64,000 nucleotides of DNA from Octopus bimaculoides (taxonomy: Eukaryota). A program made the translations under genes and the position numbers. Shown here piece by piece: positions 1 through 64,000 of this stretch (positions are counted from its first letter, which is position 1; each line of letters starts with the position of its first letter). The stretch is taken from assembly GCF_001194135.2 (NCBI RefSeq), contig NC_068983.1, positions 43,462,978 through 43,526,977 of the forward strand, in the 5' to 3' direction. Under the pieces are notes generated by a model. It was not told the DNA's origin, did not search any database, and worked only from the letters and a program-made list of their open reading frames with translations.

Positions 1-163
1 TTTGTAGGCTTTTCACATCAATGTTCCTCCTTGCAACAGTACAATTCGATAGTTTTGGAAATTCCCCTTCAGAAGAATCCAAAAAATCTCCAAACAATAA
101 ACTTTCAATATTTTTTCCATCGGTTGACGACTCTTCGACAGACGAAGATACACTATTCGGCAT
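1..163 (-). CDS. Probable first coding segment of an unidentified gene running off the left edge (MPNSVSSSVEESSTDGKNIESLLFGDFLDSSEGEFPKLSNCTVARRNIDVKSLQ...)
   Basis: ATG at 163-161 in AAGATGC context; 54 codons open to the window edge; CpG-richer than flanks; GTAAGT donor upstream at 304-299 suggests a 5'UTR exon. Absent from the ORF track (truncated, <60 aa). Protein not recognised. Confidence 0.4.
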   Translation of the reverse strand, partial: MPNSVSSSVEESSTDGKNIESLLFGDFLDSSEGEFPKLSNCTVARRNIDVKSLQ

Positions 164-3100
164 CTTGCCAGCAATTAATATTTCCCCCACAGGGGAAAAC
201 ACACGATAGTTTTCGAACGAAGACTATCACACAAATAATTATAACAGGAACACTAATTATAACAGGAAATAACACAAAAACAGTCAATAGAAACTTGCAC
301 TTACTATACAAACGCACTCAAATAACTACTAATAAATCCAAACTCACGGACCGTTATACCGCTAAGCATTTCAACCGGTGTCACACAGACGAAATACCGA
401 AGGCAAGATTGATAGATGAAAAACTAAGAGAAAACTGAAAATTTGAATTTAAGTTTTATTCTATTTTGTTGTAATATCTACATTAACGCCGCCACTGAAT
501 TTAAAATGTTTATATGAAGTACTTCTTTATTACTTCACGGTGTTTAAGTTTTACAAAATTAAATTAGAAAATTGGACAAAACAGAACACAATTGAAAAAA
601 TTTTAAAGAAAAAAGAGAAAAAGAAATTAAAAAAAAAACAATTCACCACCTTGGGCTGAAAAGTTGGGGGGCGCTGGAAAATTTGAATATATCTGAGTGC
701 AAAAAAAAAAAAAAAAGAAATATATTCATGTGGCTCATTATTTGCCATTATTTCTCCTAATGGAAATAGTAAAAATATGGAGTTGACGAAGAAGCTAGAA
801 ATAGCAGCTACATCTCCCTTAAATCACACCCTTTTCTCTAAAAAGAAAAAGAAAAGACATGTTAGATAATATAGTCCCAGATCCCTCCAAAAAAAGACGG
901 AGTGGCCATAACTGGAATGGTTTTGATCATATGAGCTCTGTCAATGATGATGTAGAACTAAACAAGTCAGAATGCTTTAATCTCTCCTTAGACCGCCTCA
1001 TTTGTGTGTGGTGTAAGGGGAAATTAGTTCCTGTCTAAATATCACCCACATTATGTCTCCAACTTAGAATTCTTCTAACATCTGTACAAATAAAAATTAA
1101 TTATTGTTTACGATGAAGAAAATCGTTTGTTACAGCTGTAATTTCCAATGTAGAGACAGTTTATAGTAAAGTAGTTGTTGTTTTTTTGTGAGTGGAGAAT
1201 AGTAAATACATAAGGAATCTTAACTTCAGTCGCTCAATTTACTAGAAATAGCAACCGAATCTCCTTTAAATCACACCTTTTAAATAAACACTCGAACGAT
1301 GACCTAACGAGGAACCCGGTTTAACCAGGAAACCCTCCACGCGGTTGTTCGTCCTTGTGGTAATGACAACAAAATCTCTCGCAATTAAAAATTGAATTGT
1401 CACACTTACGATGGTAGGTCTACTGGAGTGAACGACCTCAACAACAACGGGAGACTGTTTACATAAACGAATAGCGGGATTAAATTTCACCAACTTGAAT
1501 ATTACCTCTTACTTGACATTTCTCAGGCTCTTGTCTATTGCTTTTGTGGTTCAACATTAATGGTCTTTTTTTTTAATTTTTATTATTCTCAAAAATATTG
1601 TAGTAAAGTTCTCGAATCTGTACAAAACGGTACCACATAAAAATGGCTTGCTGGTATCCCACGAATGTCTCCGAAAATTCAGCCAGGTATTGTTGTATTG
1701 TTTATAAAATAAACCGTGGTAAGAAACTGGCTTCCCAGCAACATGGTACAGGGTTCAGCCTCACTGTGTGACACCTTGGGCATATTCTGCTATAGACTCG
1801 GGTTGACCAAAAGCCTTGTGAGTGGATTTGGTAGAGAGAAACTGGAAGAAGCCCAACATATATAAATATGTATATCCGTATACACTGTTAATACACAAGT
1901 TTACTATCCTCGACACTACCTTAGTGCTCTTGTTATTAAAATACCTCGATCCTATTGGATCCTGAAAGTAATTTTATATATATATATATATCGTCAGTAA
2001 AAAACAAATCCGAAAGAAGCGTGTTTATGTCCTGTTATCTAGCGGTTCGAAAAAACGTATCGATAGAAAAAGTATCAGGCTGTAAAAAAAATAAGTACCG
2101 GAGTCGACGATTCACTCGACTAAAAATTCTCGAAGGCGGTGCCCCAGCATGGCTGCAACCCCTTCACTGAAACAGATAAAAGATATATGATACGTTAGTA
2201 ATTAAATCAATTGGCTTTAATTACCACTATTTACCTCATTAGTTCATAATTTATTATTTTCATACATGTCTGGAATCCTCGAATAACTGAAATAATTCTA
2301 AAATATATTTTATTGATTATAAAATTAAGGTATAAGTAATTAACTCAGGTTAACTAGTTAGTAATCACAGATTACTTCATTTGCTAATAAAGTATTTAAC
2401 ACATGGAATGTCGAATGTCTCCAAAAATTCTAAAGTATATACTTTTGCTGCTAAAACAATGTAAAACCGTAATTAAATTAGTTTAATTAATAATCACAGA
2501 TTTTCTCATTGGCTCATAAAGTATTTACACATGGAATCCCAGAATGGCTTCGAGAATTCTGTGTTGTTTTATGTCTATAAAATATACCATAAAATGATAA
2601 TTAACATAGTTTAATTAATTTTAATAGTCATTATATATAATGTAGCATGTCGTTTCTATGTTTACTAATATATGGGAGAACGTAACTAATACATCACAAA
2701 ATATTTAGAAACAAGACATACCTACACAAATGTGCCTCCAGACTTTGTGACCTTATAATTTTCAGAAAAACGGATATATTTTAATGAAATTTTCTACAAA
2801 TACGCTTCAGATGACACAGATTACAATTATATCGGAATTTGCAGTGAAAAAATTTTTTCCCGAGGATGGGGAGAGGAGTTTCGGAAAATTCACACGAATC
2901 GGTTTTGTTCTTTCGTAACTTTTAGAAAGATAGGTAATTTTTAAAGAAAATTTCTACAAATACCTTTCAGATGGTGAAGATCACGTTTATATTAGAATTT
3001 AATGTGAAAAAAAAAATTGTTTGGCATGCATGCATACATACATACTAACACACATCACAATCCCCCCCCCCCACACCTTTTTTTTAAAAGAAATTTCATG

Positions 3101-4809
3101 TTCCATTTTGTCGATATGAGATGTGTCAATATGTATGTGCAAGCGAGCCCAGAAATTATTTCCATATTCAATTCTGATATAATCATAATCTACGCACTTT
3201 GAAAGGCATTTGTAGAAATTTCATTAAAAAAATACCAGTTTTTCTATAAATTTATGCGGAAACAAAGCCAACTCGTGTGAATTTTCCAAAACTCCTTTCC
3301 CCATCTTCGGAAAATTATTTCTTCACAACAGATTCCGAAATAATTGGAAAATACATCATCTGAAGCGCGATTGTAGAAAATTTCATTTAAAAACACCAAC
3401 TTTTCTGTAAGTTATGAGGAAACAAAGCCGTGTGGGCAGCGGATGGCGGTAGATATTTGTGGGTATGCCAAAACGCTTAGCAGCTTTTCGTCTGTTTCCA
3501 CGTTCTGAGTTCAAATCCTGCCGAAGTCGTCTTTACTTTTCATTCTTTCGGAGTCGATAAAATACGTATCAGTCGAGTACTGGGGGGGGGGGGTTCGATG
3601 TAATCGACTAGCCCCTTCCCCATGAATTTCAAGCCTTGTGCCTATAGTAGAAAGGACTATTATTAGAAGCGACGGGCTGACAGAATCGTTAGAACGCCGG
3701 ATAAAATGTTTGTTATATTTCGTCCGTCTTTACGATCCGGGTTCAAATTCTGCCGAGGTCGATGAAATAGGTACCAGTTGAACACTGGAGGCGATGTAAT
3801 CGACTAGACCCCACCCCCTTTGTATTTATAAGCACAAGACCTGAGAATTTATGGGAGTGGGGGGGTCTAGTCGATTACGTCAACCCCAATGTTCAACAGG
3901 TACTTATTTTATAGACCCCTAAAGGATGAAATGTAAAAGTCGGGCCGGTTAAACTCCAGTTTCTGACCCCCGGGCAGTTTCGGCCAGGGCCGAATTTGAA
4001 CTCAGAACATTAGGACGGGCGAAATGCCGCAAAGCATTTTATCCGGTGTATTAACGAATCTGCCAAAAATATAATTTGTGAAGAGAGACATCAAATAATT
4101 CCACATTACGGGAGCCATGTGAATGAATGGTGTGGTTCGCACTTAATGTCCGACTGGACCGCAGATCACATCCGTTTGCTCCTCACCCATTGCTTTTTTT
4201 TTATAATTAACATCAAACAGCTTTTATTTTCGACATAATTAAAAAAAACAAAAAAAAAACATTGTTTATCGCTCAACAAATTATTTCACAATTTTTTAAT
4301 CTGAACAATTTTAGAACAGCTTATGTTTATTTTCGATCAAATTAAAAAAAAAAAAAGTCAAACACGACTTGAGATCATTATTAAAATTTTAGAGGAATGA
4401 AATAAAAAAAAAACGTTAATTAGAATTTTGAATTTAAAAATATTTTGGTATTTAAGTGGAAGTTCTCCTTTCTTTAATTACACTCCGTGGCCCTACTGCG
4501 GCCCTTAAAATAACATTGTCAACTAGAACAAATATGTATACTGTCTATTGATGTATATTATAAGTATGTGACCTTAAAAGTAATTATACATTATATATTT
4601 ATATTGCATGGATGTTGTCCTCAAGTAAGAAATTTTATTTAATTATATTATTATAAACTGAAGATGGAAAATAATCGCCTTTTTACGGTTGTATTACTAT
4701 TTTAGTTTCAAAACAAATATTTTCTTCTTGTCGATTTCACTTGTTAACTCGTCGTGTTCATAATATTAATAATTCCTATATTGATTACCATCTAAACTCT
4801 CGCCAAATC

Positions 4810-6666
4810 ATGGAAAGACCGAGGAAGCGGCGAATTGGCGAGGAAAATAGAAAATTTCAAGAAAAATGGACCAAAGAATATTTTGTTATTCCACAGAACG
4901 ATAAAGTTTTGTGTCTGATCTGTCGTAAAATCGGTGCCTGTTTGAAAGAATATAATATTAAACGGCATTACAATTCACACCACAAATCTTATAACATGTT
5001 AGTAGGCGATGAACGGAATATGAAGCTAGAATTACTTTTGAAAGATATTGCTGATCAAACATTTGTTTTCCAAACTGCCCAAAACGAAGTATCAGTCTAT
5101 GCTAGTTATGTTCTTGCTTATGAACTTGTCAGGAGTGCCAAACCGTTATCCGAAGGTGAATTTCTTAAACAATGCATGATGAAAATAGTGGACGTTGTTA
5201 TTCCTGATAAAAAACAACTTTTACAAGATATCGATATGTCGAATATGACAATGTTCCGCAGAATTATTGATGTGGCTGAAGATCTTCGAAAACAACTTCA
5301 AACGCATTCTCAGAGTTTTGTAGCTTATTCTATTTCCTTAGATATTTGTAACGATATTAGTGAGACCCCACAACTTTTGGTTTTCATTCGAGGAGTTTTA
5401 GAGAATTTTGATATTCATGAAGAATTGCTTTCTGTAGAAAATCTGTCAGAAAAAGCTACAGGGATTGATATATTTCACGCCACATGCCGGGCTTTAAATG
5501 CAAACAATATGAATTGGGAACTTTTGGTAGGGGTCACTACAGATAGTGCACCAGCTATGATTGCAGCAAAATCTGGTGCTGTTGCTTTATTAAGCCAAAA
5601 AATGAAGCAAAAATATGGCATGAATTTAATCCATTACCATCGTGTTATTCCTCAAGAGACACTTATTAGCAATGTTCTTTTAATGGATAATGTTATAAGT
5701 GTTGTTGTCAAGTGTGTAAACCTGTTAAGAAGTGAAGTTCATGAACATAACAGGTTTAAAGGTTTCCTGGAAGATTGCAAAGCAGAATTTGGTGATGTCT
5801 ATTTTTCTACAGATAGATGGGTCAGCAATTATTCTTGTCTCAAACGCTTTTTTTCTTTAACAAATGAAATCAAAGAATTTCTGTATCAAAAAGATCACGA
5901 GTTAGTAAATATTATGGACAGCAACTGGATGTGTGATTTGGCCTTTTTGGTTGATATTTCATCTGTTTTAAATGAGTTAAACACACAACTTCTTGGAAAT
6001 GGTAAATTTGCTACAACACTTTTTGAATATACCAAAGAAACTGGAAAAAAACTCCAAATTCTACAGGAGCAGCTAAAAGATAAAAATTTGACTAATTCTG
6101 CAACCTGCAAACTGCTATTAGATGATGGCTTCAAAGTCTATAAAGGTGAATGTATTGTTCTGGATAAGAGTTGCACAATTCTAGAAACATTTTCTTCTGA
6201 AAAATATACCCAAATTCTTCAACGTGCTATAGATTTTTTGGACTTACAGGAGCATTCACAAGCTTTAGATATTTTTGAAAATCCCTTTACTGTAGAACCA
6301 GAAACTGCACCAACAATCTTTCAATTAGAACTTAGAGAATTGCAGGATGATTCCAAATTTAATTATCCTTTCTGCGAAAAAAGTCTCATTAATTTTTATG
6401 AAGAACTTTCTGCTAAACAATATCCTAAATTACGCCATCATGCCCAACAAATGACTTCTTTGTTTGGAAGTACATATATATGTGAGAAAACTTTTACCAT
6501 GATGAATTTAAATAATAATAGTTCCTTGTTTAAAACTAAGTTTACCGAAACTTATCACCATCCATATTTACGTGTTCTAACTTCAAATTACTGTCCTAGA
6601 ATGGAACACATCTTAGAAAAAAAATCATCTTCCATCATATCAGGAGATTATGTTTATTTTTCATAA
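4810..6666 (+). CDS. hAT (Buster/SPIN/Charlie) transposase-derived protein, GTF2IRD2/EPM2AIP1-like, 618 aa, single coding exon
   Basis: Uninterrupted ORF from first ATG at 4810. N-terminal BED-like finger (CLIC...RHYNSHH); SISLD (D1), VTTDSAPAM (D2), RW motif, GSTYICEKTF (E). Candidate 3' splice site TATTTTAG at 4704-4705. Confidence 0.85.
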   Translation: MERPRKRRIGEENRKFQEKWTKEYFVIPQNDKVLCLICRKIGACLKEYNIKRHYNSHHKSYNMLVGDERNMKLELLLKDIADQTFVFQTAQNEVSVYASYVLAYELVRSAKPLSEGEFLKQCMMKIVDVVIPDKKQLLQDIDMSNMTMFRRIIDVAEDLRKQLQTHSQSFVAYSISLDICNDISETPQLLVFIRGVLENFDIHEELLSVENLSEKATGIDIFHATCRALNANNMNWELLVGVTTDSAPAMIAAKSGAVALLSQKMKQKYGMNLIHYHRVIPQETLISNVLLMDNVISVVVKCVNLLRSEVHEHNRFKGFLEDCKAEFGDVYFSTDRWVSNYSCLKRFFSLTNEIKEFLYQKDHELVNIMDSNWMCDLAFLVDISSVLNELNTQLLGNGKFATTLFEYTKETGKKLQILQEQLKDKNLTNSATCKLLLDDGFKVYKGECIVLDKSCTILETFSSEKYTQILQRAIDFLDLQEHSQALDIFENPFTVEPETAPTIFQLELRELQDDSKFNYPFCEKSLINFYEELSAKQYPKLRHHAQQMTSLFGSTYICEKTFTMMNLNNNSSLFKTKFTETYHHPYLRVLTSNYCPRMEHILEKKSSSIISGDYVYFS

Positions 6667-6920
6667 TTTCCAGGGTTGCAAGCTCACAGAATCATGAGAT
6701 TTTTTGAACAAAATACTTCTTGGCATATCTTCTGACTCACTACATTTAAGGTTCAAATTCCACCATGGTTGACTTCACCTGGGATCAATGTAATCGACTG
6801 ACCCCTAAAATTACTGACCTTCTGCCCAGATGACAAAAAAATTATTAATAACTTTCTGTGTCTCTTTATTATGTTTTTTTTTCTATTTTGTTTAATCATT
6901 TGACCATCTATCAACTGTAT

Positions 6921-7083
6921 CAGGATAATTACCCCCCTAGGACAATTACCCCACCTAGGACAATTTCCCCTGATGAAAATTACCCCACTTGGTTAATTAC
7001 CCCATCTTCAATATATTAAGAAGTTTTAAATCATCATCTGTTGTCCTCAGGGGTAATTGTTGATGGTGGGGTAAATGCCCTAG
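6921..7083. mobile_element. Small MITE-like element with repeated AATTACCCC motifs and an inverted GGGGTAA end
   Basis: About five (GGAC)AATTACCCC units on the left, GGGGTAATT/GGGGTAAAT on the right. Confidence 0.4.
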
Positions 7084-10000
7084 ACTCCTAACAACAGTCT
7101 GCTCATATTTTGGTGCTTCTCATGTACTGCAATACTGCACATCTTCTTTGATTCTTGTTTTCAGGTTTATAGAATTCAATTTATAAAGTTTAAACTTTTA
7201 ATTCATTATGTATCTATTGATGATAACAAAAACAAAAATTTTTTAAATCATGTGACAAAAACGTAAGTAAATTTGTTCCAAATCCAATCTGTTTATCTCT
7301 TTGTTCATTTTATGTCCATTTTCTATGTTAGCATGGGTTAGATGAATACATATTAATGAAGCATGATTTTACAGCTGGATGCCTTTGCTGCTAACCCTTA
7401 TTTTTCAAGTAAGGGGGTTTTTCTTTGGAAGCACTAAACTATCAGAAAGTTTGTTGACAAGGAAATTACAACAAAGACCAGTCTGGATCTCAACTCCACA
7501 CAATGTAAACATTCACACATCATTTTTATTATTATTACAAAAAATGGTGAATTGGTAGAATCGTTGGAGCATCAGGAAAATGCCTTGTTGTATTTGTTCT
7601 GGTTCTTTACATTCTGAGTTCAAATTCCACCAGGGTTGACTTTACCTTTCAACCATTTGGGGAAGGTTGATAGGGTAAGGAACAGTTGAACACGGGACTC
7701 GACTTACTCCCACTCCTAAAATTCCTGACCTTGTACCAAAATTAGTAAGAATTATTAGTAGTAGTAACAATCATAAGGTAGCAGAATTATTAGCACGTTG
7801 GGCACAATGCTTTGCAGTATTTCATCTGTCTTTATGTTTTGAGTTCAAATCCTGTTGAGGTCAACTTTGCCTTTCATCCTTCTGGGGTCAATAAAATGGG
7901 TACCTGTTGAGCACTGACGCTGATTTAATTCACTTCGCCCACCCCCAAGCCTGCTAGCCTGGTGCCAAAATTTGAAACCATTATTATTGAGTGAGAAAGT
8001 AGTGCATGCCATCAAAGTGATGCTGGGGTACAAATATGCGAAACTCAATATAATTATGACTACCCATCTGATAAGGGTGCACTAGGCATATGCATCACAA
8101 CCATGTGTGTGGCATGGTGACCTCGTATCAAGGTAAACAGTGCATGACCTTGCAGTTGGAGCCCAGGTAGAATTTTCTTCAGGTTGAGTAGACCATCTCA
8201 CTCAAAAAGTCCCTGAATATGGTTTGTTTAAGAATGATGAATGAAACACCCATGTTTCCAGAGTTGAATTATTCAAACCCCTAAAAATCTTTCTCAACAC
8301 ATGGCTATGATGCTCCACCGCTACTCCTGCTCATGATCAGAGATGCACATATCATCAGTCACTAAAGGACATGCTCAAATAGTGGAGGTCAAACAACTGA
8401 TAAGCAAATCTGTGGTTTTGAGTAGAATATTTGCTGTAGCCCATCTTTAACACCAAAACAAAACGTGTATGGGTTAAACCATCTAATTTTTAAGATCAGA
8501 AGCCACGAAAGCCAGTGCCTGGTATTGCATCAGGGTACATCATTACTGTTGTTTCACAGAATTGGTATTTTAAGTGGTTTAGTTACACTTTCTAGGATAA
8601 GGATCATTTTGTGTATTATTTAAAAAAAAAAATTTCTGTTCTGTATATTTATTTTTACATTGTACTGAGGACTTTTCAAGTAATTCCTGCTGAACCTAAC
8701 AGATATGTTTTCTGCACTGCATCTACTCCCAGATAAAGTGAAGCTAACTGAGGTTTGTTTTATAAATTTTACATTCATTTTCGCTACAAACGTTTTGCTG
8801 TGCTCCTGAGCAAGGTAGACAACTCTGTCTAATTGTAGAAACGGGTCACATCCTGAGTTAATTTTCTAAAACACAAGTCAGCCTTGATAGAACAGACCTC
8901 TGGTCAAAGGCGCCCCAGTCATGACTGTTTCATGTTTTTTTTTTCCAGATATAATGCATCTAGAAGCACATTATCTCATTTTCCTTTTATTTAATGCAAT
9001 AATGTGATTTGAGGGAGATTTGTCTCAGTTTCCCTGTTTCAAACTAACAAGGTTATCTTCATCACCATTTAACATCTGTTCCCCATGCTGGTGTAGGTTT
9101 TCCAATACCCTTACACAAAGTACCTGAGAAGTGATGCACATACTCACAAAAATTCTTCAATCTTCTTCGATAAGGTTTTTAGAAACATGCCACAGTATGT
9201 CATTTCCTCAAAATGTACAACTGTCTGACCATCAATTTACAACCTGGACACCTCACAAATCTGTGTTACTTCCACAAAGATTCTTCAAAGAGGGCATTAC
9301 AGTAATGTTTCCTTCACTGTGCACAACTTTCTACCTCAGCCTCAGCAGAAGGACACAATAAGGTGGCGAGCTGGCAGAAACGTTAGCACGCCGGGCAAAA
9401 TGCTTAGCGGTATTTCGTCTGTCTTTTCGTTCTGAGTTCAAATTCCACCCAGGTCAACTTTGCCTTTCCCTGAAACTTGCTGGCCTTGTACCAAAATTTG
9501 AAACCAATATGTCTATGAAGAGATTTTATGAGACAATTCCACAACATAATGCCTTTTAACAGTGTCTATACATTTTTTATGATACACAGATAACAATTTT
9601 AATTTAACCTTTCAGCATTCAGATTACTTTGTCAAATGTAATACTTATTTATTCACATTTGTTTTCAATTATTCAGGGATTATCTCATACATTCAAGATT
9701 TCAATGATGTGGTGGTTATTTTTTACAATGACACTGTAGGGTATTTATGAGAGGCCAGATCTGGCTAGTTTAAACATAAAACAGGAAGAGTATTCGGACC
9801 GGATATGGCTAGTTTAAATGCTAAGGGACTGATGCTGTTTCATTTGCATATGACAACACATTTTTCAAAATGCTTAACCATTCATATATATCTTCTAACA
9901 TTTTAAATTACATTTTTAAATATTCACATCACACATAGATATCACTTGTAATGAATCATTTGAGAATCCTACTGCTGTAGGATCTCATTTGTGTTTATAA

Positions 10001-10190
10001 AGAGTGAGAGAAGTTCTCTAATTAGTTTTAATCATCATGGTCTGGGCCATGCTGGAGCACTTTCTCCATAAGAGAGAAAAGAAATAAGAAAAGAGAGAAA
10101 GAGTTTTCAAAGCCTTTATTCACAAAATAATGAATATCTTTAAAACACATGGTGAATATGGAACAAATAAATTAAATAAATCCGGCAAAT

Positions 10191-10223
10191 TCATCTGTCT
10201 AAGATCTTGAAGAAATATTCAAC
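10191..10223 (-). CDS. NME7: NME7 last coding exon (VEYFFKILDR*)
   Basis: TTGTAG acceptor, phase 0, matches the human C-terminus VQYFFKILDN; TGA at 10193-10191; AATAAA on the minus strand at 10120-10115. Confidence 0.9.
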   Translation of the reverse strand, partial: VEYFFKILDR

Positions 10224-10751
10224 CTACAAGAAAGGAAATATATTAAAAAAATTATCCTGTTTCTATAAAATGGTTTATTTTAATTAGTTAAGAAAAAAAA
10301 TATAGATGTAAATAGTTAAGAATTTTAGATATCATTACCACCATCATCATCCTTTAATGTCTGTTTCCCATGCTGGCATTGGTGCCATGTAAGAAACACC
10401 CAGCACATTCTGTAAAGTGGTTGGCATTAGGAAGGGCATCCAGCCATAGAAACCTGGCCAATACAATGAAGCTTGATGGAGTTCTTCGGCTTGCTAGCTC
10501 CTGTGAAAACATCCAACCCATGCCAGCATGGAAAACAGATATTAAATGATGATGATGATCTCATGATGTATCATTCATACTTGCCAGTTGAGTTGAGTGA
10601 AGCAACATGCAATAAAGCATCTTGCTCAAGGACACAACACGCTACTGAGAATCGAACTCACAACCTTGTGATCATGAGCTGAACACCCTAACCACTAAAC
10701 CATGTGCTTTCACATGAACTGTCATAGGACTAGATTAAATGTAATACTTAC

Positions 10752-10859
10752 TTCTAAAATGCCATCTTCAGGTAGATCTGTGCAGTGGACAGCATTTTTG
10801 ATTTTATCAATTCCAAAAAGGGCACGTAGTGAGCGTGGTCGTAAATGTCGAGCTATCTC
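10752..10859 (-). CDS. NME7: NME7 coding exon 8 (EIARHLRPRSLRALFGIDKIKNAVHCTDLPEDGILE), NDK domain B with His
   Basis: CAG acceptor, GTAAGT donor, 108 nt, phase 0/0; near-identical to the human NME7 segment. Confidence 0.95.
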
Positions 10860-11826
10860 CTGAAGAAAATCAAAATAGAAAAAAACAATATTTTGTCAGC
10901 CGGACTCTTTTCCTAACATTTTTATTTATTTCTTTTTAGATTTTTAATTTTTAACAATTAACAATCTGGATTATATCATTTAATTATTTATTCATTCATT
11001 TTGTATTACAACTGCTGAACAATAGAATTGGTAAGGTCAGGGCCCACACCAGATTTTATTGTCTGTTTTGGTATGGTTTCAAGGGTTGGATGCCCTTCCT
11101 AATGCCAACTACTTTACAGAATGTACTGGGTGCTTTTTGTGTGGACCCATGTAAGTAGCATCATGCTTCTTATGTGACACCAGTATCAGTGCTTTTAATG
11201 TGACACTATCACCGGCGCTTTTTACATGACACCAGCAACAGTGCTGTTTACATGAGACCATCACTGATGCTTTTTGTGTGGTACCAACACCAATAAGGTC
11301 ATCAAGTAACTAGCAAGACAAAAATCTCTTCAGTTGGAAGAGAAGCATTAACCAAGGTGGTTTAAGACATCACAACACAAATATATTGCACATAAGTGCC
11401 TCTTTTTTACTATGCACAACATCCACTTTTCCATGCTGCATGGCTCATATGAAATTAATTGAGGCAGATTTTCTACAGTCAGATGCTCTTCTTGTCATCA
11501 ATCATCATTTGCTTCCAAACAAGTTAACAATTCCTCATGGCTGAACAGTGGAAGTGAAGGATAATGCTTCTATGGTAGTAACACCTTTTCACAACTTTCA
11601 TAGAATGTCAAGACAAGGAGAGCAAACAAACATACACACACATAATTATATGACAAATCTCTTTCAGTTTCCATCTGCCAAATTCACTCACAAAGCTAAG
11701 GTCAGCTTGAGGTTATAGCAGAAGACGCTTGCCCAAGGTGCCACGCAGTGGGACTGAACCCAAAACCATGTGATTGAGAAATAAATTTCTTAACTACACA
11801 ACAATGCCAGTGTAGTTTATACATAC

Positions 11827-11875
<49 letters not shown>

Positions 11876-12450
11876 NNNNNNNNNNNNNNNNNNNNNNNNN
11901 NNNNNNNNNNNNNNNNNNNNNNNNNNNNNNNNNNNNNNNNNNNNNNNNNNNNNNNNNNNNNNNNNNNNNNNNNNNNNNNNNNNNNNNNNNNNNNNNNNNN
12001 NNNNNNNNNNNNNNNNNNNNNNNNNNNNNNNNNNNNNNNNNNNNNNNNNNNNNNNNNNNNNNNNNNNNNNNNNNNNNNNNNNNNNNNNNNNNNNNNNNNN
12101 NNNNNNNNNNNNNNNNNNNNNNNNNNNNNNNNNNNNNNNNNNNNNNNNNNNNNNNNNNNNNNNNNNNNNNNNNNNNNNNNNNNNNNNNNNNNNNNNNNNN
12201 NNNNNNNNNNNNNNNNNNNNNNNNNNNNNNNNNNNNNNNNNNNNNNNNNNNNNNNNNNNNNNNNNNNNNNNNNNNNNNNNNNNNNNNNNNNNNNNNNNNN
12301 NNNNNNNNNNNNNNNNNNNNNNNNNNNNNNNNNNNNNNNNNNNNNNNNNNNNNNNNNNNNNNNNNNNNNNNNNNNNNNNNNNNNNNNNNNNNNNNNNNNN
12401 NNNNNNNNNNNNNNNNNNNNNNNNNNNNNNNNNNNNNNNNNNNNNNNNNN
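11876..12450. other. Assembly gap. Other gaps: 17570-18184, 21793-22550, 26820-27473, 38915-39077, 61456-62280, 62821-62830, 63282-63986
   Basis: Runs of N, mostly flanked by (TA)n microsatellites. Confidence 0.98.
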
Positions 12451-12451
12451 N

Positions 12452-12482
<31 letters not shown>

Positions 12483-12699
12483 GGGCTTCCACACAGTTTC
12501 TATCTCGCAAAGTCACTCACAAGGCTTTAGTCAGGCTTGGTTATAATAGAAGACCCTTGCCCAAGGTTCCACACAATGTGGTTGAACCCAAATACCATAT
12601 GGTTACCTGTTTAACCCTACAAACATGCCTGTGACTAAAAGTCTACGAAAAACAGCATAAAACACTCTTTTAGGAAAGACAGGAACTGAAGTAACTTAC

Positions 12700-12935
12700 A
12701 GGATCAGCAGGACCAGTCATTTCCCGGAAGGCCTTCGGAGCATCTTTTGCCCGCAGAGCAATAGCCACACATGGTCCACTGGTCAGTTCAGTGACCATCG
12801 ATGGATATTCTGGCACAACTCCTTTGTACACTTCGAGGAATTCTTCAGCACAGACTCGTTCCAAGTGAAACATCTGGATCGCAGTTATTTCAAAACCAGC
12901 ATCTGTTATTGCTTTTATGATTTTAGGAGCAAGCC
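12700..12935 (-). CDS. NME7: NME7 coding exon 7 (GLAPKIIKAITDAGFEI...GPADP), NDK domain B
   Basis: CAG/GTAAGT, 236 nt, phase 1/0; lies within ORF 12670-12957. Confidence 0.95.
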
Positions 12936-14411
12936 CTGAATTAAAAACCAAATACAAAGAAAGATTTTCAGTTTAATTCAAACAAAGATCACATGAATTT
13001 ATTTAACTATTTACTTATTCGTCCACCCTGTATCTACCTTTCGCTACATTCACCACATAAAAGGCACCTGTGCCAGTACCATACCTAAAACACCCATGCT
13101 GATGTCATGTAAAAAGGCATTCATACCCACTAGCGTAGCTCTCGGACCCCACAAAAAACACATATTGCCTACAGCAGACCCAAAAGTGCTGACCCTACCG
13201 CCTCCACCCCTAGTTACGCTAGTGCTTGTACCGGTACCAAGTAAGTGGCACCCATGTCAGTAACAAGTAAGGAACATCCATACTAGAACCATGTAAGAGG
13301 CACTTGTGCCAGTGCGACATAATCGGCACCCGTGCCAGTGCCACATATTAAGCACCTATGCTGGTGCTATGTAAAAAGCACCCAGTACACTCTGTAAAGT
13401 GGTTGGCATTAGGAAGGGCATCTAGTCATAAAAAGACCATGCCAAAACAGACAATGGAGCCTGGGCACCTCTCTGACTGTCCAACCCATGCCAGCATGAT
13501 AAACAAACACTAATTCTTCATTCATTATTTTCACACACACCTCATCAATTCTTCCATACACTTTTGTAACATTTATTCACCCACACTCCTGGTTTTTCTA
13601 CCCCCATTCACTTCTCACCTCATACCTTGAGGATTCACCCAGACACTTCATCATCACAATTTTTATCCCTTCCCTGCTCCCTCAGCAGAAGAACAAAATA
13701 AGGTGGCAAGCTGGCAGAAACGTTAGAAATATTGGGGTCAATTTCGTTGACTGTTTCCTGCCTCGAATGTTCGACTTTATGTCTTAAGCTGGCAGAATCA
13801 TTGAGACACTGGACATTGGACTTTATGTCTGGTGGAATCATTGAGACATTGGACAAAATGCTCGGTGGCATTTCTTCCAACCCTTTAGTTTCTGAGTTCA
13901 AATTCCACTGAGACACCATGTAGAGGATCCCTTGTTGGCTTGATGTTTTTATGAGTTATGTTTCAGATCAGCAAAAGCGAAATCGTTATGGCACCTGTGC
14001 CCAGTGTCGCCTTCCTGGCACGTGAAAAGACATTCAAGCAAGATCGTTGCCAGTGCCACTGGACTGGCTCTGTGCAGGTGGCACGTAAAATACACCATTT
14101 TGAGCATGGCCGTTGCCAGTACCGCCTGACTGGCCTTCGTGCCGCTGGCGCGTAAAAGCACCCACTACACTCTCGGAGTGGTTGGCGCTAGGAAGGGCAT
14201 CCAGCTGTAGAAACTCTGCCAAATCAGATTGGAGCCTGGTGTAGCCATCTGGTTCACCAGTCCTCAGTCAAATCGTCCAACCCATGCTAGCATGGAAAGT
14301 GGACGTTAAACGATGATGATGATCAGCTTCATAAGAATTTATTTCATTCCCACAGTAACCAAATTCATCAAAAAAGAAAAACAAAATGGAAATCTAAAGA
14401 AACAAACTCAC

Positions 14412-14561
14412 CACTGAGGACAGCATGTGGTTTGACCACGCAACAGGTACAATCTTCCAGGACAACAGAGTTCCTACGAATAATACCACCAGAAGTTGGG
14501 AAGAAAAATTCTAGCTGCTGTGCTGCTTCACCGGCACATCTTGGTCCATAGCAGAGATTAG
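14412..14561 (-). CDS. NME7: NME7 coding exon 6 (ANLCYGPRCAGEAAQQLEFFFPTSGG...CTCCVVKPHAVLSG)
   Basis: CCCAG acceptor, GTGAGT donor, 150 nt, phase 1/1; aligns to human NAAHGPDS...ELFFPSSGG...CTCCIVKPHAV. Confidence 0.9.
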
Positions 14562-14865
14562 CTGGGAAATATATAGAATCTTATTAAATATTAAATTCAT
14601 CTCATAAACTAAATTAATATCATCATCATCATCATCGCTGCCGCCACCACCACTACCACTGTCATTCATTTCCAGTATTCTGTGAAAAACACACCTGAGG
14701 ATATGTTACCTTGCTGGGAAACAGTGAGGGTTGGTAACAGGAAGGGTATCCGGTTGTACATCTGCTTCAATGAATTCTACCCAACCAGCGCAAGCATAGA
14801 AAAGTGGACGTTAAAACAATACTGATGATGGTGGTGGTGGTGGTGGTGGTGACTATTCAACATAC

Positions 14866-15020
14866 CTTCACCAAACTGAGAAGCTACAGTCAGTGGAGCA
14901 CTTGCAACAGCCTCTTCTGCATTTTCAGGACCTATCGCTCTTAACCAGGCACATATGGCATCATCTCCCAATAATTCCAGAGCCACTACAGGACCAGATG
15001 TCATGTTATCTATCAACTTG
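14866..15020 (-). CDS. NME7: NME7 coding exon 5 (KLIDNMTSGPVVALELLGDDAICAW...QFGE), NDK domain A
   Basis: CAG acceptor, GTATGT donor, 155 nt, phase 2/1. Confidence 0.88.
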
Positions 15021-15583
15021 CTGCCAATCAATAAATGGGAAAATAAATGAATTAATTACAGAGATGTACTTGCATAGCAAATAATGTGATCTGAGATCGT
15101 GTGCTGAAACAAAAACAATTGCAGCATGGAAGGTGTTTATAAGCCATTTAAAAACACAGAAAAACCATTAGATTCACTTCAACATGTAAATTTAATTTGT
15201 CAAAATATGTTCATCACTTTGAAACCGATGTGGCATGGTTTTCTACAGCTGGATGCCCTTCCTAACACCAACCACTCCGAGAGTGTAATGGGTGCTTTTA
15301 CATGTTACTGGCACAGGTGCCATTTGCTTGACACTGATATCTGCCACGACTGCAATTAACTAAATACCATAAAATATTTTGTCTACCATTTTACCAATTC
15401 TGCCACTCCGTTCAGACACTTGAGCTGCAGACAATCAGGCTCAGCAGTGATTGCTTTGTTTCCAGCAGTGATTGCTTTGTTTCCAGCAGTGATTGCTTTC
15501 TTAAGTTGGTTAGAAGAAGACAAAAAAAAAAACACTAAATAAAAAGAGAATGAATAGTTGTATAAATGCGATTTGAAATTTAC

Positions 15584-15745
15584 AGGTAAAATTCTTTGTC
15601 CTTATAACCGACACAAAATTCTGCAGCTTCTGCTCGCGTCAGCACACACATCTTCATCTTTGTTATCTTTAATCCTTTATTCTGAATAAATTCAAGCATT
15701 TCTCCCATTTTCGGAACAGCTTTCGAATTCAGCAAGCCAAGAGTT
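15584..15745 (-). CDS. NME7: NME7 coding exon 4 (TLGLLNSKAVPKMGEMLEFIQNKGLKITKMKM...EFYL), start of NDK domain A
   Basis: TTTCAG acceptor, GTAAAT donor, 162 nt, phase 2/2. Confidence 0.88.
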
Positions 15746-18358
15746 CTGAAAGAAAAGGAAAAAGAAAACAAAAAAAAGTGTCGTGTCACCAAGAAAATAT
15801 CAGAAAATATTTTGGATAGGTGCAAACATGTCTGGTCGAAAAGTTTGCTTTCCAACCAGCCATTGAAAGCACTAGACTTAACATTGCATGCTAAATAGCC
15901 ATCAGTTACAGGGTACTTGCTGTTAGGATTGCAGGGGTAGAAAGAAAATGTGAACTACACAAGTCTAGAACTAATTCCATGCCTTCAGTCCTAACAGAAC
16001 ACCAGTGCCCAACCTAACTGGTCATGGCCAAACACACCATGTCCCATCTTCTCCCATGTGATGTCCTTCATCATTGTCACAAACAACAGATGAACTGATA
16101 ATACTGCCTAGAGCCAAGGTGTGACCTACATTAGATCACTGTTCACATAAGTGGGACAGTGATAATGCTACACACACACGGACATAATGAACCACATCCA
16201 AATGAAGACCATCTCCCTAATTGGGAGGAATTCACTCTCAATATTCAGCAATCACTGGCTCACAGGTATGCAGTTTCATCATCATCATCATCATTTAACA
16301 TCTATTTTCCATTCTGGCATGGGTAGGACAGTTTGAAAGGATCTGGTAAGGCCAGGGGTTTCACAAGTCACCATTGTCCATTTTGACATGGTTTCTATGG
16401 CCAGATACCCTTCCTAACTCCAACTACTTTACAGAGTGTACTGGTTGCTTTTTACATGGCACCAACACCAGTGGATTTAACGTAGCCATGTTAAATCCAC
16501 TGGTGCCAGTGCCTTTTACATATTGGTTTCAAATGTTAGCACAAGGCCAGCAATTTCTGGGGAGGGAGTAAGTCGATTACATCAACCCCCAACCTCAGCA
16601 AAATTTGAACTCAGGTTGATGCCAGTGCTGGCTGACGTTGATGCCAGTGCTGGCTGACTGGTCCTGTGCTGGCAGCATGTGAAAAGAACCATTCAAGCCT
16701 GTTCGTTGCCAGTGCTGCCTGACTGGCTCCCATGCCGGTGGCACGTAAAAAGTCGTGGTCAATGCCAGTACCTCCTGACTGGCCCTCATGCCGGTGGCAC
16801 ATAAAAAGCACCCACTACACTCTCAGAGTGGTTGGCCTTAGGAAGGGCACCCAGCTGTTGAAACCTTGCCAGGTCAGATTAGAGCCTGGTACAGCCTTCT
16901 GGCTTGCCAGTCCCCAGTCAAACCGTCCAACCCATGCCAGCATGGAAAGCGGATGTTGAACGATGATGATGATGAATGTAAAGACAAACAAAAGCATTGT
17001 GTCCAGCATGTTAATGATTCTATCAGCTCACTGCCTTATACCTAACAATACATACTAATACAACCTGTTAATGAAGTAAAATTGGCTATATTAGGTTATC
17101 ACTGTCCCACATATGTTAAATAAGATTTATGAAATATCAATTAACTCATCAATATGGATGCTGGGTCAATCATGTATGAATCAAATCACAATAACAAGAG
17201 AAGATATTGATTAAAACAAAACTAGATTAAAACAAAACAAAAATCTCTAATGTTTTTGACACCAACTTGAAACCACCCCTGGCTCTATGATACAGACACC
17301 ATTTTGTGGTGATTTAATTTGAAACCTTTTTGAAATTTCATGTTAATTTATGTTTCAAAGTTATCTTGATAAATTTTTCATTATTTCAAAAATTAATTGA
17401 CATAAAGAGATTATATTTCAACAGAAACATAGTAACAGAAGGGTTAACATGATCAAAACTAAAACCTTGCCACAGAATTTCATGTTTATATTCCAAACAC
17501 CAGCATAATAGTGACAGTTATTTTACTAAATTCTTCATTATTTTCAAAATTAGTTGAAACAAAAGCAGTNNNNNNNNNNNNNNNNNNNNNNNNNNNNNNN
17601 NNNNNNNNNNNNNNNNNNNNNNNNNNNNNNNNNNNNNNNNNNNNNNNNNNNNNNNNNNNNNNNNNNNNNNNNNNNNNNNNNNNNNNNNNNNNNNNNNNNN
17701 NNNNNNNNNNNNNNNNNNNNNNNNNNNNNNNNNNNNNNNNNNNNNNNNNNNNNNNNNNNNNNNNNNNNNNNNNNNNNNNNNNNNNNNNNNNNNNNNNNNN
17801 NNNNNNNNNNNNNNNNNNNNNNNNNNNNNNNNNNNNNNNNNNNNNNNNNNNNNNNNNNNNNNNNNNNNNNNNNNNNNNNNNNNNNNNNNNNNNNNNNNNN
17901 NNNNNNNNNNNNNNNNNNNNNNNNNNNNNNNNNNNNNNNNNNNNNNNNNNNNNNNNNNNNNNNNNNNNNNNNNNNNNNNNNNNNNNNNNNNNNNNNNNNN
18001 NNNNNNNNNNNNNNNNNNNNNNNNNNNNNNNNNNNNNNNNNNNNNNNNNNNNNNNNNNNNNNNNNNNNNNNNNNNNNNNNNNNNNNNNNNNNNNNNNNNN
18101 NNNNNNNNNNNNNNNNNNNNNNNNNNNNNNNNNNNNNNNNNNNNNNNNNNNNNNNNNNNNNNNNNNNNNNNNNNNNNNNNNNNNCAGTTTAACATATACC
18201 GTATTTCAACATGTATAAGGAACCCGTTTTTGTCAAAAATTAGGTTAACAAAATATGGGAGTTTCTTATACATGGATAGAATTATAATCCCTTACAAAAC
18301 CGTTTTTCCAAATTTTAAGCCCCAAAAATTAGGGGGTTCCTTATACACGTTAAAATTG

Positions 18359-18737
18359 TGGCACTCCGTCAGTTATGACGAGGAAAGTTCCAGTTGATCT
18401 GATCAACGGAACAGCCTGCTCGTGAAATTAACGTCTAAGTGGCTGAGCACTCCACAGACATGTGTACCCTTAAAATAGTTCTCGGAGAGATTCAGCGTGA
18501 CACAGAGTGTGACAAGGCTGTCCCTTTGAAATACAGGTACAACAAAAACAGGAAGAAAGAGTGAGAAAAAGTTGCGGTGAAAGAGTACAGCAGGATTCGC
18601 CACTACCCCCTGTCGGAGTCACGTGGAGTTTTAGGTGTTTTCGCTCAATAAACACTCACAATACCCGGTCTGGGAATCGAAACTGTGATCCCACAACCAC
18701 GAGTTCACTGTCCTCACCACTGGGCCATTGCGCCTCC
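18359..18737 (-). mobile_element. tRNA-derived SINE; second copy at about 38613-38895
   Basis: Minus strand begins GGAGGCGCAATGGCCCAGTGG (A box) and has a B-box-like GTTTCGATTCC; two similar copies in the window. Confidence 0.7.
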
Positions 18738-19826
18738 ACACACGTTAAAATAAAGTAATAACAATAAAATAGTGTGAATAAGCATGCTATAAAATAATAT
18801 GCTCTCCAACTACATGGTTTGGGGTTCAGTCCCACAGTGTGACACCTTGAACAAGTGTCTTTTATTAAAACCCAGAACCAACCAAAGCCTTGTGGGTTGA
18901 TTTAGTAGATGGAAACAGTCACTAAGCAGAATAAGATCTGCTTTTCTTCTCTGCCAAAACGAGAATACTAAAAATGAACCCGACTGCTCTCAAAAATAAA
19001 GTAAAAAACAGGAAAAATAATCCAGAATCCTTGTCTGGTACTGGATCAATCCCAAAATCTAATGAATTTGTGCCAGTCACGAGGCCAAATATCTCTAAAA
19101 GTTTCATCCGAATCCATCCAGCAGTTCTTGAGATATCTTGTCCACAGACAAACAGACACGACTGAAAATACCTCCACCTTCGCTAAGGTAGAGGTAATAA
19201 TACTAATAACGACGATGATGATGATGATAATAATAATAATAAAAATGGTTTCAAATTTTGGCACGTGGCCAGCAATTTTAGTGGGTAGGGGTCAGTCAAT
19301 TTTATTCACTCCAGTACTTCATTGGTACTTTATTTTATTAACCCACAATGGTAGAAAGGCAAAATTTCAGTAGTAGTAGTAGTAGAAGTAGCAGCAACAG
19401 CAGCAGTAGTTGTGGTGGTAGTAGTAGTAGGAGTAGCAACTACAACAACTATTTTTAATTTAAGCACAAGACCAGGAATTTTAGGAGAAAGGGACAGTTG
19501 ATATCAAGGTGAGATTTTGAAGAGTATTTCTCTGAATTTCAATTGAAATATTTCATGCTTCTCTCCCAACTTCATTGACCCCATTCTGCAGTTATCCACC
19601 TGTTGTTTGTTTTTTCATTGAGAACAAAAGAAGTAGCACAAAATTAAACCAACATTTCAGATTATGTTTCCCACAACCTACCAATATATCAACATCTACT
19701 GTCTCTCTACCACCACCACCACCACACCAGCTGTTACATAGTGTTGTTGGTTTGTTCCTATTTCTTTTGTCCATAAATTCAGTCTTTCTAAGACAAACAA
19801 CCATTAAACCTTGAATAATTATATAT

Positions 19827-19987
19827 TTACTACTGTTCAGCCCCAGGAAAAAATCTTTTCCAGCTGGCTATTGACACACAGTTTCTGTCCTGGGACCGAT
19901 AAACTCCCTTTCTCATGCCATACGGGCACAAGCTGTGTGTCGGAAGCCAGCTGGAAAAGATGTTTTCCTGGGGCTAAACAGTAGTAA
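19827..19987. mobile_element. Foldback/MITE-like element with 43-bp terminal inverted repeats
   Basis: 19827-19869 vs 19945-19987, 2 mismatches; pairing continues inward (GACACACAG/CTGTGTGTC). Confidence 0.75.
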
Positions 19988-20086
19988 CATCATCCTGTGT
20001 AGGACTGTCACATTCTGTTGGCAAATAAGCTTTACTCTTCGGTGCTGTAACTGTATATCTCTCACTTATAGATTTAAGACAATTTG

Positions 20087-20495
20087 TTTTTCTCTTTACT
20101 CTTTTACTTGTTTCAGTCATTTGACTGCGGCCATGCTGGAGCACCGCCTTTAGTCGAGCATATCGACCCCAGGACTTATTCTTTGTAAGCCTAGTACTTA
20201 TTCTATCGTTCTCTTTTGCCGAACCACTAAGTGACGGGGACATAAACACACCAGCATCGGTTGTCAAGTAATGCTAGGGGGACAAACACAGACACACAAA
20301 CACATATATATATATATATATATACATATATATGACGGGCTTCTTTCAGTTTCCGTCTACCAAATCCACTCACAAGGCTTTGGTCGGCCTGAGACTATAG
20401 TAGAAGACACTTGCCCAAGATGCCACGCAGTGGGACTGAACCCGGAACCATGTGGTTGGTAAGCAAGCTACTTACCACACAGCCACTCCTGCGCC
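20087..20495 (-). mobile_element. tRNA-headed SINE with CORE-like segment and internal (TA)n, full-length copy. Related copies near 1715-2185, 21330-21680, 32300-32710, 33270-33690, 37430-37830, 50020-50130, 50630-51150, 52790-53125, 62880-63270
   Basis: Recurrent head GGAGTGGCTGTGTGGTAAG...GGTTCAGTCCC, ACCTTGGGCAAGTGTCTT (CORE-like) and tail GACTGAAACAAGTAAAAGAG. Confidence 0.8.
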
Positions 20496-20857
20496 TATAA
20501 AGCCACTCCTATATTTCTTATGGTCCCTCTTTCTTGTTAACTTTCTCACTCCCTTTTTTTCTCTCTGGCTGGGTAACCAAGTACCTTCTCTAGAGCAAAA
20601 CATCTGTTTCTGTCTCTGTTGCACTATAATCATTCATCATCTGACATAAGATCACCTCCTCCAATGCCCCCTCTCTTCTCAAAAGATCTTTGTCTTACAA
20701 AGTTACTTGGCGGGCCTATCAGAGCAGGCACCATTTAAAAAGCATCCAGTCTACATAGTAAATGATTGGCATTTGGAAGGGCATCCAAACTGCCCTAACC
20801 ACCGGACCATTGCGCCTCCACATAGCTAAAGTATGTATACAGAGAAACTGTCTGTGT

Positions 20858-20960
20858 ACAGCTAATGTATACATATAGCTAATGTATGCATATAGTTAAT
20901 GTATGCATATAGCTTAATGCATGCATATAACTAATGTATGTGTATAGCTAATATATAAGT
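20858..20960. repeat. Minisatellite with ~18-bp unit CATATAGCTAATGTATG
   Basis: About 5-6 imperfect tandem copies. Confidence 0.6.
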
Positions 20961-21066
20961 ATAGAGCAACTATGGGAAGCCAGTTAGGGCAAAAATCACT
21001 ACATCAATATTCTGGTCTTGTGAATCTTGGCTCCCCAATAAATTCATTAGATTTAATTATACTTAC

Positions 21067-21177
21067 CATTTCCACAGACTTGTCTTTAGGGTAGTAGAGA
21101 AACTGGTAGCGCCGTGTCAGTGAAGCAACAGCATCGTACCAGTCGACAACGAAGCAGTAACGCTTACCATCTTCCTC
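21067..21177 (-). CDS. NME7: NME7 coding exon 2, DM10 domain (EEDGKRYCFVVDWYDAVASLTRRYQFLYYPKDKSVEM)
   Basis: TGCAG acceptor, GTAAGT donor, 111 nt, phase 0/0; matches human RFVFIAEWYDPNASLLRRYELLFYPGDGSVEM. Confidence 0.93.
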
Positions 21178-22579
21178 CTGCACAAAAGAAAAAGATGAAA
21201 CATGTCTGTCTGTCTTGTGAGTCACTACAGCAATGATGTTTTTCTCACTCCAATGTACATAAATGTTTTAACACAAGTCCATGAAGAGATTTTATTTCAG
21301 ACAATGACACAGCATTAAACCTTCTAACAGTGTTCTTTTACTCTTTTACTTGTTTCAGTCATTTGACTGCAGCCATGTTGGAGCACCGCCTTAAGCTGAA
21401 GAAGGTGACCCCAGGACTTATACTTTGTAAGCCTAGTACATATTTTATCAGCCGCTTTTGCCGAACTGCTAAGTTACAGGGATGTAAACACACCAACATC
21501 GGTTATCAAGCGACGGTGGGTGAACAAACACAGATACACAAATATATACATACATACATACATATATATATACGACAGGCTTCTTTCAGTTTCCATTTAC
21601 CAAATTCACTCACAAGGCTTTGGTTGGCTCAAGGCTGTAGTAGAAGACATTTGCACAAGGTGCCATGCAGTGGATTTTCGTAACATAAGAGAAATATTTT
21701 TTTAATAATATTTTCTAGAATTACTTTTTAGATGATGCAGTGCAAATCATAGATATTTTCTTCCTTTCTTCTTTTTTTTTTTTTTTGCGTTTNNNNNNNN
21801 NNNNNNNNNNNNNNNNNNNNNNNNNNNNNNNNNNNNNNNNNNNNNNNNNNNNNNNNNNNNNNNNNNNNNNNNNNNNNNNNNNNNNNNNNNNNNNNNNNNN
21901 NNNNNNNNNNNNNNNNNNNNNNNNNNNNNNNNNNNNNNNNNNNNNNNNNNNNNNNNNNNNNNNNNNNNNNNNNNNNNNNNNNNNNNNNNNNNNNNNNNNN
22001 NNNNNNNNNNNNNNNNNNNNNNNNNNNNNNNNNNNNNNNNNNNNNNNNNNNNNNNNNNNNNNNNNNNNNNNNNNNNNNNNNNNNNNNNNNNNNNNNNNNN
22101 NNNNNNNNNNNNNNNNNNNNNNNNNNNNNNNNNNNNNNNNNNNNNNNNNNNNNNNNNNNNNNNNNNNNNNNNNNNNNNNNNNNNNNNNNNNNNNNNNNNN
22201 NNNNNNNNNNNNNNNNNNNNNNNNNNNNNNNNNNNNNNNNNNNNNNNNNNNNNNNNNNNNNNNNNNNNNNNNNNNNNNNNNNNNNNNNNNNNNNNNNNNN
22301 NNNNNNNNNNNNNNNNNNNNNNNNNNNNNNNNNNNNNNNNNNNNNNNNNNNNNNNNNNNNNNNNNNNNNNNNNNNNNNNNNNNNNNNNNNNNNNNNNNNN
22401 NNNNNNNNNNNNNNNNNNNNNNNNNNNNNNNNNNNNNNNNNNNNNNNNNNNNNNNNNNNNNNNNNNNNNNNNNNNNNNNNNNNNNNNNNNNNNNNNNNNN
22501 NNNNNNNNNNNNNNNNNNNNNNNNNNNNNNNNNNNNNNNNNNNNNNNNNNNATGTAAACAGAAAAAGACTTCGACTTAC

Positions 22580-22612
22580 TGAATCCTGATGTTCTAAAGA
22601 ACCTCCTAACAT
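22580..22612 (-). CDS. NME7: NME7 probable coding exon 1 (MLGGSLEHQDS)
   Basis: ATG followed by 10 codons and a GTAAGT donor in phase 0, compatible with exon 2; X-box-like motif about 90 bp upstream. Confidence 0.65.
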
Positions 22613-22699
22613 CGTGATGTAAGTAATTTCTTATTTTTTCAACGCAGAGAATTCTAAATCAAACTTATGAAAATCGAGCCATTTTCTTTTAGTTTGGAA

Positions 22700-22714
22700 G
22701 TTGTTGTTAGCAAC
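22700..22714. promoter_or_regulatory. RFX X-box-like motif upstream of NME7
   Basis: GTTGTTGTTAGCAAC, 88 bp from the NME7 ATG, next to an ETS-like CCGGAAG in a CpG-richer patch; RFX regulates ciliary genes. Confidence 0.5.
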
Positions 22715-23466
22715 GGTTCTAAACCGGAAGAATTTATAAATATCTCTTCCGGAAACAACATTAAACCATTCACAGCTGACTTAGACGGGGCTTCTATGTG
22801 TTAGAAGCTTCGAAATGCTAGAAATAGCTGCCAGGTTTCTCCCAAATTACGGCGAGCTGTGTTTTAAAGAAGAAAGACGTATTGGTGTGATAGCCAAACA
22901 GAAAAGATCCAAGTTCTGGATCTGGATAATCTTTGCTGGAATGATCACAGTTGGAATAACTTTTGATGATACGTTTGCTCAATCTCGGGGTGCTAGGAGC
23001 TTCGAAATGCTAGAAATAGCAGCCAGATCATTTTGGTACTGTAGTTTTGGACCTGGGTGCGTTTGACCTCGGGGTAAACAACAACGGCGATAGTTATTCG
23101 CAATAAAGAAGAGGAAAATATATCCCAAGCGGTGCGAGTGTTATTACTTAAATAGACGTCAGGTAGATCCTATCATACAATGTAGTGAGACAAAATCTTC
23201 GATTTACTCAAATTATCTATGCAATTCGTGAACAAAAGCTCCCTATATGTGTTTAAAATCTCAAAAACAAATATCGAGATTACTTTATTAAAAACTATTC
23301 AAGACGATGTGAGTGAATCTTTTAATCTTGTTTCAGTCCTTAGATTGCGGCCTAGCTGGGGCACTACCTTGAGGGATTTAGTACTAATTTTTTTTTAAGT
23401 CTAGAACTTATTCTAATATCTCTCTTGTCGATCCACCGATGTTACGAGGTTGTAAACAAACCAACA

Positions 23467-23660
23467 GTTCTATATTTAAGAGATGAGGAATTATGTACAT
23501 TATTTACATTTGACGGATATTTGTCCTCATCTTGTTTGTTGTTAACACGTTTCGGCTGATATACCTTCCAGCCTTCATCAGGTGTCTTGGGAAAATTTTT
23601 GAACCTGGGTTCTCATTGCTGAGGTATTTTTCGATGTTGTTGTTGTTATTATTATTATTA

Positions 23661-23718
<58 letters not shown>

Positions 23719-23783
23719 GTGGCGTAGTGGTTAAGAGCGCGGACTACTAACCCCAAGATTCCGAGGTCGATTCCAGCCAGCGA

Positions 23784-23828
<45 letters not shown>

Positions 23829-23976
23829 CAACAACATCTAAAAATACCTTAAGAATGAGAGCTCAGGTTTAAAATTTCCCCAAGACACCAGAAGAAGGCT
23901 GGAGTGTATATCAGCCGAAACGTTGTGTTAACAACAAACAAGATGAGGACAAATATTTGTCAATTGTAAACAATGT
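23467..23976 (+). mobile_element. Composite element: inverted arms with hammerhead remnants flanking (TAT)n - tRNA-like head - (AAT)n, nested inside a SINE
   Basis: Arms ~23494-23650 and ~23825-23976 are reverse complements; tRNA-like head 23719-23787 with A box TGGCGTAGTGG; AAACCAACA repeated on both flanks (23458-23466, 23977-23985). Confidence 0.7.
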
Positions 23977-24899
23977 AAACCAACATTGATTGTCAAGCAG
24001 TGTGCGCGAGAGAGGTACACAAGCACAAGGACACACACACACACACACACACTCACAGAAATGTATATATACATAATGGGCTTCCATAAAGTTTCGTTCT
24101 ACCAAATTCACTTACAAGGCATTGATCGACCAGGAGCTATAGAACATACTTGTCCAAGGTGTCTTGCAGTGGGATTGAACCGAAACCCACCTGGCTAAAG
24201 AACGAACTTCTTAATCACACAGTCATGTCTACGCCTTGTCTTTGAAGTAACAATCCTGTTTCAGCCCTCTTACATTTCCTAAGCGAAGCATAATATTCAA
24301 CGAAATCCGGCAATTAAAATACTACAATATGTCTGTAAATAATACTTTCAACTTGTAAATTTATAAGTAAGGGAACGAATTTTGCTCGGGGAATGCAAAC
24401 CCAGGTCCGATGAAGTTTTTCAGGAGAATGTTCAAAGCGTTTTTATTGACCCATGAAAATTTTTGTGGGTGCTCTTGTAACCCTTGCATCTCTTGTTCCC
24501 GATCCTATGTGTGGCTTTTGAAACGTTGAAGAATGGGTACTGGTCCCCTAGCAAGACTAAGTTTTGATTTCGTTTGAGTCCTATCTCATTAAAGTATTAG
24601 AGAATGCTCGTGGGGTGGGGATGCTGGATGTTTCAACGCCCCAGCCTTGCAATTACCTGCGCTGATGGCATATCTTGGGGTCTCTAAAAAATTTAGAAAG
24701 GAACCAATTTCCTCTGACCTGATTATAGCTGAAATACAATGAATGGCGCGCTTGTGCTATCGTTGTGATTATTTATTTATTGGTTTTATTTGCCTTTATT
24801 CTTTATATTCCTTTTCCATTTTCTAACTGTTTACTTTTATATTTGACGTAACCACGAATCTGGTCTCCATCATCCTTTGTGTCAATACGCTCTTCAAAA

Positions 24900-25910
24900 C
24901 CTTTCCATTAACACTAACCAGTGATACTGGTTGGCACTGACCAATCCTTTTAACATACTTCACCCCTTCCGCAATATACTTCAAAGTGCTCATTATAACT
25001 CCTTTCCGGATAGAGAGCCCATTCTAGCCAGCCTTTACCATTTGTAACACAGCATCAACCACCCTCAGTTGCATATCACCCACGTCAAACCTATACAGTG
25101 GTTTTATTGGTGTGCTCAAACCTGAGGTCGCCATGAGTGGCTCACTCCATTTCTCATCCGAACATGTGGATTTCAGCTATGCTTCCAGCTCTTATTTCAA
25201 TACCTTCAGGAATTCGAATGCTCTTTCTGCATGCATCGTCCTCTCAAATACATTTTGGTCTTTATAGAAATCCTTTCACCGTTTCTCTCGGTACTTCCTC
25301 TTCTGGAAATGTTATTCTGCCTTTCTCTTGTTTATGAACCTCCCCTTCACATCATCATAGAGCTCTAAACGGCCTGCTTTTATTTCTTCCTGAGCCTTCA
25401 ACATCTGTCTCCAAAGAATTTTTTTTCTAGGCCTGAAATTCGCCAGCAGACGCCGCTTTCTTCGACAACTTCCATCCCAAATTGTTCGGTTTCCTCTACT
25501 CAACATGGACTTGGGGACTTGGCCCCAAATTCTTCCGTTGACCAATATTAACGCAGTTTTAGCACCCTCTGCTTCCCTTCACTTCACTCTTCAATTCCAT
25601 CTTCATTCATTCTTCGTTTGTAGCTACCCGCTGACGGCTACAACATGAAAACCATCCTCTCTCCCTTCTCTTGTGCAGGGTGAGGGTCTGTAGTATTGTG
25701 GTTTGAAACCTAATATAAGGCTAACCGAATCCCGCATTTGCAACCTTTTACTTCCCCATAACCTAGTCTTGGGCACCACAATACCTCTCCACTCACCTTT
25801 ATACACCCTCTTGCATATCTCGGGAAAATCTTCGGATCCCTGTCCACCACAACTTAAGCGGGAAGACGGTTGCAGTAGACGTTTTGTCAAGGAAGCACAC
25901 ACCCACCAAT
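24900..25910 (-). mobile_element. Heavily degenerate non-LTR retrotransposon fragment (RTE-like endonuclease region)
   Basis: Broken minus-strand frames with EWRGIVVPK...SLILG...REDGF...LVNGRIWG segments resembling the APE endonuclease; many stops and frameshifts. Confidence 0.4.
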
Positions 25911-28568
25911 AGGAGTTAAAACCTCTTTATCATTCCAGTAAGTATCAGAGACAACTGGAGGTACGCTTCGGTCTTATTAGCTGTCATCAGTGAATCATAG
26001 ACTTCACTGTACTGTAGAGACGAGAGAATCACTGAGTGTAGTATACTGGCAGGTGTGAAATGATGCCATATTTAGATAATTAATTTCTGTGGCTAATTAC
26101 TCTCTGACGTCACTTACATAAACACTACAACAATTAACTTCAGTAATTAACCATAGTAATTCATTCGCTAAAATATGTTGTTTCGATCCCAGTGACGACG
26201 AATGCGATGACGTCACTATGACGACGAATACGATGAAGTCACTGCTTCGCTGAGGAGACCTAACAAAACGAAAACATGTCCAGAATTGTTTCCCATGTTC
26301 CCATGGTCATTGAGCAAACGTTGTCTTTTCTACACCACATAATTTTTCCTAAATAGAAATAATTATAAATTAAGTGTCATTGTGTTTCATCGTTACATTC
26401 TGAGTTCAAGTTCCCCCTATTCCAGTTAAAGCCCATAAAAGTGGACTCTGGTACACTCTGCTCCTCACCCATCTCCATAAATGATATGACCCAGTGTCTA
26501 TATAAGATTTTATTATTGCTAATTGTTTGGTCTTACTGTCGAAAGAAAGCTAACTCCAATGGTTTGCACCACTTAAATGTGTGGACTGGGAGAGACTCTA
26601 TATCCGTTCCACCTGCAAGAAATAACAGCTAAATTTCCCTTCAATCACATCTTAATGTCTTAAGGAGAGTACGCGCACGTTCTACGATGTGTTCCTAGAT
26701 ACACCGTGAGCTGAAAAGAGATGCCCACGAATGGAACCTTATATATATATATTACATACATACATATATATATGTGAGTGCATGTGTATATGCATATGTG
26801 TATATATATATATATATATNNNNNNNNNNNNNNNNNNNNNNNNNNNNNNNNNNNNNNNNNNNNNNNNNNNNNNNNNNNNNNNNNNNNNNNNNNNNNNNNN
26901 NNNNNNNNNNNNNNNNNNNNNNNNNNNNNNNNNNNNNNNNNNNNNNNNNNNNNNNNNNNNNNNNNNNNNNNNNNNNNNNNNNNNNNNNNNNNNNNNNNNN
27001 NNNNNNNNNNNNNNNNNNNNNNNNNNNNNNNNNNNNNNNNNNNNNNNNNNNNNNNNNNNNNNNNNNNNNNNNNNNNNNNNNNNNNNNNNNNNNNNNNNNN
27101 NNNNNNNNNNNNNNNNNNNNNNNNNNNNNNNNNNNNNNNNNNNNNNNNNNNNNNNNNNNNNNNNNNNNNNNNNNNNNNNNNNNNNNNNNNNNNNNNNNNN
27201 NNNNNNNNNNNNNNNNNNNNNNNNNNNNNNNNNNNNNNNNNNNNNNNNNNNNNNNNNNNNNNNNNNNNNNNNNNNNNNNNNNNNNNNNNNNNNNNNNNNN
27301 NNNNNNNNNNNNNNNNNNNNNNNNNNNNNNNNNNNNNNNNNNNNNNNNNNNNNNNNNNNNNNNNNNNNNNNNNNNNNNNNNNNNNNNNNNNNNNNNNNNN
27401 NNNNNNNNNNNNNNNNNNNNNNNNNNNNNNNNNNNNNNNNNNNNNNNNNNNNNNNNNNNNNNNNNNNNNNNNNTATATATATTCATATATGTATGTGTGC
27501 ATGCATACACATATATTTATACAAGCACCCTCCACACACGTATATGTAAGTAAACACTATCTACACGATAATTAATACTGTCCATTCTTTCTCATTACCT
27601 GTCAACTACCGTGTTAATATTAAAGAACCTTCACTCGTCTTGTAAAAAAAAAAACTGAAAAGCATTATTATTATTTATTTATCATAATTTCCCATCACCA
27701 CCATTCTCATTTTCCTGTAACGAATAGAATATTTAATTTTTTGTTGAAACTATTTGGTAATTATAACTAAAACAACTATACACACAGCACTTAACCTTGT
27801 ATCTTTCTCTCTCTTCTTCCCTGCCTGTTTCTACTCGCACTCACTTTCTCCTTTCCTCTTTCTATCTTTCTCGTGTTCTCTCTTCCCCCTCTCTCTGCCT
27901 GTCTCTGTTTTTTTCCCTCCCTCTCCTGCTTAGCTGCTTCTTTCACCAAGTAGTAATGTTTTTGTGTTTCGTGTGGCAGTAAAACTTCCAACTCACTTAG
28001 CTCTGGTTTCTGTAAGTACTTTCACCGCTTTTATTTATATATAAATAGATAGATATAGATATAATATATGTGATTGCGATTTCGTTGTTTCATTTAAGTT
28101 TTGCTTAACCTGTTATAATACTTTAAATCTTGTCAGGTAATTTATAACAACACTCCCCTAGTTTATGTATGTATTCATTTGATAAATTCATTTCTTGCAA
28201 TAAATATTACTATTAGTAGTAGTAGTATTAAAACCAACTTATTCTAACACTTTGTGTAAAATCTTACAATCTCTAACAATCTTGGTATTTAAAACAACAT
28301 AATCGATCTTTTATGTAAAAAAAAAAGACAAACTAATTTCAACGAGGTACATACATCTGCCAATATATAGGTTAAAAGTACAATATTTATGCATTCGACA
28401 TATATAAATGTTTCACTACACATTGTTCTTTGTTATTTAATTTGATTTTAATCAACTGAAATCTTAAAAACAACGGCTGATAGGGAACGTTTAATTTATA
28501 TTTTATAAGAAACCTGAACTTTAACTAGACTTCAAACGTTACCTGTGCCAATATATTTATATATATAA

Positions 28569-28613
<45 letters not shown>

Positions 28614-31600
28614 GTGTGTGTGTGTGTGTGTGTGTATAGTAAATATATTATGTGTATGTATGTATATGCAATTTGTTTACATCTTGAGAATTTAGAAAGT
28701 TCAGGAGATATAAAATACATCGTTTTGATCGAACTCGAAGTAAATAAAGCTATAAATAACTGTGTGGAACATTGGATTGAGAAACCTCTTAGATGAGAAA
28801 AAAAAAAGTCTTCGACTCTCGATTCCTCCATTCTTCTTTTTCTTCATTCTAGTCATCTCTTCCACGTAATCATTTATTTCGTCACTTTTTAAACGACAGC
28901 CAAATGTTTTAAGCAATTATATATAAATACATATAGACACACACTGCTCACACCCACACACGAAAACGGCGACCAGTTCCTTAATATTACACCTTTCTAA
29001 TACATCAGTCATATCCATTCTTGATTTTATCTCTTCGCCACGATCTCTCTCCCACTATCTATCACACAGACACAGAAATATGTATGTATACACACTCATT
29101 ATATATATATAGATAATACATACATACACACATATAGATACGCACACGTCCGTTTTAGTTGTAGTTCTTATATTTTTATTATGGTAATTGAAAGCAAATC
29201 CTCTTCATTTAGAATATATATTTTTCATTCTCTCTCTGTCTGTCATTAATAATGATAATAATCTACAGTTATACATGCGCGTGTTTGTATGTATGTTATA
29301 TATATATAGTGTGTGCGTGCGCGCGTATGAAGTAGTACATCGCTAATATAATGCACACACCAGACACATGTCCATTTCGCCTCCACACATGACAAATGCT
29401 GTCGTTTCCATGTTTTTTTTTCTTTTTTGGAAAAGCACGAACACACATACACTCTCTCTCCTATATATATATATATATGTATATGTATGTGTATAAAGTG
29501 GCACACCGCTGTATTTAAATACACTCCAACACATGTTTATTCCGCCTCCTCCCTTCCACCATATATGTATATATTTGATTACGTAAATTTTAATTCTTTA
29601 AAGACTAATTTAACTTTTGTATATGAACCAAAAGCGAAAAGAAAAAGAAAGAAAGCTTAATTCCTCTAATTAAACACAATTAGTTCTATCTATCTATCTA
29701 GCTACAAATAGATAGATAGATTTGTCGTTTGTCTTTTCTTCTCAGTCACACGAAAACAATTGGTATGGAAATGTAATTGACAACGGATTTTGTATTTACT
29801 TCATTCTGCCTTTTCATTGCTTTCAATTTTCCCATCGTATGCGGCTAATAAATCTCTTTTCTGTATAATAGAGTAAAAGATATATAACGGTATGCGTTTA
29901 CAAAAGCGTCGAGCAGAGTGAAACCTTTTTGATTTGTAAGCTTTTGTAGGTGGTTAAAAATTGCATTGTAGTGAGTAAAAGCATTATTTAATTTTTTTTA
30001 GCATACATGTAGAAACAGTGAAATTATAACATTTAATTGGTTTAATTATACGTTATGAGCGGTTGAAAAACGAAACTTAGCATTCAGTTCCTTTCAGTTG
30101 AATATTTTGACATGGCGAAATTACAAAATAAATTTGATACTTTCGTTTTGCTTATTAAAAGCTTCACGAAAACGTCACGTTCGCCGACGCTATTGTATAC
30201 TCTTAACACAACATTAAGAATCTCGTAACATTACGTAGATGTGGAATTAACCAAACAAACAAAATACGTAAATCTTGTTGTTAGTGGTGACATTTGCTTA
30301 TATAATAAATGTAGAAACGTGCTTGATATATTTGTAAGATATACAGGAAATATCAACACCGAGACAGATATAAAAGTATAAAAACTTTCTTCAGCCTTTT
30401 TAGAATATAACTATATGTTATTCTTTTTCCCTTTTTTTTTTTTTTTGACGACCGTATCCCGAAGTGAACCATTTAGATGTCATTAATACGGACGACAATA
30501 CCTTAGTGTTATTATTTTTAACACTCACATCTACCCTGTGTATATTCCAATCATGACTAACCTGTCTTTTGAAAGATATCTCTGACTACACTACCGAATG
30601 TGTACTTTCTGTATTTAAACTCGGTGTGGTGTGATCTAAGTGAAATTTGCCTGCTATTTCTTGCAGGCCGGTTAACCGTAGAGGATCGCTTGGTGGCTCC
30701 AACAACGTGGAATGCAGCTAAATATTTGAAATTATTCACACTACACCGTCGTTATCATTGTTTATTTAAGAATGTCAAAGCATTATCCTGCTCTGAATTT
30801 AACTGAATAGTTCTGAGAATCGTGATAATATTAATATATTTTTGTATCAGTTTATGGCCTGAATGAAAGAAGTATGTAGCGGTGAGGTAATTGTGCTCTC
30901 ATTCGCACAACTCTGTCCATTGTATGGCTAGGCGAAATGTGAGTGGGTGAGTGAACTGGTCGCTTATTCATCAAAAGGTGTCCTGGTATTTTGTTATTTG
31001 TCTTTGTGTTTCATTTTCGTTGTCCCCATCCATTTCCTCTCTCTCCCTGTGTGTGTGTGTATAAGCATGGCTGTACGGTAAGAAGTTTGCTTCCCAACCA
31101 CATGATTCTGGGTTCAGTCCCATTGCAAGTGTCTTCTACAATGGCCTCAGGCCAACCAAAGCCTTGTGTTCAGTCCCATTGCATAGTACCTTGGGCAAGT
31201 GTCTTCTACAATGGCCTCAGACCAACCAAAGCCTTGTGAGAGGATTTGGTAAATGGAAACTAAAAAAAAAAAAAAACCTATTGTATATACAGGGCCGGCT
31301 CAAGGTACAGGCAACTCAGGCAGTCGCCTGGGGTGCCATGTTCTGGGGGGTGACAAAGACAAGGAAATTTCCACAACCGTAGGCTTGTACACGCTGAAGT
31401 TCAGCTTGCCCGGGGCGCCAACAACGCTAGGGTCGGCCCTGCGTACATATGTATGTACGTGCATCTTTGTGTCTGTATGACAACCGGTGTTGGTGTGTTT
31501 AATCTCCATGACATAATGGTTCAACAAAAGAGACCGATAGAATAAGTACCAGGTTTGAAGAAAAATACTGGGGTCAATTCATTAGACTGAAATTCTTCAG

Positions 31601-31862
31601 AGGTGGTGCCCCGGCATGGCTGCAGTCATGACTGAAACAAGTGAAAGATAAAAGTGTGAAAAAAAAAAGCCTCTTAAAAGCTACATTAGTAACTTAAGGA
31701 CTTAGAGTTTCATACTAAAGCGCATACATATACATACAAGCTGGCAAACCTGATTATAAAGCTCTACATGCATGAATAAATGCTAAACAATAACATAACC
31801 GAAAAATTTAATCGCTAGAAGTTTTCCATAACAACTTTCCGTTACAAACTAACATACACTCC

Positions 31863-32088
31863 TAACCTTTTTGATACCAACCTGGCTGAAACTGGCCCTG
31901 TAATACAAATGTCTTGCTTCCATAAGTTTTGAATGAAAATTTTCCACCAAACCTTAGTCATAATTTATGTTCCTAGCACTAGCTTAATGATAACTAAGTT
32001 ATTTTACTAAATTCTTTGTTATATTTAAAGTAATTGAAAGAAACACTAAACATCTCAAAATAAATAAATACAGTAACGAAAGGGTTAA
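31863..32088 (+). mobile_element. piggyBac-type MITE (~225 bp, TTAA-CCC...GGG-TTAA). Other copies: 44252-44458 (+), 44483-44711 (+), 48739-48968 (+), 54421-54651 (-), partial ~50135-50240
   Basis: Five similar full-length copies; the best conserved are bounded by TTAACCC/GGGTTAA. Confidence 0.8.
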
Positions 32089-32468
32089 TTATCAAACAAG
32101 TCTCAGCTTACCCTAGAAAATATTAACTAAACAGTGATTATATAAAACTAAGATGAACTCAAATGTACCACAGTTCAATGATGCCTTAGCTGGCTGAAAC
32201 TTCGAAGTCACTGTCAATAATATTCTTGTTAAAGAAGAATAAATTTATGCTCTACTATTAAGTAATCCTTCAGTTTAACGTAAAACTGTTTTTGTTCAGG
32301 AGTGACTGTGTGGTAAGTAGCTTGGTTACGAACCACATGGTTCCAGGTTCAGTCCCACTGTGTAGCACCTTGGGCGAGTGTCTTCTACTATAGCCATGGG
32401 CTGACCAAAAGCCTTGTGAGTGGATTTGGGAGGCGGAAACTGAAAGAAGCCCATCGTATATATGTATG

Positions 32469-32513
<45 letters not shown>

Positions 32514-33432
32514 CACACACATATGTGTGTCTGTGTTTGTCCCCCTGCCATCTGATGTTGGTGTATTTACGTCCTCGTAACTTAGCACTTTGGTAAAAAG
32601 AGATCAGTAGAATAAGTACTAGGCTTACGAAGAATAAGTTCTGGGGTCGATTTGTTTGACTAAAGGCGGTGTTCCAGCATGGCCACAAATGACTGAAACA
32701 AATAAAAGAATAACAGAATACAAAACATAAAGCAGACATTTGTGTGTGTGTGAGGGTGCCTGGCCTAGTGGTTAGGGTGTTGCACTCATGATAATGAGCT
32801 CAGAGTTTCAGTCCCTGGACCAAGAAGTGTATCGTACTTTTAAGCAGATCACTTCATCTCTCATTGCTCTGCAATCACTTCCGCACCTGTTCTGCGAAGA
32901 ATCCTGATGTAGACTAGTGCATTTCCCTATAACTCATCTCTTTGACAGAATTGCAGTCAACTGTGGGTCAACGAAGGGTCATGATTGGGCACTTGGCATC
33001 TATAACATGGTCAGGTGTTCATATGTTTTTACTAGGTGGGCAGCGCCATTGGTGATATGTCAAGTGGTGTACCCCTTAAAGCTGTGATTCTGAAACTAAT
33101 TTTGGCCCCTTCCTTCATGTTCTAACCCAGTGTTTCCCAACCATTTTGTTACCCATGAACCCTTTTGGTTCCTATTTTCCTTAAGTGGATCCTTGTAATC
33201 ATTCAATGTTTAAAAAAAGCCTGTTGTATTTCCATAATTAAATATTATTAATAATTGTATTAAAATATTTTGTGTATATGTTTGTGTCTGTGTTTGTCCC
33301 CCCCCCCAATCATCACCTGACAACCGATGTTGGTGTGTTTACACCCCCGTAACTTAGCACTTTGGTCGATTTGCTCGACTAAAGGCGGTGCTCCAGCATG
33401 GCCGCAGTGAAATGACTGAACAAGTAAAAGAG

Positions 33433-33478
<46 letters not shown>

Positions 33479-35178
33479 ATGTATATATTTGTTTGTGTTT
33501 GTTCACCCACCATCGCTCGACAACCGATGTTGGTGTGTTTACATCCCTGTAACTTAGCAGTTCGGCAAAGGAGGCTGATAGAATAAGTACCAGGCTTACA
33601 AAGAATAAGTCCTGGGGTCAACTTGCTCAACTAAAGGTGGTGCTCCAGCATGGCTGCAGTCAGATGACTGAAACAAGTAAAAGAATAACTGATTTATTGC
33701 AGATAAATTTTAACAACAAAATTTTATATGGATCCCCAAAGGCCATATAAACCCCTGCTCTAACCTTTTGTCACTTAGTATAAAGCTTCTTTTCTCAACT
33801 CAATCAAAGGGATTTTAGTTTTGCAAGGTCCAGGGAGACCTAGCACTCGGTACACTTTGTGGAGTAGTGGGCCTTAGGAAGGGCATGAAAACCATGCCAA
33901 AGTAGACAATGGAGCGTCACATATTCGTCTGTTCTGTGGGATCCTGTCAAACTGTCCAATCCATGCCAGCATGGAAGACAGATGTTAAAAGATGCTGATG
34001 GCATTTTTTTTTCTCTTCTGCTCTTTCTGTAGAATTTGTAACCATAAAATTTCTTCCTTTACGCCGTAGTGTTGGACGCACTTAATAACCATCTTAATTT
34101 TATTGAACATGGCAATTTATCTAGTCCATTGTCATCCCCCAGAGCCACAATTGCCCCTGTTTATTTTAATTCCTGTTATCGAGGCTTAGTGGTGTACAAG
34201 GGAGAGTGGTGATATTTTTGTGGAGATTCTAGCATTGATAAAGATCAGTTCAACAACTTGGTCTAGAAGGCATTCAGCCAACATACAATCAGCACTGGAT
34301 TAACCATTAAGCAAAATAAGCACGTGCTATAATATTATTCAGAATGTTTTATCTCTACCAGTTATAGAAGCAGATGTGTTACGTAAGATTAACTTTGTGG
34401 ATTTGATCAAAGACCTTCCAGTTTAAAAAAGTAGGAGAAAACTTTTTATATATAAAGCAAAAGTTTACAAAGATGAACCAGCGTTGCCTTCTAGCACTTG
34501 TGCTGGTGGCACGTTAGAAAATCATTCAAGCAAGGTCATTGTCAGTGCCGCTGGACTGGCTCCCGTGCAGGTGGCATGTAAAAAACACCTTTTTGAGTGT
34601 GCCCGTTGCCAGTACCGTGTGACTGGCCCTTGTGCCAGTGGCATGTAAAAGCACCCACTACACTCTCGGAGTGGTTGGCATTAGGAAGGGCATCCAGATG
34701 TAGAAACTCTGCCAGATCAGATTGGAGCCTGCTGCAGCCTTCTGGCTTGCCAGTCCTCAGTCAAATCGTCCAACCCATGCTAGCATGGAAAGCGGACGTT
34801 AAACGATGATAATGATGATGATGATTTTACTGTTAGTTTTGTTTTATTTTGAAAAATAAAAATTTATTTTCTGGTTTATAATAGTTTATATTTTGAAGTT
34901 CATATTTATGGGAGCACCAAAAAAATCCTTGAAGTGTTTAGGGCCTTTGTGGGTCTTCATCTGGCCCTGCATACTACAAATAACTTCAAAAAGACCTCTT
35001 TCCTTTAGGGTTAGGCATATTTATACTGCCAGCTGGTCCTGTCCATGATGCATGTAGAGTGACATAGTCCACAGCCATGCTGCACACACTCATGTCTGAA
35101 CAATGCTGACATCAACAGAAATGTCAAACAGCTGTTGTTACATGTAGGACACATCTGGCCATTAGTCAAGTCCAGCTT

Positions 35179-35950
35179 ATCATCATCATTGTTTAATGTC
35201 TGTTTTCCATGCTGGGATGGGTTGGACGGTTTGACTGAGGTCTGGAGAGCCAGTGGCTGCACCAGGCTCCAATCTGATCTGGCAATGTTTCTACAGTTGA
35301 ATGCTCTTCCTAATGCCAACCACTCTGAGAGTGTAGTGGGTACTTGTTATGTGCCACCGGCACAGGAGCCAGTCAGGCGGGCCTGGCATCGATCATGTTC
35401 AGACAGTGCTTTTTACATGCCACCGGCACAAGAGCCAGCCAGGTGGTACTAGCATTGGCCACAATCGGTTGGTGCTTTTTACTTGCCACTGGCATGGGAG
35501 CCAGTCAAGCAAACCTGGCATTTGGATGGTGCTTTTTACGTTTGGATGGTGCTTTTTACATGGCACGGGAGCCAGTCTGGGGGTACTGGCATCAGCCATG
35601 TTTGGTTGGTGCTTTTTATGTGTCACCAGCACAGGAGCCAGTCAGACGGGTCTGGCATCAGCCATGATTGGATAGTGTTTTTTACGTGCCACCAGCACGG
35701 GAGCCAGTCAGAAGGTACTGGCATCGGCCACGATTGGTTGGTGCTTTTTACGTGTCACTGGCACGGGAGCCAGTCATGGGATACTGGCATCGGCCATGAT
35801 TGGTTGGTGCTTTTTATGTGCCACCGGCACGGGAGCCAGTCAGGCGGGCCTGGTATCAGCCATGATTGGATGGTGCTTTTTACGTGCCACCAGCACAGGA
35901 GCCAGTCAGAGGGTACTGGCATCGGCCATGATCAGTTGGTGCTTTTGCCA
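35179..35950 (-). mobile_element. Abundant non-autonomous retroelement with (GAT)n tail; this copy has an expanded ~60-bp internal tandem array. Other copies near 13950-14325, 16620-16975, 34490-34825, 36910-37095, 38230-38550, 46145-46525, 47000-47220, 47700-48000, 48970-49290, 55860-56230
   Basis: Shared GGAAGGGCATCCAGCTGTAGAAAC...CCAACCCATGCTAGCATGGAAAGCGGACGTTAAACGATGATGAT; about 10 tandem units GGTGCTTTTTACGTGCCACC...GGAGCCAGTCA at 35343-35950. Confidence 0.8.
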
Positions 35951-36427
35951 GTCATAATAATCTTTTATGCTGTAAGCACAAGGCCTGGAATTTTGAGAGA
36001 AGGGGATAATCAATGTAACAGACCCTAGTACACAACTGGTACTTATTTTATCAACCCTGAAGGCATGAAAGGCAAAGTCGACTTCAGTGGGATTTGAACT
36101 CAGAACATTAAGACAGACAAAATGCTGCTAAGCATTTTGCCCAGCATGCTAATGATTCTGCCAGCTTGTCACCTTTTTATTGTCAATATTTATGAATATT
36201 ATCCTTTGACCTTTTCTGTGTTTGAAGCTTTTGAAGGTTTTGTTATGACAGCCAATCTTGACAGCTCAGTAAAAATATTTAAAAGTCATTATGTCTATTT
36301 ACTTGTTATATTCTCAGTTAATTAATTTTCTTTTTTTTGTTTTGTTAATTTCAGCAATAATGAGTTGGTGTGAAGATATCTCTCTATTGTAATATCAATA
36401 TCGAAATAAGCAGAGAAAAAAGTGAAA

Positions 36428-36736
36428 ATGAAAGGTGCTAAGGGCCAACGCAAGTTAGTGAAAGCTAACATTGCAGACGGTTCTACCATCATTGTTAAAC
36501 ATCCACAACCAAAACACAGTAACCAAATAAATTCCAAATCTAAAAAGGAGCCAAATAATCTGAGAACCTCCACTGCTTTTAACAACCCTCAACCAGAACA
36601 GGGTATGGATTTGTCTGTGGTGCCAAATAATTCCCATCCGTCCTCATCTTCCAGTAGTTCTATTGTCTATACAAAAGCTAAGAGATACTCAACAGAGCCT
36701 CTGTCAGACTCACTAAATTCCAGTGGACAATTACAG
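36428..36736 (+). CDS. BLZF1: Golgin-45 coding exon 1 (MKGAKGQRKLVKANIADG...SSGQLQ); exon acceptor at 36354/36355
   Basis: Polypyrimidine tract + CAG at 36352-36354, in-frame upstream TAA at 36407, CAG/GTAAGT donor, phase 0 compatible with the next exon; poorly conserved N-terminus. Confidence 0.65.
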
Positions 36737-39700
36737 GTAAGTGTTCATTTATTCAGCTTGGTAATGAAGGGCTTATATCATATCATCATTATCATCTTTT
36801 TAACACTCACTTTCCCATGTTTGCCTGGTTCAAATGGAATTTGTTGAGGAGTTTCCACAGCTAGATGCCCTTGTCACCAACCCTCACCTGTTCCAAGTAA
36901 AGACACCTAAAACACACCCACTACACCCTCAGAGTGGTTGGCGTTAGGAAGGGCATCCAGCGGTAGAAACCTTGCCAGATCAGATTGGAGCCTGGTGCAG
37001 CCGCTGGCTTTCCAGATCTCAGTCAAACCATCCAACCCATGCCAGCATGGAAAACGAACATTAAACGATGATGAGGATGATGATGATGATGATGATGTGT
37101 GTGTATTTTGTGAATTGGTTGTAAACAAACGCTTCACTAATGGTATCATTTGCTTGCTGTCTCCCACAAAAACATTTCTTCGTTTCTTGACATGTTGCAA
37201 ACAAAAAGCCTCATTTTTGTGACATTTGTTTCCTGTTATCTACAGGAGCTTATCTAAGCTGTTTTGTTGCTTGATTGACTGGGAGATTATTACCTCACTT
37301 GCACACAAGTAAGGGTTAGCAATAGGAAGAGCATCCACATATAGAAAACTCAACTCCAGCATATTCGCATTAGGTCCATGCAGGCATGAAAAATATACAC
37401 ATTAAAACATGAGGATAATATACACACACAACTCTTTTACTTGTTTCAGTCATTTGACTTTGGCCATGCTGAGCACTGCCTTTAGTCGAGCAAATCGATC
37501 CCAGGACTTATTCTTTGGATGCCTAGTACTTATTCTATCAGTCTCTTTTGCCGAACTGCTAAGTTACAGGGACGTAAACACACCACCATCAGGTGTCAAG
37601 CGGTGTTGGGAGGACAAACACAGACACACAAACATATATACACACATACATATGTATATATACACATATATACGGCAGTCTTCTTTCAGTTTCGTCTACC
37701 AAATCCACTGACAAGGCTTTGGCCGGCCTGAGGCTATAGTAGAAGACACTTGCCCAAGGTGCCATGCAGTGGGACTGAACCCAGAACCATGTGGTTGGTA
37801 AGCAAGCTACTTACCACACAGCCACTCCTGTGGGAAAAGAAACAATAAAAAAATGAAGACGAAAGAACAGATGCAGCAGACCAGCGTGTGACTGCTGCCA
37901 CTCGCTGTGATGGGCAGGCAAAATAGATGGTGAGGACCTGGTGGATGCAGGAGAGGAAGGAAGGAGGATGAAGAGAAAATGAAATGCTCATGGAGCTGCA
38001 AAGCGTACGACACCATCACATCATCATCATTTAACATTCGCTTTCCTTACTGGCATGAGTGAATGGTTTGACAGGGAACTGGTGATCTGTCAGACTGTGT
38101 CCTGTGTCAAGCTCTGGTGTCAGCTTCAACTGGACGCTCTTCCTTATGCCAACTACTTTACAGAGCACACTGGGTGCTTTTTTTGTGCCAACTGCACTAG
38201 TGAAATTGCCATGCAATCTGTAAGGCATAAAAGGGCCGGTAGCACGTAAAAAGCACCATTCAAACGTGGCTGTTGTCAGTGCCGCCTGACTGGCTCCTGT
38301 GCCTGTAGCACATAAAAAGCACAGTCCACACATGGCCGATGTCAGTGCCCCTGACTGGCTCCTGTGCCAGTGGCATGTAAAAAGCACCCACTACACTCGG
38401 AGTGGTTGGCGTTAGGAAGGGCATCCAGCTGTAGAAACCTTGCCAGATCAGATTGGAGCTTGGTGTGGCCTCCTGGTTTGCCAGTCCCCAGCCAAGCCGT
38501 CCAACCCATGCCAGCATGGAAAGCAGACGTTAAGCGATGATGATGATGAAAAGTACAGAGAGAATGGAAAGGGGAAAAAGCTCACACACCCCCTACCACA
38601 CACACACATGCATGTGGCTGAGCACTCAACAGACACGTGTACCCTTAACATAGTTCTCGGGGAGATTCAGCGTGACATAGTGTGTGACAAGGCTGGCCCT
38701 TTGAAATACAGGTACAACAGAAACAGGAAGAAAGAGTGAGAAAAAACTGTGGTGAAAGAGTATGGCAGGGTTTGCCACCACCCCCTACCGGAGCCTTGTG
38801 GAGTTTTAGGTGTTTTCGCTCAATAAACACTCACAACGCTCAGTCTGAGAATCGAAATCGCGATCCTATGACTGCAAGTCCACTGCCCTAACTGCTTTAT
38901 ATATATATATATATNNNNNNNNNNNNNNNNNNNNNNNNNNNNNNNNNNNNNNNNNNNNNNNNNNNNNNNNNNNNNNNNNNNNNNNNNNNNNNNNNNNNNN
39001 NNNNNNNNNNNNNNNNNNNNNNNNNNNNNNNNNNNNNNNNNNNNNNNNNNNNNNNNNNNNNNNNNNNNNNNNNNNNNAACATTCTTTCCTTATTTATGGT
39101 TTGAAAATATTTTTTTATTGTTTTATTTTATTTGATTTTGGTATTAGTTTTAGTTTTATGATATTTAATTTTTCTTTGACTTTCATGTCCAACCAATGAT
39201 TCTGACGTGTGTGGTTTGGAAGTGTCGGCTTAGACTGTTTGAGTGTGTTGCTTGATTTTCTAGGTTAGACCCCGCTTAGCATGTTATCTTCACTAAGGGA
39301 TCCAGGTGGGTTGATGGCTCATGTTGGTCAACCACATGCCACTGGCACCAGTGAAGTCACTAACTCAAAATTCCTGTTGGATGAGATTCCTCAACTGAGT
39401 TGGGATGCAATATCAAGGGAGGAGGCTTTGTGCCAGGTGTTGAGAGGCTAAAGTATAAAGGGAAGGGATGTGTCTTGTTGTAGAGGAGATATATGGTAAC
39501 CCCAGCAGAGAAGGGAGAAAAGCTGGTGGGGATGAAGTACTAGGACATACTCTCATACAAGAAGATGGATTAAGAGAGAACGGGGACAAGGGATCAAGGA
39601 TAGGCGGATGGGTAAGTTCACAAGACTATGAAAGGAGAGTGACAGACGGTAGAGATGAGGAAAGAAGTGAATAGAGTGAGTGGTGAATGTGGGTGGAGGT

Positions 39701-39834
39701 GTGGTGAATCTCAGGGTGGGGTGGAGGGTATGTGGCAAAACATAAAAAGGTGAGGTGGGGTGGTGTACAGAAAACAGTATAAGAAAACCAAAGTCTTCAT
39801 AGTAAAGTTTATTCCTTTCTCTTCTATTTTCCAG

Positions 39835-40098
39835 AGAGTTTTAAAACCTGTGAATGTGGTCGATCCATTGATGGCAACCAGTGTTGATATGACAGTTAGT
39901 ACTAATAATTTGGATGGAGGCAACCATTCTAATACCAGTGCTGGAGAAACTTTGAGTGGTTCTGTGATACCATCTTCCATTTCCCACCTTGATTTAATCA
40001 ATGGACCAAAATGTTGGAGAGATTCTTGTAATGATGAAAAGAAATATTTCCAACGAGAGATTGATTCATTAAGATCCCAGCTAGATGTTCAAGTACAG
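39835..40098 (+). CDS. BLZF1: Golgin-45 coding exon 2 (RVLKPVNVVDP...EKKYFQREIDSLRSQLDVQVQ)
   Basis: TTTTCCAG acceptor, CAG/GTAAGA donor, 264 nt, phase 0/0; ends in the coiled coil leading into the conserved core. Confidence 0.85.
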
Positions 40099-40326
40099 GT
40101 AAGAAAGAATTTCATTTGCTAATCAGTACTTAAATTCTCTGTAATTAAATTGATATATTTGATGTATGTAAGCACAGGTGTGATTGTGTGGTTAAGAAAT
40201 TTACTTCCCATGCACATGGTTCTTGGTTCATTCTCACTGCATGACATCTTTGACAAGTGTCTTCTGTAAATCTTGGCCGACCAAAGCCTTGTGAGTAAAT
40301 TTGGTAGACAGAAACTGAGTGAGAGA

Positions 40327-40555
40327 AGGTGACGAGCTGGCAGAAACATTAGCACGCTGGGCGAAATGCTTAGTGGTATTTTCACCTGTCGCTACGTTCT
40401 GAGTTCAAATTCCACCGAGGTCGACTTTGCCTTTCATCCTTTCGGGGGCGATAAATTAAGTACCAGTTACACACTGGGGTCGATGTAATCCTTTTGTCTG
40501 TCCTTGTTTGTCCCCTCTATGTTTAGCCCCTTGTGGGCAGGAAAGAAATAAGAAA
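40327..40555 (+). mobile_element. tRNA-derived SINE (GGCGAGCTGGCAGAA...GAGTTCAAATTCC...GCCTTTCATCCTTTCGGGG). Other copies near 3430-3800, 7540-7975, 9358-9505, 13705-13910, 36000-36170, 43900-44030, 54756-54990, 55060-55265, 57530-57830
   Basis: A box TGGCAGAAACATTAG, B box GAGTTCAAATTCC and a shared body in many copies. Confidence 0.8.
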
Positions 40556-41299
40556 CTGAGTGAGAGAAACCAGTCATAAGTGTGTGTTTTCAGTATCATC
40601 ATCATTTAATGTCTGTTTTCCATGCTGGCATGAGTTGGATGGTTTGCCAGGAGCTGACCAGACTCCAGTTGTCTGTTGTGGCATGGTTTTTACAGCTGGA
40701 TGCCTTTCCTAATGCCAACCACTTTACAAAGTGTGCTGCTTGCTTATGTATACTTATGTATATATGTGTGTTTGTGTCTCTTTGTCTCGACACTGTGTGG
40801 TTGTTATAAATGAGTCACACAGTGTCATTAATTTCTAGTAATCTGTGGAAACATGTCTGGTCATGGGGAAATATTCCATTCCACCTTTGCTCTCAAGCAT
40901 ATTGGGCAGCAAGTTGATACCACTGGTTTCTCTTGACTGCAGTTATGAATGTTCTGCATTACATAGCTTTCAGTTTTCTTCTGGACACCAATGGTGTCTG
41001 TTTGAAATTCATAACTGTTGGCAACAGTAAAAAAATCTGCTTCAATAAACAGCCTAACCCCAGTGGAAAAGTGGATGTTAAAACAATGAGGATGATGATG
41101 ATGATGAGGAGGAGGATGGCAGCAGTGATGATGATCCTAGTTCTTAATTGCAATCAGTATATTGACACAAACTTAACTAGTGCTGGTGATGGTACCATGT
41201 AAAAAGCACCAATTTCACTCTGTAAAGTGGTTGATGTTGGGAAGGGCATCCAGTTGTAAAAACCATGTGGAAACCGACTATGGAACCTGGTATAGCCCC

Positions 41300-41545
41300 T
41301 GGCCTTGCCAGCCCTTAGCCTTGCTAGCTCCTGGCTCTGCCAGCTCCTGGCTTTGCCAGCTCCTGGCTTTGCCAGCTCCTTGCCTCGCCAGCCCTTTCCC
41401 TCGCCAGCCCTTTCCCTCGCCAGTCCTTGGCCTCGACAGCTCCTGGCCTCACCACCCCTTGGCCTCGCCAGCTCCTGGCTTTAGCAGCTCCTGGCCTCGC
41501 CAGCCCTTGACCTTGCCAGCCCTTGGCCTTGCCAACTCCTGGCCT
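41300..41545. repeat. GC-rich minisatellite with ~15-16-bp unit (TGGCCTTGCCAGCTCC) expanded inside a (GAT)n-tailed retroelement copy
   Basis: About 15 imperfect tandem units between the conserved 5' and 3' parts of the element. Confidence 0.65.
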
Positions 41546-42079
41546 TACCAGTTCCTGTCTAACCATCCAACCCACACTAGCATGGAAGTAGACATTAAGT
41601 TTTGAGACCATGGCTGCCAAAGTCAATAAAGCACCATCTTGCTGCTAGCTGACTTCTTGCAGTTGTACTTAATCCATCTAACAGATAATCCATGGTGTGT
41701 GTTACTTAACTAACCATAATTAAATCACTTCCCAATCACATGGTTTTAAGTTCAGTCCTCACTCCTACATCTTGGGCAAGTGTCTTTTACTGTAGCCGCT
41801 AGCTGACCAAAGCCTTGTGTGTGAATTTGGTCGATGGAAACTAAATGAAGCCCATCAGTATATGTCATCATCATCGTTTTAACATCCACTTTTCCATGCT
41901 TGCATGGGTCAGACGATTGTTGTTCAGGAAGCATGCAATTTTTGAAGAATGCATTGTCATGACAGCTAACAACTGATGTGGTTAGTTTATTCTATCTTGC
42001 ATGACCGCTTTTCCAGATATTTTTAATTAAACTTACAACATTGCACAGTTGTATTTCATTTCTATAATTTTATTGTCAG

Positions 42080-42156
42080 GTGAATAGTGAATTAAAGAAA
42101 TTGCTGGTTGCCTCCCTTGGTGAAGATTTACAATATCGAGTGGAGAAGCTGCTGAG
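42080..42156 (+). CDS. BLZF1: Golgin-45 coding exon 3 (VNSELKKLLVASLGEDLQYRVEKLL)
   Basis: Matches human VNRELKKLLVASVGDDLQYHFERL; TCAG/GTAGGT; 77 nt, phase 0/2. Confidence 0.93.
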
Positions 42157-42279
42157 GTAGGTTTTTTTCTTTCTTCATTTTATTTACTTTTAATGCTGAT
42201 CGATATTTTGAGTCATCTGTCTGTATAGTAGAACTCTATTCAAATTTGTCATCCTAATAAATATACAGATTCCTATTTA

Positions 42280-42850
42280 AAGCCCATTACCCCTATCTTG
42301 CTCAGGACATTGACCTCCTGGAAACTGTTCAGAGACATGCAACCAAGCAAATACCCTCCATCAGAAATCTACCATACTCTGAACGCCTTGCTTCCCTGGG
42401 CATAGATACATTGAAGCTCCGACGTCTATCAACTAACTTGGTAAACACCCACAAAATTATTAACCACCTCGAGCACCTTTTTGAGCTCCATGTGTCTAAC
42501 ACATGTGGGCATGCCTACAAAGTCAGAAAACAGCACAGCTCCCATGACTTTCAGAAACATTTTTTTACACTCAGAGTTGCTGAAGCATGGAACAAACTAC
42601 CTGCATCAGATGTTAATTGCTGAGACATTGCATCCTTTAAAACCTCCATGCTTCCTGAAATTCGCCAACACTACACCTGATATCCCCCCCACGCCATACG
42701 TATGTACACATGTATATCATGACTCATACACTGTTCACTTTCCTGACTTTTGTACATAATTCTATGTACTGTACATGCACTTTTGAGGAGTTGTAGTGCA
42801 CCTGAGCACTGTACACAATAATCTCATTATTATTATTATTATTATTATTA
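42280..42850 (+). mobile_element. 5'-truncated CR1/L2-group LINE 3' end with (ATT)n tail; second partial 3'UTR copy at ~43236-43330
   Basis: YLAQDIDLLETVQRHATKQIPSIRNLPYSERLASLGIDTLKLRR...FFTLRVAEAWNKLP, the typical ORF2 C-terminus. Confidence 0.8.
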
Positions 42851-44101
42851 TTCCCTTTCTCTCTTTCGGAGAGGCACAAGCACATACACAGACATATACA
42901 CACATGGCAGTAACTTCCGCCTACCAAATTCAATCACAAAGCTTCGGTCAGCCTGGGGCTATAGCAGAAGACACTTGCCCAAGGTGCCACACGGTGGGAC
43001 TGAACCCGAAACCATGTAGCTGGGAAGCAAGCTTCCATTATTATTATTTATTATTATTATACACACACACACATATGCAAATGAGTAGAATGAGATCTGG
43101 ATTCAGAGAGCTCAGAGCACCTTTTGTGGCCTTGGCTATCAAGTCCACATACTAATCAAGTACAAATTAATATAATGTTAACCTATGGAAGTCAGGTGGA
43201 GAAGACTCATTAAGCCAGATGAAGCCGTAGTTACTTTCCTGACTTTTGTGCATAATTCTGTGTACTGTACATGCACCTTTGATGAGTTGTAGTGCTCCTG
43301 AGCACTATACACAGTTATTTTGTTATTATTATACTCTTATAAATAGATGACCCCCTTGTACAAAATAAACAACCTCTACTATGAATAGCTAAAATCATCA
43401 TTTAACATCCACGTTCCATGCTGGCATAGGTTGGACGGTTTGACAGGATGTGATGGGTCCAAGGGACTGTATTGTGCTCCAGTCTCCTCGTTGGCATGGT
43501 TTCCACCCTTCCCAATGTCGACCACTTTACAGTGTCTTATCTGGGTTGTTTCATTGGACCATTGGTACCATTGAGGTCACCATGCAGCTTACAAGCCTAC
43601 AAAACACAAGGCCCGATGGACTCAATGCTATCAGTTGACAGTTAAGGAGAAAGGGTGGGACACAACAGGTTCTTGTTATAGGTGAGTTACATGGCTGCTT
43701 ACATTTAGAAGAGAGAGTGAGGAAGGAATCATTAGTAGCTGCAAAGCGATAAATATTGGTGATGAAGTGTCCAGGTGGCACTTCAAAGTATGAGCTAATA
43801 TTCGTCAGCCATTAACAAGAATTGAAAGTCAACTTTATCATTTACAAAGATAAAATATCTTCATTTGACTTGATGGTCTTAGTAGTTTTTAAAGAAAAAT
43901 TCTTTTTGAGAAGGTACTCTGAGATGAAAGGCAAAGCTGATCTCGGTGGAATTTGAACTCAGAATGTAGAGACAGGCGAAATACGTCTAAGCATTTTATC
44001 CAGTGCCCTAACAATTTTGTCAGTTCGCTGTTGCCTTAATGATGATAATAATAAAGGATAAATTTATCCAATTATATTTGTTTGTCTTCATGTTTTTACA
44101 G

Positions 44102-44224
44102 GGATAAAGCTCAATTATCTTTGGAAGTCGGTGGTTATACAAAGAAAGTTTCAGAAGATTATGAAAACCTTGACCGATTGTCCATTCAAGCTGACATTTG
44201 GAGAAGCAAATTTATGGCCAGCAG
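44102..44224 (+). CDS. BLZF1: Golgin-45 coding exon 4 (DKAQLSLEVGGYTKKVSEDYENLDRLSIQADIWRSKFMAS)
   Basis: Matches human ...LERMSIQCDVWRSKFLAS; TACAG/GTAAAT; 123 nt, phase 2/2. Confidence 0.93.
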
Positions 44225-45918
44225 GTAAATTACTTCCACAATAAATTCTTATTAACCCTTTCGATACCAACCCAGCTGAAACCGTCTTGTTTCCATAAAT
44301 TTTGAATTAAAATCTTCCACCAAACCATAGTCACAATTTATGTTCCTAACATTAGCTTAATGATAACCAAGTTATTTTACTAAATTTTTTGTTATATTTA
44401 AAATTAATTGAAAGAAACACAGAGCATCTCAAAATAGATATGGTAACAAAAGGGTTAAAATATATAATAGCAAAACCAATTCTTAACCCTTTTGATACTA
44501 ACTCGGCTGAAACCACCTCTGGCTCTGTAGTACAAATGACTTGTTTTCAAAAGTTCTGAATTAAAATCTTCTACCAAACCTTATCCACAATATATGTTCC
44601 TCACACTAGCTTAATGATGACTAAGTTATTTTACTAAATTCTTTGTTATATCTAACGTAATTGAAAGAAACACAGACCATCTCAAAATAAATGCAGTAAT
44701 GAAAGGGTTAAAATTTTGAAAATATAAATGTAACATTTAAAAGTATTTACTTGGCTGATTAGTATAATGAGTGTGGATGGGAGGAGTATAGGATTCATAA
44801 TACTTAATCTTTGGCAGCTATTGGCAGTGATATCACATGTTTGGTAGCTATTAGTGATGTTAGTTGACAATTTTCTGTTAACAGTTCATCCAACAAGAAA
44901 AAAAAATGAAAGAGCTGGAATATGAAAATTCTTACTTTTATTATATACGAGGTCTGTTCAAAAAGTATTAGGACTGGTGCTAAAAAAAAAAAAAAAAAAG
45001 AGATCTACAACACATCAATCCAGCATTTAATCTCCTTCGAATTAGTCCCTTTCTAAAGCCGCACACTATATCCAGTGTTGTTTCCATGGATGGAAGCATT
45101 CGTGGAACTTCTCTTTTGGGATAGCAGGCTTCTGCCTCATTTCATTCTCTTGGATTTCCTCAAAATCTTGAAATCTTGTTGGAGTCTTCCACTGCAAAGA
45201 CCCACACTTTGTCACTAGCCATAGACCCATGCTTTCTCTTCTGTTGTGGCTGTTTTCAAAATGTCTTTCTTTCTCGGCACAATCCAGAAGATCCTGTGCA
45301 GCTGCAACTTGATCTACACTTGACAAACTTTACTTCCAAGCACTACTATAAACAGTGAAAGTGAGCAAGAATGTTACAGCTTAGTGTGCATGTGAGACAG
45401 AGTTCAAGGCGTACCTGTACCAAGCAGCTTCATTCAGTGTACTTTAGCTCTGTTACCATAGCAACAATCCTGATATTTTTTAATCAGATCTTGTATTTAT
45501 ATACATATATATGTATGTGAATGTTTTTTTCTCACTTCACATTAAATCTGTTGAGCTAACAAAGCTAGTTTATTGACATGCTCTGCCAACAAAATCGTTA
45601 TCTAGTTCTGTGCTTTTGAAGGTATTTGGATTTTTTTAAAAATCTAATCTCTTGCTTGAAAAACAGGTAAATGTGAGCAACAAGAAGGGTATATTTCCAG
45701 TTAAATAAACAGAATAAAAAATTATACTCAGTTTAGTGTGATTTTTCTGAACTGAACACATATCACATAAAAAATTGTTTCTTGTTGATTATTCAGTAAC
45801 TACATCACAATCACTATAAAACCACATTACTCTAGCGTTCCACTTCTAAACACCATATTATTGTACTGTTTTGAAATATAGATGCCATATAAAATACTTT
45901 TGTATTTTCTCCTATTAG

Positions 45919-46047
45919 AGTTCTAATTGATGAACTGGCCAAAGGAAGAGGATTGTTATCTTCCCAATATCAAGAATCTCAAGATGCCATTCAAAGGTTG
46001 TTAAACGAACGACATGAATTACAGTCTCACCTCATGGAATCTTACAA
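45919..46047 (+). CDS. BLZF1: Golgin-45 coding exon 5 (VLIDELAKGRGLLSSQYQESQDAIQRLLNERHELQSHLMESY)
   Basis: Matches human VMADELTNSRAALQRQNRDAHGAIQDLLSERE; TTAG/GTAAGT; 129 nt, phase 2/2. Confidence 0.92.
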
Positions 46048-46756
46048 GTAAGTCAAAAAAACATTTATTAATTTTATCTAAGGCCTCAGCCAGTCCACTT
46101 AGGCGAACCTTCCTTCATTGGACACGAAACTCAGTTTGCAAAGACTTATTGGGGCAAGCGAAAGCGAAATCGGGATGGCACCTGTGCCCAGCGTCCCCTT
46201 TCTGGCACTTGTGCCCACAGCATGTGTAAGGACTTTCGAGAGAGATCGTTGCCAGTGCCCCTGGACTGGCTCTTGTGTGGGTGGCACATAAAATACACCA
46301 TTTTGAGCGTGGCCATTGCCAGTACTGCCTGACTGGTCTTCGTGCCGGTGGCGCATAAAAAGCACCCACTACACTCTCTGAGTGGCTGGTGTTAGGAAGA
46401 GCATCCAGCTGTAGAAACTCTGCCAAATCAGATTGGAGCCTGGTGTCGCCTCCTGGTTTGCCAGTCTTCAGTCAAATCGTCCAACCCATGCTAGCATGGA
46501 AAGCGGACGTTAAATGATGATGTTTTAAACTGGAAAAGTCAAATGGCTACATGGATTAAGTTGTTAGACTGGTATTATATTAGTCAAGGGTTCAAATTAC
46601 TTGCAAATATTTCATTGTGCTTTTAAACTAAATTTTGATTAAAGTGTTAAATTTGTGATTTAGGTAGAACTAGAGAAAGCTAAATCATAGATAATCCTTT
46701 TGTAACCAACTTGTCAGAGATTACTTTTGATTTTCGGGTACAAGCTTCTTATTTTA

Positions 46757-47392
46757 ACCCTTTAGCATTCTGATTATTCTACCAAATCTAATACTTATTT
46801 ATTCGCAGATACAGAAGTAATTTATTCTCAAACGCATGATAATGCTAATACAATAGCATGAACAGAATAAACTATCCATATATTGCAGAAAAATTTGTTA
46901 GTAGCCATGAGAATAAATTATTTCCATATCTTTCAATACATCTCAATGCTTCTAAAGCAAACTTTGTTTGTTTACTTTCATCGTAAGTTGAATTTATTTA
47001 TTCAGGCCGTTGCCAGTACTGCCTGACTGGCCTTCGTGCTGGTGGCACGTAAAAGCACCCACTACACTCTCGGAGTGGTTGGCATTAGGAAGGGCATCCA
47101 GCTGTAGAAACTCTGCCAAATCAGATTGGAGCCTGGTGTAGCCATCTGGTTCACCAGTCCTCAGTCAAATCATCCAACTCATGCTAGCATGGAAAGCGGA
47201 TGTTAAACGATGATGATGATTTCAAATTAATCATGCATTATCTCATAGCTTTGAGATTTTGATGATATAATTGTTTATTTTTAGAATGATGTTATAGGGT
47301 TGGTGTGAGAGTCTGTATCTGGATGGTTTGAGCATAAAAACAGGTAGAATATTTGGGCCAGATATGGCCAGTTTAAATGCTAGAGGGTTAAA
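46757..47392 (+). mobile_element. Second TTAA-bounded MITE family, interrupted by insertions; related copy at 9603-9827
   Basis: TTAACCCTTTAGCATT...AATGCTAGAGGGTTAA termini. Confidence 0.55.
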
Positions 47393-48109
47393 GTCATATA
47401 GATTCAAATGGCACTTTGAAATTTCATGTTAAAGTTTATTGCAAAATTCAGCTCAATAATGAGAAATTATTTCACTAAATCTTTCCTTGTTTTCAAAATT
47501 AAATGAAATATAGAGTGTGTATTTCAATAGAAATATATATTAACAAAAGGATTCAAGATCACAGCCATAGCCTATACCAGTGTCACATAACCAGCCCGTT
47601 TAAAAAGTACCTTTGAATTGTCAGGCGACATGCCGTGCTTGAGGAGACCTATTGAGTCAAGTAAAATCAAAATCAAAAATCAAATCATAATCAAATGGGA
47701 ATGGTGGTTGTGGCCATGCCAGTGCCACCTGACTGGCTCCCGTGCTGGTGGCATGCAATAAGCACCATTCATGCGTGGGTTGTTGCCAGTGCTGCTTGAC
47801 TGGCTCCCATGCCAGTGGCACGTAAAAAGCACCCACTACACTTTTGTAGTGGTTGGCGTTAAGCAGGGCATCCAGCTGTAGAAACCTTGCCAGATCAGAT
47901 TGGAGCTGGGTGCAGGCTACTGGTTTGCCAGTCCTCAGACAAGCCATCCAACCAATGCCAGTGTGGAAAACGGACGTTAAATGATGATGATGATGATTCA
48001 TAGGGTTAGAATATTCAACCCAAGCAAGCATGAAAATGTAGTTTTCAAAATGATGATGAGGAGGAGGAGGACGTACAGTTCTTTTATCTTTAATTCTTGA
48101 ATATTTCAG

Positions 48110-48347
48110 ATTTTTGAAGCAAGTCAATGAGGCATTTGATCCACTGAATTCTCAGAATCTCTTCTCATTACCAAACACTTCCAACATTTTAGAATTAGTT
48201 AAACTCATACAACAGCTCTCTGAAGCCATCCGTTTTCGTCTTCTGCCCGGGAGGGTCTCTTTACCAAGTTCTACATCACCCCTTCAGTCCGGAAGCAATT
48301 TTGCTGCTCAGAATGCATTAACTCCAGCCGAAGCTCAAGCACAAGAG
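48110..48347 (+). CDS. BLZF1: Golgin-45 coding exon 6 (FLKQVNEAFDPL...ALTPAEAQAQE)
   Basis: TTTCAG/GTGAGC; 238 nt, phase 2/0; TPAEAQA matches human TPAEKMA. Confidence 0.85.
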
Positions 48348-48563
48348 GTGAGCAGTCTTTCTATTTATTACCTTTCATTTCTACAGATAATATTTCCTTT
48401 TTATTGCTATTGTTATTATTTAATATCTCTGTTCTGCTTGGCTCAGGTAGACCCAAGGTGGGTGTCAGTTGAACACTTCACAAAGACTCAAAGGTCTCCA
48501 TGTGATTATTGATGTTGTTTAGTCTTAGATTAATCCTGATTGAACAAACCTAGGTCTACTAGT

Positions 48564-48714
48564 TTACTTGTAAGATTCCATGAGGTGAGACTGTAATTCA
48601 TGCTGCTTGTTTAACAACCTTTGAATGGCATCTTGAGATTCTTGATATTGGGAAGATTACAATCCTTTTCCTTTGGCTAGTTCATCAGTTAGAACTCTAA
48701 TAGGAGAAAATACA
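48564..48714 (-). pseudogene. Inverted duplicate of golgin-45 exon 5 including both splice junctions
   Basis: Reverse complement aligns gap-free to 45901-46051 with 8 differences in 151 nt. Confidence 0.92.
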
Positions 48715-50552
48715 TAAAAACATTATCGTCATCATTATTTAGCCCTTTTGATACCAACTCGGCTGAAACCGGCTCTGGTTCTGTAATACAAATGCCTTGT
48801 TTTCATAAGTTTTGAATTAAAATCTTCCACCAAACCTTAGTCACAATTTATGTTCCTAACACTAGCTAAATGATAACTAAGTTATTTTACTAAATTCTTT
48901 GTTATATTTAAAATTAATTGAAAGAAACTCAGAGCATCTCAAAATAAATACAGTAACGAAAGGATTAATATCCATTTTCCATGCTGGCATGGGTTGGATG
49001 GTTTGACTGAGGACTGGCAAGCCAGTAGGCTGCACCCAGCACCAATCTGATCTGGCAAGGTTTCTACAGCTGGATGCCCTTCCTAACACCAACCGTTCTG
49101 AGAATGTAGTGGGTACTTTATACATGCCACAGGCATTGGAGCCAGTCAGACAGCACTGGCATTGACCAGATTCAAATGGTGCTTTTAATGTGCCACTGGC
49201 ATGAGAGCCAGTCATGGGTACTGGTATCAACTATGTTCAGATGGTGCTTTTTACATGCTACTGGCACAGGGAGCCAGTCAGGCAGCACTGCAGAGTATTT
49301 TATGCAGTATCTAGATTTCAAAACAGTACAATAACATGGTGTTTAGAAGTGGAACACTAGAGTAATGTGGTTTTATAGTGATTGTGATGTAGTTACTGAA
49401 TAATCGACAATGAACTATTTTTATGTCTGATTTGGGAACACTCTGTACTTTATACATGCCACCATCACCAGCTGGGTCACCAAGTAACGTGCAAGATGAA
49501 GACCTCTTAGTCAGCAGGGGGAATGGAACCACAGGAAGTGGCTTTGTGCCAGGTAAGAGATTAGGATATAATAGAGGGATAGAGATGGGAACAAAAGGAT
49601 TAAAAAGAGAAAAGTATGTTAATAGAATTTGAATGAAGTTGAAGAACACAAAGCTTCCTGAAGTTGATTTCATAAGGTTTTTTTGAGAATGAAAATATGT
49701 TGTAGAGAGAAATAGTTATTGAAATGAAATGAACATGAACAGCAACAAATAGAGACTGAATACTGGAGATGAAGAGAAGATCAGGAAGAGTGGGTGGGTG
49801 AGTTCATAAGAGTGAGAGGATAGTGGCAGGTAATTTAGAGAGAGATGGACACAGAAGTGAATATGATGAATGATGTACAAGGGTGAAGATGTGGTCAATG
49901 GTAAATATCGGTAAAAGGGAGAAGTCAAAAGAGGTAGCTCAGGAAGGAGGAGGTGGTAAGTGGAAGTACAAGAAGGATGGAGAATAGTTGTATCATAAAC
50001 TTGTACATATAAGTGCAAGAGTGGCTGTGTGGTAAGTAGCTTGCTTACCAACCACATGGTTCTGCGTTCAGTCCCACTGCGTGGTACCTTGGGCAAGTGT
50101 CTTCTACTATAGCCTCGGACCGACAAAAGCCTAACACGAGCTTAATGATAACTAAGATATTTTCCTAAATTCTTTGTTATATTTAAAGTAACTGAAAGAA
50201 ACACAGAGCATTTCAAAATAATTACTGTAACGAAAGGTTAAGCAAGAGAACAGCATATGCAAAGGTTTTCAGTTTTTATCAATTGTCTTGAGCCTCGAGT
50301 TCAGTGCCTTGAGATAAACAGCATGTTTGGTACAGCATCACACTTCTCTGTTGCTTGTACAGTACGATTCCAATCACAAGTTCCTTTCTGGCTGTTGAAC
50401 TTATTTCCATTTATTGTAATGTAGGTGCAGGAGTGGCTATTTGGTTAAAAAGTTCATTTTGCAACCATGATTTGAAGTGCAGTCTCAATGCATGACTGGT
50501 GTTTTCTACTTTAGCCATAGGAAGCCTATTGTGTGTGTGTGTGTATATATGT

Positions 50553-50586
<34 letters not shown>

Positions 50587-52226
50587 ATATATATATATAC
50601 ATATATATACACACACACACACACACATATCCTTTTATTTGTCTTAGTCATTTGATTGTGGCCATGCTGGAGCACCGCCTTTAGTCAAACACATCGACCC
50701 CAAGACTTATTCTTTGTGAGCCTAATACTTCTTCTATCAGTCTCTTTTGCCGAACCGCTAAGTTACGGGGACACAAACACACCAGCATCAGTTGTCAAGC
50801 GATGGTGGGGACGCAAACCCAGAAACACATATTTATGTCCCCTGTAACTTAGCAGTTCAGCATAAGACCAATAGAATAAGTACTAGGCTTACAAAAGAAT
50901 AAGTACTGGGGTCGATTTGCTCAACTAAAGGCGGTGCTCCAGCATGGCCGCAGTCAAACGACTGAAACATATAAGAGAATAACTTATAGACACACACGCA
51001 CACACACACTATTGGGTTCTTTCAGTTTCTGTCTACTAAATCCACTCACGTGGCTTTGATTGGCTGGGGACCAAAGATTCCACATAGTAGAACTGAACCA
51101 ATGACCATTTGGTTTGAAAGCAAACTTAACCACACAGCCACTCCTGCAAGTGTTTGGTTAAAAAATTCCCCCTACAACTTATGTAATTGTAGGTTCAGTC
51201 CCATTGCATGATACCTTGGTTACTTCACTGTTTAAATGCTACCTTAGTTACAGTACATCCTTTGCAGTCTCAAACCAAAGGCGGAACCACTATGCAGTCG
51301 CTCAAACAGTTAGAAATAGCAGTCAAATAACTCTGAAAATACACCTTGAAAGGACAAATTAAATAATGTATAGTCTGAGATACTCCTAAAAAAAATAGCT
51401 AAGATGGTCAAAGCTAGAACGTCTTTTGTTATAGGGCTGCTCAATCAGTTCTGACCTAGGGCTAAACAACAATCTGTATTGTCTTTTGATTTAATTTTTT
51501 AATTAAGAATGTTATTCAGAACCTAATTCATTCTCTAATATCTGAAAATTTATCATGCTGTCTTTAAATGTTTGTTAATATTTCGTCATCATCATCATCA
51601 TCATTAGTAATCGTCATCAACGGTTTAAGATTTTTCCCTACATTTAATGTGTTTGGTGAATGTGGAGGAGCAGGGGGTATGGGGGATTATCCAATGTTAA
51701 TTAAAATTGCATCTGCGTTGAAGAAAGAAAATTTCATTAGCTACACAATCAAGACTAGTCATAAAGACACGGGAGACAACTCTGAAATTTTATTCATTCC
51801 AGAGTTACTTCCCTTGCCTTAGAATTAATCATTAAACTAATGTCTTTTCTATCCTCCCTAAGATTCAAATTTAAATTTCATTACTGACTACATTAACTAA
51901 ATTAGAACTCATTTTATTACCAAGTATTTTCCATGCAGAAGGTATCCATGGGTATTCCACCGCCCCCAGTCATTTCTCCGTTTGTTTATGTTTTTTTTTA
52001 ACATCTACTTTTCTATGCTAGCATGGGTTAGATATGGCATTGTGGCATTGTTCGCTGCTGGACGCCCTTCCTATCGCTAACCCATACCTGTTTCTCATGT
52101 AAAGGGTTTCTTATTCCACACATCTTCAAAAGTGCAAAGCCAGGAAGTGGTTCGTTGACAGGGGAAATGACAACATCACCACCACCACTTGTAGCTCAGC
52201 AATTTCAATGAAATGTGAATGTAAAC

Positions 52227-52463
52227 CAGTGTTGCTCAACCGTTATTTTACCCATGAACCCCTCCGATTCCTATTCTACTCAGGGGTACCCCCATAGCCA
52301 TCCGATGTTTAGAAAACCCTATTATATTTTTAGTATTAAATATTATTGGGAAATGAATAAAGAAAATTAAAATGTTATAACCAATTTATTTTGCATAAAT
52401 TTTAACAACAAAATCTTATAATGGACTCTCAAGGGTCTTGTAGACTCCAGTTGAGAACCCCTG
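52227..52463. mobile_element. hAT (Buster/Charlie-type) MITE with intact 8-bp TSD. Related copies 56320-56543 and ~33128-33757 (the latter split by a SINE)
   Basis: TIRs CAGTGTTGCTCAAC / GTTGAGAACCCCTG; ATGTAAAC duplicated at 52219-52226 and 52464-52471 (nnnTAnnn). Confidence 0.85.
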
Positions 52464-53160
52464 ATGTAAACAGTCAAACAATAGGCACATACACACATAC
52501 ATATATACATGCATGTATGATGTACATACATATATATATATATATATATATACATATGTACACATGCTCACACACGTATACGATGGGGTTCTTCCAATTT
52601 CCCCCTGACAAATTCACTCACAAGGCTTCAAATGCTCTGGGGCTGTAGTAGAAGACATTTGACTGAGCCTCTGTGAAGTAGGACTGAGCCAAAAACCATG
52701 TGATTGGGAAGTGGATGTTTTAACTATACAGTCCTGAATTGGTAACTGGTCAATATCTTCTTTTAATCTTTTTATCTTTTTACTCATTTCAGTCACTTTG
52801 ACAGTGACCATGTTGAGACACTGCCTTGTTTAAATTTTAGTCAAATGAATCGACCCCTGTACTTATTTTTTCTTTAAGCCTGCTATTTATACTACAGGGA
52901 TGTAAACTCGCTAACACTGGTTATCAAGTGGTGGTGGGGGATAAACCCACTCACACACATATATATGACAGGTTTCTTTCAGTTTCCATCTACCAAATCC
53001 ACTCAAGGCTTTGATTGGCCTCAGGCTATAGTAGAAGACACTTGCTCAAGGTGCTATACATTGCGACTGAACCTGTAACCATGTGGTTGGGAAGCAAGCT
53101 TCTTACCACACAGCCACACTGCGCCTATATGTACATACATACATACATATATATATATAT

Positions 53161-53538
53161 ATAACGTTGTAGTATATTGTCAACTTAATGTGACAATCCC
53201 AAGAAGGGAATACACTACTGCCGTTTAGCCCTAGGAAGCTGGATCGCTTCCTGTCGGCCTTGACACTATACTATGATTATATAAGTTGCGAGAGCTAGAC
53301 AAACTTCTTCAACCAGCTGGCAGGCTACTTCAGGCTGATGACGAGCAAAGACTCAGAAACATGTCCCTGAATGCTGGCTAGGCTGGGTGGAGGAGTTTGT
53401 CTCCCCCTCGCAAACTTAAGGACACAGTAATTGTGTCAAGGCTGACAGGAAGCGGTCCAGCTTCCTAGGGCTAAACGGCAGTAGTGTATTCCCTTCTTGG
53501 GATTGTCACATTAAGTTGACAATATACTACAACGTTAT
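53161..53538 (+). mobile_element. Foldback element with 106-bp inverted arms and a central hammerhead ribozyme
   Basis: 53161-53266 vs 53433-53538, 2 mismatches; inner region also self-complementary. Confidence 0.9.
53329..53371 (+). ncRNA. Type I minimal hammerhead ribozyme motif
   Basis: UUCAGG-CUGAUGA-c GAG caaaga CUC a-GAAA-C AU G-UC|-CCUGAA: 6-bp stem I, intact core, palindromic ACAUGU stem III, GUC cleavage triplet ending at 53365. Confidence 0.75.
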
Positions 53539-56500
53539 CGCACCACTACTGCTTAAATCTCTCTGAGAGATTTAGAAATATAATATTTCTAATATATATA
53601 TATATATATATATACACAACACACACGTGATGGGCTTCTTTCAGTTTCCATCTGCCAGATCCACTCATAAAACTTTGTTAGGCCCATTGCTATAGTAGAA
53701 GACACCAGCCCAAGGTGCCACAGAGTGGGACTGAACCTAGTTCCTTGTGGCTGGGAAGCAAACTTCTTACAATGCAGCTATGTCTGCACCTAGTGTAGTA
53801 ATAAATTATATGTCCTTAGCTCCAAGAAACTTTTAAGGGCCAGATGTTGTTGTTTAGTCACAAATCAACCCTGATCCTCACAAACAGAGGTAGTTTTGAA
53901 CCTTCACACATGTTGCTAGTCTCTAATCCAGCACATGGTGATCACCATGACCTCTGACCCTTGCATAGCATGGTTGAGAACCCAGTTTTGCTGATGTATT
54001 TGACTGATTCATTGATTTTTTTTTTTTACTTTTAATCTTCGAAGGTCACTGTGTCAATTGTTTTGGCCATTATCTCTATTTCTAATTGACATTTAATCCA
54101 TTAGAATTGTTTTTCTCTTTCCGTCTCATTTAATCCCTCTCAGTTGTTTATTCAATGTCTCTATATCATTTAATATAAAACTTGTGTGGTAAGGAGCTTG
54201 TTCCCAATCACATGGTTCTGGGTTTCGCCCCTCTGCTTAGCACCATGGAGAATGTCTTCTACTCTAACCTCGAGCCTACCAAAAGCTCATGGGTGGATTT
54301 AGTAGACAGAAACTGAAGGAAGCTTGTCGTGTGTGTGTGCTTGACAACAAGTGTTTGTGTGGTTATGTCACAGCAACTTAGCAGTTCATCAAAAGAGACT
54401 GCTAGAATAAGTACCAGGCTTTAACCCTTTTTGTTGCCATATTTCTGTTGAGATGCTCTGTGTTTCTTTCAATTAATTTTAAATATAACAAAGAATTGAG
54501 TAAAATAACTTAGTTATCATTAAGCTAGTGTTAGGAACATAAATTGTGACTAAGGTTTGGTGGAAGATTTTAATTCAAAACTTACGAAAACAAGACATTT
54601 GTACTACAGAGCCAGAGGCAGTTTCAGCTGGGTTGGTAACAAAAGGGTTAAATAAAAAAAAGTACTCGCATCAATTCAATTGTCTAAAAAGGTAGTGCCC
54701 CAGCTTGGCTGCAGTTTAATGATTGAGACCAGTAAAAGATATGAGGAAAAGATTAAGGCGGCGAGGTGGCAGAATTGTTAGCATGCCAGGCAAAATGCTT
54801 AGCGGTATTTCATCTGCTGTTATGTTCTGAGTTCAAATTCCACCAAGGTCGACTTTGCCTTTCATCCTTTCGGGGAAGATAAATTAAGTACCAGTTACGC
54901 ACTGGGGTCGATGTTATCGACTTACTCCCTTTGTCTGTCCTTGTTTGACCCCTCTATGTTTAAGCCCCTTGTGGGCAATAAAGAAATAAGTAAAAGATAT
55001 AAGGAAAAAAGGTAATTACTCATTAACACTAGTCTCTTCTTTTAAGTGGTAAAGAGGCAGGGTTGTTAGCATTTCAGACAAAATGCTTAGTGAAGTTTCT
55101 TCTAACTCTTCATATTCTGAGTTCAAATTCCACTGAGGTTGACTTTGCCTTACGTCCTTGGGGTTGACAAATTAAAGTATTTATCAAGTATTGGCAGAGT
55201 CATTGATGTAATTGACTGCTCCCCCGCCACTTCAAAATTGCTGGCCTTGTACCAGAATTAGAAAGAATTAACACTGCTGTCATCTTCTACAACCCTCACT
55301 ATCTGATGAACCTTGCATTAGCTTTGACAACGAGTCTTTCTTCAATCAACTAGACTAATTACTTGTTAAATTTAATTCATTATCATAATTTAAAATCTGT
55401 TTTTCATGCTGGTATGGATCAGACATTTTGACAGGAGCTGACAAATCAGAGAACTGCATCAAGCTCAACTTTCTGTTTTCTACAGCTGGATGCCCTTCCT
55501 AATGCCAATGCTCTTCTTAACATGCTGACTGAGTATTCCACAGACATGCCTTAATGTAATCCTCAGGCCAAATAAGCATGACACAACATTTGACATGGCT
55601 ATTCCTTTGAACTACAGGCACCATCCATTTGTTGGGATTCCTAACAATTTCTATCTACCCATTTTTTTCTTCCAAGTCAACCTGAGACTTGTAAGATGTC
55701 ATGCAATGAAATTGAACCAAGGACTTCATGATCAAACAGAGTAGCAAAACTATATCAATCTCACAAGCATATATCTTACCTCTTCATTAAGGAACTACTT
55801 GAAAGATCTTTCAGTATTGCTTCTTCTCAAACTAATTAGTAAAACAAATTCACACACATGCATCATCATCATCGTCGTTGTCGTCATCGTTTAACATCCG
55901 CTTTTCATGCTGGCATGGGTTGGACGGTTTGACTGAGGTCTGGCAAGCCAGAAGGCTGCACCAGGCTCCAATCCGATCTGGCGATGTTTCTACAGCTGGA
56001 TGCCCTTCCTAACACCAACCATTCTGAGAGTGTAGTGGGTGCTTTTTACATGCCACCAGTATAGGAGCCAGTCAGGCGGCACTGGCAATGACCATACTTG
56101 AATAGTGCTTTTTACGTGCCACTGGCACGGGAGCCAGTCAGGCGGCACTGGCAACGATCACGCTCAAATGAGGCTTTTTACGTACCACTGGCACGGGGTC
56201 AAGCAGCACTGGCTTCGACCACGCTCAAATGCATTGTAGGAATTTAGAAACTTTGAGAGATATGAGGTGTGTTATTTATAATAAAGAAATTTAAAGTAGA
56301 TAATGCTTTGCAGATAACTCAGTGGTTCTCAACCACTTTTTTACCTGTAGATTCCTATTTCACTCGAATAGACCTTGCTAGCCATTCGTTGTTTTAAAAA
56401 TCCTATTATATTTTTGTACTTAAACATTATTAGGAATTGTATAAAATATTGTTAAAATATTTTGTGTTGTAGAAGTATAACCAACTGATTGCACATAAAT

Positions 56501-59500
56501 TTTAACAACAAAATCTTATATGGACCCCGGTGGAGAATCACAGCTGTAAAAAATAGTGTGTAGAATATTAGGTTAAAAAAAAATCCTCCTTGGGTGGAAA
56601 AACAATCAAAGGCTGTCTGTGGCACTTGAACCTACATTTTTCTGTAAGCTTGACAGACGTTCTGCAGTTGTATCAAAGCAACACTTCAAACTTTTTACCA
56701 TCCACTTTAGAAGCTTTGTTTTTACCTGTGAGAATTGTATATTGTTTACATTACAAGAATTTAGAAACTTCAAGAGATATGAAAAAGTGAGTCATTTTGG
56801 CTTCAAGTTTTGGCATAAGGCCAGCATTTTCAGGGGAGGGGAGGAGTCGACTATCTTCAACCCCAAAAGGATGAAATTCGGTGAAATTTGAACTCAGAAC
56901 ATTAAGACAGACAAAATACTGTTCAGCATTTTACCCAGTGAGCACTGGCATAGCTAGAGTGTGTGCCACCTGGTACAGCCCTTCTGTTTGCTGCCCCTTG
57001 ACCCCACAAAAAAAACCCATATTGCTTACAACAGACCTAAAGTGCCCCCCCCCTCTCCCAGCTACACTAGTGCCGGTGAGCTTATGATTCTGTCAGCTTG
57101 CCACCTTGAAAGTAAATCATTTCACTTGTGGAACTTGAAGAAGATAAAACTACAAATGAAAGTGTGTAAATATTGGGTTATGAAAGCCTTGGGACTCAAA
57201 CTCACATCTGTGAACATGACGAATATACCAAATATACCAAACCAATATACCAAAGCAACATTTTGAATTTTCTTCATCCAATTTAGAAACTTCATTCCTA
57301 ATGTTTTTTTTATATTGTTAGAATTTAGAAATTTCAATATGAACAGCTTACAATTCTCCTTCAATAAGAACAAAACTGATGAAGAAAATTTGAAATGTTG
57401 CTTTGGTATAATGGTAAAACATCTGTCATGTGTACAGATGTGAGTTCAGGTCCTGTGAACAGCCTTTGATTTTTTTCTCCATCCAAGGGATTTTCTAATT
57501 CAGCATCCTACATGCTGTTATCCACCTTTACATTCTGAGTTTGAATTCTGCCGAAGTTAACTTTGCCTTCTTCCTATCAGGGTCAATAAAATAAAGTACC
57601 CATTGAATATTGGGCTCGATATAACTGACTTAACCTTTCCCCTAAAATTGCTGGCTTTGTGCCAAAATCTGAGACCGTTATTATTATTCCACTGAGGTCG
57701 ACTTTGCCTTCATCCTTTTGGAGTCGATAAAATAAGTTACCAGTTGAGCATGGGTCAATGTAATCAACTTATCTCCCCCACCTCACTTCACCCCAAAGTG
57801 CTAGCCTTGTGCCAACATTTAAAACCAATATTCTGCATACTATTATCCATAGCTTTATCTAATTCAAGGTCCACCATTAAAAATAGCATACTTCACACAC
57901 AGCTTTTATGAAATACTTGCCTGTAATTTCCAATTTAAAATTCACAAAAGTGTTTTCACTCTTTTCTCTTTTCTGCATGTTTTACTGTAGGGTTTTTTTC
58001 ATTCTTTTCTTTTGGCTGTTATTCTTAAGAAATCTATATTTCTAGTTTGTTGATCACTTTGTTTTTTTTTTTTGTTTTTTTTTTTTTACTTCCAAAAATG
58101 GTTGTTTGTTTTATTTATTTACTTGTTTAATTTTTCTTAAACTTCCATTGAAATATTTTCCGAGGAAATTGCGTCGGATGGAGAAGACAATCATCATTAC
58201 TATTTAATGATCATCTTCCATGCTGGCATGGGTTGGATGGCTTCATAGGATCTAATGAATCTGAAAAGTGCTGTGTGCACCAATGTCCGATTTGACATGG
58301 TCTCTGTGGCTGGATGCCTTTCCTAATGCCAGTCTCTTCACAACATGTACTGGATGCTTCTTTCATGGCACCAGCATTAGTGAGGTTGTCATGCAGCTTG
58401 CAAGATTAAAATCCTGAGAGAGGTGGCTTTATGTTAGGGGATGAGAGATTAAAAGTATGAGAGAAGGTGCCAGAACAGAAATGGTTTCTTGCTGTAGAGG
58501 AGCTACATTTTAGAAGAGCGGGTCTGAGCACTCACAGTGGCACTACAAAAAGCTAAAAATAATGCCAATGAAGTATTAGAGTGGGCCTTCAAGATAGAAG
58601 ATGCTTAAGAGTGAGAGGGAACAGGAGAACAGGAAATGTGGGTGGGTGGAAATAGTGTATGGGAGAGAGAGAGAGAGACTGTTAGAAATCAAGAATGGGT
58701 GAAGCAGTAAATAATAGCAAATTGTAAACAGAAAAAACAACAAAATGATTTGATATTAGGGATCTCTTAATTTTTGAATTTCTTTCTTCATGTGTTTCAC
58801 AAGTAAAAGAATGTACCAAAATTCTATAAAGCTGTCTACAAAGCCAATATAAAAATTTAACCATCTCGTGCCATGTTCCTGGTATAGTGAAAGTATTTTA
58901 AACATAATCTCTACTGGATTCCCATTAAAGCAGTAATGAACAACACACGTAGGGAAAAGAAGATAAAATACTGAAAATAGACAAGCAATCACATTGCAGC
59001 TTTGGAGTCAGCTGTCTTTATGACTCATTGTTAACGGTGGCCTCCATACCTGTTGTTTACTTTTGTTTTTAATCGCAAAAAAAGAAATGATTTTGTGATG
59101 AAACAAGTATGTGACGAACCCAGCACCTCATCTTGTAAATAAGCAAGGACTAGACTCTTTTATGGTTGAGGAAATTATTGATGACATTTATTCTTCAGAT
59201 GAAGAGTTTACATTTATACAGACAATGAGAGTGAAGCAAACAATCAAACTGGTGAAAAAGATGAGGAATGTTTCGGCTCAGCTAAACAAATACAGCAGTT
59301 GAGAGAGATAGGCCTATTATTGATATTCTGTGGAATTTTTTTGTGATTCTCTCCATTAGTTTTCCCGCAATCATTACTCTTGAGTTGCACATGCAACTAT
59401 TTTTTGTTTTGCTCAGGAACCCATGTGGCAGGTAAAGTTAGACGCAGGGGTCCAAGTCCGAGAGGGTTAAGCTTTTAGCAACAGTTTGGTAAAGTCATTG

Positions 59501-59891
59501 CAACTTCAAACAAAATACCTGCAGTATTTAATTATGGTCATTTATGTCCTGAGTTCAAACCTTACCAACGTTAACTTTGTCTTTTGTCTTTTTGGGGTTA
59601 ATAAGATTCTGTTTGTCTATGTTTTTACTTAGTCTGAGGTGAAAGGAGGTGGAAATCTGTTAGAAAAGTGTGCATATTAGAGATGGGGGTAGATCTTGGT
59701 TTCATGATAAATGTGCAAGTTATGTGAGCCAAGAGGTCAGGCTGATCCCATGTATATAGCAAATAAATAGAGGTGTTTCCTTCTTGCCTTCATTCCTGAT
59801 GGAGTCATGGAGGTGCTACCATGAGATACAATGTCTTGGGAATTTTCACCTGACAGAGCACATTCTTTTCTGGATATAAGAACAATTTCTT

Positions 59892-59926
<35 letters not shown>

Positions 59927-61410
59927 TATAAAAAATAAACACATGCACTCACAAATTGAGAGAGAGAAAGAGAGAGACGAGTCAGCTCCAGTACTAGACT
60001 GGTACTTTATTTATTAACCTTGGCAGGATAAATGATGAAGTTGATTTTGATGAATTTGAACTCACAGTGCAGAGAGCCTGAATGAACACCACAATACCTC
60101 ATGATCCTTATCATCATCATTATTGACCTCCTAGACATAATTGTCTTGAGCCCAAGGACACAGGGGGCCAGTTGCCCAGGTCCCATGGTGTGTAAGTGAT
60201 CAAGGTCCCCACCCCCCGAATGAATGCCGATCCGTTGCAGGGTTATTCATTTACAATCAAGTAGACTTTAGCAACATGAAACTGTTTTGCTCAAAAACAC
60301 AACGCATCGCCCAGTCCAGAAGTTGAAACTACGATCTTGCAATCATGAGTGCAACATTTTAACCACTCAGCCATGTACTTCCACACTCATCTGCATATAT
60401 GTAAATTACACATACATTTATGTAAATAAATTAGTGATTCCATAAGAAATAACACCAACAAAGAACGGGACACCAGTCTGTCATAGGTTTATTTATTTAC
60501 AACTGAGTGGACTGAGGCAAAATGAAATGAAGTGTTTTGCTCAAGAACATAACATGGGTTAGGGAATTACGGTCTTGATTTTGCAATCCTGAATACAGCA
60601 CACTAACCACTGAGCCACATGCTTTTATACAGAACCACAAGGCATCCTAAAAGCTGTGGCAGCTGGGATTTATGAGAAAAATCAATGTAAGAGAGAGAGA
60701 AGTGTGGAGGTATTTGGTATTGGAAAATCTATCAAATCCATACATAACGTAGGAAAAAAGTAACCATATACTTATGAAGAGATGTATTTCATTTATTGAC
60801 TGTTGGTCACACTATTTTTTTTTAATAACTGGGCATTTTTGGATGATAGAATACTTATACAGAAATCAATATTGAAATTTTATTTTATATATTCATTTTC
60901 ATTTCTAACAAAAATACTTCCTCTTCTTTTTTTCTGTATTTGTGCGTGTATATATATGGACAGGTCTGATGATGCAAACAGGGATAATAGCACTCAAAAC
61001 ATATATATATATATAAAATGCAAGGGTCAAGGTGTAGGAAGAAAGTTAGCTTTAAGCAAACCGTATTGAATTTTTAAAAAAATAACTTTCAGGAACAATA
61101 GTGGTTTATTGAGACAGAAGGTTGTGGATTTTCTTCCTGTGAAAGTACAATAAATTGAAAAAAATTATTTTGATATTTTCATGGTAGGCAATCAGGGTTG
61201 TCAGGTATGTGAATAAGAATACAAGAGTTAAGGAATTGAGTCGATAAGATCCGGGTTAGATATGTTTCATAGCGAGCGAAACCTTGGAAGTGGTAAAAAT
61301 CCAAGCGAGGGATATACCACAGGCTACTCTTTGAGCCAAGGATATCTTGATTAAATGAAAGTTTACATTGTCACAAGCAGGTTCATGTTAACACATGGAA
61401 GATTCAATCA

Positions 61411-61455
<45 letters not shown>

Positions 61456-62328
61456 NNNNNNNNNNNNNNNNNNNNNNNNNNNNNNNNNNNNNNNNNNNNN
61501 NNNNNNNNNNNNNNNNNNNNNNNNNNNNNNNNNNNNNNNNNNNNNNNNNNNNNNNNNNNNNNNNNNNNNNNNNNNNNNNNNNNNNNNNNNNNNNNNNNNN
61601 NNNNNNNNNNNNNNNNNNNNNNNNNNNNNNNNNNNNNNNNNNNNNNNNNNNNNNNNNNNNNNNNNNNNNNNNNNNNNNNNNNNNNNNNNNNNNNNNNNNN
61701 NNNNNNNNNNNNNNNNNNNNNNNNNNNNNNNNNNNNNNNNNNNNNNNNNNNNNNNNNNNNNNNNNNNNNNNNNNNNNNNNNNNNNNNNNNNNNNNNNNNN
61801 NNNNNNNNNNNNNNNNNNNNNNNNNNNNNNNNNNNNNNNNNNNNNNNNNNNNNNNNNNNNNNNNNNNNNNNNNNNNNNNNNNNNNNNNNNNNNNNNNNNN
61901 NNNNNNNNNNNNNNNNNNNNNNNNNNNNNNNNNNNNNNNNNNNNNNNNNNNNNNNNNNNNNNNNNNNNNNNNNNNNNNNNNNNNNNNNNNNNNNNNNNNN
62001 NNNNNNNNNNNNNNNNNNNNNNNNNNNNNNNNNNNNNNNNNNNNNNNNNNNNNNNNNNNNNNNNNNNNNNNNNNNNNNNNNNNNNNNNNNNNNNNNNNNN
62101 NNNNNNNNNNNNNNNNNNNNNNNNNNNNNNNNNNNNNNNNNNNNNNNNNNNNNNNNNNNNNNNNNNNNNNNNNNNNNNNNNNNNNNNNNNNNNNNNNNNN
62201 NNNNNNNNNNNNNNNNNNNNNNNNNNNNNNNNNNNNNNNNNNNNNNNNNNNNNNNNNNNNNNNNNNNNNNNNNNNNNNNNATATATATATATATATATAT
62301 ATAATATATATATATATATATTTGTTTG

Positions 62329-62766
62329 TTTATTAATATTTAGCAAAAGCAACAGAGTGACTCACAGAGCTTTACACATTAACACTTATCAAACTAGATA
62401 CAGATTGAGGGCTTATGAAATTATGTACCAGCGATAATAACATTTCCCTGGATAGTTCTGGAACAAATTATAAAAACAATTTGAACATCAGGTGGATAAT
62501 TCATATTTCAAATAGTATACCAATTATGCTGTTCAGTAAGTAAATACATAAATAAATATTTACTTATTGAGCAGCATTGGAAATATGAATTATCAACCTG
62601 ACATTCTAATTATTTTTATGATTTGTTCCAGAACTATCCAAGGAAATACTATTATCACTGGTATATAACATCACAAGCCCTCAATCTGTGTCTAATTTGA
62701 TAAGTGTTAATGCATAAACCTTCCAGTTCTTGAGCCACTCTGTTGCTTCTGCTAAATATTAATAAA
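62329..62766. mobile_element. ~440-bp imperfect palindrome (foldback MITE-like)
   Basis: Left half is the reverse complement of the right half almost to the centre (e.g. TTTATTAATATTTAGC...CCCTGGATAGTTCTGGAACAAAT / ATTTGTTCCAGAACTATCCAAGG...GCTAAATATTAATAAA). Confidence 0.8.
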
Positions 62767-64000
62767 AACGTAAAGGAGTGGCTGTGTGGTAAGTAGCTTG
62801 CTTACCAGCCACATGGTTCCNNNNNNNNNNAATTAATCCTTTGTCAGCTGCCTCTATTCTAACTAGACATTTCGAAGATACATAGGCGCAAGCATGGCTG
62901 TGTGTGGTAAGTAGCTTGCTTACCAACCACATGACTCCAGGTTCAGTCCCACTACATAGCACCTTGGGTAAGTGTCTTCTACTATAGCCTTGGGCCAATC
63001 AAAGCCTTGTGAGTGGATTTAGTAGACAGAAACGGAAAGAAGCCCGTCTTACATATATGTATATATGTGTGTGTGTGTCTATGTTTGTCCCCCCACCATC
63101 ACTTGACAACTGATGTTGGTGTGTTTATGTCCCTGTAATTTAGTGGTTCGGTGAAAGAGACCAGCAGAATAAGTACTAGGCTTACAAAGAATAAGTCCTG
63201 GTGTCGATTTTTTTGACTAAAGGTGGTGCTCCAGCATGGCTGCAGTCAAATGACTAAAACAAATAAAAGAATATATATATANNNNNNNNNNNNNNNNNNN
63301 NNNNNNNNNNNNNNNNNNNNNNNNNNNNNNNNNNNNNNNNNNNNNNNNNNNNNNNNNNNNNNNNNNNNNNNNNNNNNNNNNNNNNNNNNNNNNNNNNNNN
63401 NNNNNNNNNNNNNNNNNNNNNNNNNNNNNNNNNNNNNNNNNNNNNNNNNNNNNNNNNNNNNNNNNNNNNNNNNNNNNNNNNNNNNNNNNNNNNNNNNNNN
63501 NNNNNNNNNNNNNNNNNNNNNNNNNNNNNNNNNNNNNNNNNNNNNNNNNNNNNNNNNNNNNNNNNNNNNNNNNNNNNNNNNNNNNNNNNNNNNNNNNNNN
63601 NNNNNNNNNNNNNNNNNNNNNNNNNNNNNNNNNNNNNNNNNNNNNNNNNNNNNNNNNNNNNNNNNNNNNNNNNNNNNNNNNNNNNNNNNNNNNNNNNNNN
63701 NNNNNNNNNNNNNNNNNNNNNNNNNNNNNNNNNNNNNNNNNNNNNNNNNNNNNNNNNNNNNNNNNNNNNNNNNNNNNNNNNNNNNNNNNNNNNNNNNNNN
63801 NNNNNNNNNNNNNNNNNNNNNNNNNNNNNNNNNNNNNNNNNNNNNNNNNNNNNNNNNNNNNNNNNNNNNNNNNNNNNNNNNNNNNNNNNNNNNNNNNNNN
63901 NNNNNNNNNNNNNNNNNNNNNNNNNNNNNNNNNNNNNNNNNNNNNNNNNNNNNNNNNNNNNNNNNNNNNNNNNNNNNNNNNNNNNNTCTTCTATTATAGC

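Follow-up and report, generated by a model that had tools for sequence, protein, structure and literature searches.

An inverted exon 5 copy within intron 6 of the Octopus bimaculoides golgin-45 gene: a probable neutral micro-duplication

The golgin-45 gene of Octopus bimaculoides lies partly within a 64,000-nucleotide stretch of genomic DNA (hereafter the window) and contains two versions of its exon 5, one in the coding orientation and one inverted in a downstream intron. An earlier note on this DNA had proposed that the inverted version is a candidate editing-complementary sequence (ECS), which would either drive A-to-I editing of the exon or mask its splice sites and promote skipping. This locus raises the question of whether the inverted copy is a selected regulatory device or a structural variant that happens to be complementary to a coding exon. 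Recoding is extensive in coleoids (PMC8382921), and in metazoans, O. bimaculoides among them, ADARs act mainly on young inverted repeats (PMC9989829).

The golgin-45 gene model and the extent of the inverted copy

The exons in the window are 100% identical to XP_014779668.1, which is golgin-45 isoform X1 of O. bimaculoides. In a HMMER search, the conceptually spliced exons led to a 437-aa protein with 100% identity over 277 residues, and the gene name was taken from the protein cluster. A human BLZF1 sequence served solely as an exon-finding probe and was replaced by XP_014779668.1. In a protein word-index search, the 43-aa exon 5 peptide had no match, and the only matches of a 110-aa query were to a rotifer protein and to two ORFs called where a more distant relative has the orthologous exon. 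Searches against Pfam and PDB sequences gave coiled-coil matches that were all sub-threshold, and a golgin-45 family model was absent for testing.

By mapping the protein back to the window and reading the junctions, the coding part of exon 1 was placed at 36428–36736, exon 2 at 39835–40098, exon 3 at 42080–42156, and exon 4 at 44102–44224, all on the forward strand. Exon 5 (45919–46047, forward strand) belongs to the coiled-coil region, is 129 nt long and in frame, and encodes residues about 258–301. Its translation, (R)VLIDELAKGRGLLSSQYQESQDAIQRLLNERHELQSHLMESY(K), matches XP_014779668.1 at 100%, and its splice sites are an AG at 45917–18 and a GT at 46048–49. Exon 6 (48110–48347, forward strand, 238 nt), which lies between exon 5 and the inverted copy, was identified by tblastx against a distant orthologous locus and by tblastn, and its junctions read ttcag/A at the acceptor and GAG/gtgagc at the donor. 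Intron 6 (48348–64000 within the window, forward strand) is about 31.6 kb in length and runs off the window, with exon 7 located beyond the window end. The C-terminal 57 aa of XP_014779668.1 have no match in the window and are encoded by exon 7 at the window-equivalent positions 79958–80131. The CM046603.1 (GCA_001194135.2) locus, whose sequence agrees fully with the window when coordinates are shifted by 35427, was used to place this exon, which occupies 44531–44704 there. Window positions convert to CM046603.1 by adding 43,462,977, which puts exon 5 at about 43,508,896–43,509,024 and the inverted copy at about 43,511,541–43,512,403.

Exon 7 and alternative terminal exons were also sought within the window, and none were found. 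A weak exon 7 candidate at 56721–56801 was rejected, as the true exon 7 is about 31 kb downstream of the copy and outside the window. In the annotated set from O. bimaculoides and O. sinensis, the golgin-45 isoforms part right after exon 6, with endings that read ...AQAQE, AAKHDVIVGTYQH, or IYKKFCIKKSVN before the stop codon. These alternative endings all lack the conserved C-terminal ...NCCSHCKGDIFVA tail, and the corresponding terminal exons are common to the two species and located outside the window. Intron 5 is 2062 nt long in O. bimaculoides, where at least three copies of one SINE family crowd it (46157–48000), but its counterpart in the distant orthologous locus (10211–10549) has just some 340 nt. 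This contrast illustrates repeat-driven intron growth in Octopus. The octopus repeat landscape is dominated by SINEs (PMC9068888).

For the inverted copy, the earlier note had reported 48564–48714 as a gap-free reverse complement of 45901–46051 with 143 of 151 positions identical. Re-alignment gives the same result. The exon coordinates and the AG and GT dinucleotides confirm that the match spans the entire exon 5 (129 nt, in frame) together with both splice junctions, and the position of exon 7, about 31 kb further downstream, confirms that the copy is part of the golgin-45 transcription unit, 2.5 kb downstream of exon 5. The original description needs to be refined in three respects. First, the downstream intron that holds the copy is intron 6, 217 nt past exon 6, and not an intron that adjoins exon 5. 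Second, although the 151-nt match is right, the full duplicated unit is larger (287 nt), and the copy of this unit is split by an insertion. Third, an in-frame stop codon is present in the copy. The within-window BLAST E value of the inverted match is about 1e-63 (1e-47 for the second piece), and a chance match is therefore excluded. Moreover, a repeat finder independently returned the same inverted pair (163 nt at 92%).

The larger unit is apparent from a second match, in which 45765–45898 corresponds to 49426–49294 at 91%, such that the duplicated segment extends over 45765–46051 with 91–95% identity. It consists of the last 154 nt of intron 4, the whole of exon 5, and 4 nt of intron 5. The intronic part of the source arm (45765–45918, forward strand) is the end of intron 4 with its branch-point, polypyrimidine region, and AG, and the stretch 45898–45918 carries on into the second of the two copy pieces described below. 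At the distal end of the duplicated segment is the start of intron 5, GTAA (46048–46051, forward strand), and the alignment stops exactly at 46051/48564. On the reverse strand, the copy is found as piece A (49294–49426), the counterpart of 45765–45898 in intron 4 (91% identity, with 11 mismatches and 1 indel), and piece B (48564–48718), which includes a pseudo-exon 5, the 3' splice region, and GTAA and contains the 143/151 gap-free match.

The insertion that separates the two pieces (48719–49293, 575 nt, without assigned strand) is composed of two interspersed repeats. Element 1 is about 235 nt (48735–48972), while element 2 is a SINE-like sequence of about 320 nt with 66-nt internal repeats (48965–49290), and both have many copies in the window at 75–92% identity. 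In the copy, the break falls close to the counterpart of 45898. A target-site duplication for this repeat insertion, degenerate and some 10 nt long, may be present near the equivalent of 45889–45898; no clear target-site duplication was identified, either for the repeat insertion or for the whole copy. The arms themselves occur only twice in the approximately 80 kb of the locus (the window plus the 45.7-kb gene locus) and are therefore not a repeat family within that range. In a transposon pair, the arms come from a multi-copy interspersed family; the golgin-45 arms instead consist of exon 5 with flanking intron sequence, which is single-copy in the window save for the duplicate, and only the 575-nt insert is repeat-derived.

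Within the 151-nt match, the mismatch classes are exactly those claimed, with five G.U, two A.C, and one U.U in the hypothetical duplex. The G.U or U.G mismatches are at 45927, 45937, 45948, 46007, and 46011, and the U.U mismatch is at 45957. The A.C mismatches are at 46009 (in a GAA codon) and 46012 (in a CGA codon). Both are third codon positions, and editing at either would be synonymous.

Predicted pairing in the golgin-45 pre-mRNA

The alignment and the exon 7 position support the structural premise of the proposal, namely that the golgin-45 pre-mRNA contains a copy with complementarity to exon 5 and to its two splice sites. For the duplex between 45898–46051 and 48564–48718 (a 154-nt arm), the energy predicted by ViennaRNA is -253 kcal/mol, and a second stem formed with copy piece A has a predicted energy of -178 kcal/mol. 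Furthermore, in the minimum-energy fold (ViennaRNA) of an intermediate that contains exons 4, 5, and 6 and the start of intron 6, exon 5 is paired with the copy along its full length. According to these models, the formation of dsRNA at exon 5, and hence access by ADAR, is physically plausible. The copy would fold back on exon 5 while the approximately 31.6-kb intron 6 undergoes transcription and awaits removal, and because of the length of this intron, the copy and exon 5 should coexist for minutes in the nascent transcript. The distance between them would be 2.5 kb in the primary transcript and about 450 nt after intron 5 removal. The expected product would be a duplex of about 154 bp with 95% pairing, which may be extended by the second stem of 134 bp.

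Such a duplex would be a generic ADAR substrate and may lead to incidental and promiscuous A-to-I editing of both exon 5 and the intronic copy. In general, A.C mismatches are favored targets of ADAR, a 5' G neighbor provides a poor context, and long near-perfect duplexes are deaminated promiscuously. From a 154-bp duplex with 95% pairing, promiscuous hyper-editing would be expected, and not editing limited to the two A.C mismatches. Editing would recode the protein at 27 of the 46 adenosines in exon 5, and A46012 is preceded by a 5' G. No record of golgin-45 (BLZF1, GO45) editing was found in the supplements of Shoshan 2021 and Zhang 2023 or by full-text search, and a literature search for ECSs that arose by exon duplication found nothing relevant.

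For splicing, the duplex would enclose the intron 4 3' splice region as well as the four leading bases of the exon 5 donor. Occlusion of the exon 5 splice sites is possible to some degree if this structure forms. However, a search for exon 5 skipping among all eight annotated golgin-45 proteins from the three Octopus species found none. These proteins all differ after exon 6 only, and the annotated isoforms argue against substantial exon 5 skipping.

Two other features of this region may be relevant to RNA processing. An inverted pair of SINE-like sequences (47784–47980 and 48965–49161; 197 nt, 86% complementary) brackets exon 6. One member is 129 nt upstream of the exon 6 acceptor, and the other is 617 nt downstream of the donor, inside the insert that splits the copy. 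Judged by sequence, this arrangement is a classic geometry for exon circularization and hyper-editing. Pairing between these SINE-like sequences would cross, and so compete with, the stem formed by exon 5 and the copy. The other feature is at 48578–48590 on the forward strand, where the inverted copy creates CCATGAG/GTGAGA. This sequence is a strong match to the 5' splice site consensus, lies some 240 nt past the start of intron 6, and could support a cryptic exon.

Absence from congeners, decay of the copy, and competing explanations

The complete and gap-free golgin-45 genes of O. sinensis and O. vulgaris were used for comparison. Arm searches and tblastn across the whole gene revealed no second exon 5 copy in either species, and the exon 5 arm matches once in each gene, at exon 5 itself; in the O. 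vulgaris locus, the orthologous exon is at 16361–16489. In a more distant orthologous locus, no copy is present within 10 kb on either side of exon 5. Conservation in other octopods, which the earlier note had put forward as a check, is thus contradicted by the golgin-45 genes of O. sinensis and O. vulgaris, from which the copy is absent. The exon 5 peptide is identical in O. bimaculoides, O. sinensis, and O. vulgaris.

The synteny of intron 6 ends at window position 48565 in the comparison with O. sinensis and at 48541 with O. vulgaris, and resumes at 50832 in the window. This loss of synteny coincides with the left edge of the copy. The 2.27 kb that is specific to O. bimaculoides comprises the copy, 586 nt of unique sequence (49427–50012), repeats, and a microsatellite, while the orthologous site in O. 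sinensis and O. vulgaris has 0.56–0.96 kb of unrelated sequence and is not a clean empty site. About 0.5 kb at the copy site is common to O. sinensis (locus 19247–19740) and O. vulgaris (19942–20620), and nothing in the O. bimaculoides window matches it. At 50526–50634, the window has a compound microsatellite that is palindromic, (TG)n(TA)n(CA)n, and O. vulgaris has a (TA)n tract where its synteny with the window breaks (locus 19939–19961).

This pattern of absence may reflect either a gain of the copy on the O. bimaculoides branch or its loss on the other one. The copy branch has 13–15 changes per 287 nt, which is somewhat longer than expected if the duplication post-dates the split of O. 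bimaculoides from O. vulgaris and O. sinensis (Poisson p about 0.1). Because of this long branch, and because the orthologous site is not cleanly empty, gain and loss are indistinguishable. For polarizing the three sites that separate the original and the copy from O. sinensis and O. vulgaris, two outgroup loci were considered and were too diverged (71–73% in the exon). The long persistence of the copy could be read as weak retention.

The sequence changes in the copy are informative about its constraint. When read in the exon frame, the copy translates to VLTDELAKGKGL, a stop, and SS..., in which the stop is an in-frame TAA (TTA>TAA). The other coding changes are I>T, R>K, and NERH>NKQH. In a four-way alignment of the original, the copy, O. 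sinensis, and O. vulgaris over 287 nt, three site patterns were counted. Changes found only in the copy number 13 (7 opposite the exon and 6 opposite the intron), compared with 3 found only in the original and 3 at which the original and the copy differ from the other two species. With O. vulgaris as the reference, the private changes are 14 in the copy and 3 in the original (p about 0.008–0.013); in the exon part, the numbers are 7 and 1, respectively. The density of copy-only changes is 7/129 in the exon-facing part and 6/158 in the intron-facing part (Fisher p = 0.58). By these counts, the exon-facing part of the copy is no better conserved than the intron-facing part, and the copy, with its in-frame stop, is a dead pseudo-exon without the constraint seen on the parent exon.

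The types of change are also consistent with neutral decay. Over the 287 nt, the transitions between the two arms would produce 9 G.U and 6 A.C pairs (p = 0.30), in addition to 4 transversions and 3 indel columns. Because every transition yields either G.U or A.C, transition bias is sufficient for the observed G.U pattern (5/8), which needs no selection for pairing. The A.C mismatch at 46012 arose by A>G in the copy, and the one at 46009 goes back to a G>A change in the exon that is synonymous and later than the duplication, with G present at 46009 in the copy, both congeners, and the distant orthologs. The copy changes at 46007 and 46011 are CpG>CpA. For the intronic arm, the divergence of 9% equals or exceeds that of O. 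bimaculoides introns from their counterparts in O. sinensis and O. vulgaris (5–9%), and slowed decay therefore need not be invoked. The differences between the arms are clustered, with 4 within 6 nt at 46007–46012 (GAACGA vs. AAGCAG) and 4 within 5 nt at 45884–45888. Such clustering suggests multi-nucleotide mutation, or error-prone synthesis as the duplicate was made, and not point changes that arose one by one.

Taken together, these findings indicate that the copy is probably an old, unconserved, and neutrally decaying inverted intragenic micro-duplication, and that its effects on editing or splicing, if any, are incidental. In the proposed scenario, a 287-bp genomic piece would have been copied in reverse orientation to a position 217 nt into intron 6. 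Because the exon was accompanied by intron sequences, 154 nt from intron 4 and 4 nt from intron 5, this was a DNA-level event and not a retrocopy. The copy would then have decayed without constraint through a stop codon, missense changes, and CpG-type transitions, and would also have been split by SINE-type insertions. RNA effects are accordingly regarded as by-products of a neutral structural variant and not as the output of a selected regulatory device. Both observations that the earlier note had named as contrary to its proposal, neutral decay and absence in close relatives, are now made for this copy.

Neutral decay is still compatible with a molecular effect at present, as a duplex with 95% pairing is near ideal for ADAR. 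The copy might act as a "newborn" ECS that targets the exon, with clustered A-to-I editing of exon 5 mRNA in O. bimaculoides only and not in O. vulgaris or O. sinensis. This is a tentative reading, and one that we would expect to fail somewhat more often than it succeeds. If true, up to 27 recodable adenosines in a conserved coiled-coil would be involved, the locus would be a natural presence/absence proof that inverted exon duplication seeds recoding sites in cephalopods, and the G>A change at 46009 would be the first step of co-evolution between the exon and its ECS. The change at 46009, which is a single site, is what a "restorative editing" scenario would predict.

It is unlikely that selection has maintained the copy, whether as an ECS directing exon 5 editing or as a regulator of the in-frame skipping of exon 5. 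Several features would suit such a function, including the complementarity that covers the exon along with its two splice sites, the high stability predicted for the duplex, the long pairing time provided by the long intron 6, the extensive recoding in coleoids (PMC8382921), and the two A.C mismatches, one of which came from a G>A in the exon after duplication. However, the copy is missing in O. sinensis and O. vulgaris despite their identical exon 5 peptide. It carries a nonsense codon and 13–14 private changes vs. 3 in the original, changes about four times faster than the original, and is no slower opposite the exon than opposite the intron. Furthermore, changes that preserve wobble pairing show no excess, editing at either A.C site would be synonymous, exon 5 is included in every annotated isoform, and golgin-45 editing was not found in the literature and supplements searched. 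These results speak against the selected editing or splicing device that had been envisaged for the copy.

A different origin for the copy, by transposon capture or templated break repair, also has a low probability. Under this hypothesis, the copy would be one passenger in a lineage-specific insertion that extends from 48564 to about 50831. The copy is indeed at the left edge of the 2.27-kb segment that lacks a counterpart in O. sinensis and O. vulgaris, this segment also has the 586 nt of unique sequence, several repeats, and the microsatellite, and the clustered changes at 46007–46012 and 45884–45888 would fit error-prone synthesis. Nevertheless, the outer boundaries of the copy have neither terminal inverted repeats nor a target-site duplication, and the 287-nt unit and the 586-nt segment each occur once more or never within about 80 kb of the locus.

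Other RNA outcomes are very unlikely to dominate at this locus. These include the dicing of the hairpin into endogenous siRNAs that target golgin-45 and the promotion of exon 6 back-splicing or skipping by the arms. In Drosophila, hpRNAs are long intramolecular hairpins built from the sequence of a gene itself. A hairpin of self-sequence is also the architecture of young plant MIRNA genes (10.1101/682591), and the arms at this locus bracket intron 5 and exon 6, with the inverted SINE pair bracketing exon 6 as well. On the other hand, Rfam has no match at the arms, and the hairpin is not conserved in O. sinensis or O. vulgaris. The Rfam and tRNA scans of 44000–51000 gave nothing meaningful. Sub-threshold Rfam "miRNA" matches on both strands at 50524–50638 were taken as low-complexity artifacts of the (TG)n(TA)n(CA)n microsatellite.

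Finally, a copy mis-joined or collapsed in the short-read O. bimaculoides assembly is most improbable, because although this assembly is rich in gaps (8 N runs in the window and more downstream) and exact-ORF look-ups (the exon 6 ORF and an ORF over the 49426/49427 junction) matched no independent O. bimaculoides assembly, an artifactual duplicate would be near-identical instead of having 5–9% divergence and its own repeat insertion, the sequence is contiguous and free of N over 39078–61455 (a range that takes in exons 2 to 6 as well as the copy), and both flanks of 48566–50831 show synteny with the intron 6 sequences of O. sinensis and O. vulgaris.

With the neutral micro-duplication as the preferred explanation, the golgin-45 locus is one more example of nearby inverted repeats, which are the standard source of ADAR substrates. 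Its single unusual trait is that one arm is a constitutive and conserved coding exon. The comparison of golgin-45 between O. bimaculoides and O. vulgaris or O. sinensis is best viewed as a natural presence/absence experiment and not as a demonstrated regulatory element. This experiment is ready-made because the congeners share the exon 5 peptide but not the copy, and because the literature cites DNA data with matching RNA data for both O. bimaculoides and O. vulgaris. For O. bimaculoides, PMC8382921 cites runs from neural and non-neural tissue under PRJNA270931 and PRJNA285380; the O. vulgaris accession is PRJNA300723. The experiment asks whether the gain of a long exon-complementary sequence creates species-specific recoding, whether such recoding is promiscuous or site-selective, and whether splicing is disturbed. 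If nothing occurs at the RNA level, the locus would be a decaying structural variant of no further interest.

Comparison with known systems

The inverted copy has features in common with several known systems. As in inverted Alu or SINE pairs, copies in opposite orientations are found a few kb apart in one pre-mRNA and have a long near-perfect predicted duplex, and the arrangement is lineage-specific, young, and unconserved, with editing expected as a by-product (PMC526178, PMC9989829). Unlike those pairs, one of the golgin-45 arms is a constitutive coding exon with its splice sites and not a transposon, and the unit is a two-copy segmental duplicate and not a member of a repeat family. For this reason, hyper-editing of that arm, should it occur, would be carried over into the mature coding sequence.

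Complementary intronic sequences that promote circularization or skipping provide another comparison. In this case, the likeness is that complementary arms flank exon 6 in one pre-mRNA, while the differences are that the upstream golgin-45 arm includes exon 5 and its splice sites and that the annotated isoforms retain exons 5 and 6. Hairpin RNA and young MIRNA loci also result from a partial inverted duplication of genic sequence, which generates a long fold-back complementary to the parent gene (10.1101/682591). In those loci, both arms are in a separate transcription unit and are defined by small RNAs, whereas the golgin-45 arm is a functional exon inside the parent pre-mRNA.

The recoding site in SLC9A6 is a precedent for the creation of dsRNA by a new inverted pair, in which a LINE pair made the recoding of an exon possible (Pinto et al., 2014; PMC4053846). 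As in golgin-45, the inverted repeat pair arose anew. However, the SLC9A6 arms are LINE fragments, one of which was exonized, and the pair is fixed and conserved across mammals with validated editing. In comparison, the golgin-45 arm is an ancient exon, its copy is unconserved, and any editing is putative.

Classical ECSs are short and imperfect and are usually located in the adjacent intron. The golgin-45 copy is similar to those of GRIA2 (Q/R and R/G sites) and of Drosophila ion-channel genes in being a downstream intronic sequence that may pair with an exon (PMC4053846). A classical ECS is conserved together with its edited site, for example at more than 70 of 81 nt across mammals (PMC4053846). 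In contrast, the golgin-45 copy has 154–287 nt with 91–95% pairing, is one exon and two introns away from exon 5, is absent in congeners, and decays at least at the intron rate. Judged by conservation and by pairing-preserving substitutions, neither of which is seen in the sequences compared, the resemblance of this copy to a classical ECS is apparently one of geometry only.
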